Assembly: GCA_043803085.1 (NCBI GenBank)
Contig: JAZDKM010000247.1
Span: 3,315-67,314 of the forward strand
Origin: Planctomycetota bacterium
GTDB lineage: Bacteria; Planctomycetota; Phycisphaerae; UBA1845
Reading direction: 5' to 3'
DNA: 64,000 nt
Positions 1 through 64,000 of the stretch are shown here, one piece after another. How positions within the stretch are numbered: position 1 is the stretch's first letter; every line of letters begins with the position of its first letter. Below the pieces are notes generated by a model that made no database searches, was not told the DNA's origin, and saw only the letters and a program-made list of their open reading frames with translations. The position numbers and the translations under genes were made by a program.

Positions 1-852
1 CAGGTCCTGCCGCCACTTCGTCGGCCGGGCGTGGAACGGGGCATAGTGCTCGATCTCCTTGCCGATATCGATCCCGCGGCCCTTGGCCTCCGCGACGAGC
101 TTCTTCCACTCCACCGGGTTCTGCTGGAGCTCTTTCAAGATGCCTTTGAAGACGTTGCCCGTCTTATCGATGGCCCCGAGCTCCCCGAACTCGCCGGCGC
201 TCAGGAAATCACGGGAATGGTCCAGCAGGGGCCGTTTCGCCGCCCCGTACTTGCCGTAGATCTTCTGCCAGTTGGCCTCCGGCTCCGTGAACCCCGCCTT
301 CCGCAGGAACATGAGCCAGCCCTTCTCGCTGCCCTTGGCCGCCGCCGGGACCGAGCCATAGGCGGCCGCGAACTCCTCCGCGTGCCGGGCGCTGAACTGG
401 GCGGCGGAGCGCTCCAGGCCCATGACCGCCTCATGCAGGCCGGGATAGGACCTGAGCCGGGCGAACGCCCCCGTCACGAACCGCCCGATCGCGCCGACCG
501 GGGGCGCCTTGCGAAGGCCCTGGTAGAACTCCAATAGCGCCGGCCCCTCCATCTTCATCGTCGGGAAGGCCAGATACCCGCCGATCAGGCCGATGATGAC
601 CAGCGGGTTCGTCGCCACGTCGAGGACCGTCTTGACCAGCGGGTGCGGCTTCGGCCCGGCGATCCGCATCCTCATCGTCTGCAATTCCCGGGGCGACAGG
701 GTCTCCGGTGTGAAGATCGCCCGCGTGGCCGCGTCGATATCGCCCCGCAGGAGCAGATTGCTCATCGCGAGCGTCGGCCGGTCGTAAGCCGTGACCGGGA
801 ACTCGGCGTCGTAAGATTGATGATCGATGATGGATAATGGATTATTTGCCAT
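1..852 (-). CDS. Putative internal virion/ejection protein, N-terminal part (runs off window)
   Basis: ATG at 852 (MANNPLSIIDHQSYDAEFP...) and open to base 1; lies at the distal end of the late operon; absent from the ORF track because it has no stop in the window. Confidence 0.6.
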   Translation of the reverse strand, partial: MANNPLSIIDHQSYDAEFPVTAYDRPTLAMSNLLLRGDIDAATRAIFTPETLSPRELQTMRMRIAGPKPHPLVKTVLDVATNPLVIIGLIGGYLAFPTMKMEGPALLEFYQGLRKAPPVGAIGRFVTGAFARLRSYPGLHEAVMGLERSAAQFSARHAEEFAAAYGSVPAAAKGSEKGWLMFLRKAGFTEPEANWQKIYGKYGAAKRPLLDHSRDFLSAGEFGELGAIDKTGNVFKGILKELQQNPVEWKKLVAEAKGRGIDIGKEIEHYAPFHARPTKWRQDL

Positions 853-870
853 TTCGTCCGTGTCGGTCCG

Positions 871-1392
871 CTACGTCAGCACCTCGCCCCGGGCCAGTTT
901 CGTCGGCATCCCCCGCCCGCCCGAGAGCTGCTGCATGAGCAGCTGCAGGGCGAAGTCCCGCTGGGAGCGGGTCACCGGCTGGAGGGCCTGCTCCCGGACG
1001 GCCTCGGGGGTCAGGGCCTCGCCCTGCGCCTCCAGCTCACTGCCGGCCAGCGCGGTCTGCGAGAGCTGCTGGCCGCCCTGGAGGAGCGTCCGCAGCAGTC
1101 CCTCGATCAGCATATAGCCGATGACCCCGGTCGCCCCGGCCTTCAAGGCCGACCCGCCGCCCTTGCCGCCGAGGATCTTCTTGAGCATGTCCATTCCGGC
1201 CGGCGCGCCCGCCGCTCCGCCGGCGGCCGCCGCAGCTTCCTGGCCGACAGCACCTCCGGCTGCTTCGGCCGCCGCCGCCCCTGTGCCTGCGGTCTGGGCC
1301 GGCGAGAGTTTTCGGCGCAGCTTTTCCAGCGCCTTGCGCATGGTTTCGTTCTGTTGTCGGATGCTTTTGCGCCGCTGTGCTGAATTCGCCAT
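871..1392 (-). CDS. Putative internal virion protein (Ala/Gly-rich)
   Basis: 173 aa, tightly packed in the late operon. Confidence 0.55.
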   Translation of the reverse strand: MANSAQRRKSIRQQNETMRKALEKLRRKLSPAQTAGTGAAAAEAAGGAVGQEAAAAAGGAAGAPAGMDMLKKILGGKGGGSALKAGATGVIGYMLIEGLLRTLLQGGQQLSQTALAGSELEAQGEALTPEAVREQALQPVTRSQRDFALQLLMQQLSGGRGMPTKLARGEVLT

Positions 1393-1393
1393 A

Positions 1394-1807
1394 TCACATC
1401 CCTCTCATCAGGGTCGTCAGGGCCAGGGGCGGCATCTGCCGCTGACTGGCGGCCAGTGTCTGGCCCGCCTGCTGCCGGAAACCGCCGAGCCCGCCGAGCA
1501 TCGCCATGACGAGCTCCATCTGCCGGTCCCGGCTGCTCTCGATCTCCTCGCGCCGGCGGGTCTCCGTCAGCATGGCGAGCGCCCGTTCCGTCGCCCGGCG
1601 GTTCTCTTCGTTCTCGACCTTGGCCGCGTCGATCCGCGCCTTGGCGATCATCTTCTCCAGACTGATTCGCTGGCTGCCCAGCTTGTGCTCCGTCCGCAGT
1701 CCCAGACCGCCCATGAGCAGGTCCTTCAAGAGCGACCCGGCCACGCCCCCGGCAATCAGTTTCGTCAGGAGCGGCGCCCCGGCAATCGCTGCTGGTATCA
1801 ATGGCAT
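1394..1807 (-). CDS. Putative internal virion (pilot-like) protein
   Basis: Start MPLIPAAIAGAPLL overlaps the upstream stop (TAATG); hydrophobic Gly-rich N-terminus followed by coiled coil. Confidence 0.55.
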   Translation of the reverse strand: MPLIPAAIAGAPLLTKLIAGGVAGSLLKDLLMGGLGLRTEHKLGSQRISLEKMIAKARIDAAKVENEENRRATERALAMLTETRRREEIESSRDRQMELVMAMLGGLGGFRQQAGQTLAASQRQMPPLALTTLMRGM

Positions 1808-3225
1808 TATGGTGTACCTCCCATCGCCCCGCCGGGCGTAGTGCCCGGCAGCCACTGGGGCCCGTAGACCACCGGCTGGCGGACCCCGGGCACGGCCGTC
1901 CCGAGCGAATCCCACAAAGCGTTGAACATCTCGACCGCCTCCGGCGACATGCTCGCCTTCAGTTTCTCCGGCAAGAGCGGATTGTCCAGCGTCAACGGCT
2001 GGCGGTACAGACCCTCCAGGGCCTGGGCGAAGCCCTGATTGTCGTCGGGAAAGAGTTGCTGGCCCAGGTGGGTCAGGGCCTCCGCCGTCAGGCCCTGGTG
2101 CGCCATCTTATAGGCGGTCATCTGCTGGCCCAGGGTCAAGGGACTGTCGGGCAGGGCCCTGGTCGAGCGGGTCAGGTCGGCGTCGAGGACCAGCAAGGCA
2201 TCGTCCAGCTTCTTCGTCACTTCATTGATAGAGCCGACCATCGGCTCGGCGGGGGCCCACTTGAGTTTCCCGCCCAGCGTCTCGCGCCTCTTTTCGACCT
2301 CCGGCTTGAGGCCCGCGACTTTGTCCCGCAGCTTGGTAAGGCTCTGCCGGATGGCGTAGGTCTGGGCCACGTCCCACCCTGCCGCCTGCTGCTCCAGCTT
2401 GTCGCGATTGCGGGGCTCGAACAGGTCGAGCGAGATCGGGGTCTGCAGGGCCGTGGTCAAAGGCTGGAAGAGGGCGTTCGCCTGCTCATAGATCGACGGG
2501 ATGCCGCCGGGCACGTCGTGAACGGGTATGAGTTTCGCCTGCGGGTCCGCCAGCCGGGCGTCGATCTGCTTGTCGATCCCGTCGAAGGTCAGCGTCTTCG
2601 ACTGGAAGCCCCGTTCCATCCGGCTGCGGGCCGTCAGCAGGCCCTCGCGGGCCCGCTCCGTCCCGGCCAGCTTCTCGATCATCCCCATCGTCATCCGCAG
2701 GTTCATCGCCCCCAGCGAATAGTCCAGCAGCGACCGGACGGTGTTCAGGTCCTGCTCCTTCTTCGTCCACCCCTCCAGCCGCTTCATATCGTTCTCGGCA
2801 ATCGCCTTCTGTTTCTCGAAGCGGGCGTTCTCGAAGTCCCGGTCGGTCTTGCGGAGCTCTTTCTGGAGGCCCGCGTTGAACTCGTCGCTCTCCCGCCGCG
2901 CCCGGATCTCGGCCGCCTGCTGGCTATCGGATTGCGCCATCTGCTCGCGGGTGAGCTGGGCCTGCTGCTGCTGGCCGGCCTTGGCCGTCTCGGCGCCGAG
3001 CTTCGCCCTTTGGGTCGCCCCCGCCTCCCCCGCCGCGGACCTGCCGGCGGCCCCGCGCTCCTGCATGGCCGCCGTGGCGAGCTGGGTCTGGCTGGCGATC
3101 TTGGCCCGTTCCGTCGCCCCCTGCTCCTGCATCGCCTGCATGATCCGGTTCGCCCGCTGGGCGGAAAACTGGATCGTGTCCGGGGAGAATTGCCCGATCA
3201 CGTTCATCGCCGCCTGTTTTGCCAT
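1807..3225 (-). CDS. Putative internal virion/DNA ejection protein
   Basis: 472 aa, Gln/Ala-rich helical protein downstream of the tail genes. Confidence 0.55.
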   Translation of the reverse strand: MAKQAAMNVIGQFSPDTIQFSAQRANRIMQAMQEQGATERAKIASQTQLATAAMQERGAAGRSAAGEAGATQRAKLGAETAKAGQQQQAQLTREQMAQSDSQQAAEIRARRESDEFNAGLQKELRKTDRDFENARFEKQKAIAENDMKRLEGWTKKEQDLNTVRSLLDYSLGAMNLRMTMGMIEKLAGTERAREGLLTARSRMERGFQSKTLTFDGIDKQIDARLADPQAKLIPVHDVPGGIPSIYEQANALFQPLTTALQTPISLDLFEPRNRDKLEQQAAGWDVAQTYAIRQSLTKLRDKVAGLKPEVEKRRETLGGKLKWAPAEPMVGSINEVTKKLDDALLVLDADLTRSTRALPDSPLTLGQQMTAYKMAHQGLTAEALTHLGQQLFPDDNQGFAQALEGLYRQPLTLDNPLLPEKLKASMSPEAVEMFNALWDSLGTAVPGVRQPVVYGPQWLPGTTPGGAMGGTP

Positions 3226-3246
3226 AAGAAAACCTCTGTATCACCT

Positions 3247-4269
3247 CTATAAAGGACCCTGGTAGAAGGTCGGATAGGGTCCCGTCTTCTTCGGCGGCCG
3301 CCCGCGGCTGATCGGGGGCGCCGTCTCGCTCAATTCGTTCAGGAGCGAGAACAGGGGCGTACTGTCGATGGCGGTCACCGGACTGTCGTTGATCCAGTTC
3401 GCCAGCTCCGCCCATTCGGCGTTCTCCGCCGCCGCCAGGTTCAAGAGAAACGCGCTCGTCTGCAAGCGGTACTGGTCCCCGGCCATCGCGGAGGCCTCAT
3501 AGGCGTCGAGGGCGTTCTTCTGGGCCAGATTGACGTCGGTGGCCAGTTGGGTCTCGGCGGTCGCCAGGGCCCCGATCCCGGTATTGAGGATCTGCTGGGT
3601 CCGGTCCCACGCCTTCGCCGTCAGGTCGGAGACGAGCGACCCGATGGAGGCCCGCTTGGCGTCGAGGTAGTCGCGGTACTCGGGCGAGTCGCCGCCGTAG
3701 CGCTCCTTGATCCCCCGCTCCGTCCCCTTACTGGTCTGGAGCCAGGTATAGGAGGCCGACTGGATACTGTGCGCGAGGGCGGAATCGTTCGTCTGGGCGT
3801 ACTTGTCGATTGTGCCCTTGATGTCCTGGGTCACCGCGGCCATCCGGGCGGCGGAGTCCCGCAGGTACTGGTCCGCCTGGCCGGTGTACTTGTTCCAGGC
3901 GGCCAGCGACTCCTCCGCCCCGGCGACGGCGACGGAGGCCAGCGACCGCAGGCCGCCGATATAGGCCTCGGAGCCCGCCGCCTTCGTCTTCAGGGACTCG
4001 GCGAAGAGCTGCCGCTGCCGCTCGGCGGCGTCCACCTGGCTCCGGAAACTCTCGATGGCCGATTCGGCCAGGTCCTTCTGCGGTCCCGTCAGGTTCCTCG
4101 GGACGGTCACCTCGCCGGTCTGCGGGGTCCCCGCCGTCGTCTGGATCGTCTCCGTCACCCGCTTGCCGATGTCCGACAGGGGCGGCTGGTTCTGCTGCTG
4201 CTCCGTCAGGTACTGGTTCAAATAGCTCTTCGGCGGCGTCGTGGTCGGCGCCGTGGTCGTCGTTGCCAT
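3247..4269 (-). CDS. Putative internal virion/ejection protein
   Basis: 340 aa, Ala/Gln-rich helical protein; position in the operon. Confidence 0.55.
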   Translation of the reverse strand: MATTTTAPTTTPPKSYLNQYLTEQQQNQPPLSDIGKRVTETIQTTAGTPQTGEVTVPRNLTGPQKDLAESAIESFRSQVDAAERQRQLFAESLKTKAAGSEAYIGGLRSLASVAVAGAEESLAAWNKYTGQADQYLRDSAARMAAVTQDIKGTIDKYAQTNDSALAHSIQSASYTWLQTSKGTERGIKERYGGDSPEYRDYLDAKRASIGSLVSDLTAKAWDRTQQILNTGIGALATAETQLATDVNLAQKNALDAYEASAMAGDQYRLQTSAFLLNLAAAENAEWAELANWINDSPVTAIDSTPLFSLLNELSETAPPISRGRPPKKTGPYPTFYQGPL

Positions 4270-4271
4270 CG

Positions 4272-6950
4272 CTACGGCTCCTGTTTGCTCTCGGTCGGTT
4301 CCTGGAGGACCGAGATGTCCGTGATCTCGAAGCTCGAACCGACGCCAATATACTCAAGGTACGGACAGATGTCAATTCCGGTCACCACATTGTCGAACGC
4401 CCCGCTCGCGTCGGCGACCGTCGCGGAGACCTCGATCTCGCACGTCTCGGACTCGATCGTAGTGCCCGCCTGGCGGTAGACGCCGATCCGCATCGTGTCC
4501 GTCACTCCGGTTTCCAGGCCGCTGATCGCGCGGAACTTGGCGCTCAGGCCCAGCATCTTGTGCCGGTCGCAGGCGACCAGCGGCTCCGGGGCGTCCATGG
4601 TCCGCAGCGGGGCCAGCCGGATATGGAGCGGCACCGGGGCGACGGCGAAACGGGCCCCATAGGCGACCGCACTGTCGAACGCCGAGGCGGCCGTGAAGGT
4701 CAGCGTCGCCGCGCCGACATCGACGCTTTCCACGATGGCGTAGTCGCCCGCGTTGTCGCCGTCGATCATATAGACCCGCGCCCCGATCAGGTCAGCATGG
4801 AAGGTCGCCCCGGCGGCCACCAGCATGGTAGTGGAGCCACCAGAGGCGGACCCAGCGCGCGTATAGGCGCTGCTGAGTCCGAGCATGGTGCCGCTGCCGG
4901 TCTCGGCCAGGTCCGGGGCCACGATCAGGCCCCGGGCCGTCACGAAGTACGCCCGGTGCCGGCCCCCCGTCGTGATATCCGGTCCGCTCGTCATCCATAC
5001 GAAGTCCGCCCCTTCCAGCAGGGAGATCCCGCCCGTCCCGTGCCACAGGCACAGGACCTCCGCCCGTTGGGAATCGAGGAACATCGAGCAGTTCAGGCCG
5101 GCGTCGTAGCCGCCCGTCACGTAGTTGGCGATATCGTTTTTCCAGTCCTGGGCCAGCAGGCGGCCGACGCCGGGGATATCGATCACGTTGGCATCGTTGC
5201 CGCCCATCAGTCGCAGTTGCAGCGACGAGATCATCAGGATCGAATTGCCCAGGACCTGGGCCGACCATTTTCCGTCCAGGCCCGGTCCGTAATGCGTATC
5301 GACAAACTGGACCGGCCGCTCGGAGGACGATTTGTAGATGTGCACGAACCCACCCGGGTGCGGAGCGAGGCACGTGTCCCCCGCCACCATGAACCGCAGC
5401 GGCCGGCCCCGCTGGGCGTTCCCCTCGCGCTCATTGTAGGAAGTGAAGTATTCCGGCGAGGCGTGGGTCAGCGAGCTCGTCAAAATGTCATACGGATTGT
5501 CGTCGGAGAGGGCCTGGCCCATGAGCGTCATGCCCTGGTAGCGGGCGATAGTCCCGGACTGCGGCGGCGTCACGATCGCGTCCGTCGAAGGGTCGTACTG
5601 ATCGAGGAGGACGAGCGCGGTGTCCGGGACCGTCCCGATGGCCGTCTGCAAGGTGTCCCAGGCCCCGCTCGTCGCCCAGTTGCCCGTCTTGGCGATACTG
5701 GATTCGTTGTAGAAGATTGCCCCTTCCTGGGCCGCCGGGACCTGGCCGAGATCGATGGTGCGAAACACGTCGACCGTATCGAACAGGGCATTGAAGTCGG
5801 CATAAGCCTTCGTCGCCACGACCGCCCCGTTGGCCGGGAAATCAAGCGTTGCCTTGCACTGGGCCAGGTACTCCGTCGTGGAGGCCCCGCCGCCCGTCAG
5901 GACCGAGCCGCTGACGGTGATATCGTCGGTGTTCGGGGCCGCCTCCGTGACGGCCAGCGTGATCGTATTGCCCGCCGCCCCCGCCGTCGCCGCCTCGATA
6001 TAGACGGCGCTGGCCTCCGCCCGGGCCGTGCAGCCGCAGTTGGCGGAATCGCCGTTGATCGCGTCCGCCAGGGCCTGGGCGTGGGCCGTGATCGTGGCCG
6101 CGGCCGCCGCCGCGATCGTCACGTCGCCCCCGGCGGCGATGTACTTGAACGTCCGGGTATTCACGGTGAAGATGTCCCCCGAGACCATCAGCCCGGCGTC
6201 CCCGCCGCCGCCGGCGAAGTAGAGGGCCCCGTGCGCCTTCGTCAGTTTGGGCTGGTCCATATAGACCGTGACGGCGTTGCTCATCGCGGAATAGATCCCG
6301 CGCGTCGAGGAGTAGAACCGCCAGCGGACCTGGTACACGCCATTGCCGGACAGGTGGTAATCCGTGTCCTCCGCCTGGCTGGCCTCGGTCAGCGCCCCCA
6401 GGGCCACGCCGAAATCGCCGGGACCCGAGGAGACGGCGACGACCGCCGAGCCGGTCCAGTAGACGGTCTTGCACGCCTTGCCCTCGACGGCCACCATGAG
6501 ATAGGCCCCCTGCGTCGCCGCCTCCAGCGCGGCCGTCGCCGTGATCGCCGTCGCGGCCCCCGTCCAGATCCCGAGGTACGTCCAGGTCGAGCCGTTGTCG
6601 CCGCTGTAGACGACGCCCACCTCCTCGTTGTCCGTATCGTCCACGGCGTCCCAGCGGATCACGAAGCCGCGATAGATGGTCGAAGTCCCTCGCTTCTGGA
6701 AGATCACCTCCTGGAGGAAAGAGACCCCGGCGTAGGCGTCCACGTCGCCCAGGCCGTTCACGTCATCGAGGTCCAGGACCTCCGCCATCCCGTAGAACTT
6801 CCGCAGGCAGCCGGCGAACCGCCCATCCACCCCGCTCAAGCGCCCCTGCTGCGCGACCCCGATCCGGGTCGGCGGGACGTCCATATTCAGGCGCGGACCG
6901 TTCAACTGGTACACGAGATAGTTGTCGAGTTGTTCGCGGGTCGCGGGCAT
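4272..6950 (-). CDS. Putative tail nozzle/stabilization protein
   Basis: 892 aa beta-rich protein; size and position typical of podovirus nozzle (P22 gp10/T7 gp12-like) proteins; has Ala/Thr-rich inserted domains. Confidence 0.55.
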   Translation of the reverse strand: MPATREQLDNYLVYQLNGPRLNMDVPPTRIGVAQQGRLSGVDGRFAGCLRKFYGMAEVLDLDDVNGLGDVDAYAGVSFLQEVIFQKRGTSTIYRGFVIRWDAVDDTDNEEVGVVYSGDNGSTWTYLGIWTGAATAITATAALEAATQGAYLMVAVEGKACKTVYWTGSAVVAVSSGPGDFGVALGALTEASQAEDTDYHLSGNGVYQVRWRFYSSTRGIYSAMSNAVTVYMDQPKLTKAHGALYFAGGGGDAGLMVSGDIFTVNTRTFKYIAAGGDVTIAAAAAATITAHAQALADAINGDSANCGCTARAEASAVYIEAATAGAAGNTITLAVTEAAPNTDDITVSGSVLTGGGASTTEYLAQCKATLDFPANGAVVATKAYADFNALFDTVDVFRTIDLGQVPAAQEGAIFYNESSIAKTGNWATSGAWDTLQTAIGTVPDTALVLLDQYDPSTDAIVTPPQSGTIARYQGMTLMGQALSDDNPYDILTSSLTHASPEYFTSYNEREGNAQRGRPLRFMVAGDTCLAPHPGGFVHIYKSSSERPVQFVDTHYGPGLDGKWSAQVLGNSILMISSLQLRLMGGNDANVIDIPGVGRLLAQDWKNDIANYVTGGYDAGLNCSMFLDSQRAEVLCLWHGTGGISLLEGADFVWMTSGPDITTGGRHRAYFVTARGLIVAPDLAETGSGTMLGLSSAYTRAGSASGGSTTMLVAAGATFHADLIGARVYMIDGDNAGDYAIVESVDVGAATLTFTAASAFDSAVAYGARFAVAPVPLHIRLAPLRTMDAPEPLVACDRHKMLGLSAKFRAISGLETGVTDTMRIGVYRQAGTTIESETCEIEVSATVADASGAFDNVVTGIDICPYLEYIGVGSSFEITDISVLQEPTESKQEP

Positions 6951-6990
6951 CGTCGGACTCAGGAATTATGAATTATGATTTTCCATTCGC

Positions 6991-8256
6991 TCATTTCTTC
7001 ATCAGCTCCACCGAGAGCTCGGCATTTTCGTAAGTCCCATCATCCAGGCTGCCGGCGACCCGCAGGCTGTAGGTATAAGTCGCCGCCGCCGGCTGGTCGA
7101 GATAGGTCAACTGGAAGACCGTATACCCGCCATTGGTGATGGCGAGCGTCTTGGCCTTGAGCTGCGTCACTCCCCGGCGGAACGAGACTGTCCCGTTTTG
7201 CAGCCCTGTCGCCACCGCCGACTGCACGCCGACCTCCGCCGTCAGCCGGACGAAGCCGGAAGGGACCACGACGTCGGCGACGCTCAGGATATTCGTGCCC
7301 GCCTGCACCCACGCCCCCGCGGCGGAGGTATCGGCTTCGAAGTTGCTCACGGCATTGTCCGCGACCTTGTCCGTCTCGATGGTCCCGGCCTTGATCCGGT
7401 CCCCCTGGATGAGCACCCCGGTCCCATCCTGACTGATGATGTTGAACCAATCGACGCCGGAATTGATGGAGCCTTGCAGGCCGTTGGGACTCAGACGCAG
7501 GCGGTAGACCGTGCCGAGGTTCAGCGTGATCGTGCCGGCCGTCATGGTCCCGAGGTCCGCTACGATGGCGGAGAGGACGTTCACGCTGATAAACCCGGCC
7601 GTGATCAGTTTGATGAATTGCGACTGCTCGAACGTCCCGCCGTTGTTGTAGCCGACGACGAACTGGCCCGCCGTCAGGCTCGGCTTGGCGGCCGCGCTGG
7701 ACAGGACGGTCGGCGCGGCCACGTCCCAATAGAGCCAGGCGTTGGCGGTGTTCCCGGCCGCGACCACATGTTCCGTGCCCTGGTACTTGACCTTGAAAGA
7801 GATCCAGGCGACGGAGCCGGCGATGGGGCTGTTGTTCGTGAAGCCGCCCTCGAACCCGTCGTAAGGGATCGGGATATCGATGTCATCGAAGGCGTCCGCC
7901 CCCGCGGCGCCCGCCGGCCCGGCCGCCCCGAGTCCGGCCCCGCTGGTCACATAGCGGACGGTCGTCAGGCCAGGTGGGCCGGGTGGGCCCTGGGAGCCGT
8001 AGTAGTTGAAATTGATGCTCTGGGCCGCCGTCCCGCCCGCCTGGGCGGAGGCGACGATCAGGGCCTGGAGCTGGGCCTCGGTCAGGCCGCCCTTGTCCAC
8101 ACTGACGATATCGGCGAACCGCCGGGTCATCCGGCCCATCCCCAGCGTCGGCTGGCCGCCGAAACCGGGACCGGCCGGGACCAGCAGGCCCTGCAGGTAG
8201 GGGCCGGGTACGCCCGCGTTGGCGCCGAGACCGGGATAGTTGAGGACATCGGCCAT
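6991..8256 (-). CDS. Putative tail fibre protein
   Basis: Short collagen-like GxP triplets and a LSAIVADLGTMTAGTIT ... IKAGTIETDKVADNAVS fibre motif. Confidence 0.6.
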   Translation of the reverse strand: MADVLNYPGLGANAGVPGPYLQGLLVPAGPGFGGQPTLGMGRMTRRFADIVSVDKGGLTEAQLQALIVASAQAGGTAAQSINFNYYGSQGPPGPPGLTTVRYVTSGAGLGAAGPAGAAGADAFDDIDIPIPYDGFEGGFTNNSPIAGSVAWISFKVKYQGTEHVVAAGNTANAWLYWDVAAPTVLSSAAAKPSLTAGQFVVGYNNGGTFEQSQFIKLITAGFISVNVLSAIVADLGTMTAGTITLNLGTVYRLRLSPNGLQGSINSGVDWFNIISQDGTGVLIQGDRIKAGTIETDKVADNAVSNFEADTSAAGAWVQAGTNILSVADVVVPSGFVRLTAEVGVQSAVATGLQNGTVSFRRGVTQLKAKTLAITNGGYTVFQLTYLDQPAAATYTYSLRVAGSLDDGTYENAELSVELMKK

Positions 8257-8309
8257 TTCGGATTCAGGAGTTATGAATTATCATTTATGATTGTCCGGTT
8301 CCTCACCGC

Positions 8310-9848
8310 TCACAGGGCGTTGCCCTCGAAAGCGGCGTTCTGGATCGTGTCCGCGTCCGTCAGGCCCGCCCGCTGGAGCTGGGACACGAAGGCCGACAGG
8401 CGCAGGTGCCGCAGGTTCTGGGTATAGACGGCCAGGCACCCCTGGGCCTTCTTCGTCACGCCCTGGCTGTTCAGCATCTCCCAGGCGATCCGCGGGGCGA
8501 TAATGGCGTCGAGCCCGATGGGGATCTGCGGGGCGATCTCGTAGAAGATATAGCCGCCCGCCCCGGCCGCCGGGACCGGGTTCAAGGCCGCCGCCAGGGT
8601 CGCGGCCCGCGTCTCGACGTTGTAGGCGGTGATCTTGCGCTGCTGGATGTAGTTGCCGGTCGGACTGGTCCCCGTCACCTTGATGATCCGCAGGATACTG
8701 CCGAGATAGGCGTTCACCTGGAGGTCGAGCGTCCCCTTGTAGGGCGTGGCCCCGAGCGTGGCGAGCGTCCCGGCCGCGTTCAGCGTGCAGGTCCCCGCGT
8801 GCAGGCGGGCCAGGCCGTTCGGCTGCGCCTCGACGGTGATCGTCTCGCCGTAGGCGATAGCGGAATCCTGCAATCTGAGCAGGTTCCCCTCGACCCAGAC
8901 GCCCTTGCCCTTCATGTTGTAGCTGCTGCCCCGGTGGTAGAAGACCTTGCAGCCGTGCCCGACGTTGTAGTAGACGGCCTGGACCGGCCCGAAGCAGTCG
9001 GGCAGGACGTAATCGTTGGTCCCGCTGGCGACGCTGATCTCGATCGTGGCGACGATAGGGTCGCTCTCCTGCCGCTGCTTTTCCCCGAGGACCAGGGCGT
9101 AGACGTTCTCCGCTCGCTCGATGATCCAGTCGTCGCTGTAGAGGACGTTGATCGTCGGCTCGTTCGCCCACTTGCGGACCTGGCCGATCATCCGGATCAA
9201 AAAGGCGGTCGCATAGTCGCTCGCCGAGCCGGAGGCGGTGACGGCGGTCCCGATGTCCTTCGTGAAGGCGACGCTCCCGGCGGCGGCGGTGAAGCTGGCG
9301 GCGGCGAAGGTATGGCCGACGAGGTGGCAGTGGATATAATAGGTCGTGTAATCGCAGTAGAAGGTGACGACCCCGGCATCGTTGGTCACCTTGGCCCCGC
9401 TGACGGGGTTCTCCCGGTCCCCGTCCGTCGAGAGCCACACTCGCGTCCCCGGCAGGGGCGCGCCCGCCGTCGTGCGGATCGTCAGGGTCACCAGGTAATC
9501 CCCGGGCCCCGCCCCGTGCAGGCCGATGACGTCCGCCAGGCCGTAGACGCTCCCGTTGCGGACGAAGATCTCCTGCCGGCCGACCGCGGAGGTGGTGATC
9601 GTGGAGTCCCAGAACTGGACGTAATAGTCCGCGTTGGCGGCCAGGGCCGTGACGGCGGCCGGGAACGTGCCCCGGTAGGCCCCGTTGCCGCTGTCCGTCA
9701 TCGCCACGTCGTAGCTGCCCGCGGCGTGCCCCCCGGCCCCGTACGTCTCGAACGCCCCGCCCGCGATGTGGAACGCCTGGCCGGCCGCGTTGCGGACCCG
9801 GGCCGTCACGGTCTGCCCGGCGGTATAGTCGAGTTTCAGTTCGTTCAC
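8310..9848 (-). CDS. Virion structural protein (Ig-like N-terminal domains plus putative head-tail adaptor)
   Basis: 512 aa, GTG start; beta-sandwich-like N-terminus and adaptor-like helical C-terminal segments. Confidence 0.5.
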   Translation of the reverse strand: MNELKLDYTAGQTVTARVRNAAGQAFHIAGGAFETYGAGGHAAGSYDVAMTDSGNGAYRGTFPAAVTALAANADYYVQFWDSTITTSAVGRQEIFVRNGSVYGLADVIGLHGAGPGDYLVTLTIRTTAGAPLPGTRVWLSTDGDRENPVSGAKVTNDAGVVTFYCDYTTYYIHCHLVGHTFAAASFTAAAGSVAFTKDIGTAVTASGSASDYATAFLIRMIGQVRKWANEPTINVLYSDDWIIERAENVYALVLGEKQRQESDPIVATIEISVASGTNDYVLPDCFGPVQAVYYNVGHGCKVFYHRGSSYNMKGKGVWVEGNLLRLQDSAIAYGETITVEAQPNGLARLHAGTCTLNAAGTLATLGATPYKGTLDLQVNAYLGSILRIIKVTGTSPTGNYIQQRKITAYNVETRAATLAAALNPVPAAGAGGYIFYEIAPQIPIGLDAIIAPRIAWEMLNSQGVTKKAQGCLAVYTQNLRHLRLSAFVSQLQRAGLTDADTIQNAAFEGNAL

Positions 9849-9876
9849 GAAACACCCCCTTCTGTGCGTTCTGTTC

Positions 9877-9906
9877 TTGACGGGGGAATGTACGGCATGC
9901 TATACT
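9877..9906 (+). promoter_or_regulatory. Sigma70-type promoter of the HNH gene
   Basis: TTGACG-N18-TATACT with TG extended -10. Confidence 0.6.
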
Positions 9907-9973
9907 GTACAAACAGCCAGCCGATTCGAGGTCGGGCTGGCTGGATTGACCACGACGATTGAAAGGAATCGCC

Positions 9974-10618
9974 ATGTCGGACGAGATTGTAGCACCTGGG
10001 AAACGTGGAAGTCAATTCATAGACTTGGTGGGCCAGCGGTTCGGTTTGCTTACGGTCATCGCGGAGAGTCAGGTTCGCGCGAAGGACGGTCATGTCCTGT
10101 GGGATTGCGACTGCGATTGTGGGGGAAGGAAAACCATCAGTTCCCATGCTCTCAGGAGAGGCCATACAACAAGTTGCGGGTGCAAATCCTTGAAGCATGG
10201 TCTTGCACGCACCAAAGCCTATAACGCCTGGAAGGGCATGATGCACAGATGCTACAACGCCAAGTGCGCGGCCTATCAAGACTACGGGGCGCGTGGCATT
10301 CTGGTCTGTGACCGATGGCATTCTGTCGAGGCGTTCTGCGAGGACATGGCCGAGGGATGCAGGCCCGGTCTCAGCCTTGACCGCATCGACAATAATGGAC
10401 CCTATTGCAAGTCCAATTGCCGCTGGGCCACACAAAAGCAGCAGTGCAATAACAGACGAAACAATGTGAGTCTCACACATCTCGGCAGAACAATGACTAT
10501 AAGTGAATGGGCCAGAGAACTCGGGATGACCCCGCAGGCCCTCTGGTATAGAATTAGAGGTGGCATGTCCACGGGCGATGCGCTGACCTTGCCCCACCAG
10601 AACGTGCCGCCCAAGTAA
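9974..10618 (+). CDS. HNH homing endonuclease, inverted in the late operon
   Basis: IDLVGQRFGLLTVI...WDCDCDCG...SCGC, YGARGILVCDRW and SLDRIDNNGPYCKSNCRWAT motifs; lower GC than its flanks. Confidence 0.85.
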   Translation: MSDEIVAPGKRGSQFIDLVGQRFGLLTVIAESQVRAKDGHVLWDCDCDCGGRKTISSHALRRGHTTSCGCKSLKHGLARTKAYNAWKGMMHRCYNAKCAAYQDYGARGILVCDRWHSVEAFCEDMAEGCRPGLSLDRIDNNGPYCKSNCRWATQKQQCNNRRNNVSLTHLGRTMTISEWARELGMTPQALWYRIRGGMSTGDALTLPHQNVPPK

Positions 10619-10627
10619 ATACGACAT

Positions 10628-10786
10628 TCATTGTCCCTTTCTCTTCCTCGCGCCCTTGATCCTCTGAAACAGGCGCACGAGCGTCGCCCAGTGGCGGCGG
10701 CCCTTGCCGTAGCGGCCCCCGAGTTTCCGCTTGGCCTCGGACCAGGCCCGCTCGTCCGCCGGCGTCTTGACGAGGTTCGCCGGCAT
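10628..10786 (-). CDS. Small basic phage protein
   Basis: MPANLVKTPADERAWSEAK..., translationally coupled (TGATG). Confidence 0.5.
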   Translation of the reverse strand: MPANLVKTPADERAWSEAKRKLGGRYGKGRRHWATLVRLFQRIKGARKRKGQ

Positions 10787-11112
10787 CAGGGCCGCTCCCG
10801 CAGCATCTGCTTGATCTCGCCCAACTGGTCCTTCATCCCCTCCGTCTGGGCCTCGATCCGGACGAGGGCCTGGTTGTACATCTCCACGATCTTGTCCTGC
10901 TCGCGGTCGAGCTGCTGCTGGCTGCTCCACTTCTGCTGCTGCTCTTTGCAGTGGACGGCGACGTCGGATTCCAGGCGCTTCACATTGCCCCATTCCAGCG
11001 CCCCCAGGGCAACCGCCCCGAGAATGGCCAACAGTCCCATGCCGTTGAGACTCTTGACGATCCAGTTGCCCGCCCCGTTGTGATTCGCGCTGGTCATCGT
11101 TCGTTCCCTCAT
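10786..11112 (-). CDS. Single-TM coiled-coil membrane protein (holin-like)
   Basis: One hydrophobic helix followed by a coiled coil; located in the late operon. Confidence 0.45.
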   Translation of the reverse strand: MRERTMTSANHNGAGNWIVKSLNGMGLLAILGAVALGALEWGNVKRLESDVAVHCKEQQQKWSSQQQLDREQDKIVEMYNQALVRIEAQTEGMKDQLGEIKQMLRERP

Positions 11113-11119
11113 CGATCCG

Positions 11120-13069
11120 TTACGGTTCCCACTTGAACATGTCGTCCGAGCAGTTCGGGTCGTAGCCGCTCACGATGTCCCAGACCCCCGTCGTCGCGCA
11201 GTCGATCTGGACCCGGCAGGCTGGGTCATCCAGCCGCAGGTACTTGCCCGAGAGCTTGAGGCGGAAGATCTCCGAGCCGTTCGGATCGATGATGATGTCG
11301 TTCGCATCGACATCCTGGAACTGATACCGCATCCCCGCCGCCGCCGGCAGCAGGGTGAAGGTGATCGTCCCGGTCGCCCCGCCGTTGGAAAAGGTCTTGC
11401 CGTTGTCGGCGGCGGTCAAGGTGTAGCTCGCGCTCTTGGAGACCCCGCCCGGTACGGTGGGCAGCGGCGTGAAGGTCGCCTTCGTCGTCTCGGTCGCGAA
11501 GTCGCCCGTCGTATAGCACAGCCAGCCCATCGGGTAGCCGCCGTCGACGGCGTCCCGCCAGACGATATCGCCGTCCTCGTAGTAGTAGCTGTCCGGCTGA
11601 TTGTGGTCCCGGTAAGTCGCGATCCAGTCGGCCCCGGCGTCGCCGCTCTTCTGGTAGACGGGGTACGAGGGATAGCCCGCCCCCGCCAGTCCGATCGCCT
11701 GGAAGCCCGGGGCCTTCAGATTGCCCGTCCCGTCCGTGCCCCGGCCCAGCTCGATCACCTTGTCCGTCGAGCCGGTGAAGTCGCCGGCCGTGAACTGGGT
11801 CGCCAGCGAGACGACGGAGAGACAGGAGGCCCCGATCAGGACGTTGTTCTCGAACCGGCAGCCCCCGATCAGCAGGGGGACCGTCATATTGTAATCGACC
11901 ACGGGATCGCCGGGCGACGCCTCATCCTGATGCCCGCCCCAGAGCATATTGGAGCCGAGCGTGGCATCCCCGGCCGCCGCGCCGGCGCCCGTGACGAGAA
12001 AGACATCGCTCTCCGAGGTCCAGCCGAAGAGCTTCACCCGGGCCAGCGTATTGGACAGGATGATGTCGGCGGTCGTATTGGCCCCGAAGGTCACATCGTA
12101 GCCGTTGAACTGCCCCTGATTGACGTCGACCCCGTAGGTAGTAGCGGTCCGCACGGAGCCGCCGTACCAGGAGACCTCCCGGCTGCCGCCGTCGATCCGC
12201 AGGCCGGTCCCGCTGGAATGGATATGGCACTGGATGAAGGTCGTGAAGTCCATCGTCGCGTCCGCGTGCTGGGCGAGCTGGATCCCGTAGGTCGCGCAGT
12301 CGCTCACCCACACGTTCAGGAAGGTATTGCCCTGGCTGGTGACCAGGGGGTCCGTCGTGGTGACCCGGATCCCCGTAACGCCCGCCAGATCGTTCCCGTC
12401 GAGCCGCAGCCCCTCGAACTGGCCGCCCGTCAGGGCCAGCAGGTCCAGCATGATGTCGGAGACCGCGCCGTCCCAGGCGATAGTCGGGGCGCCGAGGCCC
12501 ATCAGGCGAAAGCCGTTGACCTCCGTCGCCCCCGTGCCCACGCTCAGGGTCGCCGTGATCCGGTAGGTCCCCGCCGGCACGAGAACGGCATAGCCGGAGG
12601 CGACGGCCGCGTCGAAGGCCGCCTGCAGGGCAACCGTATCGTCCGTGGTGGCGTCGCCCGTCGCCCCGTAGGGCGGCTGCGTGACATTGAGCCATTGGGG
12701 CGGCTTGGAGCCCATCGTGGTCGCCCCGTCGAAATACGGGATGTCCCCGGCGTTCGGGTCGAGGCCGGCCAGGGCGTCGAGCAGGGCATCATGCTGCTGG
12801 GCGTCGAGCGTCGTCCGGGCCGCCGCCGCCGTGGCGTCGTCCAGGACGGTCCGCATGTAGGAGGAGGTATAGGGCGGGATGGGTGTCCCCGAGCCCGCCC
12901 GGCAGTTAAGCGTCCAGGACAGCAGTAGGAGCAAAGACGCCGCCGTCCGGGCGGCGGAGCTTGATCCCCAGCTCGTCCCGGAGCAGCTTCGCCCGGTTCT
13001 CTTTACGCTTGGCATCGAAATTCTCCGCCTCATGGCGGGCATTGTAGGCAGCCTCGCGCAGGGCCGCAC
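11120..13069 (-). CDS. Tail spike/fibre with pectate-lyase-like beta-helix; true start uncertain (between about 12,860 and 13,070)
   Basis: RTVLDDATAAAARTTL fibre motif and NVTQPPYGATGDATTDDTVALQAAFDAA...VPAGTYRI pectate_lyase_3 signature. Confidence 0.75.
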   Translation of the reverse strand: MRPCARLPTMPAMRRRISMPSVKRTGRSCSGTSWGSSSAARTAASLLLLLSWTLNCRAGSGTPIPPYTSSYMRTVLDDATAAAARTTLDAQQHDALLDALAGLDPNAGDIPYFDGATTMGSKPPQWLNVTQPPYGATGDATTDDTVALQAAFDAAVASGYAVLVPAGTYRITATLSVGTGATEVNGFRLMGLGAPTIAWDGAVSDIMLDLLALTGGQFEGLRLDGNDLAGVTGIRVTTTDPLVTSQGNTFLNVWVSDCATYGIQLAQHADATMDFTTFIQCHIHSSGTGLRIDGGSREVSWYGGSVRTATTYGVDVNQGQFNGYDVTFGANTTADIILSNTLARVKLFGWTSESDVFLVTGAGAAAGDATLGSNMLWGGHQDEASPGDPVVDYNMTVPLLIGGCRFENNVLIGASCLSVVSLATQFTAGDFTGSTDKVIELGRGTDGTGNLKAPGFQAIGLAGAGYPSYPVYQKSGDAGADWIATYRDHNQPDSYYYEDGDIVWRDAVDGGYPMGWLCYTTGDFATETTKATFTPLPTVPGGVSKSASYTLTAADNGKTFSNGGATGTITFTLLPAAAGMRYQFQDVDANDIIIDPNGSEIFRLKLSGKYLRLDDPACRVQIDCATTGVWDIVSGYDPNCSDDMFKWEP

Positions 13070-13349
13070 CCGCCGTCGTTTCAGGGTCCGGATGGAGGTA
13101 CGAGAGGAACTTGGCGCAGGTCTCCGGTCCGACGTTCGGAAAACCCGGCCCGATCTCCAGGATGGGCAGGAAGACGCTGCGGTAGCACAGCCACCTGGCC
13201 AGCATGAAGACGCCCGTCCGGCCGTGGCGGTAGCAAAAGAGGGAGTCCCGCAGGACCTCGTCGGACCCGCAGCGGTTGCGGCACCAGCGGAGGAACTCCG
13301 GGACCCCCGGGATCAGCTCGATCAGTTTCGGATCGTATACGCCCGCCAT
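12906..13349 (-). CDS. Hypothetical phage protein
   Basis: 147 aa, natural-looking sequence in the late operon. Confidence 0.5.
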   Translation of the reverse strand: MAGVYDPKLIELIPGVPEFLRWCRNRCGSDEVLRDSLFCYRHGRTGVFMLARWLCYRSVFLPILEIGPGFPNVGPETCAKFLSYLHPDPETTAGAALREAAYNARHEAENFDAKRKENRAKLLRDELGIKLRRPDGGVFAPTAVLDA

Positions 13350-13430
13350 AGAAGGTTCCTCACGCCAGGCGCATGATCAGCCAGCCGATGGTTACGCCGC
13401 TCACGACACAGACGATAGGCAGCCAGCGGA

Positions 13431-15989
13431 TCATTGCGCCGTCACCGTCACCCCGGCCGCCAGGGGCCGCCAGACCATGTACCAGGTGATATGGTCGCCC
13501 ACGGCCCCGCCGGGATCGGCGGACATCTCCTGCTCGATCATCCCGATAGGGCACCACCAGGTCTTGGCGAAGTTCGTGGACCCGCCCGCCGCCCCGCCCG
13601 TCAGCGGGGTCAGGACGGAGGGATTGGCGGCAGTGAAGACGTAGGTAGTACCTGCCGCATCATCCGTGATCGCCACGGCAGTCGAGTAATCCTTGTCGTA
13701 GGCCGCCCCGGCCGTGGCGTCGGACCATATCTTGCAGGTCGTGACGACGGCCCCGATCAGGACATCGACGTGCCCGGTCAGCGACAGGATCTCGATAGGT
13801 CCGCCCGCCACGGCGAACAGGTCCTGGGTCACCTCGTCCGCCGCGACGGTCGAGACCCGCGGCTGCCAGTAGAGAACGGAATTGACGTCCATATCCGCCT
13901 GGACCTTGTCACCGATCTGGGAGATCCCCGCGAGATCATCGGTGACGGCCTTCACCAGCGTCAGGTTGGCCTCGGTGGCGATCTCCAGATCGGCCCCCGC
14001 CAGCAAGGTCCGCAGCTCCGCCGCCGTGTCCATAGCGGAAGTATCCGCCAGGACGGCCGTCAGGTTGGCCTCGGTGGCGATCTCCAGGTCCGCTCCGGCG
14101 AGGAGCGTCCGCAGCTCGGCGGCCGTGTCCATGGCGGCGGTATCGGCCAGGACGGCCGTCAAGTTCGCCTCGGTCGCCAGCTCAAGATTGCTGCCGACGA
14201 GCAAGGTCCGCAATTCCGAAGCGCTATCCATGGCGGCGGTGTCGGTCAGGATGGCCGTCACATTGGAGGCGATGGTGGAGTTGGCGTCCATCGTCGCGTG
14301 CACGGTGTCGGCGATCTCGTCGGTGGCCCCGGCGGAGATCTCGCTGGCCGTGATGGCATTGGCCGCGATCTCGGCCGCTCCGATGGCGTCGGTCGCGATG
14401 GCGTCGGCGGCGATGGCCGCAGAGGCAAAGGTGGCGGCGTCGATGGCCCCATTGGCGATTTCGGTCGCCCCGATAGCATCGTTGGCAATCTCAGCGCTGG
14501 TGATGGCGTCGGCCGCGATAGCGCCGGCATCGATGGCGTCATCGGCAATCTCGCTGGCCGTGATCGCGTTGGCCGCAATCTCGGCTGCCCCGATGGCATC
14601 GGTAGCGATAGCCCCGGCGTCGATCGCGTCGTCCGCGACCTCCGCCGCCGCGATAGCGTTGGTGGCGATAGCCCCGGCGTCGATTGCCCCGTCGGCGATC
14701 TCGCTGCTGGTGATAGCATCCGCCGCAATGGCCCCGGCGTCGATCGCGTCGTCCGCGATCTCGCTGGCGCCGATGGCGTTGGCCGCGAGCTCCGCTGCCC
14801 CGATCGCATCCGTGGCGATGGCGGTGGCGTCGATGGCCGCTGACGCGAAGGTAGCGGCGTCGATGGCGGCGTCGGCGATCTCGGTGGCTGTAATGGCCCC
14901 GTTGGCGATCTCGGCGGTGGTAATCGCATCAGCGGCGATAGCGTCGGCGTCGATGGCGGCAGTCGCAATGGCCGCCGCATCAATGCTGCCGGCCCCAACT
15001 GTCGCCACTACGCTCTGGGATTCCGTATCGCCGTCCCCGATGGTCTTGTAGACGTTGCCCATCAGGCCCAGGCCGCCGGTGTCCACGTAGTTGCCACTCG
15101 TAATGAAGGTGCAGTCGCGGATCATGCCGAGGTTACCGGTCCCCTGGGCCTCGATCCCGAATTCGTCCGTATTGGCGTTGTAGAAATCGCAGCCCTTGAC
15201 CAACACCTTCGTGAGGGCCTGGTCGGAAAAGACGCAGGCCGTGGCCCAGTCGCCGTAGAAGATGGACTCCTCGAACCGCAGGCCGACGACGGCGCCGTCG
15301 CCGATATCGACCGCCACGGTCGCCCCGGCCGCCGCGGCACTGGTCCAGCGGCAGCGGAGGAAGGCCAGGTCGTTCGCCTCGGTGACGACATCGACGGCCG
15401 TCAGGAACTCGTAGGCCGCCGTGGCGCTATCGAGCCACTCGCAGTCGATGAACGTGACGTTATCCGCCCCGTCCTCGATCTGGACACCGACGACCACCGC
15501 GCTGATCCCGGCCTCGAAGGTCAGGTTCTGGAGCGTGGCGCCGTCGCCCGTGCGGCCGACGACGAACGTGCCGTCCGTGTCCGTGAAGGTGAACTTCGGG
15601 CGGGCGGGCCCGTAGCCCAGGCCGATGATCGTGATCCCGGAGACGTCGACGTCGACGCCGCCGGCGGCGGCGAAACTCTCCGCGTGGTACGGGGCGACGA
15701 CGATCACATTGTTGTTGCTCGCGGTGCAGCGGCCGACGGCGTAATCGAGCGTGGCGAACGGGCGCTGGAAGCCCTCCCCGTGCCAGCCGTCCGCGGCATC
15801 GCTGGCCTCCGCGGCGGTCGAGCTCACGAAGAACACGTTCGCATTGGACTTGAGGATCTCGGGCACCGCCGACAGGTCGTAGGGCCCGGTGAAGCGGTAC
15901 TGGTTCAAGAGGTTGTGGGCCGTCTCCCCCAGCGCGGGCGGGAGCCGGAGCAGGGCGAGCAGGCAGGCGAATAGGAACACACGTTTCAT
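13431..15989 (-). CDS. Capsid-adjacent beta-helix/repeat protein with Sec-type signal peptide
   Basis: Start MKRVFLFACLLALLRLPPALG|E; PFATLDYAVGRCTA beta-helix cap; AIDAGAIAAD/AITASEIADD repeats. Confidence 0.75.
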   Translation of the reverse strand: MKRVFLFACLLALLRLPPALGETAHNLLNQYRFTGPYDLSAVPEILKSNANVFFVSSTAAEASDAADGWHGEGFQRPFATLDYAVGRCTASNNNVIVVAPYHAESFAAAGGVDVDVSGITIIGLGYGPARPKFTFTDTDGTFVVGRTGDGATLQNLTFEAGISAVVVGVQIEDGADNVTFIDCEWLDSATAAYEFLTAVDVVTEANDLAFLRCRWTSAAAAGATVAVDIGDGAVVGLRFEESIFYGDWATACVFSDQALTKVLVKGCDFYNANTDEFGIEAQGTGNLGMIRDCTFITSGNYVDTGGLGLMGNVYKTIGDGDTESQSVVATVGAGSIDAAAIATAAIDADAIAADAITTAEIANGAITATEIADAAIDAATFASAAIDATAIATDAIGAAELAANAIGASEIADDAIDAGAIAADAITSSEIADGAIDAGAIATNAIAAAEVADDAIDAGAIATDAIGAAEIAANAITASEIADDAIDAGAIAADAITSAEIANDAIGATEIANGAIDAATFASAAIAADAIATDAIGAAEIAANAITASEISAGATDEIADTVHATMDANSTIASNVTAILTDTAAMDSASELRTLLVGSNLELATEANLTAVLADTAAMDTAAELRTLLAGADLEIATEANLTAVLADTSAMDTAAELRTLLAGADLEIATEANLTLVKAVTDDLAGISQIGDKVQADMDVNSVLYWQPRVSTVAADEVTQDLFAVAGGPIEILSLTGHVDVLIGAVVTTCKIWSDATAGAAYDKDYSTAVAITDDAAGTTYVFTAANPSVLTPLTGGAAGGSTNFAKTWWCPIGMIEQEMSADPGGAVGDHITWYMVWRPLAAGVTVTAQ
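13962..14260 (-). repeat. Three 99-bp (33-aa) intragenic tandem repeats
   Basis: NLTAVLADTAAMDTAAELRTLLAGADLEIATEA units with 99-nt periodicity. Confidence 0.85.
14330..14990 (-). repeat. Intragenic 30/60-bp (10/20-aa) tandem repeats
   Basis: About 20 units of AIDAGAIAxD / AITAxEIAxx. Confidence 0.85.
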
Positions 15990-16121
15990 GGTCGGATCTC
16001 CAATTTTCGATGGTTGCCCGTCGACGGGAAAATCAAACATCTTTCACCCATCAGACTTTCTTTACAAAGCCGGGAGCGCCGGCCAGGCCGGACGCCCCCG
16101 GTCGAGCTTCCAAAGCGTCAC

Positions 16122-17762
16122 TCACACGAGCAGCGCGATGCCGGTCGTCTCCGTGATCCCGGAGACCTTGATCCCCTGCGGGTAGATGGGCACCAGCAGG
16201 GCGAACCGGATCCAGGGCGTGCCCGTGATCAGGTTGGGCGTCCCGTTCGAGTTCGGGTGCTCCGGCACCTCGATGCCCGGATAGCCGAGCAGCGGGCCGA
16301 GGAACTGGATGCCCTCGGCGAACCCGTTTTTCTGGCTCCCGACGATCATCGGGGTGTACATCTTGAGGTTCTCCGGCGAGATCGCCTGTCCGTACAACGT
16401 CTTCGCCAGGCAGTAGGGACTGGTCCACCACTGGTAGGTCCCCTCCGGCGTGACGTAATTCGAGAGCGTCCAGCCGCCCTTGACCTCGAAGGGCAGGTTC
16501 GTGCGGTTCCAGGTACTGGTCGCCGTCGAGGACCGCATCTCCGCCTTCATCGCGCCGATCACCCCGCCCGTCGTGATCAGGGCGTTGATCTTGACGCGGG
16601 GCGAGCGCTCCGCCGCCAGCCGGAGCAGCTCATCGAGCGTGTCCTCGGTCAGCGGCCCGGCCAGGTTGTTGATTATGAGCGATTTGAACTGGGGGAACTC
16701 CGCCAGGTCGAGGCCCTCGGATCCCGCCGCCCCGCCCAGGATCACGCCGCTGTCCGCCATCCAGTCGTTCAGGCCGTTGGTCAGCCAGGGCCGCGTCGCG
16801 GCGATATACGTGCTGGCCGCCCGGGGGCAGATCCAGTCATAGTTGGCCACGCCGTTGGTCCCCTGCCAGCCGGTGATGTCGTCGAAGGCCGTGATCGCCT
16901 CGGTCGTACCCGTCCCGCGGGCCACGCCGTTCACGCTGATCGTGTTCGTCAGCCGGTCCACCTTTGCGACCGTCAGCTGGACGTGCAGGCCGGCCGCGGT
17001 GTAATTGCGGACGTCCGTGCCGTCCGTCGCGACCCCGTCCTGGAGGGTGCCCGCGACGGTCGCCGAGCCGCCGGAGTTGGCGACGATATCGAGCTCCATG
17101 CCCTCGATGAAGTTGTTGATCGCCCCGTACTTCTCATCGATCACGATGTCCACGAAGTTGGCGTTCGTGGTCCCGGCCGCGATATAGTGCGTCGCCTTGG
17201 CGAACGAGGTGATCCGGGACAGGACGGTCACCTTGTAGCTGCTGGCCCCGGTCGCCCGGTGGGCGAAGTAGGAGATCGCATCCTGCCGGCGGGTCATCTC
17301 GGCGCAACCCTGCATGTCCTCGTAGAGGACCTTGAACTGCATGGCGCTGAGGTTCTCGGCGAGCTTCCACTGGAGGGGAATGCCCATATTGCCGATGTTC
17401 GCGTGGATCTGCAGCTCCCGCGTGAACCAGCCGACGTGCGGCGCTTCCGCCGCCGAGGGGATGGGCGAGAGCAGGCCGTCGGCGTTCGAGGCGTCGGTGA
17501 ACCGGCCCTGCGTGCCGATGTCCACGACGGCCGCGCCCAGCGGACTGGTCGGCCGCGTCATGCCGGCGATCCCCTGCCGCCAGCCGTGTTTGACCTTGAA
17601 GAGCCGGCCGATGTCGCGCTGGTTGCCGTCGGTCATCGTGATGCCGCTCTTGGTGCGCTGGGCGTACTTGAGGATCGGCATCTGCTCCTCCTCCGCCTGC
17701 ATCAGCGCCTGGGGAAAAGGTTCCTTGATGAGGGTGTTCAAAGTGGAAGTCAAATCTGCCAT
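16122..17762 (-). CDS. Major capsid protein A (large, with probable insertion domain)
   Basis: 546 aa, directly after portal and scaffold; N-terminus MADLTSTLNTLIKE and capsid-like C-terminus (QGIKVSGITE). Confidence 0.7.
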   Translation of the reverse strand: MADLTSTLNTLIKEPFPQALMQAEEEQMPILKYAQRTKSGITMTDGNQRDIGRLFKVKHGWRQGIAGMTRPTSPLGAAVVDIGTQGRFTDASNADGLLSPIPSAAEAPHVGWFTRELQIHANIGNMGIPLQWKLAENLSAMQFKVLYEDMQGCAEMTRRQDAISYFAHRATGASSYKVTVLSRITSFAKATHYIAAGTTNANFVDIVIDEKYGAINNFIEGMELDIVANSGGSATVAGTLQDGVATDGTDVRNYTAAGLHVQLTVAKVDRLTNTISVNGVARGTGTTEAITAFDDITGWQGTNGVANYDWICPRAASTYIAATRPWLTNGLNDWMADSGVILGGAAGSEGLDLAEFPQFKSLIINNLAGPLTEDTLDELLRLAAERSPRVKINALITTGGVIGAMKAEMRSSTATSTWNRTNLPFEVKGGWTLSNYVTPEGTYQWWTSPYCLAKTLYGQAISPENLKMYTPMIVGSQKNGFAEGIQFLGPLLGYPGIEVPEHPNSNGTPNLITGTPWIRFALLVPIYPQGIKVSGITETTGIALLV

Positions 17763-17846
17763 GGCAGTATCCCTTCGTTGTCGTGGTTCTCTGTGCTCGA
17801 CCACAAACGTCAGGACACCGTCGGTGCGCCCGGCAAGTGCTGGTCC

Positions 17847-18836
17847 TTAGCCCGTTGCCGCCATCTGCTCGCGGGCCAGCTTCTGGGCCGCCCGCTTGGC
17901 CATCTCTTCCGGCCAGGTGGCGTCGAACTTGGGGATTGCAGTCAAATCTTCGTCGGATAGAACCTTCAGCGGCGCATCATCAGGCGACCTCCCGCCCAGC
18001 AAAATGGGTTGGGGAAGAGCCTTGTCCAGGATGGTCTGCGGATTCATGGTTTCCACGAACCGCGCGGCGATAGCGGGGATTTCCCCCAGGATATCGCCGC
18101 CCTCTCCGGAACCGCGCAGCTCTACGATTCGTCCACGTGCCTGCTGATCTACAGTGCCTATCGCAATCTTGTCATACGCCGCCATGATCGCTTTCTTGTT
18201 GGCGTCGCTGCCAAGCTTGGCTTCTACGGCCTTGCGTTTCGGATCGTTGGCAAGGGCCTTCGTGATATTTTCCTTGAGGATTTTTTCGCCCTCCGCGTCG
18301 AGCAGCTCGCCCACGAAGGCCCTGTGATGCTTCGTGGGCAGCAAGAGCTCCCGGACTTCGGGGTCCAGCTCCACCAGCTTGACTTGCCGCGGCTGGTCGG
18401 TCGCCGCGGCCCGCGGGGCGGGCTTTTTGTCCTTGCCGTTTTTCCCGTCGTCGGCGGCGGCCAGGAGGGCCTCGGGGTCCGAGACCAGTCGGCTCGCCAC
18501 GAGCATGATGTCGGCGGGGTCGGCGTCCTCGCCGTTGTCCTGGGCGGCCTTGATCCGGTCCGCCGCGTCCACGACCTTCAGGGCATCCTTCGCCTTTTTG
18601 ACCGCCTCGTCCGCCCCGCCCGCCTTCGCCTTGCCCTGGACGGCGTCCCAAACGCTGAATTCCTGCTCCCGGCCGGCGATCTGGTGCTTGACCTTCAGTT
18701 GCTCCATCGCCGTGCGGGAAAGCGGCTCTTTCGTATCGAAGGCAATCGTCCCCGTGGCCGCCTCGACGTGCTCGAGGTTGGCCTTGAGGTACTCTTTCTG
18801 CTCGTCCGTCAAGGGTTTGGTGAAGTCGATGTCCAT
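17847..18836 (-). CDS. Capsid scaffolding protein A
   Basis: 329 aa, charged and helical; LKVKHQIAGREQEFSV motif; lies between portal and capsid. Confidence 0.65.
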   Translation of the reverse strand: MDIDFTKPLTDEQKEYLKANLEHVEAATGTIAFDTKEPLSRTAMEQLKVKHQIAGREQEFSVWDAVQGKAKAGGADEAVKKAKDALKVVDAADRIKAAQDNGEDADPADIMLVASRLVSDPEALLAAADDGKNGKDKKPAPRAAATDQPRQVKLVELDPEVRELLLPTKHHRAFVGELLDAEGEKILKENITKALANDPKRKAVEAKLGSDANKKAIMAAYDKIAIGTVDQQARGRIVELRGSGEGGDILGEIPAIAARFVETMNPQTILDKALPQPILLGGRSPDDAPLKVLSDEDLTAIPKFDATWPEEMAKRAAQKLAREQMAATG

Positions 18837-18907
18837 TCAACTCCCTTATCAAAGCCCGACCAATCAGGATTGGCAATTACTTAGTAGCCAATCCTATTTC
18901 GGTGCAA

Positions 18908-18997
18908 TTCCTACCTACAGCCCCCCCCGGTTGTCAAGAAAAAAAATACGGACCGTCAAAATTTTGGTTGACGGGATGGGCGACACAGTGTTAAGCT
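18908..18997. promoter_or_regulatory. Divergent sigma70-type promoters
   Basis: Minus strand: TTGACA (18937-18932) with a G8 tract in the spacer, then TAGGAA. Plus strand: TTGACG-N18-TAAGCT (18968-18997). Confidence 0.5.
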
Positions 18998-19148
18998 GGG
19001 TACTATGGTTTCAGCCACGTCCCACAAACCGTCAGTGCCAAGCAGGGCCCGCGTACCTTCCGTGGCTGGAACCGCGCGGGCCTTGTTCCTGCGCGCCCCC
19101 GATCCGTCCGGGGCGCGCAGTTTTCCATTCCGGAAGGGAGGATGATCC

Positions 19149-19385
19149 GTGGAAGCATTTTCCATCAGTTGCAGCGGCGACGCGGAGAGCGTGAGCCAGG
19201 CCTTGGTCGAGCTCGCGGACCGGATGTTTGCAGCCGACAAGCGAACCGGCCGGTTCGCGCATATCCCCTATGCGGACTCCGAAGAGTTCGAGCGGGGCTA
19301 TAGCATCGGGGTGGCGGCCGTGCTCACGAAGATGGTGCACGGCCAATTGTCGTTCTCGGTGGGAGATAAGAGCGGGAAAAGATAG
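19149..19385 (+). CDS. Hypothetical protein (moron)
   Basis: 78 aa, GGAG RBS and GTG start, opposite to the late operon. Confidence 0.5.
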   Translation: MEAFSISCSGDAESVSQALVELADRMFAADKRTGRFAHIPYADSEEFERGYSIGVAAVLTKMVHGQLSFSVGDKSGKR

Positions 19386-19751
19386 ATGCCACAGAAAAAG
19401 ACCATCAAGGTATCGCCTAAAGCCTACGCATTGTTCCAGGCCGAGTTTGAACGCTGGCAAGCGGTCTTCGGTCTGTCCCACTACCGAGTGATCTTTCGCT
19501 TCGAGCCCCTGGGAAAGTCCTATACGATGGTCGGCACGAGTGAGATGGATAAATACGCCATCGTCACTCTGACCAGCGAGCTCAAGCCGGAAGAGGTAGA
19601 AGGCTTCGACCCCGTCCGGAGCGCCAAGCACGAGGGAATCCACCTGCTCTTGCGTCGGTTCGCCTGGCTCGCCTCTTGCCGCTATCTGATGGCGGAAGAC
19701 CTCGAAGAGGAGGAGCACGCGATCGTGCGCCGTCTGGAGGCCGTCCTCTGA
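19386..19751 (+). CDS. Small HExxH zinc metallopeptidase-like protein
   Basis: AKHEGIHLLL motif plus a downstream EEEE third-ligand helix. Confidence 0.65.
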   Translation: MPQKKTIKVSPKAYALFQAEFERWQAVFGLSHYRVIFRFEPLGKSYTMVGTSEMDKYAIVTLTSELKPEEVEGFDPVRSAKHEGIHLLLRRFAWLASCRYLMAEDLEEEEHAIVRRLEAVL

Positions 19752-19776
19752 CAAATCATCAATCATCCCTCATCAA

Positions 19777-21795
19777 TCATCCCTGTAATGCCCCCGGCAG
19801 GGGCATCATCAGCGTCTGCTCCGCCGCCTCTTCGAGCGGCGGCATCCCCTCCGGCGCCCGGCCCATCCCGTCCGTCTTGTGGCGGTCGATATGGTCGAGG
19901 ATTCGCTGCCGGACGACCGGGGCGGCCATCGAGAACTTGACCGTCGCCACGAGCTCCATGTGCACCAGGATATGGACCGGGTGCAGGTCGCCTTCGGCGG
20001 AGAACAGGACGCCCACCTGGTCCTCCGGGCCTTCCGGGACGCTCTGGCCATCGTGATAGAGCAGGATGTTCTCCAGGCGGGCCTTTTTGTAGCTCTCCCA
20101 TTCCTGCTCATTCGAGACGGGCAGATCAAGGTTCATGATCCGGGCCTTGATCCGATACTGCATCGGCGTGATCAGGCCCGCCCTGAGGTGGTCTTTCAGT
20201 TCCAGGATCTGCTGGCTCTTGGAGATCGGCATCATGCTCTGGACCGTCACGTCCACCTCGTCCGGGTGGGCGATCGGGTTGTCGGCGAGCGCGATCGTGC
20301 CCTGCTTGGGGTCATAGACGATCCCGGCCAGCGAATCGTCCAGCATGGTTACGGCGACGACGTCCTGATCGCTCCAGGTCGTCAGGTCCTTGGAGAGGGC
20401 GGCGCGGTAGATATCGCTGAAGCCCTCGGCGATGGCCGCGGCGTCGGGCGACAAGGGCACGTTCGAGGTCTCGATCAGGGTCCCCAGTCCGGCGGCGGAG
20501 TCCATCCGGCCCGGGGCGTCCCCGCGCATCATGGCCTGCGGCTGGTTCGCCAGCCGGTCCGAGAGCTCCGTCCCGATCTTGACCATCTGGACGGGAAAGC
20601 CGCCGGAGTTGAACGGCTGGAGCTGGATCACGTTCTGGTTGGCCGGCGTGAGCTGGTCCCATTCATAGGGCTGGAACTTGCGGCCGTCCTTGGCGGTCAC
20701 GAGGGCGTTGCGGGTGAGGCCGAAGTTGGTCGGGACCAGCGTGGTCCCGTAGAGGTCGAGCTCCCGGACGTTCTGGAACGACCGGCCGATCGCCCCTTCC
20801 AGCTCGGAGTTCAACGGGATCTGCAATTCCATCCAGGACCGGCCGTAGAAGCCGCCCACGTCGATACTGTGGATCGTTGTGACCGGCCGGCAGCGGCGGG
20901 CCAGGGTGAAGCCCTCGCGGAAATAGAGCTTGTCGCCCACGAAGACGATTTGCTCGGTCAGATAGTCCTTTTCGTCCCAGAGGAAGCAGTTGCCCAGCCA
21001 CAGGACGTCCATCTGGTCCGTCTTGCCGGCGTCGGAGCCGTTGGCCCTCTGCCGGCCGGTCCCCGGGAAGTCGCCGTCCTCGAGGAAGGCGTCGATGGAG
21101 TGGCCCACGAGCGCGACCTCCGCGATATCGCCCGGCAGGTCGCCGCGGGCGACTGTCGTCCGCTGGGCCTCGCCCAGCGCCCCGCGCTTCGGGGCCGCCC
21201 CGCGGAACATCCGCTTGACCTCCTCGACCGGGACGCGGCGCCGGATGAGCAGGCCGTGGATCTGCGACGGGGTCGCCACCTGGGTGGGGATCGGGGTGAG
21301 CTGCCAGGGCAGGGTCACGCGGAAGTCCTGCTGCTGGCTGTCGTCTGGATTCTCCCAGAGCGATAGGCCCACCGTCCCGTAGCACAAAAAGGGCGGCAGC
21401 AGGGCCCGCTGCGCCTTTTTGACGCGGGAGGGCGGGAAGGAATGCCCCAGGACCGCCTGGTCGATGGCCGCCGCCCGCTGGCCGTCCAGGGATTCGTTGC
21501 GGCGGACGACGCGGGGCGACAGGTCCATCCCGAGCAGCCGGCCGAGCTGGGTCTGGTACTTGGCCAGCAGCTCCTCGTAGACGAATTTCAGCCGCCCGGC
21601 CTTGTCGGTATAGGTCGCGGAGACCGTGCCGCGCGCGAAGTTCAGCGTGAGCTGGCGGATCCCCTGGATATAGGCGTAGGTCCGGCTCCAGTGGGTCTTC
21701 CGGTACAGCCGGGCCTCCCGGCCCCGCGCCACGAGCTGCTTGTACGTGGTCTCGGCGTCCTTCGTCTCGGCCGGAAAGATCGATTCTGCTGCCAT
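19777..21795 (-). CDS. Portal protein A
   Basis: 672 aa between terminase and scaffold; GFYGRSWMELQIPLN..., MMRGDAPGRMDSAAGL portal-type motifs. Confidence 0.8.
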   Translation of the reverse strand: MAAESIFPAETKDAETTYKQLVARGREARLYRKTHWSRTYAYIQGIRQLTLNFARGTVSATYTDKAGRLKFVYEELLAKYQTQLGRLLGMDLSPRVVRRNESLDGQRAAAIDQAVLGHSFPPSRVKKAQRALLPPFLCYGTVGLSLWENPDDSQQQDFRVTLPWQLTPIPTQVATPSQIHGLLIRRRVPVEEVKRMFRGAAPKRGALGEAQRTTVARGDLPGDIAEVALVGHSIDAFLEDGDFPGTGRQRANGSDAGKTDQMDVLWLGNCFLWDEKDYLTEQIVFVGDKLYFREGFTLARRCRPVTTIHSIDVGGFYGRSWMELQIPLNSELEGAIGRSFQNVRELDLYGTTLVPTNFGLTRNALVTAKDGRKFQPYEWDQLTPANQNVIQLQPFNSGGFPVQMVKIGTELSDRLANQPQAMMRGDAPGRMDSAAGLGTLIETSNVPLSPDAAAIAEGFSDIYRAALSKDLTTWSDQDVVAVTMLDDSLAGIVYDPKQGTIALADNPIAHPDEVDVTVQSMMPISKSQQILELKDHLRAGLITPMQYRIKARIMNLDLPVSNEQEWESYKKARLENILLYHDGQSVPEGPEDQVGVLFSAEGDLHPVHILVHMELVATVKFSMAAPVVRQRILDHIDRHKTDGMGRAPEGMPPLEEAAEQTLMMPLPGALQG

Positions 21796-21848
21796 CGGCG
21801 GCCTCTCATTTCCGAAGCTCGACCGCCTTTGGATTTACGATTTATGAA

Positions 21849-22091
21849 TTATGAATTTCCATTTTGTCCATGATCCGGGTCTCGGCCCTGTTCGCCGTTG
21901 ATCGCCGCGAGCATCTCATCGAGATGCTTGTTCACGATTGCCTTGGCCTTCTCCGTGAAACGGGCGCATTTTCGCGCGTCTCGCCAGTCGGCGCCCTCTT
22001 CACGAATCAAATGCGCCAACAGGCCGGACCGGCCCCCTTTCATCAGGATGCCCACAAAACCCTGCATGTTTTCCAGTCTGTACCTGACCAT
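21849..22091 (-). CDS. Hypothetical protein
   Basis: 80 aa ORF in operon. Confidence 0.4.
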   Translation of the reverse strand: MVRYRLENMQGFVGILMKGGRSGLLAHLIREEGADWRDARKCARFTEKAKAIVNKHLDEMLAAINGEQGRDPDHGQNGNS

Positions 22092-22119
22092 CGGTTTTCC
22101 CGTTTGGGCACGGTGCGTT

Positions 22120-22500
22120 TCATGTTTCCTCCGGCCTCGGCAGGTCGACGTCCTCGTCCACGCCGATCTCGACGGCGGCGTTCCCCGGGTGCGCCTGGAG
22201 GTCCGCGCGGGCCGGCTCCGGGGTCCAGACGACCGGGACCTCCGTGCGGGCCCCGTGGGCGTTCGAGTGGGCCAGGATCTGCGCGGCGATGGCCTGGTTG
22301 CCCGTCTCCGCGAGCGTGCGGTGGGCCAGGAGCTCCGAGACGATGACGCTCTGGTCCCGCTGGGCCTTCTCGAGGCCCGCCAGGAGCCGGGAAGAGAAGC
22401 GGTAAACGAGCCAGGCCGCCAAGCCGGCCAAACACCAGTACATCACCGTGATCAACAATAGGACCAGCGACATCTTCCAATACGTTTGACTGTCCATCAT
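22120..22500 (-). CDS. Membrane protein
   Basis: Start MMDSQTYWK with a long N-terminal TM helix. Confidence 0.55.
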   Translation of the reverse strand: MMDSQTYWKMSLVLLLITVMYWCLAGLAAWLVYRFSSRLLAGLEKAQRDQSVIVSELLAHRTLAETGNQAIAAQILAHSNAHGARTEVPVVWTPEPARADLQAHPGNAAVEIGVDEDVDLPRPEET

Positions 22501-22814
22501 GTCCCTTCTTCGTCGTAATCGGATTTCGGCCAGGGCGGAAAATGCAGATCGAAGCTCCGGTGGCGGACGAGACGCCGGCGGTAGCGAGCCAACCAGTCCG
22601 TTTCGCCAAGCTCCGTATGCATACGTTCGAGTTTCAGAGTCAGGCCCAGAATGGTCAGGCCGACAGCTACGCCGCAGCACTGGCTATAATACCATAGTTT
22701 GTTCTGACGCCAGTCGAATCCCCAGTAGGGACCGTAACTGACCAATACGAGAAGCAGCCGTTTGTGCCTCCCGGTCCCCGTGAGCGGGATCGATATTGCC
22801 CGGTACAGCCCCAT
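22497..22814 (-). CDS. Hypothetical membrane protein
   Basis: 105 aa with hydrophobic segments; coupled to neighbouring genes. Confidence 0.45.
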   Translation of the reverse strand: MGLYRAISIPLTGTGRHKRLLLVLVSYGPYWGFDWRQNKLWYYSQCCGVAVGLTILGLTLKLERMHTELGETDWLARYRRRLVRHRSFDLHFPPWPKSDYDEEGT

Positions 22815-23008
22815 CAGGCAATCTCCTCCGGGGATAGCGGGCGTGTGAGGCAGCGGCGGCTCGTCCCCAATCTGCGATACTCCAACTTGCCTTCCGGCGT
22901 TATCCCGGTGAGAATACCTACCTCGTAATGATGGATGACCTTATATCCAATCCCCGGGGCCGGAACTTCGGCATTCTGCTCAGGCGGTAGTGTCGGTGCC
23001 TTTTCCAT
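22814..23008 (-). CDS. Hypothetical protein
   Basis: Start MEKAPT after a GAAGGAG RBS. Confidence 0.45.
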   Translation of the reverse strand: MEKAPTLPPEQNAEVPAPGIGYKVIHHYEVGILTGITPEGKLEYRRLGTSRRCLTRPLSPEEIA

Positions 23009-23056
23009 TCCTGTCACTCCTTCACGCGAACACGACGCTGATTCCAATCCAGATAT

Positions 23057-23287
23057 TCATTTTCCATCACTGCGGGAATCTATTGGCGTAGATAAGAGAT
23101 ATTCCTTGATGGCTTCAAGTTCATCAATGGTCAGGGTTTTGACAACGGCGGTACCTTCTTCCATGCTGTCATGTGCCTTGCGAAGGGCAGCCGCCAAATC
23201 GGGGTCAGTTCTAATGTCGAGGGGCGGCTCTCCCCTTTGCTGTCTGCCCTCGGTCGTAAGGATCACAACGTGGGCCCCAATTTCCAT
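23057..23287 (-). CDS. Hypothetical protein
   Basis: Start MEIGAH after a GAAGGAG RBS. Confidence 0.5.
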   Translation of the reverse strand: MEIGAHVVILTTEGRQQRGEPPLDIRTDPDLAAALRKAHDSMEEGTAVVKTLTIDELEAIKEYLLSTPIDSRSDGK

Positions 23288-23292
23288 TCCTG

Positions 23293-23544
23293 TCACTCCT
23301 TCGGGTCTTCGATCACAATGCTTTTCCAGGTAATCGGCTCATCCAGATTGATTGGCTCTTTAGGACGCCGCGGCCAGCGCATCCAAACACGTAAAGCGGC
23401 CGAAACGCTGCCGTATCCCTTTTGACGCAAAAGCAAATAATCAATGCGCCACCCGACTTCGTGGATTTTGTATCGCACGAAAAAGACCAACTTCAGAGCG
23501 ATCAAGAGAATCACGAGCCAGGCGATATACGGTCCAATTTCCAT
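23293..23544 (-). CDS. Hypothetical membrane protein
   Basis: Start MEIGPY with an N-terminal TM helix. Confidence 0.5.
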   Translation of the reverse strand: MEIGPYIAWLVILLIALKLVFFVRYKIHEVGWRIDYLLLRQKGYGSVSAALRVWMRWPRRPKEPINLDEPITWKSIVIEDPKE

Positions 23545-23553
23545 TTCACTCCT

Positions 23554-25497
23554 TCACCCGATCACCTGCGGCTGATCCCAGACATTGACGAAATCCTCTT
23601 TTTCATGTTCCTCGTTATCATACGCCTGTTTCACGAGCAGGGCAAGGTGCTCCTCCCGGATTTCCGCCAGGGGCAGGCCGACGAGCCCCTCGCCGCCCGG
23701 CAGGAACGGCTTGCCCTGGCGGATCAGGCTGCACAGGTCCGCCGCCGGGTCGCGGGGTTGGGAGGGCCCCGCCGTCCCCCGTCCGTGCGGGACCCATTTC
23801 GTCATCGCGAGCGTGTCGATGATATCGTCGTAGCGGAGCTCCCGGAGGTCCTTCGTGAAGTATTGGACCTGGCGCCACATCTCATTGAAGGGCCACTTGT
23901 GCTTGTAGGAGATCGGGAACTTCACCATGCCGCGCGGCAGGGGGTACTCGCCCCAGAGCTTGATCCGGCCGCCCTTATCCAGCTCGTCCGCCCCTTTCGG
24001 ATAGGTCAGCGGGATGATCGCCGGCCGCCAGTCGAGCGGGATCAGGCCCTCCGCTTCCCCCTCGTAGATCCGCCGCGTGATCGCGTCCACGAGCAGTTGC
24101 TGGAGCGAGACCGCCTCCGGGGCGATGATCTGGACCCGCCAGGCGCAGCAGAACCTCAGGACGTGGTCCAGGAACGGGGTATCGGGCATCCGGCCCGCCC
24201 AGCAGTCGAGGACCCACTGCACGTTGCGGGCGTCGAAGCCCGAGATCACGATGCACTTCATGTCCGAGACGCTGGTCCGCGTCTTGGCGTAGTCGATCGT
24301 CGCGACCCGCAGCAGGGCGTCGAAGTACTCCTTCGCCGGCGCGCGGGCCACCTGCCAGGTCTTGCGGCCGTCCCGGCCGTAGCCGGTGAAGTAGTGATAA
24401 TCGACCGCCGCCTCCGGGTGCGGCAGGTGGGCCGCCAGCCGGTCATCGAGATTGTCCGGCAGCTTGCTGAGCCGGTACTCGTTGGCGACCGGATCGATAG
24501 TGAGCAGCCGCGCCCCCTCCGCCTGCGGCTGGTTCATGAACTCGGCGTCGAAATGCTCGGCCATCGTGGTCCGCAGCAGCTCCAGGTGGGCCACGCTGAA
24601 CCGCTCCGGCCAGGTGGAGGCGATCACCTTGCCCGTCTCGGGGTCCTTGATCGCCCCGGACTGGACCCGCCGCATCCAGTTCTTGTAGCGCGGGTCCTTC
24701 GAGAAGCACACGTGGTACAGGTAACTGCGGGCCCCGAGCATGGTCCCCGGCCAGAAGAGCTTCATGTACTGGGGGTTGAGCATCGGCAGGATCACCCGCG
24801 TGATATGCTCCTGGAGCCGGCGCGACAGCTCCGTCAGCCGCTCCTGGACGTTCGATTCCGGGTCGTATTCGGGATCGTCCAGGATGTACCAGGAGGTCCG
24901 CGTCCCGCGCTGGCGGCTGCCGACCGTGAGCTGCTCCAGCAGGGAGCCGTTGTTGAGCCGCATGTGCTGCTTGTTGTAGACCCGGCCGGAGCCGCGGGCC
25001 GGGACCAGCTTGCCGAAATCGGCCGTGATCCGCTCGTTCTCCTCGAGCTGGGTCATTACGGATTCCGCCTTGATCGCCGCCAGTTTCTCCGAGGCGCTGG
25101 AGACGACCACCTCGCGGTAAGGGAAGCAGACGATCCCGCGCAGCGGTGTCTCGCGGGCGAAGATCGTGCTCTTGCCGCCGCCCCGGGTATAGGCCTCCGC
25201 GCAGAAGGGGTACAGGGCGAAGTCGTTCAGCATGTCGATATGGCCGGGGGCCGGGGGCAGCAGGCCGCTCTCCCCGTAGAACTTCGGGCCCTCCGGGGCC
25301 AGGTAGTAGTTGCGAAAGAACAAGTGGCCCGCGATGAAGCCGAGCGCGAACCGCTCCGGTTGGCCGTCCCGGCCGGGGCGCCTCACGACGGTTTCGTCCC
25401 GGCAGACGGCGACCCGCGCCTGCCGCCGGCCCTCGGCGCTCAGGTCCTCATAGTCCGGCGGCAAAGGCCAGAACGGATTATTCAGCTTGGGGAACAT
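23554..25497 (-). CDS. terL: Terminase large subunit
   Basis: Walker A (YTRGGGKST), Walker B (YILDDPE), coupling motif (WPGT), RNase H-like nuclease (IDYA...SD; YDDIIDT). Confidence 0.9.
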   Translation of the reverse strand: MFPKLNNPFWPLPPDYEDLSAEGRRQARVAVCRDETVVRRPGRDGQPERFALGFIAGHLFFRNYYLAPEGPKFYGESGLLPPAPGHIDMLNDFALYPFCAEAYTRGGGKSTIFARETPLRGIVCFPYREVVVSSASEKLAAIKAESVMTQLEENERITADFGKLVPARGSGRVYNKQHMRLNNGSLLEQLTVGSRQRGTRTSWYILDDPEYDPESNVQERLTELSRRLQEHITRVILPMLNPQYMKLFWPGTMLGARSYLYHVCFSKDPRYKNWMRRVQSGAIKDPETGKVIASTWPERFSVAHLELLRTTMAEHFDAEFMNQPQAEGARLLTIDPVANEYRLSKLPDNLDDRLAAHLPHPEAAVDYHYFTGYGRDGRKTWQVARAPAKEYFDALLRVATIDYAKTRTSVSDMKCIVISGFDARNVQWVLDCWAGRMPDTPFLDHVLRFCCAWRVQIIAPEAVSLQQLLVDAITRRIYEGEAEGLIPLDWRPAIIPLTYPKGADELDKGGRIKLWGEYPLPRGMVKFPISYKHKWPFNEMWRQVQYFTKDLRELRYDDIIDTLAMTKWVPHGRGTAGPSQPRDPAADLCSLIRQGKPFLPGGEGLVGLPLAEIREEHLALLVKQAYDNEEHEKEDFVNVWDQPQVIG

Positions 25498-25585
25498 CGT
25501 TGCATTGATGAGGGAGCAGCTTGACAATGACAGGAGCGAGATTCCGTTTACTCCCGAACCAGGGCGCCAGCGCCTTGACCTTCAT
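25478..25585 (-). pseudogene. Remnant N-terminus of a Dam-like adenine methyltransferase
   Basis: MKVKALAPWFGSKRNLAPVIVKLLPH then stop; matches the P-W/Y-x-G-x-K start of D12-class MTases. Confidence 0.6.
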
Positions 25586-25756
25586 CTCCGGCAAGCCGCC
25601 AGGGCCGTCGTCGCGTCGCTCGTCGCTCGTCGCTCGTCGCTCGTCAGGCATCATCCTTCGTGTCCTTCGTGGTGAAAATTTTTTTGCTTGAATTCCCTCG
25701 GGGTTACTCCAGAATCTCAAAACGCGGGAAAAATATTCACGATTTTATTCCTGATT

Positions 25757-25975
25757 TTATGCGCCCCCTTCGTGTCCTTCGTGGTTCACATTCTTTTGCC
25801 CGTCCTCGAACGACGGACAGGAGGGATGGATGGCGGCGAAGGCATGGCCGTAATTGTCGCTCCGTTTGTTGCCGCAGGTCCCGACCAGGCAGGCAACGCG
25901 GAGCGTCGCCTTGCCGTAGTGGCGGCAGTCGGAGCACGACTTGCCCGTCCGGCTGGCGAAGATCACCTTCGTCAT
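25757..25975 (-). CDS. Small Cys-rich protein
   Basis: CSDCRHY...C...CPSFE. Confidence 0.5.
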   Translation of the reverse strand: MTKVIFASRTGKSCSDCRHYGKATLRVACLVGTCGNKRSDNYGHAFAAIHPSCPSFEDGQKNVNHEGHEGGA

Positions 25976-26535
25976 GGGGCCTCCGCCCGCAGCTCGCGGA
26001 CGACGTCCAGGATCGCCCAGGCGCCGGCGAGCAGGGCGTCCGCGCGCGGATTGCCGAGCATCCGGCCGCGGAGGAAGCAGACCATCGGCCAATAGCCGGC
26101 CAGTTGCTCCGGGTCCTGGAGCTTGGCCAGGGCCCGTGGCGCCGTCTGCCAGGGGTTCACCGTCTCCCAGAGCCTCTTTTCCGTGAGGATCCCGGCGTTC
26201 ACCATCCGCCCGAGCAGACCCTCCAGCGAGGGCAGGGTCAAGTCGTGGGCGACGAACGCCTGCAGGGCTTTGAACTTGTCGGGCTCGCGGAGGGGCCGGA
26301 CGTCGCTCGGCACTTGCGCTGCGGCAAGCTGCTCGGCGGGCGTCGGCTCGGCCTCCTCCCCGACCGGCGGCTCGGTCGCCGGGACGTTGTCGAAGCCGCT
26401 CTCCGAGTCGCCGGCCAGGCCGTCGGCCCGGGCCGGTTCCTCAGTTTCCGCTGGGCGGGCGGGCGATGTTGCAGCGCTCGTCCCGGTCGTCGGGGAAGTA
26501 TTCGGGGTCCTCTTCGGTTGCTGTTTCGCTGTCAT
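25972..26535 (-). CDS. Hypothetical protein
   Basis: 187 aa with a disordered N-terminus. Confidence 0.5.
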   Translation of the reverse strand: MTAKQQPKRTPNTSPTTGTSAATSPARPAETEEPARADGLAGDSESGFDNVPATEPPVGEEAEPTPAEQLAAAQVPSDVRPLREPDKFKALQAFVAHDLTLPSLEGLLGRMVNAGILTEKRLWETVNPWQTAPRALAKLQDPEQLAGYWPMVCFLRGRMLGNPRADALLAGAWAILDVVRELRAEAP

Positions 26536-26992
26536 GGCTGTTCTCCGGTAAAGGTCTCGGGGGGGGCGGGCCGAAGGCCGGCGGCTCCTCGGAGTCGCCG
26601 AGGACCATGCGGACCCGCTTACTCGTCATTTCCACGCTCTCCACGCGCCGGACCGGGGCCGGCAGGCCCAGCGGCGTCATTCCGCCCGGCAAGGGCAGGG
26701 CTGTGCCGCCGCCCAGCATCCCGCGCCGGACCAGGGCCTGCTCCCAGATCTCATCGAGCATCTTCATGGCCCGCATCTTCTCGGTGTGCGTGCCCTTGTC
26801 GATGATGTCGAGCAGGGTCGCGATCTTCTTCGCCGCGTTGTAACCGCGCTCCTTGAACATCCTGGTCAGGACGCCCACGTCCAGGAACTGGGCGATCACG
26901 GCGGCGTCGTCCGGGTTCGTCCGCATCTCCTCGAGGAGCTGCGCCAAAGGATCGCGGAGATCGGGGCTATTTCGCCGCTCGTCGCTCGTCAC
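26441..26992 (-). CDS. Possible terminase small subunit
   Basis: GTG start coupled to the upstream stop; helical core (KMRAMKMLDE) upstream of terL. Confidence 0.4.
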   Translation of the reverse strand: MTSDERRNSPDLRDPLAQLLEEMRTNPDDAAVIAQFLDVGVLTRMFKERGYNAAKKIATLLDIIDKGTHTEKMRAMKMLDEIWEQALVRRGMLGGGTALPLPGGMTPLGLPAPVRRVESVEMTSKRVRMVLGDSEEPPAFGPPPPRPLPENSHDSETATEEDPEYFPDDRDERCNIARPPSGN

Positions 26993-27189
26993 TGGTCGCT
27001 CGCTCCTTGGCGGCACTCGGCGCAGACGGGCTCGACCCGGAGGTCCTGACCGGGCCCGAAGCGCCGGGCGGACAGGATGCCCAGGCAGCGACTGCACACG
27101 AGCTTCGTTCCCAGCCAGACGGGCCGGCCGAACTCGGCGCCGGCCAGGATCTGGAGCGGCGTCGGCATCCTGGTCTTGGGCTTTCTCAT
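26989..27189 (-). CDS. Small CxxC zinc-finger protein
   Basis: CSRC ... CAEC. Confidence 0.5.
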   Translation of the reverse strand: MRKPKTRMPTPLQILAGAEFGRPVWLGTKLVCSRCLGILSARRFGPGQDLRVEPVCAECRQGASDQ

Positions 27190-27494
27190 TACGGGTGGCT
27201 CCGGGCCTTCTCGACGGCGGCCATCGCCAGGCGGCGGGCGTGCGGATCGAGGTCGCCCCGCCGGACGGCCTCACCAGGCGGGGTCTTGAAATCGAACTGG
27301 ATCCGCCAGGAGTCGGCCCGCATATCGTCCTTTTTGCTCAGGCTGGTGAGGGCCTTCTGATGGTATGCCCACCAGCGCTCGCGATTCGCGAAGCGGATCC
27401 GGGCGGCCCGCTCGGGGTCGAAGACCCAGTCGTGGCCGCGCCAGAGGCAGAGCCACAGGGCGTCCCACAGCAGGTTGGCAAGCCATGCCTTCAT
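27189..27494 (-). CDS. Hypothetical protein
   Basis: 101 aa, coupled; CLWRGHDW motif. Confidence 0.5.
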   Translation of the reverse strand: MKAWLANLLWDALWLCLWRGHDWVFDPERAARIRFANRERWWAYHQKALTSLSKKDDMRADSWRIQFDFKTPPGEAVRRGDLDPHARRLAMAAVEKARSHP

Positions 27495-27835
27495 ATCTCG
27501 AACTCCTTTTTTGGATTGATTATGGTTGATGGTTGATTTTCGATATCCGACTGCGCGTCGCTCGTGGCGGTAAAAACGGCCCGGTTCTCACCTGCGCCGC
27601 TTTCTGGCAACTCAAGCGCCAGGGCCCGAATCCTGTCTTCGCAGCGGCGGACCTTCTGGCCCAGATGAGCCTCGATCATCTCCGTCAAGACCAGCTTGAG
27701 ATCGTCGTCAGGGGTAATGGCATAAATGTCGCCATAACTGATGAATCCCATGCTCATGCTCCTGGCCAGTTCAAGTTCTTTCGCCGTGCGCTGGCATGCC
27801 GCCGCTAAACTTTCGACCGTCTTCATATCCATCAT
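27491..27835 (-). CDS. Hypothetical protein
   Basis: 114 aa with AAAGGG RBS. Confidence 0.5.
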   Translation of the reverse strand: MMDMKTVESLAAACQRTAKELELARSMSMGFISYGDIYAITPDDDLKLVLTEMIEAHLGQKVRRCEDRIRALALELPESGAGENRAVFTATSDAQSDIENQPSTIINPKKEFEI

Positions 27836-27855
27836 TTGCCCTTTTGATAATAGCG

Positions 27856-27881
27856 CCCGGGGCGGGTCGGCCCGCCCCGGG
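27856..27881. terminator. GC-rich hairpin downstream of the OMP-like gene
   Basis: cccggggcggg-tcgg-cccgccccggg. Confidence 0.4.
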
Positions 27882-27935
27882 GCTCTGGTTGGCGACCCGC
27901 GCTGGGTGGGCGCGGAGTGCCGGTTGGTTCACATT

Positions 27936-28454
27936 TCAACGGAAGCGGTAGACGACGCCGAAGGTCGTCAGCAGGTCATCCTCGAGGGCGCTGCTGTTCT
28001 CCGGGGTCAGCCATTCCGTCCGCAGGTAGGGCTGGATGGCGCTGCCCGGCCGGAACCGCAACTCCGTGCCGGGCAGGAAGAGGAAATCTTCACCGTCCGG
28101 CTCGTAGAGCAAAGCGAGCGTCCCGTAGGCCTCGACCGGGGCGTCCACCGGGGGCAGCCATTCGCCCGGCAGGACCCGGTCCAGGGCCCCCGCGACGAGG
28201 TCGCCGATCCGGAACTGGACGATCAGGCCCGCAGCCACGTTTTCAGCGGTCGTCTCGGGAATAGCCGAATCGCTCATCACCATAAGGCCCAGTCCCCCGT
28301 TCGGGTCGGGACTGTAGAGCGCTGCGAGCTCGCTGACCTCGTAGTTCGAGCCGGCCGCGACGGACCATTCGCCGCCCTGGCAGCCCGCCAGGAGCAGGAC
28401 CGCCGCCCCTACCATCATCACCCACGACCTCCACTTCGTCACTTGCGTCCACAT
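27936..28454 (-). CDS. Putative outer-membrane beta-barrel lipoprotein
   Basis: Lipobox LLLAGC, alternating beta strands and C-terminal FGVVYRFR beta-signal. Confidence 0.65.
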   Translation of the reverse strand: MWTQVTKWRSWVMMVGAAVLLLAGCQGGEWSVAAGSNYEVSELAALYSPDPNGGLGLMVMSDSAIPETTAENVAAGLIVQFRIGDLVAGALDRVLPGEWLPPVDAPVEAYGTLALLYEPDGEDFLFLPGTELRFRPGSAIQPYLRTEWLTPENSSALEDDLLTTFGVVYRFR

Positions 28455-28466
28455 GATAGAACCCTT

Positions 28467-28787
28467 TCAAGAATTGATGATCGATGATTTACAATTTACG
28501 ACTGGCCCCTGCGAGACCGGGCAGGGATCATCGTCTTCGGAATAGTCCCGGCAGGCCTGGGGCTTCGATTCCTTGCCCAGGTATTTGTGGATCAGGCAGG
28601 TCGCCTCCGCGCCGTCCCTCACCAGCATATCGCACGGTCCATCATCCCGGCAGAAGGGGCCGAGGGCCCCTTGCCGCAACAAGGCATGGCCAATCGCCGC
28701 GATCACCGGATGGGGACTGTTCAGCCACATCGAGCCCATCGAGCAGCATTGCCCGCAGCGCCGGCATTGGAGTCTCGCGTTATCCAT
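28467..28787 (-). CDS. YkgJ/CxxCxxCC cysteine cluster protein
   Basis: CRRCGQCC...C..L...CLIH...KPQACRDY. Confidence 0.75.
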   Translation of the reverse strand: MDNARLQCRRCGQCCSMGSMWLNSPHPVIAAIGHALLRQGALGPFCRDDGPCDMLVRDGAEATCLIHKYLGKESKPQACRDYSEDDDPCPVSQGPVVNCKSSIINS

Positions 28788-29404
28788 CAGTCCCCCGTCC
28801 TTTGCCGGGCCGGCCGGCCGTGGCAGGCGATCCCGGAGGGATCCGGGTGCGGATTGAAGCGCGGCTTGTCCCCTACGTACCTGATCCCGATTATCTGGCC
28901 GCAGTCCGGGCACTTGCCGATCTTCATGCGGCCGGGAGCGCCCGGGGCCGGCGGCTCCGTATCACGGGACTTCCTTCGCGCCGGCGCCGTCTCCAGGATC
29001 TTGGTGAGGTCCGCATCGATATAGACCGATTCCCCCTCCGCCGCAGCGTGGAACTCGGCGGCGTAGAAAGTCGCCTGCTCCAGCTTGAGACCCCAGTTGC
29101 GGAGGGCCGCGGCGGCCGCTAGCCGGGCCACCTTACTGTCCTGGTGGAACCAGCGATAGGCCCCCGCCGTGATCTCGCTCTGCGGCCGGACCCGCAAAAC
29201 TTTGCGGATCTCGGAATACCAAACCTTCGCGTACGGCTGCTGAACGTCCAGTTTGGCGGTCAGCTCCGCACTGATCAGGATCGTCCCGCAGGGCGAGATA
29301 CTCAGGAAGCATCCCTTACGCCGCCTGGTGTTGCCCCCCCCGCCCGTCCAGACCTGCCAGTCATCCTCCCGTTGCTGCGGTTGCCGCTCCTTCGTCTTGG
29401 CCAT
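28787..29404 (-). CDS. Hypothetical protein with C-terminal zinc ribbon
   Basis: Start MAKTKERQ; GKCPDCG...H...C. Confidence 0.5.
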   Translation of the reverse strand: MAKTKERQPQQREDDWQVWTGGGGNTRRRKGCFLSISPCGTILISAELTAKLDVQQPYAKVWYSEIRKVLRVRPQSEITAGAYRWFHQDSKVARLAAAAALRNWGLKLEQATFYAAEFHAAAEGESVYIDADLTKILETAPARRKSRDTEPPAPGAPGRMKIGKCPDCGQIIGIRYVGDKPRFNPHPDPSGIACHGRPARQRTGD

Positions 29405-29409
29405 GATTT

Positions 29410-29826
29410 TCAGACCCCTTTCGACCACAACCACCAGCCGGCGGCGCTGAGGACGAAGAACATTCCATCCCTCACCGCCAGCGACCACATCCTCTGCCGC
29501 AGGTGCAGACCGCACGTCACGCCGTTGGACAGCAGCCACAGCGGAAAGCACCAGATCACCCGGGCGTTATTGCACAGGACCCCCGCCACGGAGACCGCCG
29601 TCACGCCCCAGCCGAGCAGGTCCGCCCGCCGGGTCCAGGGCCGGCGGCGGGCCAATTGCCGTTTCAGTTCGTCGTTCACCAGCTCCGCGATCGCCTGGTA
29701 CTCGTGCCCTTCGTGCCGCAGCCGGCGGATCTCCCGGCCCCGGATCCCGATCACGTCGTTCGCGTGCCGGAGCTGCTCCGTCAGCTCATCGATCCGGTCC
29801 TCAAGCTCCTGGACGTTCATCGTCAT
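29410..29826 (-). CDS. Coiled-coil plus 3-TM PnuC-like membrane protein
   Basis: C-terminal GWGVTAVSVAGVLCN...CFPLWLLSN...GWWLW pattern. Confidence 0.55.
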   Translation of the reverse strand: MTMNVQELEDRIDELTEQLRHANDVIGIRGREIRRLRHEGHEYQAIAELVNDELKRQLARRRPWTRRADLLGWGVTAVSVAGVLCNNARVIWCFPLWLLSNGVTCGLHLRQRMWSLAVRDGMFFVLSAAGWWLWSKGV

Positions 29827-30692
29827 GCCAGCGCCTCCTCAAACTGCCGCTCCCGGGCCTCCGCGACCATCGAGCCGGGCAGCGCCCGCACGGGCCGCCG
29901 CGCCAGGGCGGTCCCGCCGCATTTCGGGCAGCGCCGCTCCCCGCGACCGAGATCGTAGCCGCAGGCGAGGCACTCGGTCTCGTACCGCCGCGTCTGGAAT
30001 CCGGCCGCCCGCAGCAAGCGGCGTTGCCGGTGCCTGGCCTTCAGGGCGGCGCTGCATTTGGCCTGGCGCTTGCGCTCGACCTCCGGCCGCCGCCGCAGCC
30101 GCCGCGCGTGCTCAGCGCGGTCCACGAGGATCAGGTTCTCCGGCCCATCGTTCAGCAGGTTATGGTCCGCGTGCACCACGAAGAACCCCGGCGGGACCGG
30201 GCCCTGCCGCTGCTCCCAGAGCCACTGCGCCAGCCGGACCCAGCGCCGGCTCGGCCGGCCCTCGTCGCGGACCTTGATCCAGCGCTCCGACCGGCGCCGC
30301 CGGGCGTTGACGTACCGCGAGATTTTCTTGCCCCGCCGGACGGTAATAGCGCCGACGGCCCGGTACTTCCGCGCTGACTCGCCGCGCAAGCCGCCTTTCT
30401 TGAACTGGGTCGCGATGGACCCCGGCCGGGAGCCGATCTTCCTGCCCGTACTCCACGGCACGTGCCCGGGCCGGAAGCGGTTGGCAATGCCCGTCGCCGC
30501 TACCCTTTGCCGGGCCAGGGCCCGCCACTCCTGACGGGTCATCTGCGAGAGGATCGCCCGCAGCAGCGTCGAATAGGCGCAGTGGTACTCCCGCTGGAGC
30601 CCCATCACCGTCGCCCGCCAGGCCCGCAGCCGCGCGGCGATCTCGGCCGCCGCCGCCATTACCTGATCCTGATTGCCCCGAAACGTGCCCAT
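29823..30692 (-). CDS. HNH endonuclease (HNH_3 type)
   Basis: RFRPGHVPWS, TQFKKG, WEQRQGPVPPGFFVVHADHNLLNDGPENLILV. Confidence 0.8.
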   Translation of the reverse strand: MGTFRGNQDQVMAAAAEIAARLRAWRATVMGLQREYHCAYSTLLRAILSQMTRQEWRALARQRVAATGIANRFRPGHVPWSTGRKIGSRPGSIATQFKKGGLRGESARKYRAVGAITVRRGKKISRYVNARRRRSERWIKVRDEGRPSRRWVRLAQWLWEQRQGPVPPGFFVVHADHNLLNDGPENLILVDRAEHARRLRRRPEVERKRQAKCSAALKARHRQRRLLRAAGFQTRRYETECLACGYDLGRGERRCPKCGGTALARRPVRALPGSMVAEARERQFEEALA

Positions 30693-31858
30693 CAAGAGTC
30701 ACCTGCCGATTCCATGATGCTTCTAACGAACTCCGCCGCTACCTGCGGCACTATGGCGTTCCCGAGCGCCTTGAGCAGCTGCGCCCGGTTCTCGACCCCG
30801 ACCGCGAGCGGCCAGCCGGCCTCGGGGCGCAGGCCAGCCACTCCTTCGGAAGACCCATCATCCAGCAGACGAACCACGGATTCAGGGACCCGGCGCGGGA
30901 CGAACCCTTTGCCGGCGGCCCGCTCGTCACACCAGGCGACGGCGTAGCGAGACCAAGGACCTGCCGGTATAACGGCCTGCCTTTCCTCCCGTAAAGCTCC
31001 GCGTCCGTCTTCCGCGACCTGTCCGAGCGGAAGTCCCGGCGCAGCGGCGTCGGCCAGCCCACCAGCTTGGCGGCAATCCCCCCGATCAGCAATTCGTCTT
31101 TCCGGTCCCCGCTGCGACTGGTCGAGCCCGCCTGAGCCGAACCCGGTGTCGGCCAGCCCGCCAGCTCGGCGGCCAATCCGAGTGATTGAACCGTGAGCCG
31201 CTGGGCTATCCGACCGTTCTCCCGTCTCTTCGACATGTTGGGCATTTCCGGATTTGCATTCGGTGTCGGCCAGCCGCTCAGCGCACCACCACAATCTTTG
31301 CCGAGGGTGCGGGGCTGCCACGCTCGCAGCAGGCACATCGGCCCGCCGAAAATCATAGCTGAGGACTTCCATTGAAGCCTGTACTCCGGCGAGCCATATC
31401 TCGCCATCCTTGCCCGCAACCTGCTCTCCCAGGACGACTGCCGGGCGGCGCGCCTCGATGAGTCGGCGGAACTCCGGCCACAGATGACGGCCATCGGCGT
31501 CCCATTCGTGTCCGCAGTCACAGCAAGCGAATACCCCCGTTCGGAAAACATGCGGCATAAGGTTTCGGCTTGCGCACGCCGGACAGCGTTTCTTCTTTCC
31601 CGCGCAAGAGAACGGCGGGCAGGGACAACTGCCTGTCCAAACGGCCCGGTCTCCCCAGTCGGCGAGCTGCAAGGCCCTGGCCCAGCCGCCGATCCCGGCG
31701 AACAGGTGGACCTGCCCGTATCCGGCGAGCTCGGCGGCTTTGACTTCCCGAATATCGCGGTCATCGACAACCCCTTGCGGTATCAGGCCCGCCGCCATCA
31801 GACCCTTGAGCCAGTCGCAGCAGAACGGGTCGATCTCGTTGTACCAAACCCCGCCCAA
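30692..31858 (-). CDS. DNA (cytosine-5)-methyltransferase, alpha-like chain
   Basis: FAGIGG (motif I), GSCPCPPFS (IV), EQV (VI), PHPRQRLW (VIII), GNAIVPQVA (X); TTG start after AGGAGG. Confidence 0.9.
   Translation of the reverse strand: MGGVWYNEIDPFCCDWLKGLMAAGLIPQGVVDDRDIREVKAAELAGYGQVHLFAGIGGWARALQLADWGDRAVWTGSCPCPPFSCAGKKKRCPACASRNLMPHVFRTGVFACCDCGHEWDADGRHLWPEFRRLIEARRPAVVLGEQVAGKDGEIWLAGVQASMEVLSYDFRRADVPAASVAAPHPRQRLWWCAERLADTECKSGNAQHVEETGERSDSPAAHGSITRIGRRAGGLADTGFGSGGLDQSQRGPERRIADRGDCRQAGGLADAAAPGLPLGQVAEDGRGALREERQAVIPAGPWSRYAVAWCDERAAGKGFVPRRVPESVVRLLDDGSSEGVAGLRPEAGWPLAVGVENRAQLLKALGNAIVPQVAAEFVRSIMESAGDS
30751..31494 (-). CDS. Alternative-frame methyltransferase beta-like chain
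   Basis: Nested frame with three GWPTP repeats and a motif IX-like LNPWFVCWMMGLPKEW; start could be 31494 or 31407. Confidence 0.7.
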   Translation of the reverse strand: MAVICGRSSADSSRRAARQSSWESRLRARMARYGSPEYRLQWKSSAMIFGGPMCLLRAWQPRTLGKDCGGALSGWPTPNANPEMPNMSKRRENGRIAQRLTVQSLGLAAELAGWPTPGSAQAGSTSRSGDRKDELLIGGIAAKLVGWPTPLRRDFRSDRSRKTDAELYGRKGRPLYRQVLGLATPSPGVTSGPPAKGSSRAGSLNPWFVCWMMGLPKEWLACAPRPAGRSRSGSRTGRSCSRRSGTP

Positions 31859-31924
31859 TAACCCCCTCCTTCCTGGAATGAAACCAACCAACATCCTGTC
31901 CTGTCCTGCCAACCATACCCAATC

Positions 31925-31954
31925 CCTCTACCATCTCATCCAACATCCTGTCAA
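31925..31954 (-). promoter_or_regulatory. Sigma70-type promoter for the MTase-to-terminase operon
   Basis: TTGACA-N18-TAGAGG with TG extension. Confidence 0.45.
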
Positions 31955-32458
31955 CCAAAATTCATACCAATCCTCACTTTTTTTGGTAAAATGGGCAACC
32001 TGAATTCTGGACAAACTCGTAGTAGAAAAAAGCCTTTGCGGGAACCGAACGCGGGCGACCAGGGGGCCGGGCCGGGGTCCCCGCAAGCCCGACCCAGCCC
32101 TCGGTCCCGCCCCGCCGGCCGCCAGCCCGCACCAGGTTTGGACGCTGTTTGCCCTCACTTTCGACCATGCCCGCGGAGACATACGCCACAGGTTGTATGT
32201 CGTTTGGGTAAGCCTTTGACCCGCCTTGGATACCCTCTGGATGCCCCCATAAACGACATAGAAGTGCCCTTCTCTGCTATATCACACATTCAACTCCCCC
32301 TGGCTGCCTCCGATCCCCCACCCTGGCGATTCCACACAATCCGTAGCGACTACTACTTAGGAGTTACTCCTATGTAGTGGAATCCCATCATTAGCCCATC
32401 TACCCCTTTTTGTATACACCTTTATGTATACACCTGAAGTGGTAGGGATACGCGTGTA

Positions 32459-33238
32459 TTAGCGTTTGTGTCGGGTGCGTGGTCGGTAGTTGATTCCGCC
32501 GTCGACGTATGGTCGTTGGGCTGCCCACTGGAACCACTTAGCTGGTGTGTCTTTGGTAGTGGCTTGGTCGATGAGTTCTGCGAGTCGTTCGAGGGTGGCT
32601 TGTCGGACTTGGTCGTTATAGCGTGGGAGTGCTACGTTTCCGAGCCAAGCGATAATGGCGGCTGTGCCCCGATCTGACCTGAAAACTGACCGAACCCGTT
32701 CCCGGAGCGCGAGCCAAGCTGACCCGATCGGATCAGTATCGGTCTTCTCTTTCAGATCTTCTCGGTCAGATCGGATCGTTTCTATCAGATCAGATCGGTC
32801 AGGCGCCGTTGACGGACGTTTTGTCAACGTCTCGGACTGTCCCAGACATTGACGGGACTGTCCTGGACTGTCCGGGACGTTGACGGGACAAGATAATACC
32901 TTAGATTGCCGCCAGTCGCGTTTGCGTTGTGCTTCGGTCCAGGATGACATCCAGTCTTGCCAGTCATGGACTTGCGCGCCGTCTGCGGTGACGTCGATAA
33001 GGTGTCTATTGACGGCCGCGGCGTACCACTTGCCGGATTCGCCCGTCCAGCCGACGACCGCTTCGATGTCATCGGCGTCGAAGCTGCGCAGGTCACCGTC
33101 CTGCGCGTGCTCGATGCACCATAGCCATAGACTGACGAGCTGGCCGACGACGTCTTGGACTTTGCAGCCGGTATCTCGGGCGAGCTTGAGCACTTTCGGA
33201 TGGTCACGCAAGCCGGATTCGACGCGCACCCAGGCCAT
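32459..33238 (-). CDS. Phage replication initiator
   Basis: MAWVRVESGLRDHPKV...LVSLWLWC...VHDWQDW N-terminal winged-helix pattern; repeat-rich linker. Confidence 0.75.
   Translation of the reverse strand: MAWVRVESGLRDHPKVLKLARDTGCKVQDVVGQLVSLWLWCIEHAQDGDLRSFDADDIEAVVGWTGESGKWYAAAVNRHLIDVTADGAQVHDWQDWMSSWTEAQRKRDWRQSKVLSCPVNVPDSPGQSRQCLGQSETLTKRPSTAPDRSDLIETIRSDREDLKEKTDTDPIGSAWLALRERVRSVFRSDRGTAAIIAWLGNVALPRYNDQVRQATLERLAELIDQATTKDTPAKWFQWAAQRPYVDGGINYRPRTRHKR
32720..32892. repeat. Iteron-like origin inside the replication initiator gene
   Basis: GGAC boxes at 32834, 32855, 32865, 32875 and 32886 (AGAC at 32844) with 10-11 bp period, plus an adjacent (A/G)GATC pentamer run. Confidence 0.6.
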
Positions 33239-33362
33239 AGTCAACCTCAGAAAAAGCCCTCCCGTCCGATGTCGGCGCAGCCTGAGCGCACTGGTGAGGG
33301 ATCACCCGGACGGGAGGGTATAATGCCATCGTGATGACCAGGCTGTATGACATAGTGGCTAC

Positions 33363-33466
33363 CATTGTGGTGTCCCGCAAGTGTCCCTGGCAAGCCCAAA
33401 AATCTTTACTTTTTTTCCTATTTTTCCGATTTTGTTGTTGACAGAAACGGCAGAATAGCGTAGATT
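33363..33466. promoter_or_regulatory. Divergent promoters (rep gene and early cassette region)
   Basis: Plus strand: TTGACA-N17-TAGATT (33438-33466). Minus strand: TTGCCA-GGGACACTTGCGGGACAC-CACAAT. Confidence 0.65.
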
Positions 33467-33595
33467 ATATACATGCTTAAAACGATAGACCATCTCGACA
33501 ATCCTCACGCCCTGGACCCCCGCAGCGGCAACGCCCGGGCGGCTCGCTATCGTGCTGAAGCAGGTCCAGGGCGCCTTTTTTGGGAGCCTTGCGAA

Positions 33596-33898
33596 ATGGA
33601 AACGACAGAGAATCTCACCTCCATCGTGCAGGTATTGGAGTACCTGCGCACTCAGAATCTGGCGGAATATGCCCAGATCGTCGGCCGCTGGGTCTGGTTG
33701 GAATTTCCAGACAAGCCGTCCGCCGAGGTCCGGGCCGGCCTCACCGCCGTCGGTTTCCGTTGGAACCGGAAACGTAGCTGTTGGCAGCATTCATGCGGAC
33801 ATCACTGTGTCTCCAGTCCCGCGGATAGCTGGTACTTGAAGAGCAAATACGGCACTGTGCTAGTGAGCGGAATTGAGATCGACACGCAGGCGGCATAG
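33596..33898 (+). CDS. Early protein (polyvalent-protein-associated-domain-like)
   Basis: GGAG RBS; IVGRWVWLEFPDKP..EVRAGL...GFRWNRKRSCW motif. Confidence 0.6.
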   Translation: METTENLTSIVQVLEYLRTQNLAEYAQIVGRWVWLEFPDKPSAEVRAGLTAVGFRWNRKRSCWQHSCGHHCVSSPADSWYLKSKYGTVLVSGIEIDTQAA

Positions 33899-33972
33899 GC
33901 CCTGTCCCCGCCCCACTGCCGCGATGGAGCGCGGCAGACCGGCGGCGATAGTGCCGAATTAGGAGCCTTGCG

Positions 33973-34158
33973 ATGAAAAGATACAATGTTCTGCCCTGGT
34001 GGTGCCGGCTGCTGGTCGCGGCCGCGCGCCAAAAGGTCAAAGCCCCCGCGGTGCATACCCTCGACCTGCGGGCGCACCCCTGCCTCGCCTGCCCGCATAG
34101 TCCGGCGGCCTGCGCCACCTGCCCGGTGAGCCTGCGGGCGTCTGGAGGTGCGGCATGA
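33973..34158 (+). CDS. Small Cys-rich protein
   Basis: AGGAG RBS; CLAC...CATC. Confidence 0.45.
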   Translation: MKRYNVLPWWCRLLVAAARQKVKAPAVHTLDLRAHPCLACPHSPAACATCPVSLRASGGAA

Positions 34159-34829
34159 GCAAACAACAGCTCTATGAGAAAGTGCGACCGCGCCTGCGCG
34201 ACCTTGAGCATCCGTTCGCCGACGTCATCGGCCAGGACAAGGCCGTCCGCACCGTCGAGCGCATCCTGGGGCGCGAGGGATGGGGCGGCCAGGCCTTTTT
34301 CTTTACCGGCCCGTCCGGGACCGGCAAGACGACCATGGCCCGGATCGTCGGGGCCCTCGGGGCGGATGAGCTGTGCATCGAGGAATACGACAGCGCCGAC
34401 AAGCTCGACGTGGAGGCCCTGGACAAGCTCGAAAGCGAGATCGGCTTCTATGGCTGGGGTCGCGGCGGCCGCTGTATTATCGTGAATGAGGCCCATGCCC
34501 TCCGCGGCATGATTATCCGCCGGCTCTTGGGCCTCCTGGAGCGGATCCCGTCGCACGTGGTGTGGTGCTTCACCACGACCCGCGAGGGCTCCGACAAGCT
34601 GTTCGAGGACCAGATGGACGCCAGCCCGCTGTTGTCCCGCTGTCACGAAATCGCCCTGACCGGGCAAGGGCTGTGCAAACCGTTCGCGAAGCTGGCCCAA
34701 ACGATCGCCCAGGCCGAGGGCCTGGACGGCAAGCCCCTGGCCGCCTATGAGGCCCTGGCCAAAAAGCACCATAACAACCTCCGACGCATGCTCCAGGCCA
34801 TAGCCGATTTTCGCATGGCGGCCGACTGA
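34155..34829 (+). CDS. Stand-alone clamp-loader-clade (DnaX-like) AAA+ ATPase
   Basis: LYEKVRP...FADVIGQ, GPSGTGKTT, IIVNEAH, LLSRC; lacks the collar domain. Confidence 0.8.
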   Translation: MSKQQLYEKVRPRLRDLEHPFADVIGQDKAVRTVERILGREGWGGQAFFFTGPSGTGKTTMARIVGALGADELCIEEYDSADKLDVEALDKLESEIGFYGWGRGGRCIIVNEAHALRGMIIRRLLGLLERIPSHVVWCFTTTREGSDKLFEDQMDASPLLSRCHEIALTGQGLCKPFAKLAQTIAQAEGLDGKPLAAYEALAKKHHNNLRRMLQAIADFRMAAD

Positions 34830-34921
34830 TTTTTCTCCCGCCGCAAGGAGGTTCGTAAGGGCAGGGAGGCCCTGCTTTGTGCCGCGTGACACTACCGGGA
34901 CAGACCGGGACAAGTTAAGAG

Positions 34922-34949
34922 TTGAGCCTTGCCGAATAGGTGATACAAT
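34922..34949 (+). promoter_or_regulatory. Sigma70-type promoter
   Basis: TTGAGC-N16-TACAAT with TG extended -10. Confidence 0.55.
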
Positions 34950-35030
34950 AGCGACGGCCCGCCGCTGTTGCCGCTGCTCGCAAGGCTCCCGACTCAGTGA
35001 GCGGGCCGTTTTTTTGAAAGGGGTGAAAAG

Positions 35031-35210
35031 ATGCACACGAATGACTCAAAATACCGTACGTATCAGCTTTTCCGGAAAGTGTACTCCCGGCACGGTCTCA
35101 GCCGAAGTATCGCGGACGTGCTGGCAAGACAAGTCACAATAGGAATACAGCCCGTTTCCGGCAAGCACTACCCGTACCTTGTGGACAGCCTATTCTTCAT
35201 TCACTACTGA
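35031..35210 (+). CDS. Small hypothetical early protein (59 aa)
   Basis: MHTNDSKYRTYQLF...FFIHY; same TTGAAxGGGTGAAA RBS as the next two genes. Confidence 0.55.
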   Translation: MHTNDSKYRTYQLFRKVYSRHGLSRSIADVLARQVTIGIQPVSGKHYPYLVDSLFFIHY

Positions 35211-35306
35211 CCCTCGTTCCGGGTGTCCGCAGTCAGGGACGGCTGCGGTATCCCGGCCGCCGTGGCGCACGGCGGGAAACGAAACAATTCTTGAAGGGGT
35301 GAAACG
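35206..35306 (+). repeat. Structured intergenic repeat, copy 1
   Basis: About 100-nt element with two hairpins, repeated at 35512. Confidence 0.8.
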
Positions 35307-35516
35307 ATGACCAGGAACAGACTCGCGGTGATAGCTGCTTTGAAATCAGAAATGGCGGATTTTCGCTGTGCCGTTTTTTGCAGCACCCACGGCGGTTACA
35401 TTGAGGCCACGGATCGTAACCTCACCACACCATTCGAGACGATCCCTCACGACAGGGACTGGTGGACTGCCGCCGCCATTAAAATCCATGATAAAATCAT
35501 TCCACTGCAAGACTGA
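35307..35516 (+). CDS. Hypothetical early protein
   Basis: 69 aa between the two repeat copies. Confidence 0.55.
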   Translation: MTRNRLAVIAALKSEMADFRCAVFCSTHGGYIEATDRNLTTPFETIPHDRDWWTAAAIKIHDKIIPLQD

Positions 35517-35613
35517 CCCTCACTCCGGGTGTCCGCCGCAAAGGACTGCGGCGGTATCCCGGCCGCCGTGAGCGCCACGGCGGGAACGAAACGACCGTTG
35601 AAAGGGTGAAAAA
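35512..35613 (+). repeat. Structured intergenic repeat, copy 2
   Basis: Shows compensatory stem changes relative to copy 1. Confidence 0.8.
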
Positions 35614-36036
35614 ATGAGCGACGAGAAAACACAATCCGAAGTTGTCCACCTAATGGCGAACCGTTTTCCGTGTTCGCTTTGCGGAACCGAAACGGTCTAT
35701 CGCAGTCCGGAGGCCGAAGCGACGCACGATCAGCGCTGTTTGTGCTGCGTTGAATGGGGAGCGCCAACGCAGCACACAGCGAGATCGTGGAAAGCAGAGT
35801 GTGAATTGGTGTTGGACAGCGCTGGCAAAGAGGTGGCCCGCACTAACTACAAAGTCCGGATTGAGGCTTATGCCAACGCCTTGCTGATTGCGGCCGCGCC
35901 GGAATTGCTGGCCGTGTGCAAAGAGATCATGCGGCAATTTGATGAAGTCTGTCCGCCAAACATGGAACAAGCAGCGTGGGACATGCTGGAGGCCGCCCTC
36001 CGCAAGGCCGAAGGAGGACTGAACCATGAAGCATAA
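35614..36036 (+). CDS. Hypothetical phage protein
   Basis: ANALLIAAAPELLAVC...AALRKAEG, a motif common in phage early genes. Confidence 0.65.
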   Translation: MSDEKTQSEVVHLMANRFPCSLCGTETVYRSPEAEATHDQRCLCCVEWGAPTQHTARSWKAECELVLDSAGKEVARTNYKVRIEAYANALLIAAAPELLAVCKEIMRQFDEVCPPNMEQAAWDMLEAALRKAEGGLNHEA

Positions 36037-36628
36037 GCCCCATCGCGGGGCCCTGGACCCCGAGAAGTACCTGTCCGCCGAGCAGCTCGCCCAGCTGCGC
36101 GAATACGCCCGCGCCGAGTGCCGCCGGCTCGGGAGCCGCCGCGCGGCCACCGACCTGCTGCTCGTGGAGGTCCTGTGCCTGTCCGGCCTGCGGGCCGGCG
36201 AATGCTGCAACCTGGCGCTCCGGGACCTGCCCTGCACGCATAAGAAGCTCATGCTCGAAGTCCGGGACGGCAAGGGCAAGGTTTCTCGGGCCGTCCATAT
36301 CTCCCAGGCCCTCGCCGACCAGCTCGCCGAATACGTGAGCGCCTACCGCCCGGGCGCTGGACCGGAGGAGCCTCTATTCCTCGGGTGTCATGAGGCCGCG
36401 CTGCGGTATCGCACGCTCTTCGAGAAGATCAAACGCCTGGGCCGAGCCTGCGGCCTCAAGCTGCACCCCCATATGCTGCGGCACTCCTACGGGACCTGGC
36501 TGTATGGGATCGAGCACGACCTGGTCTTCGTCCGGGACCAATTAGGACACGCGAACGTCCGGACCACCGAGAAGTACGCGCGGACCACCAGCGCCGCCTG
36601 CCTCCGCCAGGCGGAGCAGATCCGCTGA
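36026..36628 (+). CDS. Small tyrosine recombinase (catalytic domain only)
   Basis: SGLRAGE, GKGK, HPHMLRHS, LGHA, TTEKY. Confidence 0.9.
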   Translation: MKHKPHRGALDPEKYLSAEQLAQLREYARAECRRLGSRRAATDLLLVEVLCLSGLRAGECCNLALRDLPCTHKKLMLEVRDGKGKVSRAVHISQALADQLAEYVSAYRPGAGPEEPLFLGCHEAALRYRTLFEKIKRLGRACGLKLHPHMLRHSYGTWLYGIEHDLVFVRDQLGHANVRTTEKYARTTSAACLRQAEQIR

Positions 36629-36647
36629 GATTGAAGGAGTCTAATTG

Positions 36648-36863
36648 ATGTCCGGTTTCCAAAACGCCCCCCATATCACCGAATGGAAAGCGGGAATGTT
36701 GGTCGAACGAAACGAGACAAGTTACCGCGTGCTCAGTGTCAGAGCGGACGGAGTAGCCTTGCTGCTCGCCATTGACTGTATATGCCGACCGCTGGAGCTG
36801 CGCCCCTCTGATTTACACGGCGCCATGCGGGCGGATATTTCCAACTACCACCTCTTGGAATAA
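36648..36863 (+). CDS. Hypothetical protein
   Basis: AAGGAG RBS, 71 aa. Confidence 0.45.
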   Translation: MSGFQNAPHITEWKAGMLVERNETSYRVLSVRADGVALLLAIDCICRPLELRPSDLHGAMRADISNYHLLE

Positions 36864-36878
36864 CTGAAGGAGATAACG

Positions 36879-37121
36879 ATGAAAAACTACACCGCTTCCC
36901 CCCGACTAGTCCTCGCGCTGCTCTTGGCAGCCCTCTTATGGACGGTCGCCCGCGGCGAGGTCCAGAACCGCTGCGCTAATATCGCGGCTATGCCCATTAA
37001 ATCCGTGATGAGCGTCGCCTGCAGTGCGGATGGGGCCACGCTCTACGTGACCGCCGACAATAGCGTCTGGCGTTCCCGTGACTATGGTGATAACTGGGAC
37101 GTCATTCTCCGGTCCCGGTAG
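36879..37121 (+). CDS. Small secreted protein with Asp-box (BNR) motif
   Basis: Signal peptide (...LLWTVARG|E); WRSRDYGDNW. Confidence 0.55.
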   Translation: MKNYTASPRLVLALLLAALLWTVARGEVQNRCANIAAMPIKSVMSVACSADGATLYVTADNSVWRSRDYGDNWDVILRSR

Positions 37122-39432
37122 CCTCGAATAATCTCGCCGATTGGCAAGCGGCTGGCGGTTGAGGCAGGCCGAGCTTCTGCCGCCGCTCGATCTCGACCCG
37201 GAACGCGGTCCGCCACGCCCCCGAGCCGAAGTTCTCCGCCGCCCAGCGGAGATAGCCCAGCGGGACCTCCCCGAGCTTGATGCCCTTATGCTTGCCGAAC
37301 GTGATCTCCAGCTCCGCGTTCGCCTGGGCCTCCGGCGGCAGGGGCACGCTCTCGACGTTGACCTTCGTCGTGATATCGACCCCCGTCAGCGGCCCGGCGT
37401 CCGAGCGCAGCCGCCATAGCCCCCGCCCCGGCTTCTGGTCGATCAGCTCGAACGTCTCGATCCGGCCGAACCGCCGGACGTTGTCGCACAGGTCGATCAC
37501 CAGGCAACTCTCCTTGCCCGCCGCCGGCCGGATCCCCCGCCCGATCATCTGGTAATAGAGGGCCACGCTCTTCGTCGGCCGGCCCAGGACGATCGCGTCG
37601 AGCTCGGGGAAATCGAAGCCGACCGTCAGGACCCCGACGTTGACCACGGCCCGAATCCGGCCCAGCCGAAAGCCGCTCAGGACCGCCTCCCTGATCCGCT
37701 TGGGCGTCTCGGCGTCCACGATCGCCGCGTCGACGTCGAAGCTCTTCAATAGGCTCAAAACCCGCTCCGATTCCGCGCGAAACTGGCAGAAAACCAAGAC
37801 GTGCCGCGCCGGTGCCGCCCGGACGGCCGCCGCGATCTTGTGCGTGATCCCGAGCTTCTCGTTATACGACGCCAGGGCCCGCTCGTCATAGCCCTGGCCC
37901 GTCGAGTTGACCGCCACCTCACCCTCGCGATAGTCCGCGTCCCGCTCATAGGAGCACGGGGCCAGCCAGCCGCCCGCCAGGAGCTCAGCCACCTGCGTCA
38001 CGTGGGCGATCCGGTCGAAGACCCGCGGCCTGGTCCTCGTCAGGATGCGGCTCTCCGCCACGTGCTCCCCCGTCTCGTGGTGGTTATAGTGCCGCAAGCG
38101 GTACGGCGTCGCCGTCAGGCCCAGGGCCGGCACGCCGAGATGGCCGATGAAGTGCTCGTACATCCCGCCCTTGGAATTAACCAGATGGCAGTTGTGCACG
38201 AGGATTCCATCGGCGAAATAGTTGTGATTGTCCGCCACTTCTAAATTGTAGACAATACTACCTTGCTCACTGCCTTCACATCCTGCAGAATCTCGGCGTT
38301 CCAGAACCGCAGCACTTTCCAGCCGAGAGATTCCAGTAGTGCATCCTGTTTCCTGTCCTCGGCCTGCCGTTTCAACGGGTGATGTGAATTCCCATCTACT
38401 TCGACGGCGATCCGCCTCTTCGGATTCGCCAGATCCACCTTGTAGCATGTCGGATAGCCGGAATCCCTCGCCTTTTTTGTGGGAATGGCAAACTCTGCGA
38501 CCCAACCAGTACCCAGCGCAGTCAAGAGCATCTCTTGTGGCACTGTCAAGCCCATCCCGTTGCCGCCGCGCACAGGCGGCTTGTGTCCTGTTCGCTTGAG
38601 CGTATCCGACACCTTCTTCCGTGTCTTCTCGCTTTCCATCGGATTCTTGGCTTTCATCCGGGCAGAATGACGCGACGCATAGAATCGCTGGGTGCACGCG
38701 GGACTGCAAAAAACGCGGCCCCTGCGCCTCATTCTCCACTGGATGTGGCTCCACTTCACATTTGAGAATCTCTCTCGCTGCAATTCCTTCCCGCACTGAG
38801 GACAGACCACCTTTTGTTGCGTAAACATATACAGAGTCTCCAAGATGCAGTTCGGAGGCAGGCATATAGCCCCTCCCTGAAATGAATACTGGATGATTCG
38901 GGGTGCTCTTTAGGCAGCTATCCTTCGTGCGCAAAACTGAAAACGCCCCATGATAGATACGCTTCGACACGCCCAATACCGACTTACTCTCCATCCTCTG
39001 GAGGATATGGTTGTAGCTTGTGACTATATCTCCTGGCCGGATCTTCTCGATAGGTCTGCCGTCTACCTCAGTCCCCGCCGGAAAGCATTCATCCACGAGC
39101 ACGCACCCGCAGCCGGCGAAGAGCTCCTGGTGCCGGATCACCGACCCGATCGTCGCGAACGTGATCCGCCCGCGGTACTTGCGGTTGCAGGAGGCGGACC
39201 AGATCCCGATGTCCCGCTCGCCCGTCGCCCGCACTTTGGCATAGTTCTGCTCCAGAATCTCTTTCGACGGCTGCAGGACGATCATCGGACCCGCCAGGGC
39301 CCCGGCCACCGCCGCGATCACATGGCTCTTGCCGCTCCCCGTCGGCAGGACCAGGATGCCGTTACGCCCGGCCCGCAAGGCACCCAGGGCCGCCTCGGCC
39401 GCCGTCTTCTGATAGGGTCGCAGGTCGCTCAT
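37102..39432 (-). CDS. SF2 DExH helicase (RadD/YejH-like) with intein and C-terminal DUF3820-like domain
   Basis: LRPYQ, LPTGSGKS, DE|CH, LTATP, GFDFP, QMIGRGIR; FGKHKG...VPLGYLRW. Confidence 0.9.
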   Translation of the reverse strand: MSDLRPYQKTAAEAALGALRAGRNGILVLPTGSGKSHVIAAVAGALAGPMIVLQPSKEILEQNYAKVRATGERDIGIWSASCNRKYRGRITFATIGSVIRHQELFAGCGCVLVDECFPAGTEVDGRPIEKIRPGDIVTSYNHILQRMESKSVLGVSKRIYHGAFSVLRTKDSCLKSTPNHPVFISGRGYMPASELHLGDSVYVYATKGGLSSVREGIAAREILKCEVEPHPVENEAQGPRFLQSRVHPAILCVASFCPDESQESDGKREDTEEGVGYAQANRTQAACARRQRDGLDSATRDALDCAGYWLGRRVCHSHKKGEGFRLSDMLQGGSGESEEADRRRSRWEFTSPVETAGRGQETGCTTGISRLESAAVLERRDSAGCEGSEQGSIVYNLEVADNHNYFADGILVHNCHLVNSKGGMYEHFIGHLGVPALGLTATPYRLRHYNHHETGEHVAESRILTRTRPRVFDRIAHVTQVAELLAGGWLAPCSYERDADYREGEVAVNSTGQGYDERALASYNEKLGITHKIAAAVRAAPARHVLVFCQFRAESERVLSLLKSFDVDAAIVDAETPKRIREAVLSGFRLGRIRAVVNVGVLTVGFDFPELDAIVLGRPTKSVALYYQMIGRGIRPAAGKESCLVIDLCDNVRRFGRIETFELIDQKPGRGLWRLRSDAGPLTGVDITTKVNVESVPLPPEAQANAELEITFGKHKGIKLGEVPLGYLRWAAENFGSGAWRTAFRVEIERRQKLGLPQPPAACQSARLFEATGTGE
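38191..39087 (-). mobile_element. Intein (299 aa) inserted in helicase motif II
   Basis: Starts CFPAGTEV, block B STPNHPVF, ends YNLEVADNHNYFADGILVHN; the +1 residue is Cys. Confidence 0.92.
38241..38828 (-). CDS. DUF559/Vsr-like endonuclease in an alternative frame inside the intein
   Basis: CPQC...FCSPAC zinc finger; YKVDLA...IAVEVDGNSH...D...LESLGWKVLRFWN. Confidence 0.85.
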   Translation of the reverse strand: MFTQQKVVCPQCGKELQRERFSNVKWSHIQWRMRRRGRVFCSPACTQRFYASRHSARMKAKNPMESEKTRKKVSDTLKRTGHKPPVRGGNGMGLTVPQEMLLTALGTGWVAEFAIPTKKARDSGYPTCYKVDLANPKRRIAVEVDGNSHHPLKRQAEDRKQDALLESLGWKVLRFWNAEILQDVKAVSKVVLSTI

Positions 39433-39474
39433 GCCCGATAGTGTGAAACCTTTGGTTCGGTGTGCTCGGCGACC

Positions 39475-39720
39475 TCAACCACCGCCGGGCACACTCTTTG
39501 CCCGTTCCCGTTCGGCCAAGTCCGCCGCCCGCAACCAGTTGGCGATCCTCACCGCGCTGTCGAGGTCCAATTCCATAATCTCATTCCCGTCCGTCATCCG
39601 GACCTCAAACCCGCCCGAGACCATCTCGGTCAGCAGGATCCCGCCGCCCCGCTCTTCGGGAGTCTCCGGGCTGTTCGTGACGTGCAGGTAGTTGCCGCCG
39701 TACTCGATGTTCCGTTTCAT
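39475..39720 (-). CDS. Hypothetical protein
   Basis: AAGGAGG RBS; start MKRNIEY. Confidence 0.5.
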   Translation of the reverse strand: MKRNIEYGGNYLHVTNSPETPEERGGGILLTEMVSGGFEVRMTDGNEIMELDLDSAVRIANWLRAADLAERERAKSVPGGG

Positions 39721-39734
39721 GGTAAACCTCCTTG

Positions 39735-40091
39735 TCAGGGTTTCTGCTCCAGCCAGGGCAGTTTCCTCAGTTTCCACCGCCGCCGCAGGGATTCCAAAAG
39801 CTGGACGGCGTCGTGGCAATGCGTACCCTGGTGATAGCCCCGCTGAAAGACGAGCTTGGCGCTCGCCGGCCACCATTCGGCGACCTTCGGGCCCAGCGCG
39901 AACCGCCAGTGATGGCCGCCGTTGCTGACGTTCAGCCGGATCCCATGCAGGTCACACCAGTTGTGGACCTCGGCCGCCCTGAGCATCGCCGACGCCAGCC
40001 GCCGCGTATGACGCTCGTGCCACGTCTCCGCCGGACGATAAGGGACGACGTCCGACTTGCCGCAGCCGCTCGTGTCATTGTACTTGGCCAT
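39735..40091 (-). CDS. Hypothetical protein
   Basis: Start MAKYNDT; NGGHHWRF...AEWWPAS motif. Confidence 0.5.
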   Translation of the reverse strand: MAKYNDTSGCGKSDVVPYRPAETWHERHTRRLASAMLRAAEVHNWCDLHGIRLNVSNGGHHWRFALGPKVAEWWPASAKLVFQRGYHQGTHCHDAVQLLESLRRRWKLRKLPWLEQKP

Positions 40092-40210
40092 AACACCTAT
40101 CCGAAGATCAAATCCAGCCGGCGGCCCCGCCGCTGCGGCCTTGCCTGCGCCTTCGGGGGCCTCCCTGCCGCGCCCTTGTATCTGGCCGGCCGCCGGCGAC
40201 AACAATTCCG

Positions 40211-40477
40211 CTACTTCTGCGTCAGCTTGGCCTCGAGGCCCTCCGCCTTGAGCCGGTAGTGAATTACGAGCAGGCATTGAATCAGGTCTTTGATCACCGG
40301 ATCATCGATGTAGAATATGCCGCCCTGGGGTAATAGCTGAATGTTGATGTCACCCTTATTGCGAACATCAGCGCTTGCTGCCGTGTCCGCGCAGGCCCGG
40401 AGCCAGAGGGCGTCTTTCGCCCACCTCGCCCGCTCATTCGCCTGCTTGGAAATCTCTTCCAACTCTTCCCTTATCAT
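40211..40477 (-). CDS. Hypothetical protein
   Basis: AAGGAG RBS, 88 aa. Confidence 0.5.
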   Translation of the reverse strand: MIREELEEISKQANERARWAKDALWLRACADTAASADVRNKGDINIQLLPQGGIFYIDDPVIKDLIQCLLVIHYRLKAEGLEAKLTQK

Positions 40478-40592
40478 TGCCGGTCTCCTTGTATCAAGTC
40501 AAAAACCATCCTAAGCTATCGTCACGCCGAGCTTTACGGCGATTTTTCGCGCTTGCCGGCCCGCGCAGGCGGGCCGATCCCTACCCCCGACC

Positions 40593-40820
40593 CTACTGCC
40601 CAGTCGAATCAGGCCGCTTCCCTGAGCCAGGCGGGGCGTCCGGGGCCGGCGGCGCCCTTGTGGCCGGCGGCGCACACCGTTTTGTCCGCCGGATTGTGAT
40701 ACTCGGCGGCGCCTCGATCCCGACCCGAACGTCCGAATGCCCGTGCAGGTTCGGCGCCAGGGTGATCCGCGCCGCGCCGATCTCGATCCACTCCGTTGGC
40801 TTCAATCCCAGAACCAGCAT
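40593..40820 (-). CDS. csrA: CsrA-like RNA-binding regulator
   Basis: MLVL...E.IEIG...I......VRVGIEAPPSITIRR. Confidence 0.75.
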   Translation of the reverse strand: MLVLGLKPTEWIEIGAARITLAPNLHGHSDVRVGIEAPPSITIRRTKRCAPPATRAPPAPDAPPGSGKRPDSTGQ

Positions 40821-40832
40821 AAGACTTGCCTC

Positions 40833-41357
40833 TCACGATTTGAGTTGCATCCCATAGTCAGCAATCAACAGCGCATCGGCGGTCGCCAGGGTCACTTTCA
40901 TGCCAGGAAACCGCTCACTGGCCAGCCGCTTGAGCCGGTTCTTGCGCTCCGTCCTGGCTCGGCTACGCGCCTGGGCCCAACTCTTTTTGCGGGTCTTGAA
41001 GGCCGACTCCTCTTCCCCCTCAGCCCGTTGCGGTCGCTTGCCGATGTCCGCGGCCGCCAGCGACAGATCCTGTTGCCATTTCCGGGGCTTGACCCGCTCC
41101 ATCCGAATCCCCAGGCAGCACAGGCACATCTCGAGGTGTCCGACGTTCCGTAGGAAAGAACCTGCCGCCTTGGCCGCATCGTCCGGCATGGAATGAACGT
41201 CCTCGACAAAGGCAATCGCCGCCCCGTCCGCCAACCGCAGGATCTCGTCCCTGAGATCCTGACACGTAAGCGGCATCTTGATTGCCTCGACGCTCGCGCC
41301 GTTGATCGCCGCAATGCCGCCCGACACCCCCGGATCGATCCCGAGAATAACCATCAA
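40833..41357 (-). CDS. RuvC-like Holliday junction resolvase
   Basis: ILGIDPGVSGGIA, FVEDVH, VKPRKWQ, ADALLIADY. Confidence 0.85.
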   Translation of the reverse strand: MMVILGIDPGVSGGIAAINGASVEAIKMPLTCQDLRDEILRLADGAAIAFVEDVHSMPDDAAKAAGSFLRNVGHLEMCLCCLGIRMERVKPRKWQQDLSLAAADIGKRPQRAEGEEESAFKTRKKSWAQARSRARTERKNRLKRLASERFPGMKVTLATADALLIADYGMQLKS

Positions 41358-41379
41358 TGCCCCTTTCTCTTGGCCCTGG

Positions 41380-41628
41380 TCAGGGCTTCCCCGGCCCCTC
41401 GTATTCGATCTTCACCGTCCGCACCGCCAGGTCCGGCGCCATCGAGAGCGGCAGCGACTCGCACAGGTCGTCGTAGGCGATCTCCGCCATCTCGGACGTT
41501 GGGAACAGGGCCGCCGTCCCCAGGCCCTCGAACTGCAGGCACCCGTCCCGCGCGGAATCGCCCGCCCAGAACTCATCGAGGCCGCTCGCCGGATCATGCC
41601 AGACGACGACCCACGCCCGCCGGATCAT
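41380..41628 (-). CDS. Hypothetical protein
   Basis: Start MIRRAWVVVW; coupled. Confidence 0.45.
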   Translation of the reverse strand: MIRRAWVVVWHDPASGLDEFWAGDSARDGCLQFEGLGTAALFPTSEMAEIAYDDLCESLPLSMAPDLAVRTVKIEYEGPGKP

Positions 41629-41816
41629 CGCGGGCCCCCCGCCCGGACGACCTGGACGGCCCCGCGCTTCAGCGGGCAGCGGCGCGGGAACGAACGGCCC
41701 GCCTCCGGATTGCACAGGCAGTATTTGGCCCTGGCCGTGCAGCTCGCCGCACTCTTGAAAGGCAAGTAGCGGAACGGGCAATCCACGTACGATTCGATTT
41801 TCTTGACCAAACTCAT
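41625..41816 (-). CDS. Small Cys-containing protein
   Basis: DCPF...C...C...FPRRCPL. Confidence 0.45.
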   Translation of the reverse strand: MSLVKKIESYVDCPFRYLPFKSAASCTARAKYCLCNPEAGRSFPRRCPLKRGAVQVVRAGGPR

Positions 41817-42166
41817 CGCCTGACTCCTTGGAATTTATGTTTCTTTCGGAAATAGGCTGCACAAGTCATGCCCGCCTCGAACGCTTCTTCGGCTGTCCAA
41901 ACATGGTCGGAAGCTGGACCTAAGAAGGGGTGCACGCAGCGAAAGAGCCGCTCGACGCGCAACCGTGTCTCGTGCGGATAATAGCCCGCGTAATAGCCCA
42001 GGTTTGTCCGCTCTATGGCCTCCACCTTTTCTCTTGTCCGGCGGGGATTCAACCGCATACACCGGCGCACCAGCGCGGCGAAGTAATCGTCCGCCGTCTG
42101 CTGCTCGGTGATCTCCATTGCCGGCCCGTAGCACTCCTCATACGTCATTTTGTCAGGCAGCTCCAT
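41813..42166 (-). CDS. Hypothetical phage protein
   Basis: Start MELPDKMTY; NLGYYAGYY...VERLF...HPFLG. Confidence 0.55.
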   Translation of the reverse strand: MELPDKMTYEECYGPAMEITEQQTADDYFAALVRRCMRLNPRRTREKVEAIERTNLGYYAGYYPHETRLRVERLFRCVHPFLGPASDHVWTAEEAFEAGMTCAAYFRKKHKFQGVRR

Positions 42167-42168
42167 AA

Positions 42169-43236
42169 TCACTCCATGACCCGGCTCACCTGGCCCGGGC
42201 ACTTGGTTCCCTGCTCGTTCACGTGGCTACACTTGCCGCCCGCGGGTTTGACCTTATAGCGGGTCAGGCATTGGTCGCACTCGTAGTTGCCCCCGCCGGT
42301 CTCCGTCCCCAACAATGGTCCCGCTTCCTCGCCCGCCGGCCCAGGCGGCCCGGTCAGAATGCTGAGCGTCCCATCCTTGCCCACCCCCACCTCCGGTCGG
42401 CCGATATACTCCACGCACGCCGCCATCTCCGTGAAGCCGCACCCCGCCCCCGCCGCCGCCAGCAGCTTGCGGAGGACCGCGTTCGGCAAGTTCTCTTCCC
42501 CCGTCTTCTCCAGGCACTTGGCCCGAAACGCCTCCCGCGCCTGGCGCTCCTCGGCGTCCGCGTTCAGCAGCGCCCCCGCCTGCGGCTTCGGCGGCTCGGT
42601 CCCCTGCTCGGCGTCCCGCAAGTGCCGGTCGTCCTCCTTGGTGACCAGACCCAGGACCATGAAGAGCGTCTTGCGCTGCAAGGACGTGATCGTCCCCATC
42701 CGCTTCTGGACCGCCGTCTGCCCGCTACTGCCTTCCGGCGGGGCCCCGAACGGCAGCGAGGATTCCTTGTGGCCCAGGATATGCGTGACGACGCACTCCA
42801 ATTCGACCCAGCCGGGATCGTTCTTGACCATCCGCCAGGTCGGTATCAGCCCGCACTGGTCCAGGGCCGGCCGGATCTGCTCAATGGTCGTGGTCAGCTC
42901 GGCATAGTCATATCTGACGCTCCCGAACGCCCCGTCGCGCTTGCGGGTCTTCGTATCGTCCCGGTGGCCGGTCATGATGACCGGCCTGACCAGCGCCTGG
43001 AATTGGACGAGGGCGTTCGCGAACGCCTCGCGGGCCTGGTCCGCCCGCTCCTCCCGCCGGATATTCAGCAATTCGTGCATCACCGCGACGTCGGCCTTGT
43101 TCAGCACGGCGTCCTTGATGATCGATAGGATGCTCTCCCCCTGGGCCGGCTGCCGGGCCAGGCTATGCGCCTCCTCGATGATCTTCTCGTCGCCCGGGAC
43201 TGCCGTCGTCTCTACTTGTTCCGCGTTCTCTGCCAT
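42169..43236 (-). CDS. erf: ERF-family ssDNA-annealing protein
   Basis: AREAFANALVQFQ...YDYAEL...IRPAL...THILGHKES...MGTITSLQRKTL. Confidence 0.8.
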   Translation of the reverse strand: MAENAEQVETTAVPGDEKIIEEAHSLARQPAQGESILSIIKDAVLNKADVAVMHELLNIRREERADQAREAFANALVQFQALVRPVIMTGHRDDTKTRKRDGAFGSVRYDYAELTTTIEQIRPALDQCGLIPTWRMVKNDPGWVELECVVTHILGHKESSLPFGAPPEGSSGQTAVQKRMGTITSLQRKTLFMVLGLVTKEDDRHLRDAEQGTEPPKPQAGALLNADAEERQAREAFRAKCLEKTGEENLPNAVLRKLLAAAGAGCGFTEMAACVEYIGRPEVGVGKDGTLSILTGPPGPAGEEAGPLLGTETGGGNYECDQCLTRYKVKPAGGKCSHVNEQGTKCPGQVSRVME

Positions 43237-43243
43237 AAGGTCC

Positions 43244-44131
43244 TCACTGAATCTCGAACGCCCCGACCCCTTCTCTGGCCAGGGCCCAGTCTCTCATCTC
43301 GATCAAATGCGGCCCCCCGTAGGCGGGCCAGTCGTTCTTCGCCACGCACTCGGCGTACTTGTCCAGGGCCGCCCGCCAGGCGAGGTCCCCCGCCCGGCAG
43401 GTCCGCGGCTTGCGCTCGTGGACCTCCGTGATCCACGGTGGGTCCTTCTCGACGGCCAGCCAGCACCAGACGCTGTCCTCGCCCGTCAATACCCGCCAGC
43501 CCTCGCAGTAGTACGCCGCCTGCAGGAAGTAGCCATAGTGCTCGACCGCGTAGGTGAATGCCTCCGGTCCCGCGTGCTCGCAGCTCTTGAGGTCCGTGAG
43601 GTAATGCGTGAAGCCGTCGCTCCGCTCATAGTCCAGCCTGGCCTTGCACAGCAGGCCCGTCTTCTCGTCCCGCCAGAGGAGCACGACCTCCGCCCGGCCC
43701 GCGCACAGGAGCTCCCGGCACTGCTGGGCCCGCACCCGCCCGGCGATCGCGGTGATCGTCTCATACTCGTCGGTCTTGATCTCCTCCCGGCCGCCCCGGT
43801 CCAGCAGGAACCGCTCATAGATGGCCGCGCCTTGTTTCGTGTTCCGCTTGCACGGCGGCCGAATCGCGTAGCGCTGCGCAAACGTCGCCGGCTCCAGGAT
43901 CAGGGTGTGCAGGGCCTGCCCCAGGGCCAGGGCCGGCGTCGGCGGCTTGGGATGCTCGCGCTCGTACCGGGCGTGCAGGGGCGAGCGGGTCTTGAGCGTC
44001 CAGAGCAGCGTCGCGTTCACCGCGTCGATGGCCTGGTACTCGCGGAACGACAGGCCGGGGTAGATCCCGGGGACCGGGGATTGATGAGGGATGATCGATG
44101 ATTGATGATTCTCAGCGTCCCTGCCGTCCAT
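43244..44131 (-). CDS. RecE/exonuclease VIII-like PD-(D/E)XK nuclease (DUF3799-type)
   Basis: PGIYPGLSFREY, GQALHTLILEP, CKARLD, DLKS, YFLQAAYY, AVEKDPP. Confidence 0.85.
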   Translation of the reverse strand: MDGRDAENHQSSIIPHQSPVPGIYPGLSFREYQAIDAVNATLLWTLKTRSPLHARYEREHPKPPTPALALGQALHTLILEPATFAQRYAIRPPCKRNTKQGAAIYERFLLDRGGREEIKTDEYETITAIAGRVRAQQCRELLCAGRAEVVLLWRDEKTGLLCKARLDYERSDGFTHYLTDLKSCEHAGPEAFTYAVEHYGYFLQAAYYCEGWRVLTGEDSVWCWLAVEKDPPWITEVHERKPRTCRAGDLAWRAALDKYAECVAKNDWPAYGGPHLIEMRDWALAREGVGAFEIQ

Positions 44132-44145
44132 GTCACTCCTTCGCT

Positions 44146-44499
44146 TCATTCCCCTTCCAGCGCCTTGATCCGCTCCATATAGAGCTGCTCGGCGTCCGCG
44201 GCGTACTTCTTCGCCTGCCCGATCAGCTCCCGATAGCAGGCGATCTGGCAGTCCTTCTCGCAGTAGTGCCCGCCGTCGGCGTCGAAGGCCTGGCAGCGGA
44301 CACAGCCGGGCTTGCGGCAATAGTCGCAGGTCAGCCGCTCGGATTCGCTCACCCGAGCCCCGCAGCGCGAGCAGGCGAACAGGCCCAGGGCCCGCTCCGC
44401 GTCGGCCTTGCGGTCGGCCTCCCGCTCCTCCATCCGCCGCTCCTCGGCGCGGGTGGGACCGATGGCGTCGCCCGTCGCTGGTCGCTCGTCGCTCGGCAT
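44146..44499 (-). CDS. Cys-rich zinc-binding protein
   Basis: Several CxxC pairs. Confidence 0.5.
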   Translation of the reverse strand: MPSDERPATGDAIGPTRAEERRMEEREADRKADAERALGLFACSRCGARVSESERLTCDYCRKPGCVRCQAFDADGGHYCEKDCQIACYRELIGQAKKYAADAEQLYMERIKALEGE

Positions 44500-44501
44500 G
44501 G

Positions 44502-44873
44502 TCAGCCTTCCTGCTCGATCAGCGTCTCGATTTCTTCAATCTCAAGGTCAGATCTGGTATGGATGCCGGCCAATTCGATCCGGCGCCTATGGGCTTCGTC
44601 CTGGGCCTCGAATTCTTCGTGAATCTCGACGCCGCCGGTGATCTTGCCGGCAAGCCGCCACTTGGTGACTTTCTGCGGCGGGGCCTTCAAAAGGACCTGC
44701 ATCTTGGAAGAGTACTCGCCCGAGCAGGCCACAACCATGACATGGCCCGCCCCATCCTCCAGCCGGATCGACTGCAGATACTGCGCATCGTGAATGCGGA
44801 CTTCCGTCACCGTGATCCCGTCCAGGGGACAGAGCTTGGCGATATCGTTCTTGTCTATCTGAGTGAGTAGCAT
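44502..44873 (-). CDS. Hypothetical protein
   Basis: 123 aa with GAGG RBS. Confidence 0.5.
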   Translation of the reverse strand: MLLTQIDKNDIAKLCPLDGITVTEVRIHDAQYLQSIRLEDGAGHVMVVACSGEYSSKMQVLLKAPPQKVTKWRLAGKITGGVEIHEEFEAQDEAHRRRIELAGIHTRSDLEIEEIETLIEQEG

Positions 44874-44904
44874 AAAGACCTCGTTTGGATTTGCGATTTA
44901 CGAG

Positions 44905-45108
44905 TTACGACTTTCCCGGGTCAGCCGACCCGGTAGCGGGCCGGGCCTTCGGCTTTTTGGCCGGGGCCGGGTTCGCGGCCAGCAAGAGCCGCATGGTCTG
45001 CTCCTCATCGCGGAGGAGGTCGACCCGCCGGTTCAGTCCAGTCTTCTCGGCCACGATCTCGGCCAGTCGACCTTCGATCTTCGCGATCACCGGATTCTTG
45101 CGTCCCAT
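44905..45108 (-). CDS. Small coiled-coil protein
   Basis: AAGGAG RBS; start MGRKNPV. Confidence 0.5.
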   Translation of the reverse strand: MGRKNPVIAKIEGRLAEIVAEKTGLNRRVDLLRDEEQTMRLLLAANPAPAKKPKARPATGSADPGKS

Positions 45109-45217
45109 AGAAACTCCTTTCGATTGATGATTAATGATTGATGATTCAAACAAACGCCGGCGTCGCCCTCCTGGCGTCCGTGAGGCCCGGCCCTGGCCCC
45201 CCGCCGGCGGCTTGGAT

Positions 45218-45388
45218 TTATGGTTGTTGATTTGCGACCTGTCTGCACAGGATTCCGTCGGGCACCTCGAACAGTCCCTGCCGCCCCTTGTAGGGGATAG
45301 GCTCGGGCAGCGGCGTCTCGATCTGCTTGGCCCCGACCGCGATGGCCGACGCCCACGGCTGCCATAACGAGAACGAGAGTGCCTTCAT
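45218..45388 (-). pseudogene. Internally deleted ASCH-domain gene
   Basis: MKALS..LWQPWASAIAVGAKQIET is joined directly to PLPEPIPYKGRQGLFEV, so the middle of ASCH is missing. Confidence 0.65.
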
Positions 45389-45390
45389 GG

Positions 45391-45795
45391 TCAATCGTCT
45401 TTCTGCTCTTTCTCTTCGCCGTCGAATGGGAGCGAGCTTTGCTTCTCCTCTTCCAAGAGTTTGCGGTCCACGATCAGCTCGGCGGTATCGTCGCGGGTGA
45501 CGTAACACTTGAGGTCTGTATAGTCCAGGACCACGGTGCACTGCACCTTGCGGATCTCGTACTTGTCCTGGACCAAGGAGCGGGCGACCTCCAGCGTCGC
45601 CTGGGCCTCGGCGAGCCGGCCCTGATACTGCTTCTTGATCCGGTCGGCCTCGGCGTCGAGGGATTCGATCATCCGCATCTGGTCGGCCATCTTCTGCCCG
45701 GCCTCAAGCAGTTCTTCCTGCGTCAACTGGACGCGGAGCATCCGGGTCTCGTGCGTGGTCTTGACTCGATGCGTCGCGTTGGCGTTCTTTCCCAT
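45391..45795 (-). CDS. Hypothetical phage coiled-coil protein
   Basis: LRVQLTQEEL...R.V.C...RDDTAELI..R.L..EE.Q.SL motif. Confidence 0.6.
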   Translation of the reverse strand: MGKNANATHRVKTTHETRMLRVQLTQEELLEAGQKMADQMRMIESLDAEADRIKKQYQGRLAEAQATLEVARSLVQDKYEIRKVQCTVVLDYTDLKCYVTRDDTAELIVDRKLLEEEKQSSLPFDGEEKEQKDD

Positions 45796-46090
45796 ACTCT
45801 TTTCCTTTCTAGACCGAAATTGTTTGGATTTCCGAGGGATGATGGCAACTGGCGGGCCTGGTTGACCCGGCGGCTCCACCGTGCGGGTTTGGCGGGGGTT
45901 CAGGTGCCCCGTCATGCCGCCGCCAGCATTCTTGGTAAAGCCGGGGGAGGCCCCGGCTTCGGAGGAGGGTGATGAAAAGCCCAGATGATAAGGGGGGACG
46001 GCCGGCGTCCCGGCCGTCCCCGCGGAGCGAGTGTATATGGCTTGCAGGGCCGACGCCTAAGCTGTCGGATAAGTTTGAAAAGCAGTCACT

Positions 46091-46122
46091 TAAGTCGTCG
46101 CATAACACACCTTATGGGACGT
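46091..46122. other. dif/att-like tyrosine-recombinase site
   Basis: TCGTCGCATAA-CACACC-TTATGGGACGT, 25 bp past the integrase stop; also forms TAA-N18-TTA. Confidence 0.45.
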
Positions 46123-46147
46123 GCGTAGTATAAGTCGCAGGGGGAGG

Positions 46148-47155
46148 CTATGACGCTTTGCTCACGTATCCGCCCGCCGCGACCTGGGCCGCCTCGGTGA
46201 CCAGCGACAACCATTTGTGTCTATCGTACTGGCGCGTCTGCTGGACGCTCGCATGGCCCGCCAGCTGGGCCACTCGGATACTGTCGATCCCGGCGTCCAG
46301 CATCATCGTGATGAAGGCGCTCCTCAATTCGTGGAACCGGCGCGGTTCCCTGATCCCCGCCCGCCGTTGCAGCGCCCGGAAGCTCCGCGGATGGTTCCCT
46401 TGCAGGTCCCGCAGGGCGCCCCAGTGGCGTGGCCCCGCGAGCCGCTTGCGAATGAACCGCTCCTCGACGCACAGATAGCCTTCCGGCTCTCCGTGCAGCT
46501 CCTTGATCCGGGCGGCGACCAGTTCCTGCAGGGCGACGATCCGCCCGTCGAAGGCCATCGCCGCCGGCAGTCCAATCAGCCGGGCCTTGTGGCCCTTAGC
46601 GCCCCAGGGCAAGGTCTTGTCCCCGCCCTTTTTGTGCTTCAACAGGACGTGGGCCCCGTCCGGGTCGCCGAGCCGGACGTCGCAGACCTGGATCGCCTGC
46701 ATCTCCCCGCGCCGGCAACTGAGCAGTCCGAAGCAGAGCTGGAGCTGCTCCACCGCGCTCGCCACGGCCATCAGCCGGGCCAATTCCCGCGCGGTGAACG
46801 TCTCCCGGGGCGGCTCCTCATCGACTTTCACAGGGCCGATGAAGCCGAACGGATCGACCGTGATATCCCCGCGCTTGCGCAGCCAGGCCCAGAAGGGCCG
46901 AAAATTGTTCAAGTAGCCGTTCACGGACACAGCGCTGCGGTCCTGGCCGAGCTTCTCGCGATAGTCGTCCGCCAGGGCACTGGTCACACAGCGAAGCGGC
47001 AGGTCGAATCCGACCTCGCCGTCGGGCGACCGCACCGGCTGTCCGAACCATTCGAGAAAAAAGCGGCAGGCCCGCCGTTTCATGTCCACGGACGCGGGCC
47101 GCAAGCGATTGCGGGACAGGTAAAGCTCGAACATGGCTTGTACCGACTGTTCCAT
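46148..47155 (-). CDS. int: Tyrosine integrase/recombinase
   Basis: SAM-like N-terminal domain (SVNGYLNNFRPFWAWL); catalytic CRRGE, FHELRS, LAGHAS, TRQY. Confidence 0.9.
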   Translation of the reverse strand: MEQSVQAMFELYLSRNRLRPASVDMKRRACRFFLEWFGQPVRSPDGEVGFDLPLRCVTSALADDYREKLGQDRSAVSVNGYLNNFRPFWAWLRKRGDITVDPFGFIGPVKVDEEPPRETFTARELARLMAVASAVEQLQLCFGLLSCRRGEMQAIQVCDVRLGDPDGAHVLLKHKKGGDKTLPWGAKGHKARLIGLPAAMAFDGRIVALQELVAARIKELHGEPEGYLCVEERFIRKRLAGPRHWGALRDLQGNHPRSFRALQRRAGIREPRRFHELRSAFITMMLDAGIDSIRVAQLAGHASVQQTRQYDRHKWLSLVTEAAQVAAGGYVSKAS

Positions 47156-47280
47156 ATACACTCCTTTCCGTCGGCCCGTGCAAGCCGACCCCAGTGTATC
47201 CTGCGGACAGTCGCCGGACAAGCTATGTCATGTCTCACTCGTACTGGTTATTGAGTTGTCAAAGAGCGCCCGCCCTTCGC

Positions 47281-47562
47281 TCAGAGTAGAGCGAACGCCG
47301 CCAGCGTGAGATCGAGGTACCTCTCGGCCTCGGGCTGCTCGTTCATTTGGCGCCAGACCTCCTCGATCTGGACGATCTCGGCATGGATCTTCGCCTCCTC
47401 CCTCAGCAATCGCTCCCGTTTGGCGGCTAACCTGCCCCGGAAGGCTCCGACCGGCTTGGGCCTTGGGGCGGCTGCCGTACCCTTTATCTGGCCCCCCATT
47501 CCCACGGACTCCTCTTGCGGGTGTGCTGCTTCCTGTGCTTGTGCTGCTTCCTGCTCGGCCAT
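47281..47562 (-). CDS. Hypothetical coiled-coil protein
   Basis: AGGAG RBS; start MAEQEAAQ. Confidence 0.5.
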   Translation of the reverse strand: MAEQEAAQAQEAAHPQEESVGMGGQIKGTAAAPRPKPVGAFRGRLAAKRERLLREEAKIHAEIVQIEEVWRQMNEQPEAERYLDLTLAAFALL

Positions 47563-47600
47563 GTCCGTGTCTCCTGTCTGTGATCCTCTATCATCGTTCT

Positions 47601-47709
47601 GCCCGGCCACAGATGGGCTTGGCGGCTGTCTGCACCGGAGCCGACTCGATGCAGGTGGGCTTTTTACGGCTACCCATGTGCCACTGTCCAAGCCCATCGA
47701 CGGCCGGGC
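47601..47709 (-). ncRNA. Candidate multi-stem leader RNA
   Basis: gcccggcc/ggccgggc and gatgggcttgg/ccaagcccatc outer stems enclosing two hairpins. Confidence 0.4.
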
Positions 47710-47861
47710 CTCATACGCAAGCCCCGGTCCGGCGGGTCATCCTGGGAGATTCGCTGCCGGCCCGGGTGAGCGGCGCGGGCTGGGCGTTGGCCTGTGGTGG
47801 CCCGGTCTGCGTCGCGTGATCCATACCCTTGATCTCCATTTCCAGCCAGTTTGTCGGACGG

Positions 47862-47890
47862 AATGTAGACGGCAAGTGTCCCGCTGTCAA
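47862..47890 (-). promoter_or_regulatory. Sigma70-type promoter of the integrase/recombination operon
   Basis: TTGACA-N17-TACATT with GGGACAC in the spacer. Confidence 0.7.
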
Positions 47891-48189
47891 CGATTTTGTT
47901 GGACTTTCCGGGACACTTTCGGGACACCAGGTCGTCTCACGTTTCGTAAATCGCTTTGTCTACGCCGCTTGCGCGTGACGCGCCCCGGAAAATAATTTTT
48001 CGCGTCCCGGGCTGCCTGTCCCGGAAAGTGTCCCGCCGAAGTGATTTTTTTCTTGCCGCCGGGGGTCTCTCCTCCATCGGGTGCTCCTTTCGCGGAATCG
48101 AGTTGCGCGCTGAAAACCGGATTTCCACAAGCCTCATACCTATATTATAGGCGAACCGCCCGCCGGATCGTTGATAATAATTCCGGCGC

Positions 48190-48789
48190 TCAGAGAGATT
48201 TTTCCGGCTCCTCCTGATCCGCTCCCTCCGGCGGCTCCGTCCGCCAGCCCGCCGTCTGCCAGAAATCGCCCCGGACGGTCTTGGACCGCAGGCGGCCCGG
48301 CTTCCACGGGCGCCGCCGCCGGACGATGACGATCTGGTCCAGGTGCAGGAGGACCGCCCGCGTCAGGGCCGGGATCTCAAGCAGCCAATAGGGCCGGTCC
48401 GTGACGATTCCCGTCACGCAGGAGATCACGGCGGCGACGTTCAGCCGGAGCTGCCCGGCCAGGATCTCGTCCACGTCCCGGATGAACAACGGGTGAATCC
48501 GATACCAGAGGTCCCCTTGCCACGGCTGGCAGGCGACCCCGCCCACCCAGTAGATCCGCTGCCCGTCCGGCGTCGCCGGGCAGTCCGCCTGGAAGGCGAG
48601 CAGGCCCGGCAGGTAGCGGTCCTCCGTCACGGTCAGGACCATGTGCTCCCCGATCCCGAGGTACTGGCCCTTGCCGAGTTCCGGGGAGGGGCCCAGGGGG
48701 AGCGGCCCGGGCGTGCACCGCAGGCGGATCTTCAAGGCGGTCGCCGCCCGGATCAGCTCCACTACGGCCCCGATGTTGCGTGTTTGCAT
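48190..48789 (-). CDS. Hypothetical protein
   Basis: GAGG RBS; start MQTRNIG; last gene of operon B. Confidence 0.55.
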   Translation of the reverse strand: MQTRNIGAVVELIRAATALKIRLRCTPGPLPLGPSPELGKGQYLGIGEHMVLTVTEDRYLPGLLAFQADCPATPDGQRIYWVGGVACQPWQGDLWYRIHPLFIRDVDEILAGQLRLNVAAVISCVTGIVTDRPYWLLEIPALTRAVLLHLDQIVIVRRRRPWKPGRLRSKTVRGDFWQTAGWRTEPPEGADQEEPEKSL

Positions 48790-48793
48790 AACC

Positions 48794-50569
48794 TCAGAAG
48801 CTCTCCACCAGCGCCTGGAACGGCCAGATATTGACGACGTCGCCCGCCTCCGGGGCCGCCGGCAGACTCTCATAGAGCGTGACGACCCGCCCGGCCGTAT
48901 AGAGCCTGATCCTGCCCCAATAAGTCTGCCCCGTCGTGGCGTCCGTAAACGTGAGGATCGTCCCCCGCGGATAGGCGTTCGCCACCGCCGGGAACCCGCT
49001 CGACAATGTGAAGCTCCGGGCGGTGCTCGCCGTCGCGACCGTCCCGGCCTTCAGGGCCAGGCTGCCCGTGACGACGGTCCCGATCTCCGTGTGAATGGCG
49101 GAGAGGCCATAGGTCGCGTGCGTCAGCAGGTCGTACAGGTCGTTCACGTCCCGCGCCAGGTAATCGAGATAGCCCGCCCGCACGGCCGTCAGCCGCCCTT
49201 CCAGCGAATCGACCATCCCTTCCAGGACGGCCAGGTCCGCCGCCAGGGTATCGCCGGCGTTCGGGTCGCCGATCCTGGCCTCGATAGCGTCCACCATCCC
49301 TTCCAGCACGGCTAAGTCCGCCGCGATGGACGCGGCGTTCGGGTCCCCAACGCGGTCGTAGATGTCGTTCACGTCCCGCGTGATCCGGGTGTTCGTAGTG
49401 CCGATATTCGTGGCGAGCGTCGTGGTATAGCCCTGGGCCGTCATCGCGCTCTGCACGTCCTCGACGGACAAGCTCGGCGTCGGCGTGGAGGCGTCGGAGA
49501 CCTGACCGCCCGCCGGGGTGAACTTGTAGTAGGTGGTCGTGTCCGGCGTGATCGCGCCCGCCCAGACGCCGCTGATGACGATGGTATCGTTGGCGTCGTA
49601 ACTGTCCGTGACGGCGTAAACGGTCGAGCCCGCGCCGGTCCCGCTGACCAATTGCACCAGGCCCGTCAGGTTGTCCGCCCCCACGTCCCCGGAGGCCAAC
49701 TGGATCGTATTGGTCGTACCAGCCTGGGCCACGCCCTCGGCCGCCAGGGCCGACGTCGGGGCGTACTCGATCTTGTAGGTGGTCGTGGCATTGGGCGCTG
49801 AACCCGGCCAGGTGTCCAGGATCGTCAGGGCCTTCGTCGTGGAATTGTAGGCCACGCCCGTCCGAATCGCCCAGGCGCCCGTGCCGGTGAGCAGAGTAAC
49901 GGCGCAGGGCGTGAAGGCGTCATCGGCCCCCGGCGTGTCGGCGGCCAGGACGATCGTATTGGTGGTCCCGCCCGCTTGGGCCGTCCCGGTGATCGCCAAC
50001 GGGTCCCCGCCCCCGCCCCTTTGCACATACCACGCCCCGGAGTGTTTCTTCTTATTGTTCGTAAGACTGTCGTCCCACCACTCATCGATGAAGCTGGTGG
50101 CCAGCTCGTCGCTCGTGAAGGCGTTCGAGGCGATGGTAGTGGCCGTGATCCCGCCCGCCGCGAGAGATACCGTAGCGCTGCTCTGGTCGAATACGTGGTA
50201 GGCGCTGGCGTTTCCGAACGTCGGGATGTAGAACACGGCGTCGCCGAACAAGGGAGTTGCTGTGTCGTCATTGACATCGACCGTTACGACGGCGGCGGTC
50301 ATCTCGGTATTCGTGAGTACGAGCGAGAAGGTCCGGCCGAGGTCCGTCACGGCGTTCGTGGCCCGCGCCCCGCTCACCCCGTCCTGAAAGACCCACACGT
50401 CCGCCGCCGCCGGGGCGGTCTCGTAGACCCGCCAAGGCGAGTTGGAGTCGTAGATAGTGAAGTAGAGCGTGTATTGGGTCGCGTACTTCGCGGGCGGCAG
50501 CCAGGTCGCCGGGTAGGCCCCAGAAGCGATAATCCCCAGGACAATTCCAACACCAAGTATCCGTTTCAT
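48794..50569 (-). CDS. Signal-peptide-bearing fibre-like protein
   Basis: MKRILGVGIVLGIIASGAYP; Ig-like N-terminal domain, three GTAQAG-type beta domains, coiled repeats (GDPNA..IAADLAVLEGMVD). Confidence 0.7.
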   Translation of the reverse strand: MKRILGVGIVLGIIASGAYPATWLPPAKYATQYTLYFTIYDSNSPWRVYETAPAAADVWVFQDGVSGARATNAVTDLGRTFSLVLTNTEMTAAVVTVDVNDDTATPLFGDAVFYIPTFGNASAYHVFDQSSATVSLAAGGITATTIASNAFTSDELATSFIDEWWDDSLTNNKKKHSGAWYVQRGGGGDPLAITGTAQAGGTTNTIVLAADTPGADDAFTPCAVTLLTGTGAWAIRTGVAYNSTTKALTILDTWPGSAPNATTTYKIEYAPTSALAAEGVAQAGTTNTIQLASGDVGADNLTGLVQLVSGTGAGSTVYAVTDSYDANDTIVISGVWAGAITPDTTTYYKFTPAGGQVSDASTPTPSLSVEDVQSAMTAQGYTTTLATNIGTTNTRITRDVNDIYDRVGDPNAASIAADLAVLEGMVDAIEARIGDPNAGDTLAADLAVLEGMVDSLEGRLTAVRAGYLDYLARDVNDLYDLLTHATYGLSAIHTEIGTVVTGSLALKAGTVATASTARSFTLSSGFPAVANAYPRGTILTFTDATTGQTYWGRIRLYTAGRVVTLYESLPAAPEAGDVVNIWPFQALVESF

Positions 50570-50571
50570 AA

Positions 50572-51810
50572 TTAGGTTCTCCTGTGAAACCACCAGTTTT
50601 TTATCTTCTGGTTGCTGCTTGGAATCATGATCTGATCCATTAAACCCAGCGAATCATTGATGGTTCGTGTGATTGACCCGCCACCCGGAACGAAATCGTA
50701 TGACATGAGATCGCTCAGCCCCAAGTCGGCCGCCACAGTCTTAAGGCCTAGATAGACAGGGTCTATTGAGTCTGTGACGCCGAGAACTTCGCCCCTCGTC
50801 TTTTCGAGAACTTGGATTGTCGCCGCGTCGTCTGTTAGGCCCAACTCCTCCGATAGAGTTCTTATCATTGCCGAAAGCGCAGAGGAATCATCGCTTAGCG
50901 CCAGCCCTTCTTCCAAAGTCCGCAAAATTCCTCTCAGGGCGGTTTGCTCGTCGGCAATCCCCAATGATTCAGCCTGCGTCCTTGACGCTTCGCTCATCTT
51001 GGTGCGGGCCTCGGAAATGCCTACGGACTCGTCAAAATTTCTGGATACAGTCTGAAGCAAGGTTCGACTGTCTGTAACACCAAGAGCATCATTGATCGTG
51101 CGTACGATAGGGCTAGCGACTTCCTGGAAGGCTACGGCGATGGCCCCATAATCATCACTGGTAGCTTCCGTCCACGACATTGACTGGGCGCCCGTCCCGG
51201 ATTTGACATAGTACTGCCCGGCACCGCCATAGGCGGCAATGTCCTCTTCGTACAAGGAGGTGCCCGTTCTCGCAGTCGGAGCAAAACCGTTGTCGCCAGT
51301 TGCCACGACGGCGAAGATCAAGCAGCCGGCTGCTACTGTCGTTACGGAGACGTTCGGATTCGCGCCTGTGGTCGCGTTGACGCCGGACGAATCAAGCGCA
51401 CAAGTCGAGTCCGCGCCTGCATTGCCGGTGGCTACATAGACCCACATTGTTCTGCCGTTGTCATTGGGAACATTAACCGTCAAAGACTGGCTGGTTGGCG
51501 GGGCCAGCAGGTACCACATCTCTACCGACGTTTCCGTGACCCCTTGTCGAGATTGTGCTTGGGTCAGATCAACGCTGTTGTAGGTAGGCGCGCCGCCGGT
51601 GCGGGCCGTGACGCCGGCATAGAGGACCATGACCACGAGGACCTCGGCGTCCGCTCCGCAAGTATAGGATGCGGACGCGGCTGAGGTCGTGGTCGTCTGC
51701 GCCGTAGCCGGGATGCGAGCCTTAGTGTCATAGGTGAGCGCACCTTCTGCCAGCCGGGGCCAGAGCGCCAGCAAACCTACCAGAGCGCAGAACATAACTC
51801 GCTTGTTCAC
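50572..51810 (-). CDS. Signal-peptide-bearing protein with 20-aa repeats
   Basis: MNKRVMFCALVGLLALWPRLAEG|A; about 8 RT...E.LG.SD repeats; ends NWWFHRRT. Confidence 0.7.
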   Translation of the reverse strand: MNKRVMFCALVGLLALWPRLAEGALTYDTKARIPATAQTTTTSAASASYTCGADAEVLVVMVLYAGVTARTGGAPTYNSVDLTQAQSRQGVTETSVEMWYLLAPPTSQSLTVNVPNDNGRTMWVYVATGNAGADSTCALDSSGVNATTGANPNVSVTTVAAGCLIFAVVATGDNGFAPTARTGTSLYEEDIAAYGGAGQYYVKSGTGAQSMSWTEATSDDYGAIAVAFQEVASPIVRTINDALGVTDSRTLLQTVSRNFDESVGISEARTKMSEASRTQAESLGIADEQTALRGILRTLEEGLALSDDSSALSAMIRTLSEELGLTDDAATIQVLEKTRGEVLGVTDSIDPVYLGLKTVAADLGLSDLMSYDFVPGGGSITRTINDSLGLMDQIMIPSSNQKIKNWWFHRRT

Positions 51811-52397
51811 TAGGAACCCAGATAGGTCACATTCCAGGTGACAGTTAGGGTATCGGCGGCCCCTTTGTTGATGGCGCCGGAGAATACGGCAATTGAGAAC
51901 GTCTGCGTCGCGTCCGCCTCACCTGCGTCGGTCGTATTGGCACAGATCGAAACGCGGTTGATATTCGAGTTCGTTGCTTCGCCCGCGCCCCATTGGTTGC
52001 GGAATTGGCAGATGTTCGCTGCCGCTCCTTGTTTGGGCGTGGTATCGTCCAGGGCCTGGGCCGATCCTGAAACATAATCGCCGACGGCAATGTAACTGCC
52101 GGCCCCGCTCTTGGTGGCCGTCGTGGTCGCCGTGCCCAGTTTCATACCCCAAGTCGTATAGGCGGCTGTGTAGATCGCGGACTTGGCAAAGTCATCGCCC
52201 TTGTCAGTGACAATGTTGCGAAAGACCTGGCGCTCGATGAGATTGCCATACTGATCGTGCCTTTCAACGACGACCTCGCCCTTCAAAGAGGTCTTATCGG
52301 TCTTACCTGAAATGGGGACCGCTTTTTGGCTCACGCCATAGGTCAGCGACAGGGCGCTAAGCGCGTATACGGCCGTCAAAAATATTCCACGTTTCAT
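51810..52397 (-). CDS. Signal-peptide-bearing phage tail-fibre-base-like protein
   Basis: MKRGIFLTAVYALSALSLTYG; LKGEVVVE...NIVTDKG...MKLGT...INKGAADTLTVTWNVT. Confidence 0.65.
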   Translation of the reverse strand: MKRGIFLTAVYALSALSLTYGVSQKAVPISGKTDKTSLKGEVVVERHDQYGNLIERQVFRNIVTDKGDDFAKSAIYTAAYTTWGMKLGTATTTATKSGAGSYIAVGDYVSGSAQALDDTTPKQGAAANICQFRNQWGAGEATNSNINRVSICANTTDAGEADATQTFSIAVFSGAINKGAADTLTVTWNVTYLGS

Positions 52398-52440
52398 TTT
52401 TTCCCTTTCGATTCTCTATGGAACTATTACTCTTTTCCGG

Positions 52441-53253
52441 CTAATTTCGCCTGCGCCACCACCAGTTGTTGACGTTGGAGGAGCCGAACTTCCCCTCCCG
52501 GATTTGCATGATCTCGGCGCTGGTCAGAACCCGATTAAAGACGACCAACTCATCGATCTGGCCGTCGAAGTGCCGCCAAGCGAAACTGTCGACGGGTTCT
52601 CGGCCTATCGTGAACGGATTGGCGTCACACAGCGGGTCCAAGCCTGTACTCGACGTGTCCGCTGCCTGCTCAGCGGTTTCGTCCCATAAGCGTATGCCGT
52701 AAGTACGGGCCGAACCGTTGATCCACCAAGCGACGTGGTACCACTGGTCCATGACGAGAGTAATCGTGCCCAGAGTCAGCGACACAACAGTCCCGCCATC
52801 GACCGCGACGGTCATGCCGATTTTGGGGCTGGCACCCACCGCGATTTCTCCGATGGTTTCCATGCTGATGCCGTTGGCGGCCTTGCCCCAGATGGCATAA
52901 TTGTAGCTCGCGCTGTATTCGTCGGGCTTGATCCAGCAGCAGATAGTCAAGGTCTTGTTCGCCGTCCCGCCCTTCAGTGGGAAACCGGCGTCCAGGTCCG
53001 CGTCGGGGCAATTGAAAAACTGGCTGCTGGTCCGTACGAAATCGGCGCTCGCCGCCCCTTCATGGTAGTTGTCGGTATCCGCCGTCGGCGGCGACACGGA
53101 AGCGGTCAGGGTGTTCGTGCCCTTGCTGTCGGTGGTCAGCGCGCCGTTCTCGAAGCGCCAGACCGCCTTGCAGTTCGGGTCCGAAATGAAATCGTTCGCC
53201 GCCCACCCCGGCAGCGCCAGCAGCAGAATGAAAAGCAGTATCGCTCGTTTCAT
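52441..53253 (-). CDS. Signal-peptide-bearing LamG/concanavalin-like protein
   Basis: MKRAILLFILLLALPGWA|A; AVWRFE, TICCWIKP, WYHVA, FDGQIDELVVFNRVLT; ends NWWWRRRN. Confidence 0.8.
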   Translation of the reverse strand: MKRAILLFILLLALPGWAANDFISDPNCKAVWRFENGALTTDSKGTNTLTASVSPPTADTDNYHEGAASADFVRTSSQFFNCPDADLDAGFPLKGGTANKTLTICCWIKPDEYSASYNYAIWGKAANGISMETIGEIAVGASPKIGMTVAVDGGTVVSLTLGTITLVMDQWYHVAWWINGSARTYGIRLWDETAEQAADTSSTGLDPLCDANPFTIGREPVDSFAWRHFDGQIDELVVFNRVLTSAEIMQIREGKFGSSNVNNWWWRRRN

Positions 53254-53371
53254 CGTTTCGCTCCTATCCAGCGGGCCCGCACGTAGTTGCGGCCCCAGCG
53301 GACCAGTTGCGCTGTCCCTTCGACCAGCCGGTCCAGAATCACCCGGCTTATGAATTGACCTTTGGGCCGTC

Positions 53372-53827
53372 TCATCTGCGCACGCTCCCGCATCCGATGG
53401 TCGGCGGCTGGTTCGGCCGCAAGGCCAGGATGACGTAAGTCCCTTTTCTCGTTTTGGCCAGGGCCGTCGGGCCGGGCTCATCCGTCGCCGTCAGCGTGAT
53501 ATAGTGCACGCCGACCGCCGGCGTGAACGTCACGTGGATATCGTTGCCGTCCACGGCGAGCGCGTACTTCGCCGGCTCAAGGACCGTCACCGTCACCGGG
53601 TCGCCCTCCGGGTCGCAGTAGTTGGCGTCATAGAGGCACGGGACCCCGGCGTCCACGATCTCCCAGCCCAGGCACAGTTGCCGGCCCGTCTCCGGGTCCG
53701 TCGCGATCCGCGCTGGATCGATAGTGAAAGGCGCCCCGATGGGGTCCTTGAACTGCTGTTCCGGACACACCCGCCCGAATACCAGCGGCGTCAGGACCAG
53801 GCCCGCCAAGAGCAAAAAGCGTTTCAT
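53372..53827 (-). CDS. Signal-peptide-bearing Ig/cadherin-like protein
   Basis: MKRFLLLAGLVLTPLVFG; DPEGDPVTVT...TFTP...ITLTATD...NQPP. Confidence 0.65.
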   Translation of the reverse strand: MKRFLLLAGLVLTPLVFGRVCPEQQFKDPIGAPFTIDPARIATDPETGRQLCLGWEIVDAGVPCLYDANYCDPEGDPVTVTVLEPAKYALAVDGNDIHVTFTPAVGVHYITLTATDEPGPTALAKTRKGTYVILALRPNQPPTIGCGSVRR

Positions 53828-53938
53828 CGCACACGTCCCTTTCCAAGAGCGGGGACCGCCGGGGAGGAGGACTTGTCCGCCGGAGGGAGGGCGGACTTAA
53901 AGGGCCGGCGGCCCCCAAGACCAGGAAAGAACCTCCTT

Positions 53939-56900
53939 TTACTGGCTCGCCTGGAGTCCGACGCGGTACTTCCAGCGCACCCCGTATAAATCGAAGTTGT
54001 CGTCGTCCGTATTGGCCGTCACTTCCACGTAGAGCACGTCGTCGGCGTCCAGGTCGAGGTCGTTGCCGATGCCCGTAGCGTTTGTGACCAGGTTGCACCA
54101 GGCCCGGGCCGCCCCGTTGGCGACCAGGATCGTGTCCGTCAGGATCGGCGCCGTATTGCCGTACTCGAAGACCCGCACGTCGATGTCCACCTGGGCCGCC
54201 TCCTGCTCCAGGATGTCGAATTGCAGGACGAGGTCGGCTTGCGTGCCGGTATCGATCCAGGTAGCCGGGAGCGGCAGGGTGAAGCGGAGCATATCCGCCC
54301 CTTCTGCCACGCTGACATAGCCCTCCGTAGCGCCGAGGCCATCGACGCCCGCCAGTCCGACGCCCAGATTGCCCATCCCGCCGCCGACGCGGATTTCCGT
54401 AGTGCTGACGCAGGAAACGGGGAATACCTGGTAGCGATGGGTCTTGCTGTTCGTACTGACGGTGATTCCGGTGGCCGTCGTGGTGCTCAAGGTGATATTG
54501 CCCGTGCCCGCTTTCAGGGCGAGCGAGGAGGCGGTCGTCTCATTGCCAAGTGTGACCGTCTGCTCGACGGCGTTGGAGAACAGGGCGACAGCCCCGGAAG
54601 CGGTCATCGTGAGATCGTCGGTGGACGTGATACTCATATCCCCCGTCCCGGACTGTACGACCGTGGCGGAGGCGTCCGTAGTGGAGCCGAGAGTAACAGT
54701 CTTGACGCCCGCCCCGTTGCCGACCCCGATGGCCTGGGCCCCCGCACCGCCAATCGTCACAGTCCCGGTCGTCGTGCCCGTCCCGATATTGGTCACGGCC
54801 CCGCCGGCCGTGGCGTTCAGGGAGAGCACCCCAGCCGTTGTGCCGGAAAGTATGGTGGTTGCAGAGGTTGTCGTATTGGAGCCCAGGGCCACAGTCTGCG
54901 CCCCGCCCCCATTGCCGATATTGATGGTATGGGCCCCTGTGCCCGTGCCGAGGTCCAGCTGCATACCGGCGCTGGATTCGCCCACTTTGACCGTGCCGGC
55001 CTGCGCAGCGTCCCCGATAGTGATCGTAGTGGCCGCCACACCGTCGATGGCGATGTTCCCGGTCCCGGCGTGCAGAGCAAGTGAGGTGGCGCCGGTCTCG
55101 TTGCCGAGGGTGATACCCTGAGCGACAGCCCGTGCCCCCAGGAGGAGAGCGTCGGTGGAGGCGACGTTCACATCGCCCGTACCACCGTAAAGAACGATGG
55201 ACCCGGCGGCTGCACCATCGCCGATGGCAATGGTCTTGGCCCCCGTGCCGCCCGTGCCGATGTTCACCGTACGGGCCCCGGTCCCGGTCCCTAAATCCAC
55301 TTGACCGGTAGCGCTCGATTCGCCGAATTTCATCGTGCCCGTCTGGTCGGTTTTGCCGACGGTGATGGTAGTCGCGGCCACGCCTTCCATTGCGATATTC
55401 CCAGTGCCCGCCTTCAAGGTGAGCGAGGAAGCGCCGGTCGCGTTCCCCACGTAGACATCCTGGGCCTGCGCTTTGGCCCCGACGAAGAGGTCGTCCGCAG
55501 AGACGATATTCACATCGCCCGTACCGCTGTAAAGGAAGGTAGCCCCGGCGCCGGCCTGGTCGCCAATCGTGATCGTCTTGGCCCCCGTCCCGCCGGTAGC
55601 GATATTGACGGTTCGAGCGCCGGTCCCGGTCCCCAGATCGACCTGGCCGGTCGCGCTGGACTCGCCAAACTTCACAGTTCCGGTCTGGTCGCTCTTACCA
55701 ACTGTGATCGTAGTGGCGGCGACGCCCTGCATATCGATATTGCCGGTCCCGGCGAACAAGCTCAAAGAGCTGGCCGCACTGATACTGCCGATATCGATGA
55801 CCTGGGCGGCCGTGCCGCCGTTGCCGATATTGATGGTGTGGGCGCCCGTGCCCGTGCCAAGATCGAGTTGCATGGCAGCACTGGACTCGCCCACCTTGAT
55901 CGTGCCGGTTTGGGCGGCGTCGCCGACCGTAATCGTAGTAGCAACCACGCCATCCATCGTGATATTGCCCGTGCCGGCGTAGAGCTTCAGGGAGCTTGCC
56001 CCGGTTTCGTTACCTACCGTGATGTCCTGGGCGGCGGAATTGGCCCCAACTTTGAGATCGTCGGTCGAGGTCAAGTTCAGGTCGCCCGTGCCGGACTGGA
56101 TCAGGATGGACCCGGCCGCGGCGGCGTCGCCGATTGTGATGGCCTTGGCCCCGGTCCCGCCCTGGCCGATATTGATCGTCATGGCCCCGCTCCCGCCGAT
56201 AGTGACGGTCCCGGTGGACGTACCGCCGTTGATGCTCGTATCGAAGTTGCTGCTGTCGTTGAGCGAGAGCGCCGCCCCGGAGACCGTCGCGCCGAGCGTC
56301 CCGGTGAGCAGGCCGTCCATGCCGATAGAGCCGATGTTCGTCATATTCCCGCCGGTCGAGATGTCCCAATCGGAGGAGTTGATGGCGACCGTGCCGGACC
56401 CGCCGCCGATAGCGGTGGCCCCGCTGCTCGTGCCGGTATTGATATTGGTCGGCTGGTTGTTGTTGACGTTGATGAGCACGCCGTTGGACCCGGAATTGAT
56501 CGTGGTCGTACTCGTGGTGTTCGTCGAGCCGAGCGTCACGCTCTTGGCCCCGGCCCCGCCGGCGATAGTCACCGTCTGGGCAGTGTCACCGTTGGCGATC
56601 CCGACCGTGCCGGTGGAAGTGCCGTTGGCGATATTGACGGGCTGGGCGGCGTTCGAGGCGTTGATATTGACGCCCCCGGAACCGGAATAGAGCGTCGTGG
56701 TTGAGGTCGTATTCGTGGAGCCAAGATTGACGGTCTTGGCCCCGGCCCCATTGCCGATGTTCAAAATTTGGGTCCCGGTCCCGCCGATCCCCACGGCCCC
56801 GGTCGTCGTCCCGCCGCCGATACTCGTGGTGTTCGTCGTGGCCGAATCGTTCAGACTGATCGTGCCGGCGGCCGTCAGGTCGGTAACACCGGAGACGGCC

Positions 56901-57487
56901 CCGGCCGCAATGTCGATCGTCGTACTGTTGAGGGCGAACGTACTGGTATCCGAACCCATTGCGATATCGGGAACGGTCCCGTTGGTCCACGACAGGACGT
57001 TCGTATAGGAGGCCACGGCCGTCAGATCGTAGACCTTGATGGAAGCCGACTGCGCCGTCGTCGTCGTGGACATGATGTCCACTCCGTTGTTCAGAGTGAC
57101 ATCACTCGTGATCGTCCCGCCGGCGAACGTCCCGCCGTTGGCGACCCAGGAGAGCACGCCCGCATCGGTGGAACTGAGGACCTTGCCGGTCACATCGGCA
57201 TAGGCGGTCGGCAGGGTCAAGATCAGGTCCGCCGACTGGTCCCCGCCCTGGATTTTGGTGTAATAGGTCGCCCCCGTGCTCTCCAGGATCGAGACAGCGT
57301 CAAAGGGGGAAGTGCCTTCATAGAGTCCCTCCAGCGTGCCCCACAGGTTGTAGAGCGGGTCGCTGGAAGTGGCGGAGCCGAGGTAGGCCCGGTTGTTCCG
57401 GTAGTAGTTCTGGTCGTAGGTCAGCGCCCCGAGGACCGGGGCGCTGCTCAGAACGGCCAGCAACAGCATGAACAGAATGCGTTTCAT
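53939..57487 (-). CDS. Large signal-peptide-bearing Gly/Thr-rich beta-repeat (fibre-like) protein
   Basis: 1182 aa; MKRILFMLLLAVLSSAPVLG|A; many GTG-x-TINIG repeats. Confidence 0.75.
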   Translation of the reverse strand: MKRILFMLLLAVLSSAPVLGALTYDQNYYRNNRAYLGSATSSDPLYNLWGTLEGLYEGTSPFDAVSILESTGATYYTKIQGGDQSADLILTLPTAYADVTGKVLSSTDAGVLSWVANGGTFAGGTITSDVTLNNGVDIMSTTTTAQSASIKVYDLTAVASYTNVLSWTNGTVPDIAMGSDTSTFALNSTTIDIAAGAVSGVTDLTAAGTISLNDSATTNTTSIGGGTTTGAVGIGGTGTQILNIGNGAGAKTVNLGSTNTTSTTTLYSGSGGVNINASNAAQPVNIANGTSTGTVGIANGDTAQTVTIAGGAGAKSVTLGSTNTTSTTTINSGSNGVLINVNNNQPTNINTGTSSGATAIGGGSGTVAINSSDWDISTGGNMTNIGSIGMDGLLTGTLGATVSGAALSLNDSSNFDTSINGGTSTGTVTIGGSGAMTINIGQGGTGAKAITIGDAAAAGSILIQSGTGDLNLTSTDDLKVGANSAAQDITVGNETGASSLKLYAGTGNITMDGVVATTITVGDAAQTGTIKVGESSAAMQLDLGTGTGAHTINIGNGGTAAQVIDIGSISAASSLSLFAGTGNIDMQGVAATTITVGKSDQTGTVKFGESSATGQVDLGTGTGARTVNIATGGTGAKTITIGDQAGAGATFLYSGTGDVNIVSADDLFVGAKAQAQDVYVGNATGASSLTLKAGTGNIAMEGVAATTITVGKTDQTGTMKFGESSATGQVDLGTGTGARTVNIGTGGTGAKTIAIGDGAAAGSIVLYGGTGDVNVASTDALLLGARAVAQGITLGNETGATSLALHAGTGNIAIDGVAATTITIGDAAQAGTVKVGESSAGMQLDLGTGTGAHTINIGNGGGAQTVALGSNTTTSATTILSGTTAGVLSLNATAGGAVTNIGTGTTTGTVTIGGAGAQAIGVGNGAGVKTVTLGSTTDASATVVQSGTGDMSITSTDDLTMTASGAVALFSNAVEQTVTLGNETTASSLALKAGTGNITLSTTTATGITVSTNSKTHRYQVFPVSCVSTTEIRVGGGMGNLGVGLAGVDGLGATEGYVSVAEGADMLRFTLPLPATWIDTGTQADLVLQFDILEQEAAQVDIDVRVFEYGNTAPILTDTILVANGAARAWCNLVTNATGIGNDLDLDADDVLYVEVTANTDDDNFDLYGVRWKYRVGLQASQ

Positions 57488-57528
57488 CGTAAAATCTCCC
57501 ATAGGAGTTGCTCTTGCTTGTTCGTTCG

Positions 57529-57999
57529 TCACGCGGTGTACCCGCTGGCCATCTTCTGGAGCCGCCCGGTCGGGCACAAAGGCCGCATCCCAAACCAGAC
57601 ATCGACCGTCAAGCCGGTCGCCGCCTCGCTGATAACGTCCCAGTGCACTTCCAGATACTTGTGCAGGCCCCAGCGGGGGAACGCGAGTGAGAACCGGGCT
57701 TTGGCCGTCAGCATGGCCGCCGTCAGCGGGGCGAGCACGGAACCCAGGGCGCCGAGGCAGATCAGCCCGCTGGAAAAGTCCACTGCATCGCTCGTAATCA
57801 CACTCAGAATGGCGCCGGAAGCCATGCCGCCGGCCGGCGTACCGACTTGGACATTGAACCAAATCTCACCGAGGCCCTCATCGGTTACTCCGCCCTCTTC
57901 CATATCGAAGAAGTTGTCGGCGGTGAAACTGTGCTTGTCGGTAGTCAGGGCCTCGTTGTCCCAGACTTCCCAATTTTTGTCGATCAGACTCATCGTCAT
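57529..57999 (-). CDS. Capsid cement protein (Bbp16-like)
   Basis: 156 aa directly after the capsid gene; LID...V...A, TSDAVDFSS, L..KYL pattern. Confidence 0.7.
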   Translation of the reverse strand: MTMSLIDKNWEVWDNEALTTDKHSFTADNFFDMEEGGVTDEGLGEIWFNVQVGTPAGGMASGAILSVITSDAVDFSSGLICLGALGSVLAPLTAAMLTAKARFSLAFPRWGLHKYLEVHWDVISEAATGLTVDVWFGMRPLCPTGRLQKMASGYTA

Positions 58000-58045
58000 A
58001 TCCTTTCAGACATCATTTGTCGGTTTCTCGTTATCAGGCCCCCCA

Positions 58046-59050
58046 TCAGGTGATGGGGCCCTCGCTGGTCGAGATGGCGTCGCAGCGGAAAATCGGCGCG
58101 CCCATGAACGTCAGGACCGGCACGCCGCTCAGGCCCTGCCCCACGTCGAAGTTGACGTTGTTCTTGTCCTTGAGCCGGACCTGCATCTGCGTCCTGATCT
58201 CTTTCGTACACAGGATGGTCGTGCCGCGCCGGAACTTGCCGAGGTTCAGCAATTCGATCAGGTCATTCTCGTCGAACGTGTTGGGGCCGCCGAGCGTGGC
58301 GTTGATATTGGCGATCCGGCCGATCCGCAGCTCGTCCCGAACGACGAGACCGAGATACCACTGGAAGAGGGTGCGGTAGACGAGCAGCCCCTTCGTGCTG
58401 TCGTCTTTCTCGGTGGTCCAGACTTTGCCGTTGCCGCCGTCCGCATTGGTGTCTATCACGAGTCCGTACTGCCCGCGCTCGACGCCGTCCGGGTAAATGA
58501 AGAAACAGGCGTCGGTATCGAAATCAATGACATAGATGGAAGTGCCGCCGGAATTGCCGCCGTCGATCACCATCGTCTGACTGAGCGTGGTGAGGTACTG
58601 CTGGAAGCCGTCGAACCGTTCCGGGTAACTCGTGGTCGTTCCGGTGATCAGGCTGCTCCAGACCTGCTCCGTCAGGCCCTGGACGAACGCCATGTCCTCC
58701 TGGCGCCGGGCCTGCTCACGTTTGGCGGACCCGCCGATGGAGTCGATCAGGTCGGCGTTCACTTCGGAGAGCGCCTTGAGCAGGGCGCAGTTGAAGGTCA
58801 CGACCTGAGTCGTGGAGGCTTGCGAAGCGACGCCTTCGCCGAACTTGATCCAACTGCCGGTCGGCAGACTGGTACGCCGGTTGACGATGTGCTGGTACAG
58901 GGGCTTGTTGCAGGGTACGGCCGGAATCCGGCTGATTTCCGGCAGTACCTGGTCCATGGCCTCGAAGATGGGCAGGAAATCGCCCTTCGGATCGAGGCGC
59001 TTGGCGAGTTCGCCGAAGCCGAGTTGGGATGCTACGTTGATTTCCGCCAT
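58046..59050 (-). CDS. Major capsid protein B (BPP-1 Bbp17-like)
   Basis: LAKRLDPKG, RTSLPTGSW..FGEGV, E.FDG, GTSIY, WYLGLVVRD..IGRIANI, G.PI.RCDAI..E. Confidence 0.9.
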   Translation of the reverse strand: MAEINVASQLGFGELAKRLDPKGDFLPIFEAMDQVLPEISRIPAVPCNKPLYQHIVNRRTSLPTGSWIKFGEGVASQASTTQVVTFNCALLKALSEVNADLIDSIGGSAKREQARRQEDMAFVQGLTEQVWSSLITGTTTSYPERFDGFQQYLTTLSQTMVIDGGNSGGTSIYVIDFDTDACFFIYPDGVERGQYGLVIDTNADGGNGKVWTTEKDDSTKGLLVYRTLFQWYLGLVVRDELRIGRIANINATLGGPNTFDENDLIELLNLGKFRRGTTILCTKEIRTQMQVRLKDKNNVNFDVGQGLSGVPVLTFMGAPIFRCDAISTSEGPIT

Positions 59051-59052
59051 TG

Positions 59053-59240
59053 CGGTACTCCTTACTCAACGAATCAAGTTGTCACTTGGGTCGGAGTAAG
59101 GAATCCGCACGCGGCGGGCTTGACTCCTGGCGCTTACGTGGGCGGCTTATCGCCCGCCCGTTTCTCTAAACGGGCCGAAGCATCAGGCCCTCTAGGTGAG
59201 GGGAATCTGAATTACGAATGGCCCTCTGGGCGAGGGGGTA
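59053..59240 (-). promoter_or_regulatory. Structured leader of capsid gene B
   Basis: Two CCCTC-N5-GAGGGCC hairpins and a CCTTACTC/GAGTAAGG stem that covers the RBS. Confidence 0.5.
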
Positions 59241-59244
59241 CTGC

Positions 59245-59580
59245 TTATCTCGGTAGTACGATCCTCCGGGGCCCTATCACTGCGGGCCCGCAGGCCGGCA
59301 GGGCCGTGAACAGGAAGTCGCCGCTCGCCGCGTCTTTCACGATCCGTACCGCGCAGTCGCGCGGGTATTGGCCCAGCACCTCTTTCGGGACGTGCAGGGC
59401 CGTCGTGCCTGTCATGCCCTGTAGTTGCGTCAGGGCCAGGTGCGCGATCGTGCGATAACGAATCACTTCCAGCCGCAGGGCCTTGACCTGCGGGTCCAGG
59501 CAGCAGCGCTTGTACTTCAAACCGCTCCCGCAGGGGCAGGGCCCGTTGCGGCCGACCGGACTGTTGTTCGGGGCGATCAT
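59245..59580 (-). CDS. SEC-C motif protein
   Basis: VGRNGPCPCGSGLKYKRCC. Confidence 0.8.
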   Translation of the reverse strand: MIAPNNSPVGRNGPCPCGSGLKYKRCCLDPQVKALRLEVIRYRTIAHLALTQLQGMTGTTALHVPKEVLGQYPRDCAVRIVKDAASGDFLFTALPACGPAVIGPRRIVLPR

Positions 59581-59831
59581 AAACACCTCAGCAGGTCGAT
59601 GACTATTGGTACTGCCACCAGGAGGACCGGCCCTGATACGAACGTGAGGGCCATACCGACAATCAGAACGGCATCCAGGGGCGTCACGCCAACAATCACG
59701 CCGCGCTCGTTGCGCGGTCCTCTGTTCATGCGCCACCACCACCATTCCCGCGCAAAGTACCACCGGACCTTGAGACTCGTCACAAACTCAGACAGTTTGT
59801 TCCTTTGGAGTTGGTCGTTCGGGGCGCTCAT
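59577..59831 (-). CDS. Small membrane protein
   Basis: C-terminal hydrophobic helices; coupled to the SEC-C gene. Confidence 0.45.
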   Translation of the reverse strand: MSAPNDQLQRNKLSEFVTSLKVRWYFAREWWWWRMNRGPRNERGVIVGVTPLDAVLIVGMALTFVSGPVLLVAVPIVIDLLRCL

Positions 59832-60140
59832 TATTTCCTCATCTTCGGAATTTCCCTATATGGCGGCGGGCGATATAATTCTTCGTCGAACTTCTTTTTC
59901 GCATGGTCCAGTGTATGCCGCAACCCCAGCAGACAACCGATGAATGTGCCGAGAAACACCAGCAACACCGTAATCCAGTCTTCCATCATTTCCGGCCCCT
60001 TGGCTTTGTGACTTGAGGGTGGATGCGTGCGCTTTCGCGAGCGTCCTGTGCGAGGACCGCCTCGGCCTCGGTATACCGCCGGGCCGCCGCGATGATCTCT
60101 CGCAGGGCTTGGGTTGCCTGTCGTTTTGCGGTTGCAGTAT

Positions 60141-60914
60141 TCATTTCTTCTCCCTCATCTCCGCATAGAGATTGCCGCCGCCCAACACCGGCCCACCGGA
60201 CGGGCCCGGCGCGCCGCCCGTGCCCATCTTCATAAGCGCGGCCTCGTACAACGCCCGCAGCAGCGGCAACTCGATCAGCCGGTCGCCGTGCATGATCCGG
60301 GCCGCGAACTTCTCCCAGCCGGCCGTATCGATCTTGCCGTCCTTCGTGAACTGGCCCTGGAGGTACTGCTTAACCAGCGTGAGCCGACTGGCCGCCAGGT
60401 CCTTATCGCCGCCGCAGTCTTCGTTGAGAAAGGTCTTGTAATTGTTGTCCGTCATGCCCTGAATGACCTTCTCGCGATGCGCATTCAGACGCCGGACGAG
60501 GCCCACCTGAACGTTCAGCAGGTCCTGCACCGTCTTCGGATCGACGCCCCGCTCGTGGGCCAGCTTGCGGAACTCGGTCATGCCCTCTTCGTCCACGAGC
60601 ACGTCCTCGGGCACTTCGATCTCGTAGCCCTCGGGCGTCTCCGGGACACCCCGGCGCTTGCGGTCCCAAGTCTCGATCTCGGCGGTCTGCTCCTTAGTCA
60701 ACTTGCCGGGACCGTCCGGCAGGTGATAGGGCTTGCCCAGCCGCTGCATCAGGTGATGATGGTCCTTGAAGGAGGCGTCCTCGTCCTTGAACTTGGCGAA
60801 GCTCTTGACCGCCTCCGGGTTCGCCCGGAAGTATTCGTGCTGCGCGTGCCAGGTCTCGCCGGTTTGACCGTCGGCGGCGGTATCCGCAACGGTTGTGGCA
60901 GCGGTATCAGTCAT
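60141..60914 (-). CDS. Capsid scaffolding protein B
   Basis: Start MTDTAATT; RGVPETPEGYEI...FRKLAHERGV pattern of BPP-1-like scaffolds. Confidence 0.75.
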   Translation of the reverse strand: MTDTAATTVADTAADGQTGETWHAQHEYFRANPEAVKSFAKFKDEDASFKDHHHLMQRLGKPYHLPDGPGKLTKEQTAEIETWDRKRRGVPETPEGYEIEVPEDVLVDEEGMTEFRKLAHERGVDPKTVQDLLNVQVGLVRRLNAHREKVIQGMTDNNYKTFLNEDCGGDKDLAASRLTLVKQYLQGQFTKDGKIDTAGWEKFAARIMHGDRLIELPLLRALYEAALMKMGTGGAPGPSGGPVLGGGNLYAEMREKK

Positions 60915-61252
60915 GGTTGTCCTCCTTGCTCTTGTTGCCCACCAGGCCCTTCCTGAACGCATTCTTCGACGGGCGGCGGCGGGGCGTACTTATCGACTAT
61001 CGCCTGGGCCGTCCGCTGCTCCTCGGGCGTCAGGCCACTGCGAATCCGGCCCTTACGATTGATGTACCTCCGCACGGCCGGGCACTTATCGCCCAGGGTT
61101 ACGAGAGGTTGGTCGGCCGGCAGGTCCTGCGGCGACGGCAGTACCGCCGCATCCGGCGGGGGCGCCGCAACCGGGGCGGCCCGGGCCCGCTGGAGCGCGA
61201 AGAACTCGTCCGGGTTGACCCAGCGACCCTGGAAGTCCAGTTTGACCGTCAT
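60911..61252 (-). CDS. Hypothetical protein
   Basis: Coupled ORF; KGRIRSGL motif. Confidence 0.45.
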   Translation of the reverse strand: MTVKLDFQGRWVNPDEFFALQRARAAPVAAPPPDAAVLPSPQDLPADQPLVTLGDKCPAVRRYINRKGRIRSGLTPEEQRTAQAIVDKYAPPPPVEECVQEGPGGQQEQGGQP

Positions 61253-61443
61253 AGTCCGTACTTCCGTAGGGCCTCTTCGCCCAGCGCCCGATGCTTCGGA
61301 CCCAGGCCGCCGCGCAACCGGCCCTTACGGGTCGTTACCTTGCGGATATCGCCGTCGTTCTTGTCCCAGGCCGCCTGGAACGAGAGCAACTCGTTCGCGT
61401 CGGGCGCCTGCTCCTCAGGGGTGCGGCTCGTTTGCTTCGCCAT
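61249..61443 (-). CDS. Hypothetical protein
   Basis: AAGGAG RBS; KGRLRGGL motif. Confidence 0.45.
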   Translation of the reverse strand: MAKQTSRTPEEQAPDANELLSFQAAWDKNDGDIRKVTTRKGRLRGGLGPKHRALGEEALRKYGL

Positions 61444-61720
61444 CGGTGGTTACTCCTTGAAAAGAGGTTCCGGTAATCGTGTCGATAATGGCCCGCGCCA
61501 CGTTGCGCAGGAGCACTTCCCGCGCCGGGCAGGCCACCAGTATCCGTTGCATGATATAGTTGTGAATGACAACCTCCTCGGCAGTCTTGGGCTGGTGGAA
61601 CACATAAGCCAGTTCCCCGACCAGCAGGTCCGGGCAACGCACGTAGACGCCGGACCACAACTGCCCGGTCTGCTCCAGTTGCCGCTGCCACTGCCGGTCG
61701 CGCTGGGCCCGGAACGTCAT
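61415..61720 (-). CDS. Small post-portal protein (Bbp19-like position)
   Basis: 101 aa between portal and scaffold. Confidence 0.45.
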   Translation of the reverse strand: MTFRAQRDRQWQRQLEQTGQLWSGVYVRCPDLLVGELAYVFHQPKTAEEVVIHNYIMQRILVACPAREVLLRNVARAIIDTITGTSFQGVTTDGEANEPHP

Positions 61721-61839
61721 CGCTTCCTCCTGCTCATCGCCCGGTGCGCCCGCCTGGCCTTCGCCACGCTCGAATAGGTCCGAATCTTCTTGCCCTTGCG
61801 GCGGCCGTGGCAGTGCAGAACAACTCTTCCTCTACGCAT
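61717..61839 (-). CDS. Very basic 40-aa peptide
   Basis: MRRGRVVLHCHGRRKGKKIRTYSSVAKARRAHRAMSRRKR; AAGGA RBS and ATGA coupling. Confidence 0.45.
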   Translation of the reverse strand: MRRGRVVLHCHGRRKGKKIRTYSSVAKARRAHRAMSRRKR

Positions 61840-61841
61840 CG

Positions 61842-62330
61842 TCAGTTTCCTTTATCCGCAACGACATCAAACCAGTCCTGGCAGACCGTGCAATGGTAGA
61901 TATGGCAGGTCCCGCCCAGCCGGTCCTGCGCCCAGGCATGGCCCCCGAGCCGCTCGCAAATCCGGCCCTCCTCGATCAACTTGTCGATCAACTCGTTCGG
62001 TACGTCCCAGAGGGCAAAGCCCTTCACATTCGGAAAAAGACAAGTGCCGTAAGGGGTAGGCAACTCCACGTCGTTGTAAGTCAAGAAAGAAGAAACAGTG
62101 GCCGGTGTGGCCGCGGAGACAGAGACAAGGTCATTCGTTTCGTCGTCAATGTCCGTGTCATTGCCGTTAGGCCCGTCCGAGTCAATGTCAATGTCCATAC
62201 TGAACGCGCCCGTAGTGTTGCCGAGCGACACTTGTCGAGATCGGTACGGAATAAAGGGGTTAGGGCCAAAGAACAATAGCCACCCAACGGCAAATACCAC
62301 CCCAACAATCGCAATCTTACGTTTCGTCAT
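61842..62330 (-). CDS. Membrane-anchored protein with C-terminal Cys/His cluster
   Basis: N-terminal TM helix; CERLGGHAW...CTVC. Confidence 0.5.
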   Translation of the reverse strand: MTKRKIAIVGVVFAVGWLLFFGPNPFIPYRSRQVSLGNTTGAFSMDIDIDSDGPNGNDTDIDDETNDLVSVSAATPATVSSFLTYNDVELPTPYGTCLFPNVKGFALWDVPNELIDKLIEEGRICERLGGHAWAQDRLGGTCHIYHCTVCQDWFDVVADKGN

Positions 62331-64000
62331 CGTTTACCTCCCGCCAGGGCCGCCAAGGGCGAGTCCTTCTCAACCGAACTTTCCAGGTTCTTCACCGCCT
62401 TCGTCATCTTCGGGGCCGCCTCCGCAATCTCCTGCTGGATGGCCCGCTGCTGCAAGCCCTGAAGGATCGCCTGGTAGTCGTCCTCGGACACGATATGGTC
62501 CTGCTTGAAGTTCTGGGCCTCCGCAAGCTGCTCCAGGATCTGCGACCAGCGGAACTTGTGCACCGTCTCGGGGGCAACCTCGAACACCGCCCGCGCGGGC
62601 CCCATGACCCGATAGAACCGGTCGATGGCCACGTCGTTGATCTCCGTCAGCGAAAGCGGGCCGACGAACTCCACACTGACCTCAGCGTCCTGACTGTACT
62701 CCAACAGGATGTCCGGCGGCTTCGGCAGCTCGCCCCAGTCGTAGGCCGGCTGCGCCCGCCGGCGGGCATCGAAGAAGACATCGTGAATAACGCCCAGGAC
62801 CTGCTGCTCGTACGATTCCACCTGCTCGATCAACTGGATCCCGTTCTCCGCCTGTACCCGACTGAGCGCGTAGGCGGTCTCCGGCTGCGTCTTCTGCATC
62901 ACGATCTGGTTCATCGACATGAAGAACGAGTAATGGAAGTGCCGCTGCACCCCCTGAATCAGCCGCTCGGTGAAGTCGATGCCCGGCTGATAGCGGGTAT
63001 GCCGGTCCAGGTATTGGGGCGGCATATTGTACTCGCTCTCGTTCCGCGCCCAGTTCTGGCCGCCGGGGGCCAGGTCCAGCATACCTCTCAACGCATCCAT
63101 CGCCCAGGTCACCGGCCGAATACTCAACTCGGCCTCCGCAAACAGGCTTTCCCACATACCGTTCAGGCCGCGAATATCGTAAATCGCCCACCACGCCATC
63201 GTCCGGCCGTAGACCTCGTGTTCGTTCCGATGGTAGTGCCAGGAAGCGAATGGCCGGGTGAAATAGCCGGGACCGTAACGCTTCGGCTTCAACAACTTCT
63301 TCGCGTCCGCGCCCGTCGTCTGATACACGATGAAATGCTCCAGCCACGGCCGCGCCTTAGCCAACTCGACCCCGTCGTAAATCGGATCGCCCGACCCATA
63401 GATGGCCTGAAGGTACTTCGTCTTCTCGTAGTGCCGCCCGCTGCGCAACTGCAGCCGGACCGCGTCGGGCAACTGCTCAGGCCCGAAGAACTCCGCCGCC
63501 TGCAACGCCGTCAACTCGTGCAGGACGTGCAGGCAGTTGTCGTGCCCGAACACGTCCTTGTCCAGCCAGACCGAGGCGTAGTCCGGTACACGGCAGATCA
63601 AACGGTCCCGCGCCAGGTCCTGCTGAAAGGTCATTACCGGCGAACCTACGGACCCACCGTCCAGCAGGACGGCCCCGATGACGTCGTACAGGTTCGACCG
63701 CCGCATGTCCGCCTGCAACACCTCCGCCAGGTCCTGGCAGTACCGGTTCACCTCGTCGTTGCCCGTGAACTGCACCCCCGTCCACCGCGGCGGGTCCCGT
63801 ACCACCTCCCGAAACCACTCCCGGCCCGGCCGCCGCGACATCATGCCCACCCGGAAACCACGCGCCCAGATCTGCAAGGCATGGACCGCCGTCCCCTCCA
63901 CGATCTCCGAGCCCTCGAACGCGCCCTCTGTCTTCGGGCCCACGAGACCCGCTACCAGATCCGGCCGACAGACCTCCACAATGGCGTCCCGCTGCGCATC
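62327..64000 (-). CDS. Portal (head-tail connector) protein B, 5'-truncated by the window
   Basis: T7/BPP-1-type portal motifs (RSNLY, E.YGR, TAYALSR, VEFVGPL). Confidence 0.85.
   Translation of the reverse strand, partial: DAQRDAIVEVCRPDLVAGLVGPKTEGAFEGSEIVEGTAVHALQIWARGFRVGMMSRRPGREWFREVVRDPPRWTGVQFTGNDEVNRYCQDLAEVLQADMRRSNLYDVIGAVLLDGGSVGSPVMTFQQDLARDRLICRVPDYASVWLDKDVFGHDNCLHVLHELTALQAAEFFGPEQLPDAVRLQLRSGRHYEKTKYLQAIYGSGDPIYDGVELAKARPWLEHFIVYQTTGADAKKLLKPKRYGPGYFTRPFASWHYHRNEHEVYGRTMAWWAIYDIRGLNGMWESLFAEAELSIRPVTWAMDALRGMLDLAPGGQNWARNESEYNMPPQYLDRHTRYQPGIDFTERLIQGVQRHFHYSFFMSMNQIVMQKTQPETAYALSRVQAENGIQLIEQVESYEQQVLGVIHDVFFDARRRAQPAYDWGELPKPPDILLEYSQDAEVSVEFVGPLSLTEINDVAIDRFYRVMGPARAVFEVAPETVHKFRWSQILEQLAEAQNFKQDHIVSEDDYQAILQGLQQRAIQQEIAEAAPKMTKAVKNLESSVEKDSPLAALAGGKR

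What the first reader, a model, noticed from the sequence alone, without database searches (positions are those of the whole stretch)
11120..15989. The unrelated left phage also puts a signal peptide on its capsid-adjacent protein (and possibly its tail spike)
Seen: the gene right after capsid A starts MKRVFLFACLLALLRLPPALG|E, ahead of a PFATLDYAVGRCT beta-helix typical of post-capsid phage genes. The tail spike has a signal-like stretch (ARTAASLLLLLSWTLNCRAG) just before its fibre motif, although its start codon is unclear. Inference: two different capsid lineages showing the same trait points to a host-driven, convergent strategy rather than an accident.
Basis: partly seen in the sequence, partly recalled or inferred. 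Interest (0 to 1): 0.8.

Follow-up and report, generated by a model that had tools for sequence, protein, structure and literature searches.

The report
Phage fibre proteins carrying export signals
A phage-like element binned with an uncultured planctomycete puts a bacterial secretion signal on the sugar-enzyme-like fibre protein encoded right after its capsid gene, and very probably on its tail-spike-like protein too, which is odd because tailed-phage particles are built inside the cytoplasm.

Summary
The gene after the left element's capsid gene (13431-15989, minus strand) starts at MKRVF. It encodes a 21-residue Sec-type leader, a right-handed beta-helix, an Ala-rich repeat fibre and a C-terminal beta-sandwich.

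- **Leader is inherited.** It is present in 24 of 26 informative database homologs and in 9 of 9 related metagenome phage loci. Leader sequence identity is 0.30 against 0.66 for the mature start. Length is mostly 20-23 residues, with Ala at -3 in 18 of 19 and Ala or Gly at -1 in 19 of 19.
- **Leader was added.** More distant phages (capsid 26-33% identical) have the same gene in the same slot without a leader, starting exactly at the mature N-terminus.
- **Tail spike.** I first took its "signal-like stretch" for an out-of-frame read of the upstream gene. Three related spike-like genes keep an equivalent leader and a conserved P-Y-x-x-x-Y motif upstream of the window's Met. One has no Met there at all. 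The leader is therefore very probably translated.
- **"Host-driven convergence" is only partly supported.** The two elements share a 94%-identical module, and leaderless homologs occur in the same phylum.
- **Family spread.** 59 of 139 top family representatives from all sources carry leaders.

Export itself is inferred, not shown.

The parts
16122..17762 (-). Probable major capsid protein of the left element (546 aa from Met 15 of the ORF)
   Evidence: Synteny terminase-portal-scaffold-this gene. Atlas lead to viral clusters, one with SU10_MCP in 15% of members. 26-74% identical homologs sit in the same slot in 12 loci. No Pfam, PHROG or PDB sequence hit.
13431..15989 (-). Post-capsid gene: leader + beta-helix + repeat fibre + C-terminal beta-sandwich (852 aa, P0001)
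15927..15989 (-). 21-residue Sec/SPase I-type leader MKRVFLFACLLALLRLPPALG, predicted cut before ETAHNLL
   Evidence: GGAG 8 nt upstream. Heuristic hydrophobicity 3.11 with n-region charge +2. Conservation statistics. Stops just upstream of the Met in relatives.
15054..15857 (-). Right-handed parallel beta-helix (residues about 45-312), with conserved H-x-E and PFATLDYAVGRCT cap motifs
   Evidence: AF2 pLDDT 85-90. Foldseek matches to tailspikes, polysaccharide lyases and pectin methylesterases. Invariant columns.
14337..14958 (-). Ala-rich penta/decapeptide repeat region (A-I-x-A-x type; DNA periods 15, 30, 60, 210)
   Evidence: TRF. PHROG tail-fibre families match only this part.
13959..14260 (-). 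Three copies of a 33-residue (99-nt) repeat
   Evidence: TRF: 3.1 copies, 80% matches.
13434..13928 (-). C-terminal beta-sandwich domain (about 165 aa), shared by leader-bearing and leaderless family members
   Evidence: Alignment A4. AF2 pLDDT 78, pTM 0.76. Foldseek matches weak and mixed: IBDV VP2, galectin-like lectin, TM at most 0.33.
12906..13349 (-). Conserved 147-aa gene of unknown function between the two leader-bearing genes; its 3' end is overlapped out of frame by the spike leader
   Evidence: Homologs in L008, L120-L124, L127, L129. No Pfam or PHROG hit.
11120..13015 (-). Tail-spike-like pectate-lyase-type beta-helix gene, read from the most likely start ATG 13015 (alternatives TTG 12934, ATG 12856)
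   Evidence: PF12708 at 8.5e-7 and tail-spike PHROGs. Start analysis.
12896..13015 (-). Candidate 40-residue leader of the spike (MPSVKRTGRS...AASLLLLLSWTLNCRA|GSG)
   Evidence: Equivalent leaders in L120, L122, L123. P[YF]xx[SD]Y[MA]R is conserved upstream of Met 12856. L122 has Ala in place of that Met. No start codon lies between 12906 and 12856. Hydrophobicity is weaker (2.03) than the other leaders.
48794..57487 (-). Right block: six consecutive leader-bearing genes after the second capsid gene (starts 57487, 53827, 53253, 52397, 51810, 50569)
   Evidence: N-termini read; heuristic. Capsid 58046-59050 is phrog_212. One of the six is 93% identical to a gene at the left element's far end.

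Best explanation
These are genuine Sec-type (signal peptidase I) leaders on appendage-type proteins of a tailed phage. These proteins are the kind that bind or cut surface sugars.

The post-capsid protein has four parts:
- a leader of 21 residues;
- a right-handed beta-helix of the tailspike or polysaccharide-enzyme kind;
- an Ala-rich repeat stalk;
- a C-terminal beta-sandwich.

The leader was added in front of an ancestral, leaderless N-terminus and has been kept by a large clade. The pectate-lyase-type spike two genes downstream very probably has one too, encoded over the end of the preceding gene in another frame.

I infer that the host Sec machinery moves these proteins into the periplasm late in infection and that they fold and work there. 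Core particle proteins (capsid, portal, the conserved downstream structural genes) have no leader and stay in the cytoplasm.

What the exported proteins do next is open. Either they are picked up by finished particles when the inner membrane is breached at lysis, or they act as free enzymes or lectins on the host's envelope sugars (release of progeny, removal of receptors).

Shown: leader features, start codon, conservation, phylogenetic coherence, synteny, fold. Inferred: export, cleavage, site and purpose of action.
For: 1. Start and leader of the post-capsid gene.
- SD-like GGAG upstream of the Met.
- The public gene call starts there.
- Stops lie 4-8 codons upstream of the Met in three relatives.

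2. Conservation of the leader.
- 24 of 26 informative database homologs have a leader. P0003 has it at an internal Met. P0022, a chimera without this region, was set aside. P0026 and P0027 lack it.
- 9 of 9 metagenome loci that include the N-terminus have it.

3. The conservation is physicochemical, as expected of a signal peptide (20 sequences).
- Identity is 0.30 in the leader against 0.66 in residues 22-60.
- Of the 20, 18 run 20-23 residues to the aligned junction; P0020 runs 28 and P0021 37 (its junction does not align). P0003's leader counted from its internal Met is 21.
- Ala at -3 in 18 of 19; Ala or Gly at -1 in 19 of 19 (P0021 set aside).

4. Leaderless sister genes occupy the same slot in L008, L010 and L011 and begin at the mature helix.

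5. Tree of 46 beta-helix domains: 29 leader-bearing sequences fall in two clades and 17 are leaderless.

6. Only peripheral-type proteins have leaders. Capsid, portal, gp512, gp421 and gp147 fail the heuristic.

7. Spike.
- L120, L122 and L123 keep a hydrophobic stretch with A-x-A|Q before the conserved PYxxxY(M/A)R motif.
- L122 has no Met at the window's Met position.
- The window has no start codon between 12906 and 12856.

8. The same trait appears in the second element of the window and in other phage lineages (L005, L131). It occurs in 59 of 139 top family representatives.

9. Precedent that such proteins can end up with particles. In cultured Cellulophaga phage phi18:3, gp085, gp086 and gp087 are annotated as structural 'based on experimental MS/MS proteomics analysis'. 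All 3 have leader-like starts, against 0 of 9 other MS-annotated proteins.
Against: - No experiment shows export or cleavage. No dedicated predictor (SignalP) was available, and my heuristic is crude.
- The family's near-constant position next to the capsid gene suggests a particle-bound role. That is hard to square with export before assembly.
- The C-terminal domain could not be assigned to either capsid-binding or sugar-binding folds.
- The spike leader in the window is the weakest of all (hydrophobicity 2.03). Its hydrophobic part overlaps a conserved gene in another frame, so some of its character may be a by-product. In L120, GTG codons downstream of the hydrophobic stretch cannot be excluded as starts.
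- 'Capsid' for 16122-17762 has no family or structure match.
- The host is known only through binning.
Confidence: 0.65

Rival explanations
1. Lysogenic-conversion cargo. The leader-bearing genes are secreted enzymes or adhesins carried by the prophage for expression in the lysogen. They change or exploit surface polysaccharide for the host's benefit and have nothing to do with particles.
For: - The architecture leader-catalytic beta-helix-linker-beta-sandwich is that of ordinary secreted glycan enzymes (established knowledge; fold).
- The slot between gp147 and gp512 is a variable cassette: empty in L124, different leader genes in L122 and L123.
- The right block's six genes lie at the end of that element, next to an integrase.
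Against: - The 852-aa gene sits inside the late operon at a fixed place in 12 related loci, on the same strand as its neighbours.
- No sigma-70-like promoter was found in 12700-16300; 0 found against 0.6 expected. That scan does not cover other promoter types.
- Leaderless homologs hold the same slot behind several capsid families.
Confidence: 0.15
2. The N-terminal hydrophobic segment is not an export signal. It would be an uncleaved helix used for something else (membrane tethering of assembly intermediates, trimer nucleation), or the product of a mis-set start.
For: Particles of tailed phages are built in the cytoplasm (established knowledge), and the family's position suggests a capsid-associated role. 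In the AF2 model residues 2-14 form a helix.
Against: - The start is fixed by upstream stops in relatives.
- The segment has the full n/h/c layout, with Ala at -3 and Ala or Gly at -1 in 18-19 of 19.
- Its sequence drifts freely (identity 0.30), unlike a structural contact.
- With basic residues before the helix, the positive-inside rule (established knowledge) puts the rest of the protein outside the cytoplasm.
Confidence: 0.1
3. For the tail spike only: the 'leader' is an untranslated, out-of-frame reading of the 3' end of gene 12906-13349, and the spike starts at ATG 12856 (MRTVLDD...).
For: - The stretch overlaps the upstream gene.
- Third-position G+C does not separate the two frames between 12900 and 13070.
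- There is no SD before any candidate except ATG 13015.
- Database homologs of the spike are too distant to show a start.
Against: - P-Y-T-S-S-Y directly upstream of Met 12856 is conserved in L120, L122 and L123 (P[YF]xx[SD]Y). It resembles the fibre-repeat context FTSFARTLLDD in P0034.
- L122 has Ala at the Met position.
- The frame is open 55 codons upstream of that position in L123 at G+C 0.49.
Confidence: 0.25

Closest known systems
Leader-bearing, MS/MS-annotated structural proteins gp085, gp086, gp087 of cultured Cellulophaga phage phi18:3 (NC_021794, Pachyviridae)
   Same: Large late proteins of a tailed phage that start with a Sec-type leader, while the phage's other structural proteins do not. 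3 of 3 against 0 of 9 by my heuristic.
   Different: - No sequence similarity to any protein of this window.
- Bacteroidota host.
- Not next to the capsid gene.
- Their presence in particles rests on the record's annotation. I read no paper that discusses their leaders.
Phage tailspikes and depolymerases with a right-handed beta-helix (e.g. CBA120 TSP2/TSP3, Acinetobacter phage Fri1 gp49, Klebsiella K1 lyase)
   Same: Fold of residues 50-310. Foldseek E-values run from 5e-4 to 1e-2, with prob up to 1.00. The spike matches PF12708.
   Different: - Those proteins have an N-terminal particle-binding domain and no leader.
- Here the helix begins about 25 residues after the leader, and the gene sits next to the capsid gene.
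- Catalytic residues were not compared.
Capsid decoration or cement proteins encoded next to the capsid gene (e.g. KHP40 trimeric cement protein 7dou; atadenovirus LH3 beta-helix)
   Same: Gene position directly after the capsid gene. Weak fold matches of the full model to 7dou_4 (TMt 0.54, E 1.3e-2) and LH3.
   Different: The isolated C-terminal domain gave only weak, mixed matches. No capsid contact is shown, and none of these known proteins carries a leader (recalled, not tested).
Sec-exported phage endolysins (e.g. Oenococcus phage fOg44 Lys44) and filamentous-phage coat proteins pIII/pVIII
   Same: Phage late proteins that use the host Sec pathway through a cleavable leader (recalled knowledge, not tested here).
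   Different: Those are lysis enzymes, or coat proteins of phages that assemble at the membrane. Here the carriers are fibre- or spike-like proteins of a terminase/portal (tailed) phage.

Membership tests
Sec / signal peptidase I signal peptide | Basic n-region at the true N-terminus | tested here: met
   MKR/MRR/MTRK in 19 of 20 aligned homologs, counting P0003 from its internal Met; P0020 has MFAVSKR. The start is fixed by SD and upstream stops.
Sec / signal peptidase I signal peptide | Uncharged hydrophobic h-region of about 7-15 residues | tested here: met
   Mean Kyte-Doolittle 2.7-3.7 over 10 residues with no charged residue, in 23 of 27 database proteins as called. P0003 also passes at its internal Met.
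Sec / signal peptidase I signal peptide | Small neutral residues at -3 and -1 | tested here: met
   Ala at -3 in 18 of 19; Ala or Gly at -1 in 19 of 19.
Sec / signal peptidase I signal peptide | Export and cleavage observed | not testable with these tools
   No proteomics, and no SignalP-type predictor at hand.
Sec / signal peptidase I signal peptide (tail spike) | Leader lies downstream of the real start codon | tested here: inconclusive
   Comparative evidence favours it. The start (13015 or 12934) and the weak h-region (2.03) leave doubt.
Right-handed parallel beta-helix (pectate-lyase-like) tailspike/depolymerase | Beta-helix fold | tested here: met
   AF2 pLDDT 85-90 for residues 50-310; Foldseek PDB and BFVD matches.
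Right-handed parallel beta-helix (pectate-lyase-like) tailspike/depolymerase | Pfam beta-helix family above cut-off | tested here: not met
   0 Pfam families for the 852-aa protein. PF13229 is precomputed on 3 homologs. The spike passes PF12708 (29.4 bits against a cut-off of 27).
Right-handed parallel beta-helix (pectate-lyase-like) tailspike/depolymerase | N-terminal particle-binding domain | tested here: not met
   The helix starts about 25 residues after the leader. The mature spike has only about 50 residues of fibre motif before its helix.
Capsid decoration / cement protein | Gene adjacent to the major capsid gene | tested here: met
   12 syntenic loci. In 7 of 10 other loci a PHROG major head protein is directly upstream.
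Capsid decoration / cement protein | Fold or sequence relation to a known decoration protein | tested here: inconclusive
   7dou_4 TMt 0.54 with the full model. The domain alone gave TM at most 0.33 with mixed hits. hhalign to small post-capsid proteins gave prob below 1%.
Capsid decoration / cement protein | Binds the capsid lattice | not testable with these tools
   Needs particles or cryo-EM.

The most novel reading that the evidence does not exclude
Export-and-dock assembly. A broad set of tailed phages routes its host-recognition appendages through the host Sec pathway, including a head-fibre-like protein encoded next to the capsid gene. These parts would fold in the periplasm and attach to cytoplasm-built particles only when the inner membrane is breached at lysis. 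Under this reading tailed-phage assembly would not be purely cytoplasmic.
Probability: 0.3. Interest if true: 0.9.

Novelty: new variant of a known kind. Interest (0 to 1): 0.68.

Why it matters
Tailed-phage particles, fibres included, are taken to assemble in the cytoplasm. Here a large, conserved family of fibre- or enzyme-like proteins is encoded beside capsid genes, with 5822 clusters at 50% identity. A secretion leader is present on roughly four in ten of the 139 top members I classified.

If these proteins are exported, there are two possibilities:
- phages finish their particles outside the cytoplasm; or
- phages secrete sugar-targeting proteins ahead of lysis to prepare their own release or to strip receptors.

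Either would change how fibre and depolymerase genes in metagenomes are read, and how host range is predicted from them. It would also explain why some 'structural' genes fail to yield soluble protein when expressed with their native N-terminus.

My five literature searches (listings and abstract starts only) returned no paper that describes the phenomenon.

Tried and rejected
1. My first reading of the spike leader was an artefact of the overlapping frame. Third-position G+C could not separate the frames. Related loci then argued against the artefact.
2. An in-frame 'KRIWGW...' leader in L011 was a spurious tblastn extension. The L011 gene starts MNTELLEV and has no leader.
3. The C-terminal domain was compared with the small gene after the right capsid (BLASTP E 0.37) and with small post-capsid proteins by hhalign (prob below 1%). 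No relation was found.
4. Complex prediction of capsid protein plus C-terminal domain gave no answer. This is not evidence either way.
5. The capsid profile found nothing meaningful against PDB sequences or Pfam.
6. A genome-contig scan with alignment A1 was rejected for lack of a conserved stretch. With A2 it found no relative.
7. The 'phages' collection gave one distant hit, MW202647, annotated lacto-N-biosidase. No cultured relative was found.
8. The MCP family was not found in the 400 other genomes of the phylum that were searched, so integration in this host could not be supported that way.
9. No tRNA lies on the contig.
10. The 24-codon hydrophobic ORF after the 852-aa gene is not conserved in relatives.
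11. The spike's database homologs share only the PF12708 start of the helix and are no help for the start codon.
Full report
**Context**

The window is G000:C247:3315-67314. The contig is 83,090 bp and belongs to a 4.7-Mb bin of 481 contigs, 90% complete with 5.7% contamination. The bin's RpoB is closest to Phycisphaerae and other Planctomycetota MAGs, 66% identity over 623 residues. G+C of the contig (0.631) matches the bin (0.639). Both contig ends are phage-like and no tRNA is present, so the host link rests on binning.

Genes of interest are on the minus strand. The left element runs in this order:
- integrase, 46148-47227;
- Erf/exonuclease, helicase;
- terminase, 23554-25581 (phrog_38);
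- portal-sized gene, 19777-21795;
- scaffold-like gene, 17847-18836;
- a 546-aa gene, 16122-17762;
- the 852-aa gene, 13431-15989;
- a 147-aa gene, 12906-13349;
- a pectate-lyase-type spike ending at 11120;
- a membrane protein, an opposite-strand HNH gene and further large structural genes.

The right block has a portal (phrog_332), a protease, and a capsid gene at 58046-59050 (phrog_212).

**The post-capsid gene**

ATG 15989 is preceded by GGAG at 8 nt and is the start of the public gene call (P0001). The product begins MKRVFLFACLLALLRLPPALG|ETAHNLL.

A word-indexed search of 5.8 billion proteins with residues 1-340 returned 26 homologs. Read directly and scored with a simple heuristic:
- 23 of the 27 proteins (the window's own included) pass as called;
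- P0003 passes at an internal Met;
- P0022 is a chimera without this region;
- P0026 and P0027 (35-42% identical) have no leader.

In the alignment of 20 close homologs:
- the leader is 0.30 identical, against 0.66 for residues 22-60 and 0.62 for residues 61-310;
- 18 of the 20 run 20-23 residues to the aligned junction (P0003 counted from its internal Met), P0020 runs 28, and P0021 runs 37 with a junction that does not align;
- -3 is Ala in 18 of 19, and -1 is Ala or Gly in 19 of 19.

That is the pattern of a signal peptidase I substrate. In relatives L128, L121 and L125 an in-frame stop lies 4, 7 and 8 codons before the Met, so translation cannot begin downstream without losing conserved sequence.

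**What the protein is**

AlphaFold2 with 20 sequences gives three regions:
- a confident right-handed beta-helix over residues 50-310 (pLDDT 85-90);
- a low-confidence helical middle;
- a confident C-terminal beta-sandwich.

Foldseek matches for the helix are phage tailspikes, polysaccharide lyases and pectin methylesterases. The middle holds A-I-x-A-x penta/decapeptide repeats and three 33-residue repeats. PHROG tail-fibre families match only this part.

The C-terminal domain, modelled alone (pLDDT 78), gave only weak and mixed matches: birnavirus VP2 and a galectin-like lectin, TM at most 0.33. With the full model, a phage cement protein (7dou_4) reached TMt 0.54 at E 1.3e-2. I cannot say whether the domain binds capsids or sugars.

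**Position**

In 4 IMG/VR loci (L008-L011; capsid 26-33% identical) and 8 metagenome loci (L119-L125, L128; capsid 46-74%) the homolog directly follows the capsid homolog. In 7 of 10 further IMG/VR loci the ORF directly upstream is a PHROG major head protein of other families (phrog_283, phrog_371). One of the ten has an HNH gene there and two have no hit.

In L131 a leader-bearing member follows portal (phrog_156), capsid (phrog_1357) and head decoration (phrog_20658) genes.

**Leader gain**

The 21 IMG/VR loci split as follows:

| State | Count | Loci |
|---|---|---|
| Leader | 2 | L005, L012 |
| No leader | 17 | the remainder |
| Undeterminable | 2 | L014, L020 |

All 9 metagenome loci with an N-terminus have a leader. 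The leaderless syntenic sisters start MLIVDAINRYGS, MLLKNLIDKYSS and MNTELLEVLNRYS. These align to the mature ETAHNLLNQY, so the leader was added in front of an existing N-terminus.

I built a FastTree of 46 beta-helix domains. Dropped before the tree were L010 and L021 (too short), P0022, the near-duplicates P0010, P0018, L007, L009, L025, L121 and L123, and the partial or unclear L014, L020, L125, L127 and L128. The 29 leader-bearing sequences fall in two clades and 17 sequences are leaderless. I did not examine branch support.

A profile search of 1.84 billion representatives found 5822 family members at E up to 1e-3. Of the 139 new proteins among the best 150, 59 pass a stricter heuristic and a few more are borderline.

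**The tail spike**

The stretch ARTAASLLLLLSWTLNCRAG is in the spike's frame but overlaps the 3' end of gene 12906-13349, and third-position G+C does not separate the frames there. I first read it as an artefact.

Three related phages carry a spike-like gene after the gp147 homolog, and their N-termini read:
- L123 (G+C 0.49): ...TKMVALSLILACTHSPAIAQ|ISIFPYTTDYMRGLLDD
- L122: ...MVALSCLLACLHSTALGQ|ISIFPYSTDYARTLLDD
- L120: MNMNIVKRTPSCC...ALLSCLWVLCLTEPAVAQ|PPFLVSPFVSDYMRGLFDS
- window: MPSVKRTGRS...AASLLLLLSWTLNCRA|GSGTPIPPYTSSYMRTVLDD

The motif upstream of the window's Met 12856 is conserved, and L122 has Ala at that position. The window has no ATG, GTG or TTG between 12906 and 12856. So the start is at TTG 12934 (public call P0028) or further upstream. 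ATG 13015 has GGAG 7 nt before it.

The window's hydrophobic core is the weakest of all (2.03 against 2.7-3.6). In L120, downstream GTG starts cannot be excluded. I put about 0.7 on a translated leader.

This spike is an insertion into a variable slot. L008 and L124 have none there, and L122 and L123 hold other leader-bearing genes.

**The second element and independence**

After the right capsid gene and a 156-aa gene come six consecutive genes with MKR-type leaders. By my heuristic 14.6% of the bin's long frames look leader-like (313 of 2149), so six in a row is not chance.

However, the first 485 nt of the contig, which is the left element's far end, are 94.4% identical to window 53287-53771. 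The 151-aa leader protein is 93% identical between the two places. The elements share a module, or the assembly joined them there. No other left/right protein pair is similar.

Leaderless family members occur in prophage-like loci of three other genomes of the phylum.

**Mechanism**

Shown: leader anatomy, start, conservation, clade structure, fold, synteny, and restriction of leaders to peripheral-type proteins.

Inferred: Sec export and cleavage, and action outside the cytoplasm.

Two outcomes remain open: docking onto particles at lysis, or free action on envelope sugars. For the first there is one anchor. In cultured Cellulophaga phage phi18:3 the three proteins annotated as structural from MS/MS that lie in one block (gp085-087) all have leader-like starts, and none of nine other MS-annotated proteins does. 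They are not homologous to this window's proteins.

That lead came from earlier notes of this scan, which report similar leader-bearing fibre or lectin cassettes in uncultured phages of other phyla. Those notes are unchecked, apart from the phi18:3 point that I verified.

**Literature**

Five full-text searches were read as listings and abstract starts only. They returned no paper describing Sec leaders on fibre- or spike-type proteins of tailed phages.

**Verdict**

This is a new variant of a known kind, namely tailspike-like beta-helix proteins with a conserved, added secretion leader. Interest 0.68.

Noticed in passing
G000:C247:1-485 and window 53287-53771: A 485-nt segment (5' end of the LamG-like gene plus the 151-aa leader gene) occurs twice at 94.4% identity. 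The contig ends inside the left copy. Either both elements end in the same cassette or the assembly joined two phages here.
   Followed up: partly
window 50572-51810 and 52441-53253 (minus strand): Two otherwise unrelated leader-bearing proteins of the right block end in the same short tail, NWW[FW][HR]RR[TN]. It could be a sorting or docking tag.
   Followed up: no
window 13360-13434 (minus strand): A 24-codon hydrophobic ORF (MIRWLPIVCVVSGVTIGWLIMRLA) overlaps the stop of the 852-aa gene (ATGA). The relatives L120, L122, L123 and L124 have no equivalent.
   Followed up: partly
window 27936-28454 (minus strand): A small protein with a textbook lipobox (LLAG|C) in the early or lysis region of the left element. 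It may be a spanin or an exclusion lipoprotein.
   Followed up: no
window 9959-10618 (plus strand): An HNH endonuclease gene (phrog_374, E 5e-70) on the opposite strand inside the structural operon. It looks like a homing endonuclease insertion and is absent from L124.
   Followed up: no
window 12938-12956 (minus strand): A 7-bp all-G:C hairpin followed by TCTTTGCTCC lies inside the end of gene 12906-13349, immediately before the TTG candidate start of the spike. It may attenuate expression of the variable cassette.
   Followed up: no
proteins P0043-P0048 and others: Many family members hold 2-7 tandem copies of the beta-helix module in proteins of 1000-1800 residues. Most of these giants carry leaders.
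   Followed up: partly
L122 9773-14640 and L123 9816-13634: Between the gp147 and gp512 homologs, two closely related phages hold different sets of leader-bearing genes (a 1321-aa against a 711-aa spike-like protein, plus several small leader proteins). This is a swappable cassette.
   Followed up: partly
window 16122-17762 and 19777-21795: The probable capsid and portal proteins of the left element match no Pfam or PHROG family. The capsid profile also matches no PDB sequence. This is an undescribed head-gene lineage, with only an Atlas lead to SU10-type capsids.
   Followed up: partly

Follow-up and report, generated by a model that had tools for sequence, protein, structure and literature searches.

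Predicted Sec leaders on six consecutive genes behind the capsid and cement genes of a probable podophage in a Planctomycetota genome

Introduction

Tailed phages assemble in the cytoplasm and their virion proteins are taken to lack export signals, so leaders on fibre-like proteins are odd. Virion proteins with cleavable leaders do occur in filamentous phages, where pIII and pVIII are assembled at or outside the inner membrane; these phages, however, are non-tailed, carry ssDNA, are extruded without lysis and have no icosahedral head to bring across a membrane. The T5 Llp-type lipoproteins (superinfection exclusion, receptor masking) are likewise phage-encoded, exported and active at the host surface, but Llp is a small, single, non-fibre protein encoded outside the head-tail module, whereas the genes described here are fibre-like and lie within it. 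Among late phage proteins, Lys44 of fOg44 and the SAR endolysins are described, in the relevant sections of PMC6116005, as using host Sec and waiting outside the cytoplasm until the holin fires. Such Sec-exported lysis proteins (Lys44, SAR endolysins, spanins) are non-virion enzymes or membrane fusogens, in contrast to the fibre-type and tail-hub proteins considered below.

The present locus resembles BPP-1, epsilon15 and BcepC6B in its GP7-type capsid (PF20911), in the cement or decoration protein after the capsid and in its portal (PF12236), and its relatives carry an adaptor (phrog_394), a nozzle (phrog_376) and an internal virion protein (phrog_418) in BcepC6B order. Capsid identity to cultured phages was at most ~31%. 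The fibre genes of BcepC6B follow the ejection proteins, whereas in the clade studied here two to seven leader-bearing genes lie between cement and adaptor. Our signal-peptide heuristic flagged 2 of 46 BcepC6B genes, the o-spanin among them, and, apart from that gene, only gp19 had a leader-like N-terminus. Conventional tail fibres share the N-domain module of our first gene, and proteins encoded beside giant fibre genes share the mature domain of our fourth; both begin without a leader. No precedent emerged from the literature searched.

Results

Position of the six genes

The window is the whole stretch analysed, 64,000 nt on one strand (GCA_043803085.1, JAZDKM010000247.1:3315-67314). RecA places the host MAG in Planctomycetota, class Phycisphaerae. 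Six consecutive genes, g1 to g6, occupy positions 48,794 to 57,487:

g1, 53939-57487, minus strand, 1182 aa
g2, 53372-53827, minus strand, 151 aa
g3, 52441-53253, minus strand, 270 aa
g4, 51810-52397, minus strand, 195 aa
g5, 50572-51810, minus strand, 412 aa, GTG start
g6, 48794-50569, minus strand, 591 aa

As a preliminary description had proposed, these are tightly packed, co-directional minus-strand genes that follow the capsid and cement genes; from cement through g1 to g6 the intergenic gaps were 41, 111, 118, 43, -1 and 2 nt. Promoter-like and terminator-like sites were no more numerous in the cassette region than in shuffles, and in the region scanned none on the minus strand fell between two cassette genes. 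The surrounding phage genes were as follows:

62327..64000, minus strand, portal gene (Pfam Head-tail_con PF12236, 2.7e-40; 57% identity to the portal of viral contig G041)
60141..60962, minus strand, scaffold-like gene (position, and 59% identity to G041 6397-7209)
59245..59598, minus strand, small SEC-C-motif protein (Pfam SEC-C PF02810, 4.6e-8, above cut-off)
58046..59050, minus strand, major capsid protein of the epsilon15/BPP-1 type (Pfam GP7 PF20911, 5.5e-49; phrog_212, 4.8e-37)
57529..57999, minus strand, leaderless capsid decoration ("cement") protein (profile matches to PDB decoration and cementing proteins)
46148..47221, minus strand, tyrosine integrase (Pfam Phage_integrase, 1e-9)

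The capsid and cement labels of the preliminary description held, the former by the GP7 match and the latter by the cement profile (A3), which matched PDB 8cjz_B "Capsid Decoration Protein" (3.1e-7) and 3j4u_H "cementing protein" (0.027); a pairwise comparison of cement with BcepC6B gp09 was not significant (E 0.32). The portal gene extends beyond the window end and is followed by a large-terminase gene (L001:1027-2514; phrog_2, 3.4e-29). The gene at 60141..60962 had no Pfam match and is a putative scaffold gene by position and homology to relatives. The SEC-C-motif gene lies between scaffold and capsid; its homologues at two related loci (L004 and L020) match SEC-C too, the G041 homologue carries an HNH_3 insertion, and at 6 of 9 loci with leaders a gene of this kind is the capsid gene's neighbour.

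The window module ends after g6, and the integrase occupies the place of the adaptor and nozzle genes of relatives. A tblastn search of this contig (C247) with G041 proteins turned up no adaptor, nozzle or ejection genes; a nozzle homologue was present on another contig (C383), and adaptor, nozzle and internal-protein genes were present in relatives G041, L004, L021 and L035. The window copy may be a prophage that is defective or has been rearranged, and a virion role is argued mainly from the relatives.

Leaders of the six proteins

Signal-peptide calls were made with a crude heuristic of our own and by eye. On this basis the features reported earlier were seen in all six proteins: each begins MKR or MNKR, continues with a hydrophobic core of ~10-15 residues and reaches a small-residue -3/-1 site. 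With a slash at the cleavage-type site, g1 to g6 read VLG/A, VFG/R, GWA/A, TYG/V, AEG/A and ASG/A. A membrane anchor would require a longer hydrophobic region than these. None of the six ends its hydrophobic region in a lipobox, L-(A/S/T)-(G/A)-C, and none has the Tat twin-arginine motif (S/T-R-R-x-F-L-K), K-R being present instead, with n-regions of 2-3 residues and Leu-rich cores; some relatives begin MRR with an equally short n-region. SD-like motifs (AGGAG, GGGAG or GGA-rich) stood 9-13 nt 5' of the starts of g1, g2, g3, g4 and g6. An in-frame ATG lies five codons upstream of the g1 start, and its use would only lengthen the n-region.

The heuristic flagged 6 of the 22 phage genes tested in the window, and the flagged set was exactly g1 to g6. 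Among 1970 MAG ORFs outside the contig its background was 10.6% when only the first start was considered and 27.5% when any start within the first 100 codons was allowed; by our own arithmetic, with independence assumed, the chance of six flagged genes in a row was 1e-6 to 4e-4. False positives included 10 of 15 calls in the g4 family, the adaptor of G041 and the ORF that follows g6.

At the other end of the proteins no C-terminal sorting signal (PEP-CTERM-like) was found; g3 and g5 end WW(W/F)..RRR without a hydrophobic helix. The pattern W[WFY]..RR at the ORF end occurred in 3 of 5566 MAG ORFs, g3 among the three. Cys content in G041 was 1.21% in leader-bearing versus 0.65% in leaderless proteins, which gives no clear sign of periplasmic folding.

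Leaders in related phages

Over nine related loci, a manual tally by eye found leaders in 30 of 41 post-cement genes. These loci include a 61.6-kb viral contig, G041 (CheckV 100), and prophages in genomes of the host family and host order; one prophage from the same order (L037) had no leader-bearing genes. The closest homologues were phage genes in the same synteny and not chromosomal secreted proteins, an outcome that favours the earlier reading. The gene after cement begins MK(R/K), followed by a hydrophobic stretch and A(M/L/Y)TY, in the window and in L003/G041, L005, L009, L010, L020 and L021; its counterpart in L035 has AAMTN, and in L004 the leader is present and the motif lay outside the part inspected. 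Across the clade the leaders diverge, and the mature N-termini stay conserved. One family switches between an SPase I-type leader (L004 10944) and a lipobox, LLGC (L021 7668, MRRALFFMALLLLGCSAS).

Head genes, adaptor and internal virion proteins of G041 are leaderless. Leaders were found there on 5 of the 6 genes between cement and adaptor (one of the contig's proteins, 13583, has a carbohydrate-binding F5/8 type C domain), on the nozzle and on the next tail protein (913 aa), and this complete phage contained no leaderless receptor-binding candidate. The G041 nozzle matched phrog_376 at 1.3e-173, the profile match beginning at residue 25. The nozzle leader was kept in four distinct phages with nozzles 50-73% identical; six nozzle homologues were leaderless (L021, C383, L028, L029, L030/L035 and L034).

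Domains, folds and homologues

Protein g1 consists of a leader (residues 1-20, MKR...VLG/ALTYD), a conserved N-domain, Gly/Thr-rich beta repeats and a C-terminal domain. The N-domain (residues 21-130) gave 269 matches at E<=1e-3, and the orthologues fetched with an N-terminal match had a ~20-aa leader and then A(M/L)TY. Large fibre proteins, conventional leaderless fibres included, contain this module (...TLPTAYA..G.VLSSTDAGVLSW), often in many copies; one of the leaderless fibres ends in what we take, by eye, to resemble an endosialidase-chaperone domain. The N-domain was 59-75% identical among phages whose capsids were 21-29% and nozzles 32% identical and whose adaptors had no significant match. 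It co-varies with no obvious docking partner, which partly reflects a widely repeated fibre module.

The domain labels of the preliminary description stood in part, that of LamG in g3 being borne out. Protein g3 (leader 1-18; C-terminus ...NNWWWRRRN) has a LamG, or concanavalin-like lectin, domain (PF13385, 1.4e-17) and matches phrog_8510 "virion structural protein" at 4e-7; leader-bearing homologues occur in L010, L020 and L025. The Ig-like label of g2, a small protein with a leader of residues 1-18 and 5 Cys in the mature part, fell below the Pfam cut-off (Big_9, 19.6 bits against 23.6; E 0.0018), so that an Ig-like fold is no more than possible, and g1, g5 and g6 had no family match in Pfam or PHROG. 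Protein g5 has a leader of residues 1-23 (...AEG/ALTYD), a beta-rich N-half, then ~16-aa repeats, and ends ...NWWFHRRT; its nearest Atlas clusters are 94-100% viral. For neither g2 nor g5 did the searches reveal homology to fibre or tail proteins.

The leader of g4 (residues 1-21) and a ~16-aa linker precede a mature domain that belongs to a very conserved phage family (phrog_5417, function unknown, 4e-12). Among its best 120 homologues ~5 had a leader, the window protein included, and ~115 were leaderless proteins of ~165 aa, 65-80% identical. In six viral contigs the leaderless homologues adjoin leaderless giant fibre genes, and the heuristic flagged 1 of 84 ORFs there. An Atlas lead for g4, "GP4 fiber I gp80" (0.95), found no support from Pfam, from a PDB profile search or from the model (pLDDT 45.5).

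After a leader of residues 1-17 or 1-20, protein g6 runs through a beta-sandwich, a pair of "GTAQAGG" beta domains and a long coiled coil (369-502) to a beta domain at its C-terminus. Its AF2 model (mean pLDDT 73.5) had 22 fold matches in BFVD at E<=1e-3, including entries named "Tail protein" (2.5e-9) and "Pectate lyase superfamily protein" from uncultured Caudovirales. In PDB the g6 fold had no match at E<=1e-3, the g4 profile none at E<=1 and the g6 profile none at E<=0.1. A trimer model of g6 360-591 scored 0.66, the best of three controls 0.00. In the calibration 20 of 30 proteins solved as same-chain pairs reached the g6 mark, compared with 1 of 23 single-chain proteins; unlike the calibration, the g6 model used our own alignment and three copies. 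Contact agreement between runs was at least 91% and partner pLDDT at least 80. The model points to a trimeric, elongated architecture, for g6 only.

All 25 closest homologues of g6 had leaders (17-32 aa), and in most of them an AXA-type site directly precedes the conserved mature start WLPPAKYAT. Pairwise identity in the family was 33% in the leader versus 50% in the next 40 residues. Distant homologues (P0027-P0040) were leaderless. As a check on whether homologues elsewhere lack the leader, more distant relatives of g4, g6 and g1 were indeed found to be ordinary fibre-type proteins without one. No tblastn match to g1 (first 250 aa), g4 or g6 was found in 50,697 phage records, and the clade has no cultured member.

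Discussion

In our best explanation, drawn from sequence comparison, the six genes would form an appendage cassette (fibre, lectin and receptor-binding-type proteins) of a BPP-1/epsilon15-like temperate podophage, which is probably integrated in this Phycisphaerae genome as a defective or rearranged copy. It is likely that each protein carries a genuine Sec-type signal peptide cleaved by SPase I, and that the leaders are a conserved, selected trait of the clade, acquired by fibre modules that are leaderless elsewhere. The comparisons suggest that the leader was appended to fibre families of phages.

What the leaders are for is a more tentative matter. The preliminary description proposed either that exported fibres are added during or after lysis or that virion genes were repurposed into a host-surface appendage, two mechanisms between which sequence does not discriminate. 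The explanation that we prefer, at somewhat less than even confidence for the whole chain, is that the proteins are phage appendages which, after export, attach to the particle outside the cytoplasm. The six proteins would be expressed with the late virion operon, cross the cytoplasmic membrane, fold and trimerise in the periplasm and serve as receptor-binding appendages; in some relatives the nozzle would take the same route. With the appendages in the periplasm, DNA-filled, adaptor-capped heads would meet them only once the inner membrane has been breached by holin or lysis. The same logic underlies the classical experiments in which fibreless particles are complemented in vitro. It is difficult to see how an exported nozzle would fit the stepwise assembly of a podovirus tail, and this counts against the proposal.

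The strongest competitor, to which we give roughly one chance in a few, is that the proteins, although exported, form no part of the virion and act instead as late envelope or surface proteins (receptor masking or destruction, prevention of sticking to debris, superinfection exclusion, envelope loosening). The leaders would be equally real, and carbohydrate-binding domains (LamG in g3, F5/8 type C in G041 13583) would suit such a role. The g1 N-domain shows no co-variation with capsid, cement, adaptor or nozzle, so its target could be a conserved structure of the host. The envelope is also where known phage proteins exported by Sec act: the spanins and, in the parts of PMC6116005 that concern them, signal-peptide and SAR endolysins. 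Against this, the complete phage G041 would be left without any receptor-binding protein, and a full-length nozzle homologue has the same kind of leader in four phages. The cassette moreover lies between head genes and adaptor in the late module, the g4 and g1 families sit in ordinary fibre gene clusters, and six to eight large genes would be a heavy investment for an accessory role.

Rather unlikely, in our view, is an extended form of the preferred proposal, in which assembly is split: heads with portal, adaptor and internal proteins would fill in the cytoplasm, and the whole distal tail (fibres and, in the G041 subgroup, also the nozzle and next tail protein) would be Sec-exported, pre-assembled in the periplasm and docked after the inner-membrane breach. 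The SEC-C-motif protein may then bias host Sec to this cargo.

Improbable, though it would keep textbook cytoplasmic assembly and explain the nozzle leader, is the idea that the hydrophobic N-termini are uncleaved structural or membrane-active helices, for anchoring during assembly or for insertion into the host envelope, on a particle assembled in the cytoplasm. The long, anchor-like core (~19 residues) of the g6-like leader in G041 fits this idea, as does BcepC6B gp19, a tail-fibre-type protein (phrog_11393, 2.3e-14) whose N-terminus is similar and whose virion module is otherwise ordinary. The short cores, basic n-regions and small -3/-1 residues of all six proteins do not, nor do the AXA sites that abut conserved mature starts in the g6 family and the lipobox variant in one family. 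Homologues of g4 function without such a segment at 65-80% identity, and the leader sequence is poorly conserved, which is not as expected of a structural element.

We regard it as very improbable that each gene yields two products, a long form exported by its leader and a short form, from an in-frame start near the cleavage site, that builds the virion. Among g1 orthologues mature position 2 is most often Met (A-M-T-Y), the L025 and L027 nozzles have an ATG at the cleavage site (AMGA), and g2 has GTG at residue 20. The TTG at residue 38 of g4 aligns with a Met in the leader-bearing homologues P0314 and P0318, and leaderless homologues also have Met within 1-2 residues of that column. Ms6 LysA forms two isoforms by such a route, according to the section of PMC6116005 on that protein. 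However, g1, g3, g5 and g6 have no ATG, GTG or TTG from the hydrophobic core to residue 45 (CTG only in g1, g3 and g6), and no further start codon separates the leader from the conserved SFNAGE motif in the nozzles of G041 and L024.

A chance or gene-calling artefact, with real starts downstream and the hydrophobic stretches untranslated, is disfavoured to the point of near-dismissal: a high-GC genome does have many spurious ORFs and ambiguous starts, but the N-termini are conserved in kind across dozens of homologues on independent contigs, SD-like motifs precede the called starts, downstream starts are absent in four of the six genes, and the base rate for six in a row is 1e-6 to 4e-4.

To our knowledge, phages of Planctomycetota are almost unstudied. 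In the clade described here, essentially every candidate receptor-binding protein, and sometimes the nozzle too, lies behind a predicted Sec leader, and fibre families that are leaderless elsewhere appear to have picked up leaders when they joined it. Annotation pipelines in which a signal peptide is grounds for rejecting a protein as "not structural" would get such phages wrong. If the proteins are virion parts, completion of the tail outside the cytoplasm would represent a new route of assembly and would bear on oxidative fibre folding, lysis timing and phage engineering; if they are not, these would be phages without a recognisable receptor-binding protein, which would be equally puzzling.

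Virion module and its leader-bearing genes

The stretch (C247:3315-67314 of assembly G000) lies within an 83,090-base contig of a metagenome-assembled genome (MAG) of 4.7 Mb, 481 contigs, and 64% GC. The virion genes and their neighbors are the following.

L001:1027-2514, large terminase, just outside the window (phrog_2)
62327 to past the window end, minus strand, portal (PF12236, 2.7e-40)
60141-60962, minus strand, scaffold-like gene
59245-59598, minus strand, SEC-C-motif protein (PF02810, 4.6e-8)
58046-59050, minus strand, major capsid protein (Pfam GP7 PF20911, 5.5e-49; phrog_212)
57529-57999, minus strand, cement (capsid decoration) protein, 156 aa (profile matches to PDB decoration and cementing entries)
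53939-57487, minus strand, g1
53372-53827, minus strand, g2
52441-53253, minus strand, g3
51810-52397, minus strand, g4
50572-51810, minus strand, g5
48794-50569, minus strand, g6
48190-48794 and 47281-47697, minus strand, two uncharacterized ORFs separating g6 from the integrase, in the place that the adaptor has in relatives
46148-47221, integrase

The preliminary description had named the two genes preceding g1 capsid and cement. Both labels hold because the former matches GP7 and phrog_212 and because a profile of the 156-aa protein from nine loci matches the PDB entries 8cjz_B, 'Capsid Decoration Protein' (3.1e-7), and 3j4u_H, 'cementing protein' (0.027). By capsid, cement, and portal the module is of the same kind as that of BPP-1/epsilon15-like podophages, but it lacks the adaptor and nozzle of those phages locally. 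No adaptor, nozzle, or ejection genes were found on contig C247, and the sole nozzle homolog in the MAG, which has no leader, lies on a 3.9-kb contig (C383). The module ends at g6; beyond it lie an uncharacterized ORF of 199 aa, small ORFs, and the integrase; the phage copy in the window may be defective or mis-joined. No long att-like direct repeat stood out in 25000-49000, and a promoter and terminator scan of 47500-59200 gave no more sites than shuffled sequences. Three public DNA sequencing runs from two studies contain part of the stretch (0.50 of sampled words in the best), and no RNA run containing it is listed among public runs. Logan contigs over the stretch were short (depth approximately 2-6), and two from run X1 span 48479-49099, including the g6 stop. 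One X1 contig, at thin coverage, diverges from the window sequence at 48583, 3′ of g6, and this position may mark a variant junction downstream of that gene.

Genes g1 to g6 are co-directional, with gaps from the cement gene onward of 41, 111, 118, 43, −1, and 2 nt. All six products start with MKR or MNKR, followed by a hydrophobic core of 10-15 residues and a small-residue −3/−1 site, and SD-like motifs lie upstream of the called starts. On inspection, none of the six had a lipobox or Tat motif. Our own crude signal-peptide heuristic, which is distinct from SignalP, flagged 6 of the 22 phage genes tested in the window, exactly g1 to g6. Among 1970 other ORFs of the MAG its base rate was 10.6% for the first start and 27.5% when any start counted, and it flagged 2 of 46 genes in BcepC6B, a cultured Burkholderia podophage relative; it is error-prone, having wrongly flagged several g4 homologs, the adaptor of the complete relative G041, and the ORF that follows g6. 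Six consecutive leader-bearing genes after capsid and cement, first noticed by reading the sequence, were confirmed by sequence and heuristic, and the pattern extended to related loci.

Leaders across the phage clade

Relatives were recovered by capsid (IMG/VR contigs L003-L006; L010, a GTDB contig labeled as a Gemmatimonadota MAG; and L009, from a genome of the host's order) and by the g1 N-domain and nozzle (viral contigs L020, L021, and L025-L027, and the same-family genome L035). The habitats of these contigs are aquatic and groundwater. The product of the post-cement gene opens with MK(R/K) and a run of hydrophobic residues, then A(M/L/Y)TY, in the window, L003 (the G041 locus), L005, L009, L010, L020, and L021; L035 has AAMTN in place of the last motif, and L004 has a leader, the motif falling outside the part of its sequence inspected. 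From cement to the adaptor or the end of the locus, a manual tally of N-termini found leaders on 30 of 41 genes in nine loci, which are kin and carry no statistic.

Genes with leaders between cement and the adaptor or locus end
Window: 6 of 6
G041: 5 of 6
L004: 3 of 5
L005: 2 of 4
L010: 2 of 3
L020: 5 of 7
L021: 2 of 2
L035: 4 of 7
L009: 1 of 1

L037, a same-order prophage with a related nozzle, was without any leader-bearing genes of this type. In a small family ending in ...VKGR, the L004 member carries a leader of SPase I type and the L021 member a lipobox (LLGC). As read from these N-termini, the predicted leaders are a trait of the phage clade and no local oddity.

The RecA of the host MAG is closest to proteins of 'Phycisphaerae bacterium' and 'Planctomycetota bacterium', with no other phylum among the named matches in the 120 listed; it was used in place of DUF1559, which gave only three weak matches. 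The L009 and L035 genomes belong to the order and family of the host, respectively, one g6 homolog occurs in a 'Planctomycetota bacterium' MAG, and one g4 homolog occurs in 'Sedimentisphaerales'. The Gemmatimonadota label is a single case, on a 7.5-kb MAG contig of uncertain binning.

G041 (61,628 bp; CheckV, 100% complete) is a temperate podophage with the gene order of BcepC6B. Its terminase, portal, scaffold, capsid, cement, 130-aa protein, adaptor (phrog_394), internal virion protein (phrog_418), and three large proteins at the BcepC6B ejection-protein positions are all leaderless. Leaders are found on five of its six cement-to-adaptor genes, on the nozzle, and on the next tail protein (913 aa), and a scan of seven further large ORFs found no other fiber-like genes in the rest of the genome. 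The nozzle matches phrog_376 (1.3e-173) with profile position 3 at residue 25, so that the first 24 residues are extra. This extension is kept in four distinct phages (G041, L024, L025/L026, and L027; 50-73% identical), and in the G041 and L024 nozzles the stretch from the leader to the conserved SFNAGE motif contains no alternative start codon. Six nozzle homologs have no extension (L021, C383, L028, L029, L030/L035, and L034). Two nozzles (L025:2983-3030 and L027:2989-3036) have an in-frame start at the predicted cleavage site, AMGA↓S/T.

Individual proteins

The g6 family comprised 40 matches. The closest 25 all had a leader of 17-32 aa (22 by heuristic, 3 by eye), most ending in an AXA-type site (ASA↓T, VGA↓T, AQA↓V, AKA↓D, AEG↓D) that abuts the conserved mature WLPPAKYAT.YTLYF; mean pairwise identity was 33% in the leader compared with 50% in the next 40 residues. 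In the g6 model (mean pLDDT 73.5) the leader forms a helix, which is followed by a beta-sandwich, a pair of beta domains, a coiled coil of 130 residues, and a last beta domain at the C-terminus. The model had 22 BFVD matches at E ≤ 1e-3, led by two from uncultured Caudovirales ('Pectate lyase superfamily protein', 2.1e-11; 'Tail protein', 2.5e-9), and none at that threshold in PDB Foldseek, where only small generic beta-domain matches appeared. PDB profile searches with g4 and g6 alignments gave no match. Residues 360-591 modeled as a parallel trimer scored 0.66 versus 0.00 for the best of three controls, a value reached in calibration by 20 of 30 solved same-chain pairs and 1 of 23 solved single chains; unlike the calibration, the g6 runs used their own alignment and three copies (contact agreement at least 91%, pLDDT at least 80). 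The modeling supports a fiber-like trimer for g6.

For g4 (phrog_5417), the best 120 of 211 homologs were examined (64-80% identical over the mature domain), and among these only the window protein, P0312, P0313, P0314, and P0318 had a leader. The remainder are approximately 165 aa, begin at the first strand, and are leaderless. Leaderless g4 homologs adjoin giant leaderless fiber genes in 6 of the 11 viral contigs that hold them, and the heuristic flagged 1 of 84 ORFs of those six contigs, a dubious call. The AF2 model of g4, built from an alignment of 33 sequences, was of low quality (mean pLDDT 45.5). The Atlas neighbors of g4 include a cluster automatically named 'Podophage GP4 fiber I protein gp80 domain-containing protein' (0.95), a name that neither Pfam nor PDB-profile searches matched. 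An in-frame TTG lies at g4 residue 38, shortly after the predicted cleavage site, and the leader-bearing P0314 and P0318 have Met there.

The mature g1 N-domain (residues 21-130) had 269 matches at E ≤ 1e-3 among 1.84 billion representatives. Among 23 fetched, those aligning at their own N-terminus carry a leader of approximately 20 residues; in the best 150 of the 269, 93 were leaderless. Within large proteins, residues 44-110 are repeated as many as 14 times. Some leaderless proteins with this module are conventional tail fibers, one of which ends, by eye, like an endosialidase-chaperone domain. By tblastn, g1 (first 250 aa), g4, and g6 had no match in 50,697 records of cultured or deposited phages. 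Homologs elsewhere had been predicted to be leaderless, and this was seen in most of the best 120 for g4, in the distant g6 homologs (P0027-P0040), and in the g1 module. By these comparisons, these are ordinary phage fiber families to which the putative leader has been added.

Of the domain labels proposed earlier, LamG in g3 stands (lectin fold; PF13385, 1.4e-17, with a match to the LamG part of phrog_8510, 'virion structural protein'), and Ig-like in g2, the only match of that protein, falls below threshold. The nearest Atlas clusters of g5 are 94-100% viral. Many leader-bearing proteins share an aromatic and arginine-rich C-terminus without a hydrophobic helix (NNWWWRRRN in g3, NWWFHRRT in g5, and YQEERRRRP, GWLLQILLRRR, and DLRRWAA), among them g3 (52441), g5 (50572), G041 13583-14323, P0015, P0018, and P0312-P0314. 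A WW..RRR tail as a host-wide sorting signal was rejected (3 of 5566 ORFs).

Other features of the window

A SEC-C-motif gene (PF02810) lies between scaffold and capsid in six of the nine leader-bearing loci, which are kin, and in none of three leaderless comparison modules (BcepC6B, L037, and L038). Homologs are at L004:6084-6437, L020:3471-3785, L010:486-851, L005:479-838, and L003:7206-8153, the G041 gene having an HNH_3 endonuclease insertion. SEC-C is the zinc-binding tail motif of SecA, and such motifs are found in many unrelated proteins. It is tempting to suppose from the motif that this protein might be linked to Sec export.

A second, unrelated phage-like virion module occupies 1-25527 (minus strand) and locus L002, with higher GC3 (approximately 0.9).

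23554-25527, minus strand, large terminase (phrog_38, 2.2e-34)
13431-15989, minus strand, tail-fiber protein (phrog_892, 3.3e-14), leader MKRVFLFACLLALLRLPPALG↓E
11120-13069, minus strand, tailspike-like protein

None of eight large ORFs scanned in this module matched Pfam at 1e-4, and a search for relatives of the fiber gave one short match. The presence on one contig of another type of phage with a leader-bearing fiber hints at a link between the trait and the host.

A ResIII/DEAD helicase gene (37102-39432, minus strand) is interrupted by an intein-like insert, with Intein_splicing (2.7e-7) and PT-HINT over residues ~127-414, separating the N- and C-domains of the helicase. A 22-nt repeat of the GATGATYGATGATT type (family D2) has five intergenic copies in the early/recombination region (27518, 28476, 44076/44090, and 45126) and may be a regulatory site.

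Discussion

Spanins are phage lysis proteins that use Sec, and filamentous-phage coat proteins and exclusion lipoproteins likewise use it. Sec-using lysis proteins also include signal-peptide and SAR endolysins (PMC6116005). A search of the main texts of open-access papers found no report of leader-bearing tail fibers or nozzles in tailed phages. One cultured precedent for a leader-like N-terminus on a tail-fiber-family protein is BcepC6B gp19 (L019 20959-22032; annotated tail fiber protein; phrog_11393, 2.3e-14), whose N-terminus, MKKLIAILLAVPALALGATL, is signal-peptide-like (MKK, a hydrophobic stretch, and ALG↓A) in an otherwise ordinary virion module.

The most economical reading, tentative as a whole chain, is that the leader-bearing proteins would be the receptor-binding appendages of the phage, that they would be exported, maturing outside the cytoplasm, and that they would join adaptor-capped heads after the inner membrane is breached. 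It is favored because of their position inside a late head-tail module, their membership in fiber families, a complete genome without another receptor-binding candidate, and the leader on the nozzle. The initial claim that the phage exports virion fibers or decorations is sustained as far as Sec-like leaders on fiber-family genes in the late module. Several observations count against exported appendages. Export of the nozzle conflicts with the stepwise manner in which podovirus tails are assembled. By sequence identity, the g1 N-domain tracks no obvious docking partner: its identity stays at 59-75% in phages that share 21-29% in their capsids and 32% in their nozzles and whose adaptors have no significant match. 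The local module, which ends at g6 with no adaptor, nozzle, or ejection genes found on the contig, also counts against this reading. Cysteine content is uninformative as a sign of periplasmic folding.

That the proteins are instead exported to act on the envelope in an accessory role is rather unlikely, though the strongest of the alternatives. The leaders are probably real Sec/SPase I signals under selection, to judge from their sequences, and it is improbable that the hydrophobic N-termini do not act as export signals in vivo. Internal starts could yield exported and cytoplasmic forms for some genes, as the in-frame starts near the predicted cleavage sites of the L025 and L027 nozzles and of g4 allow, but g1, g3, g5, and g6 have no such start, and dual isoforms as the general explanation are very unlikely. 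An artefact is barely credible. If the exported proteins of the appendage reading prove to be on the virion, they would represent a new assembly route.
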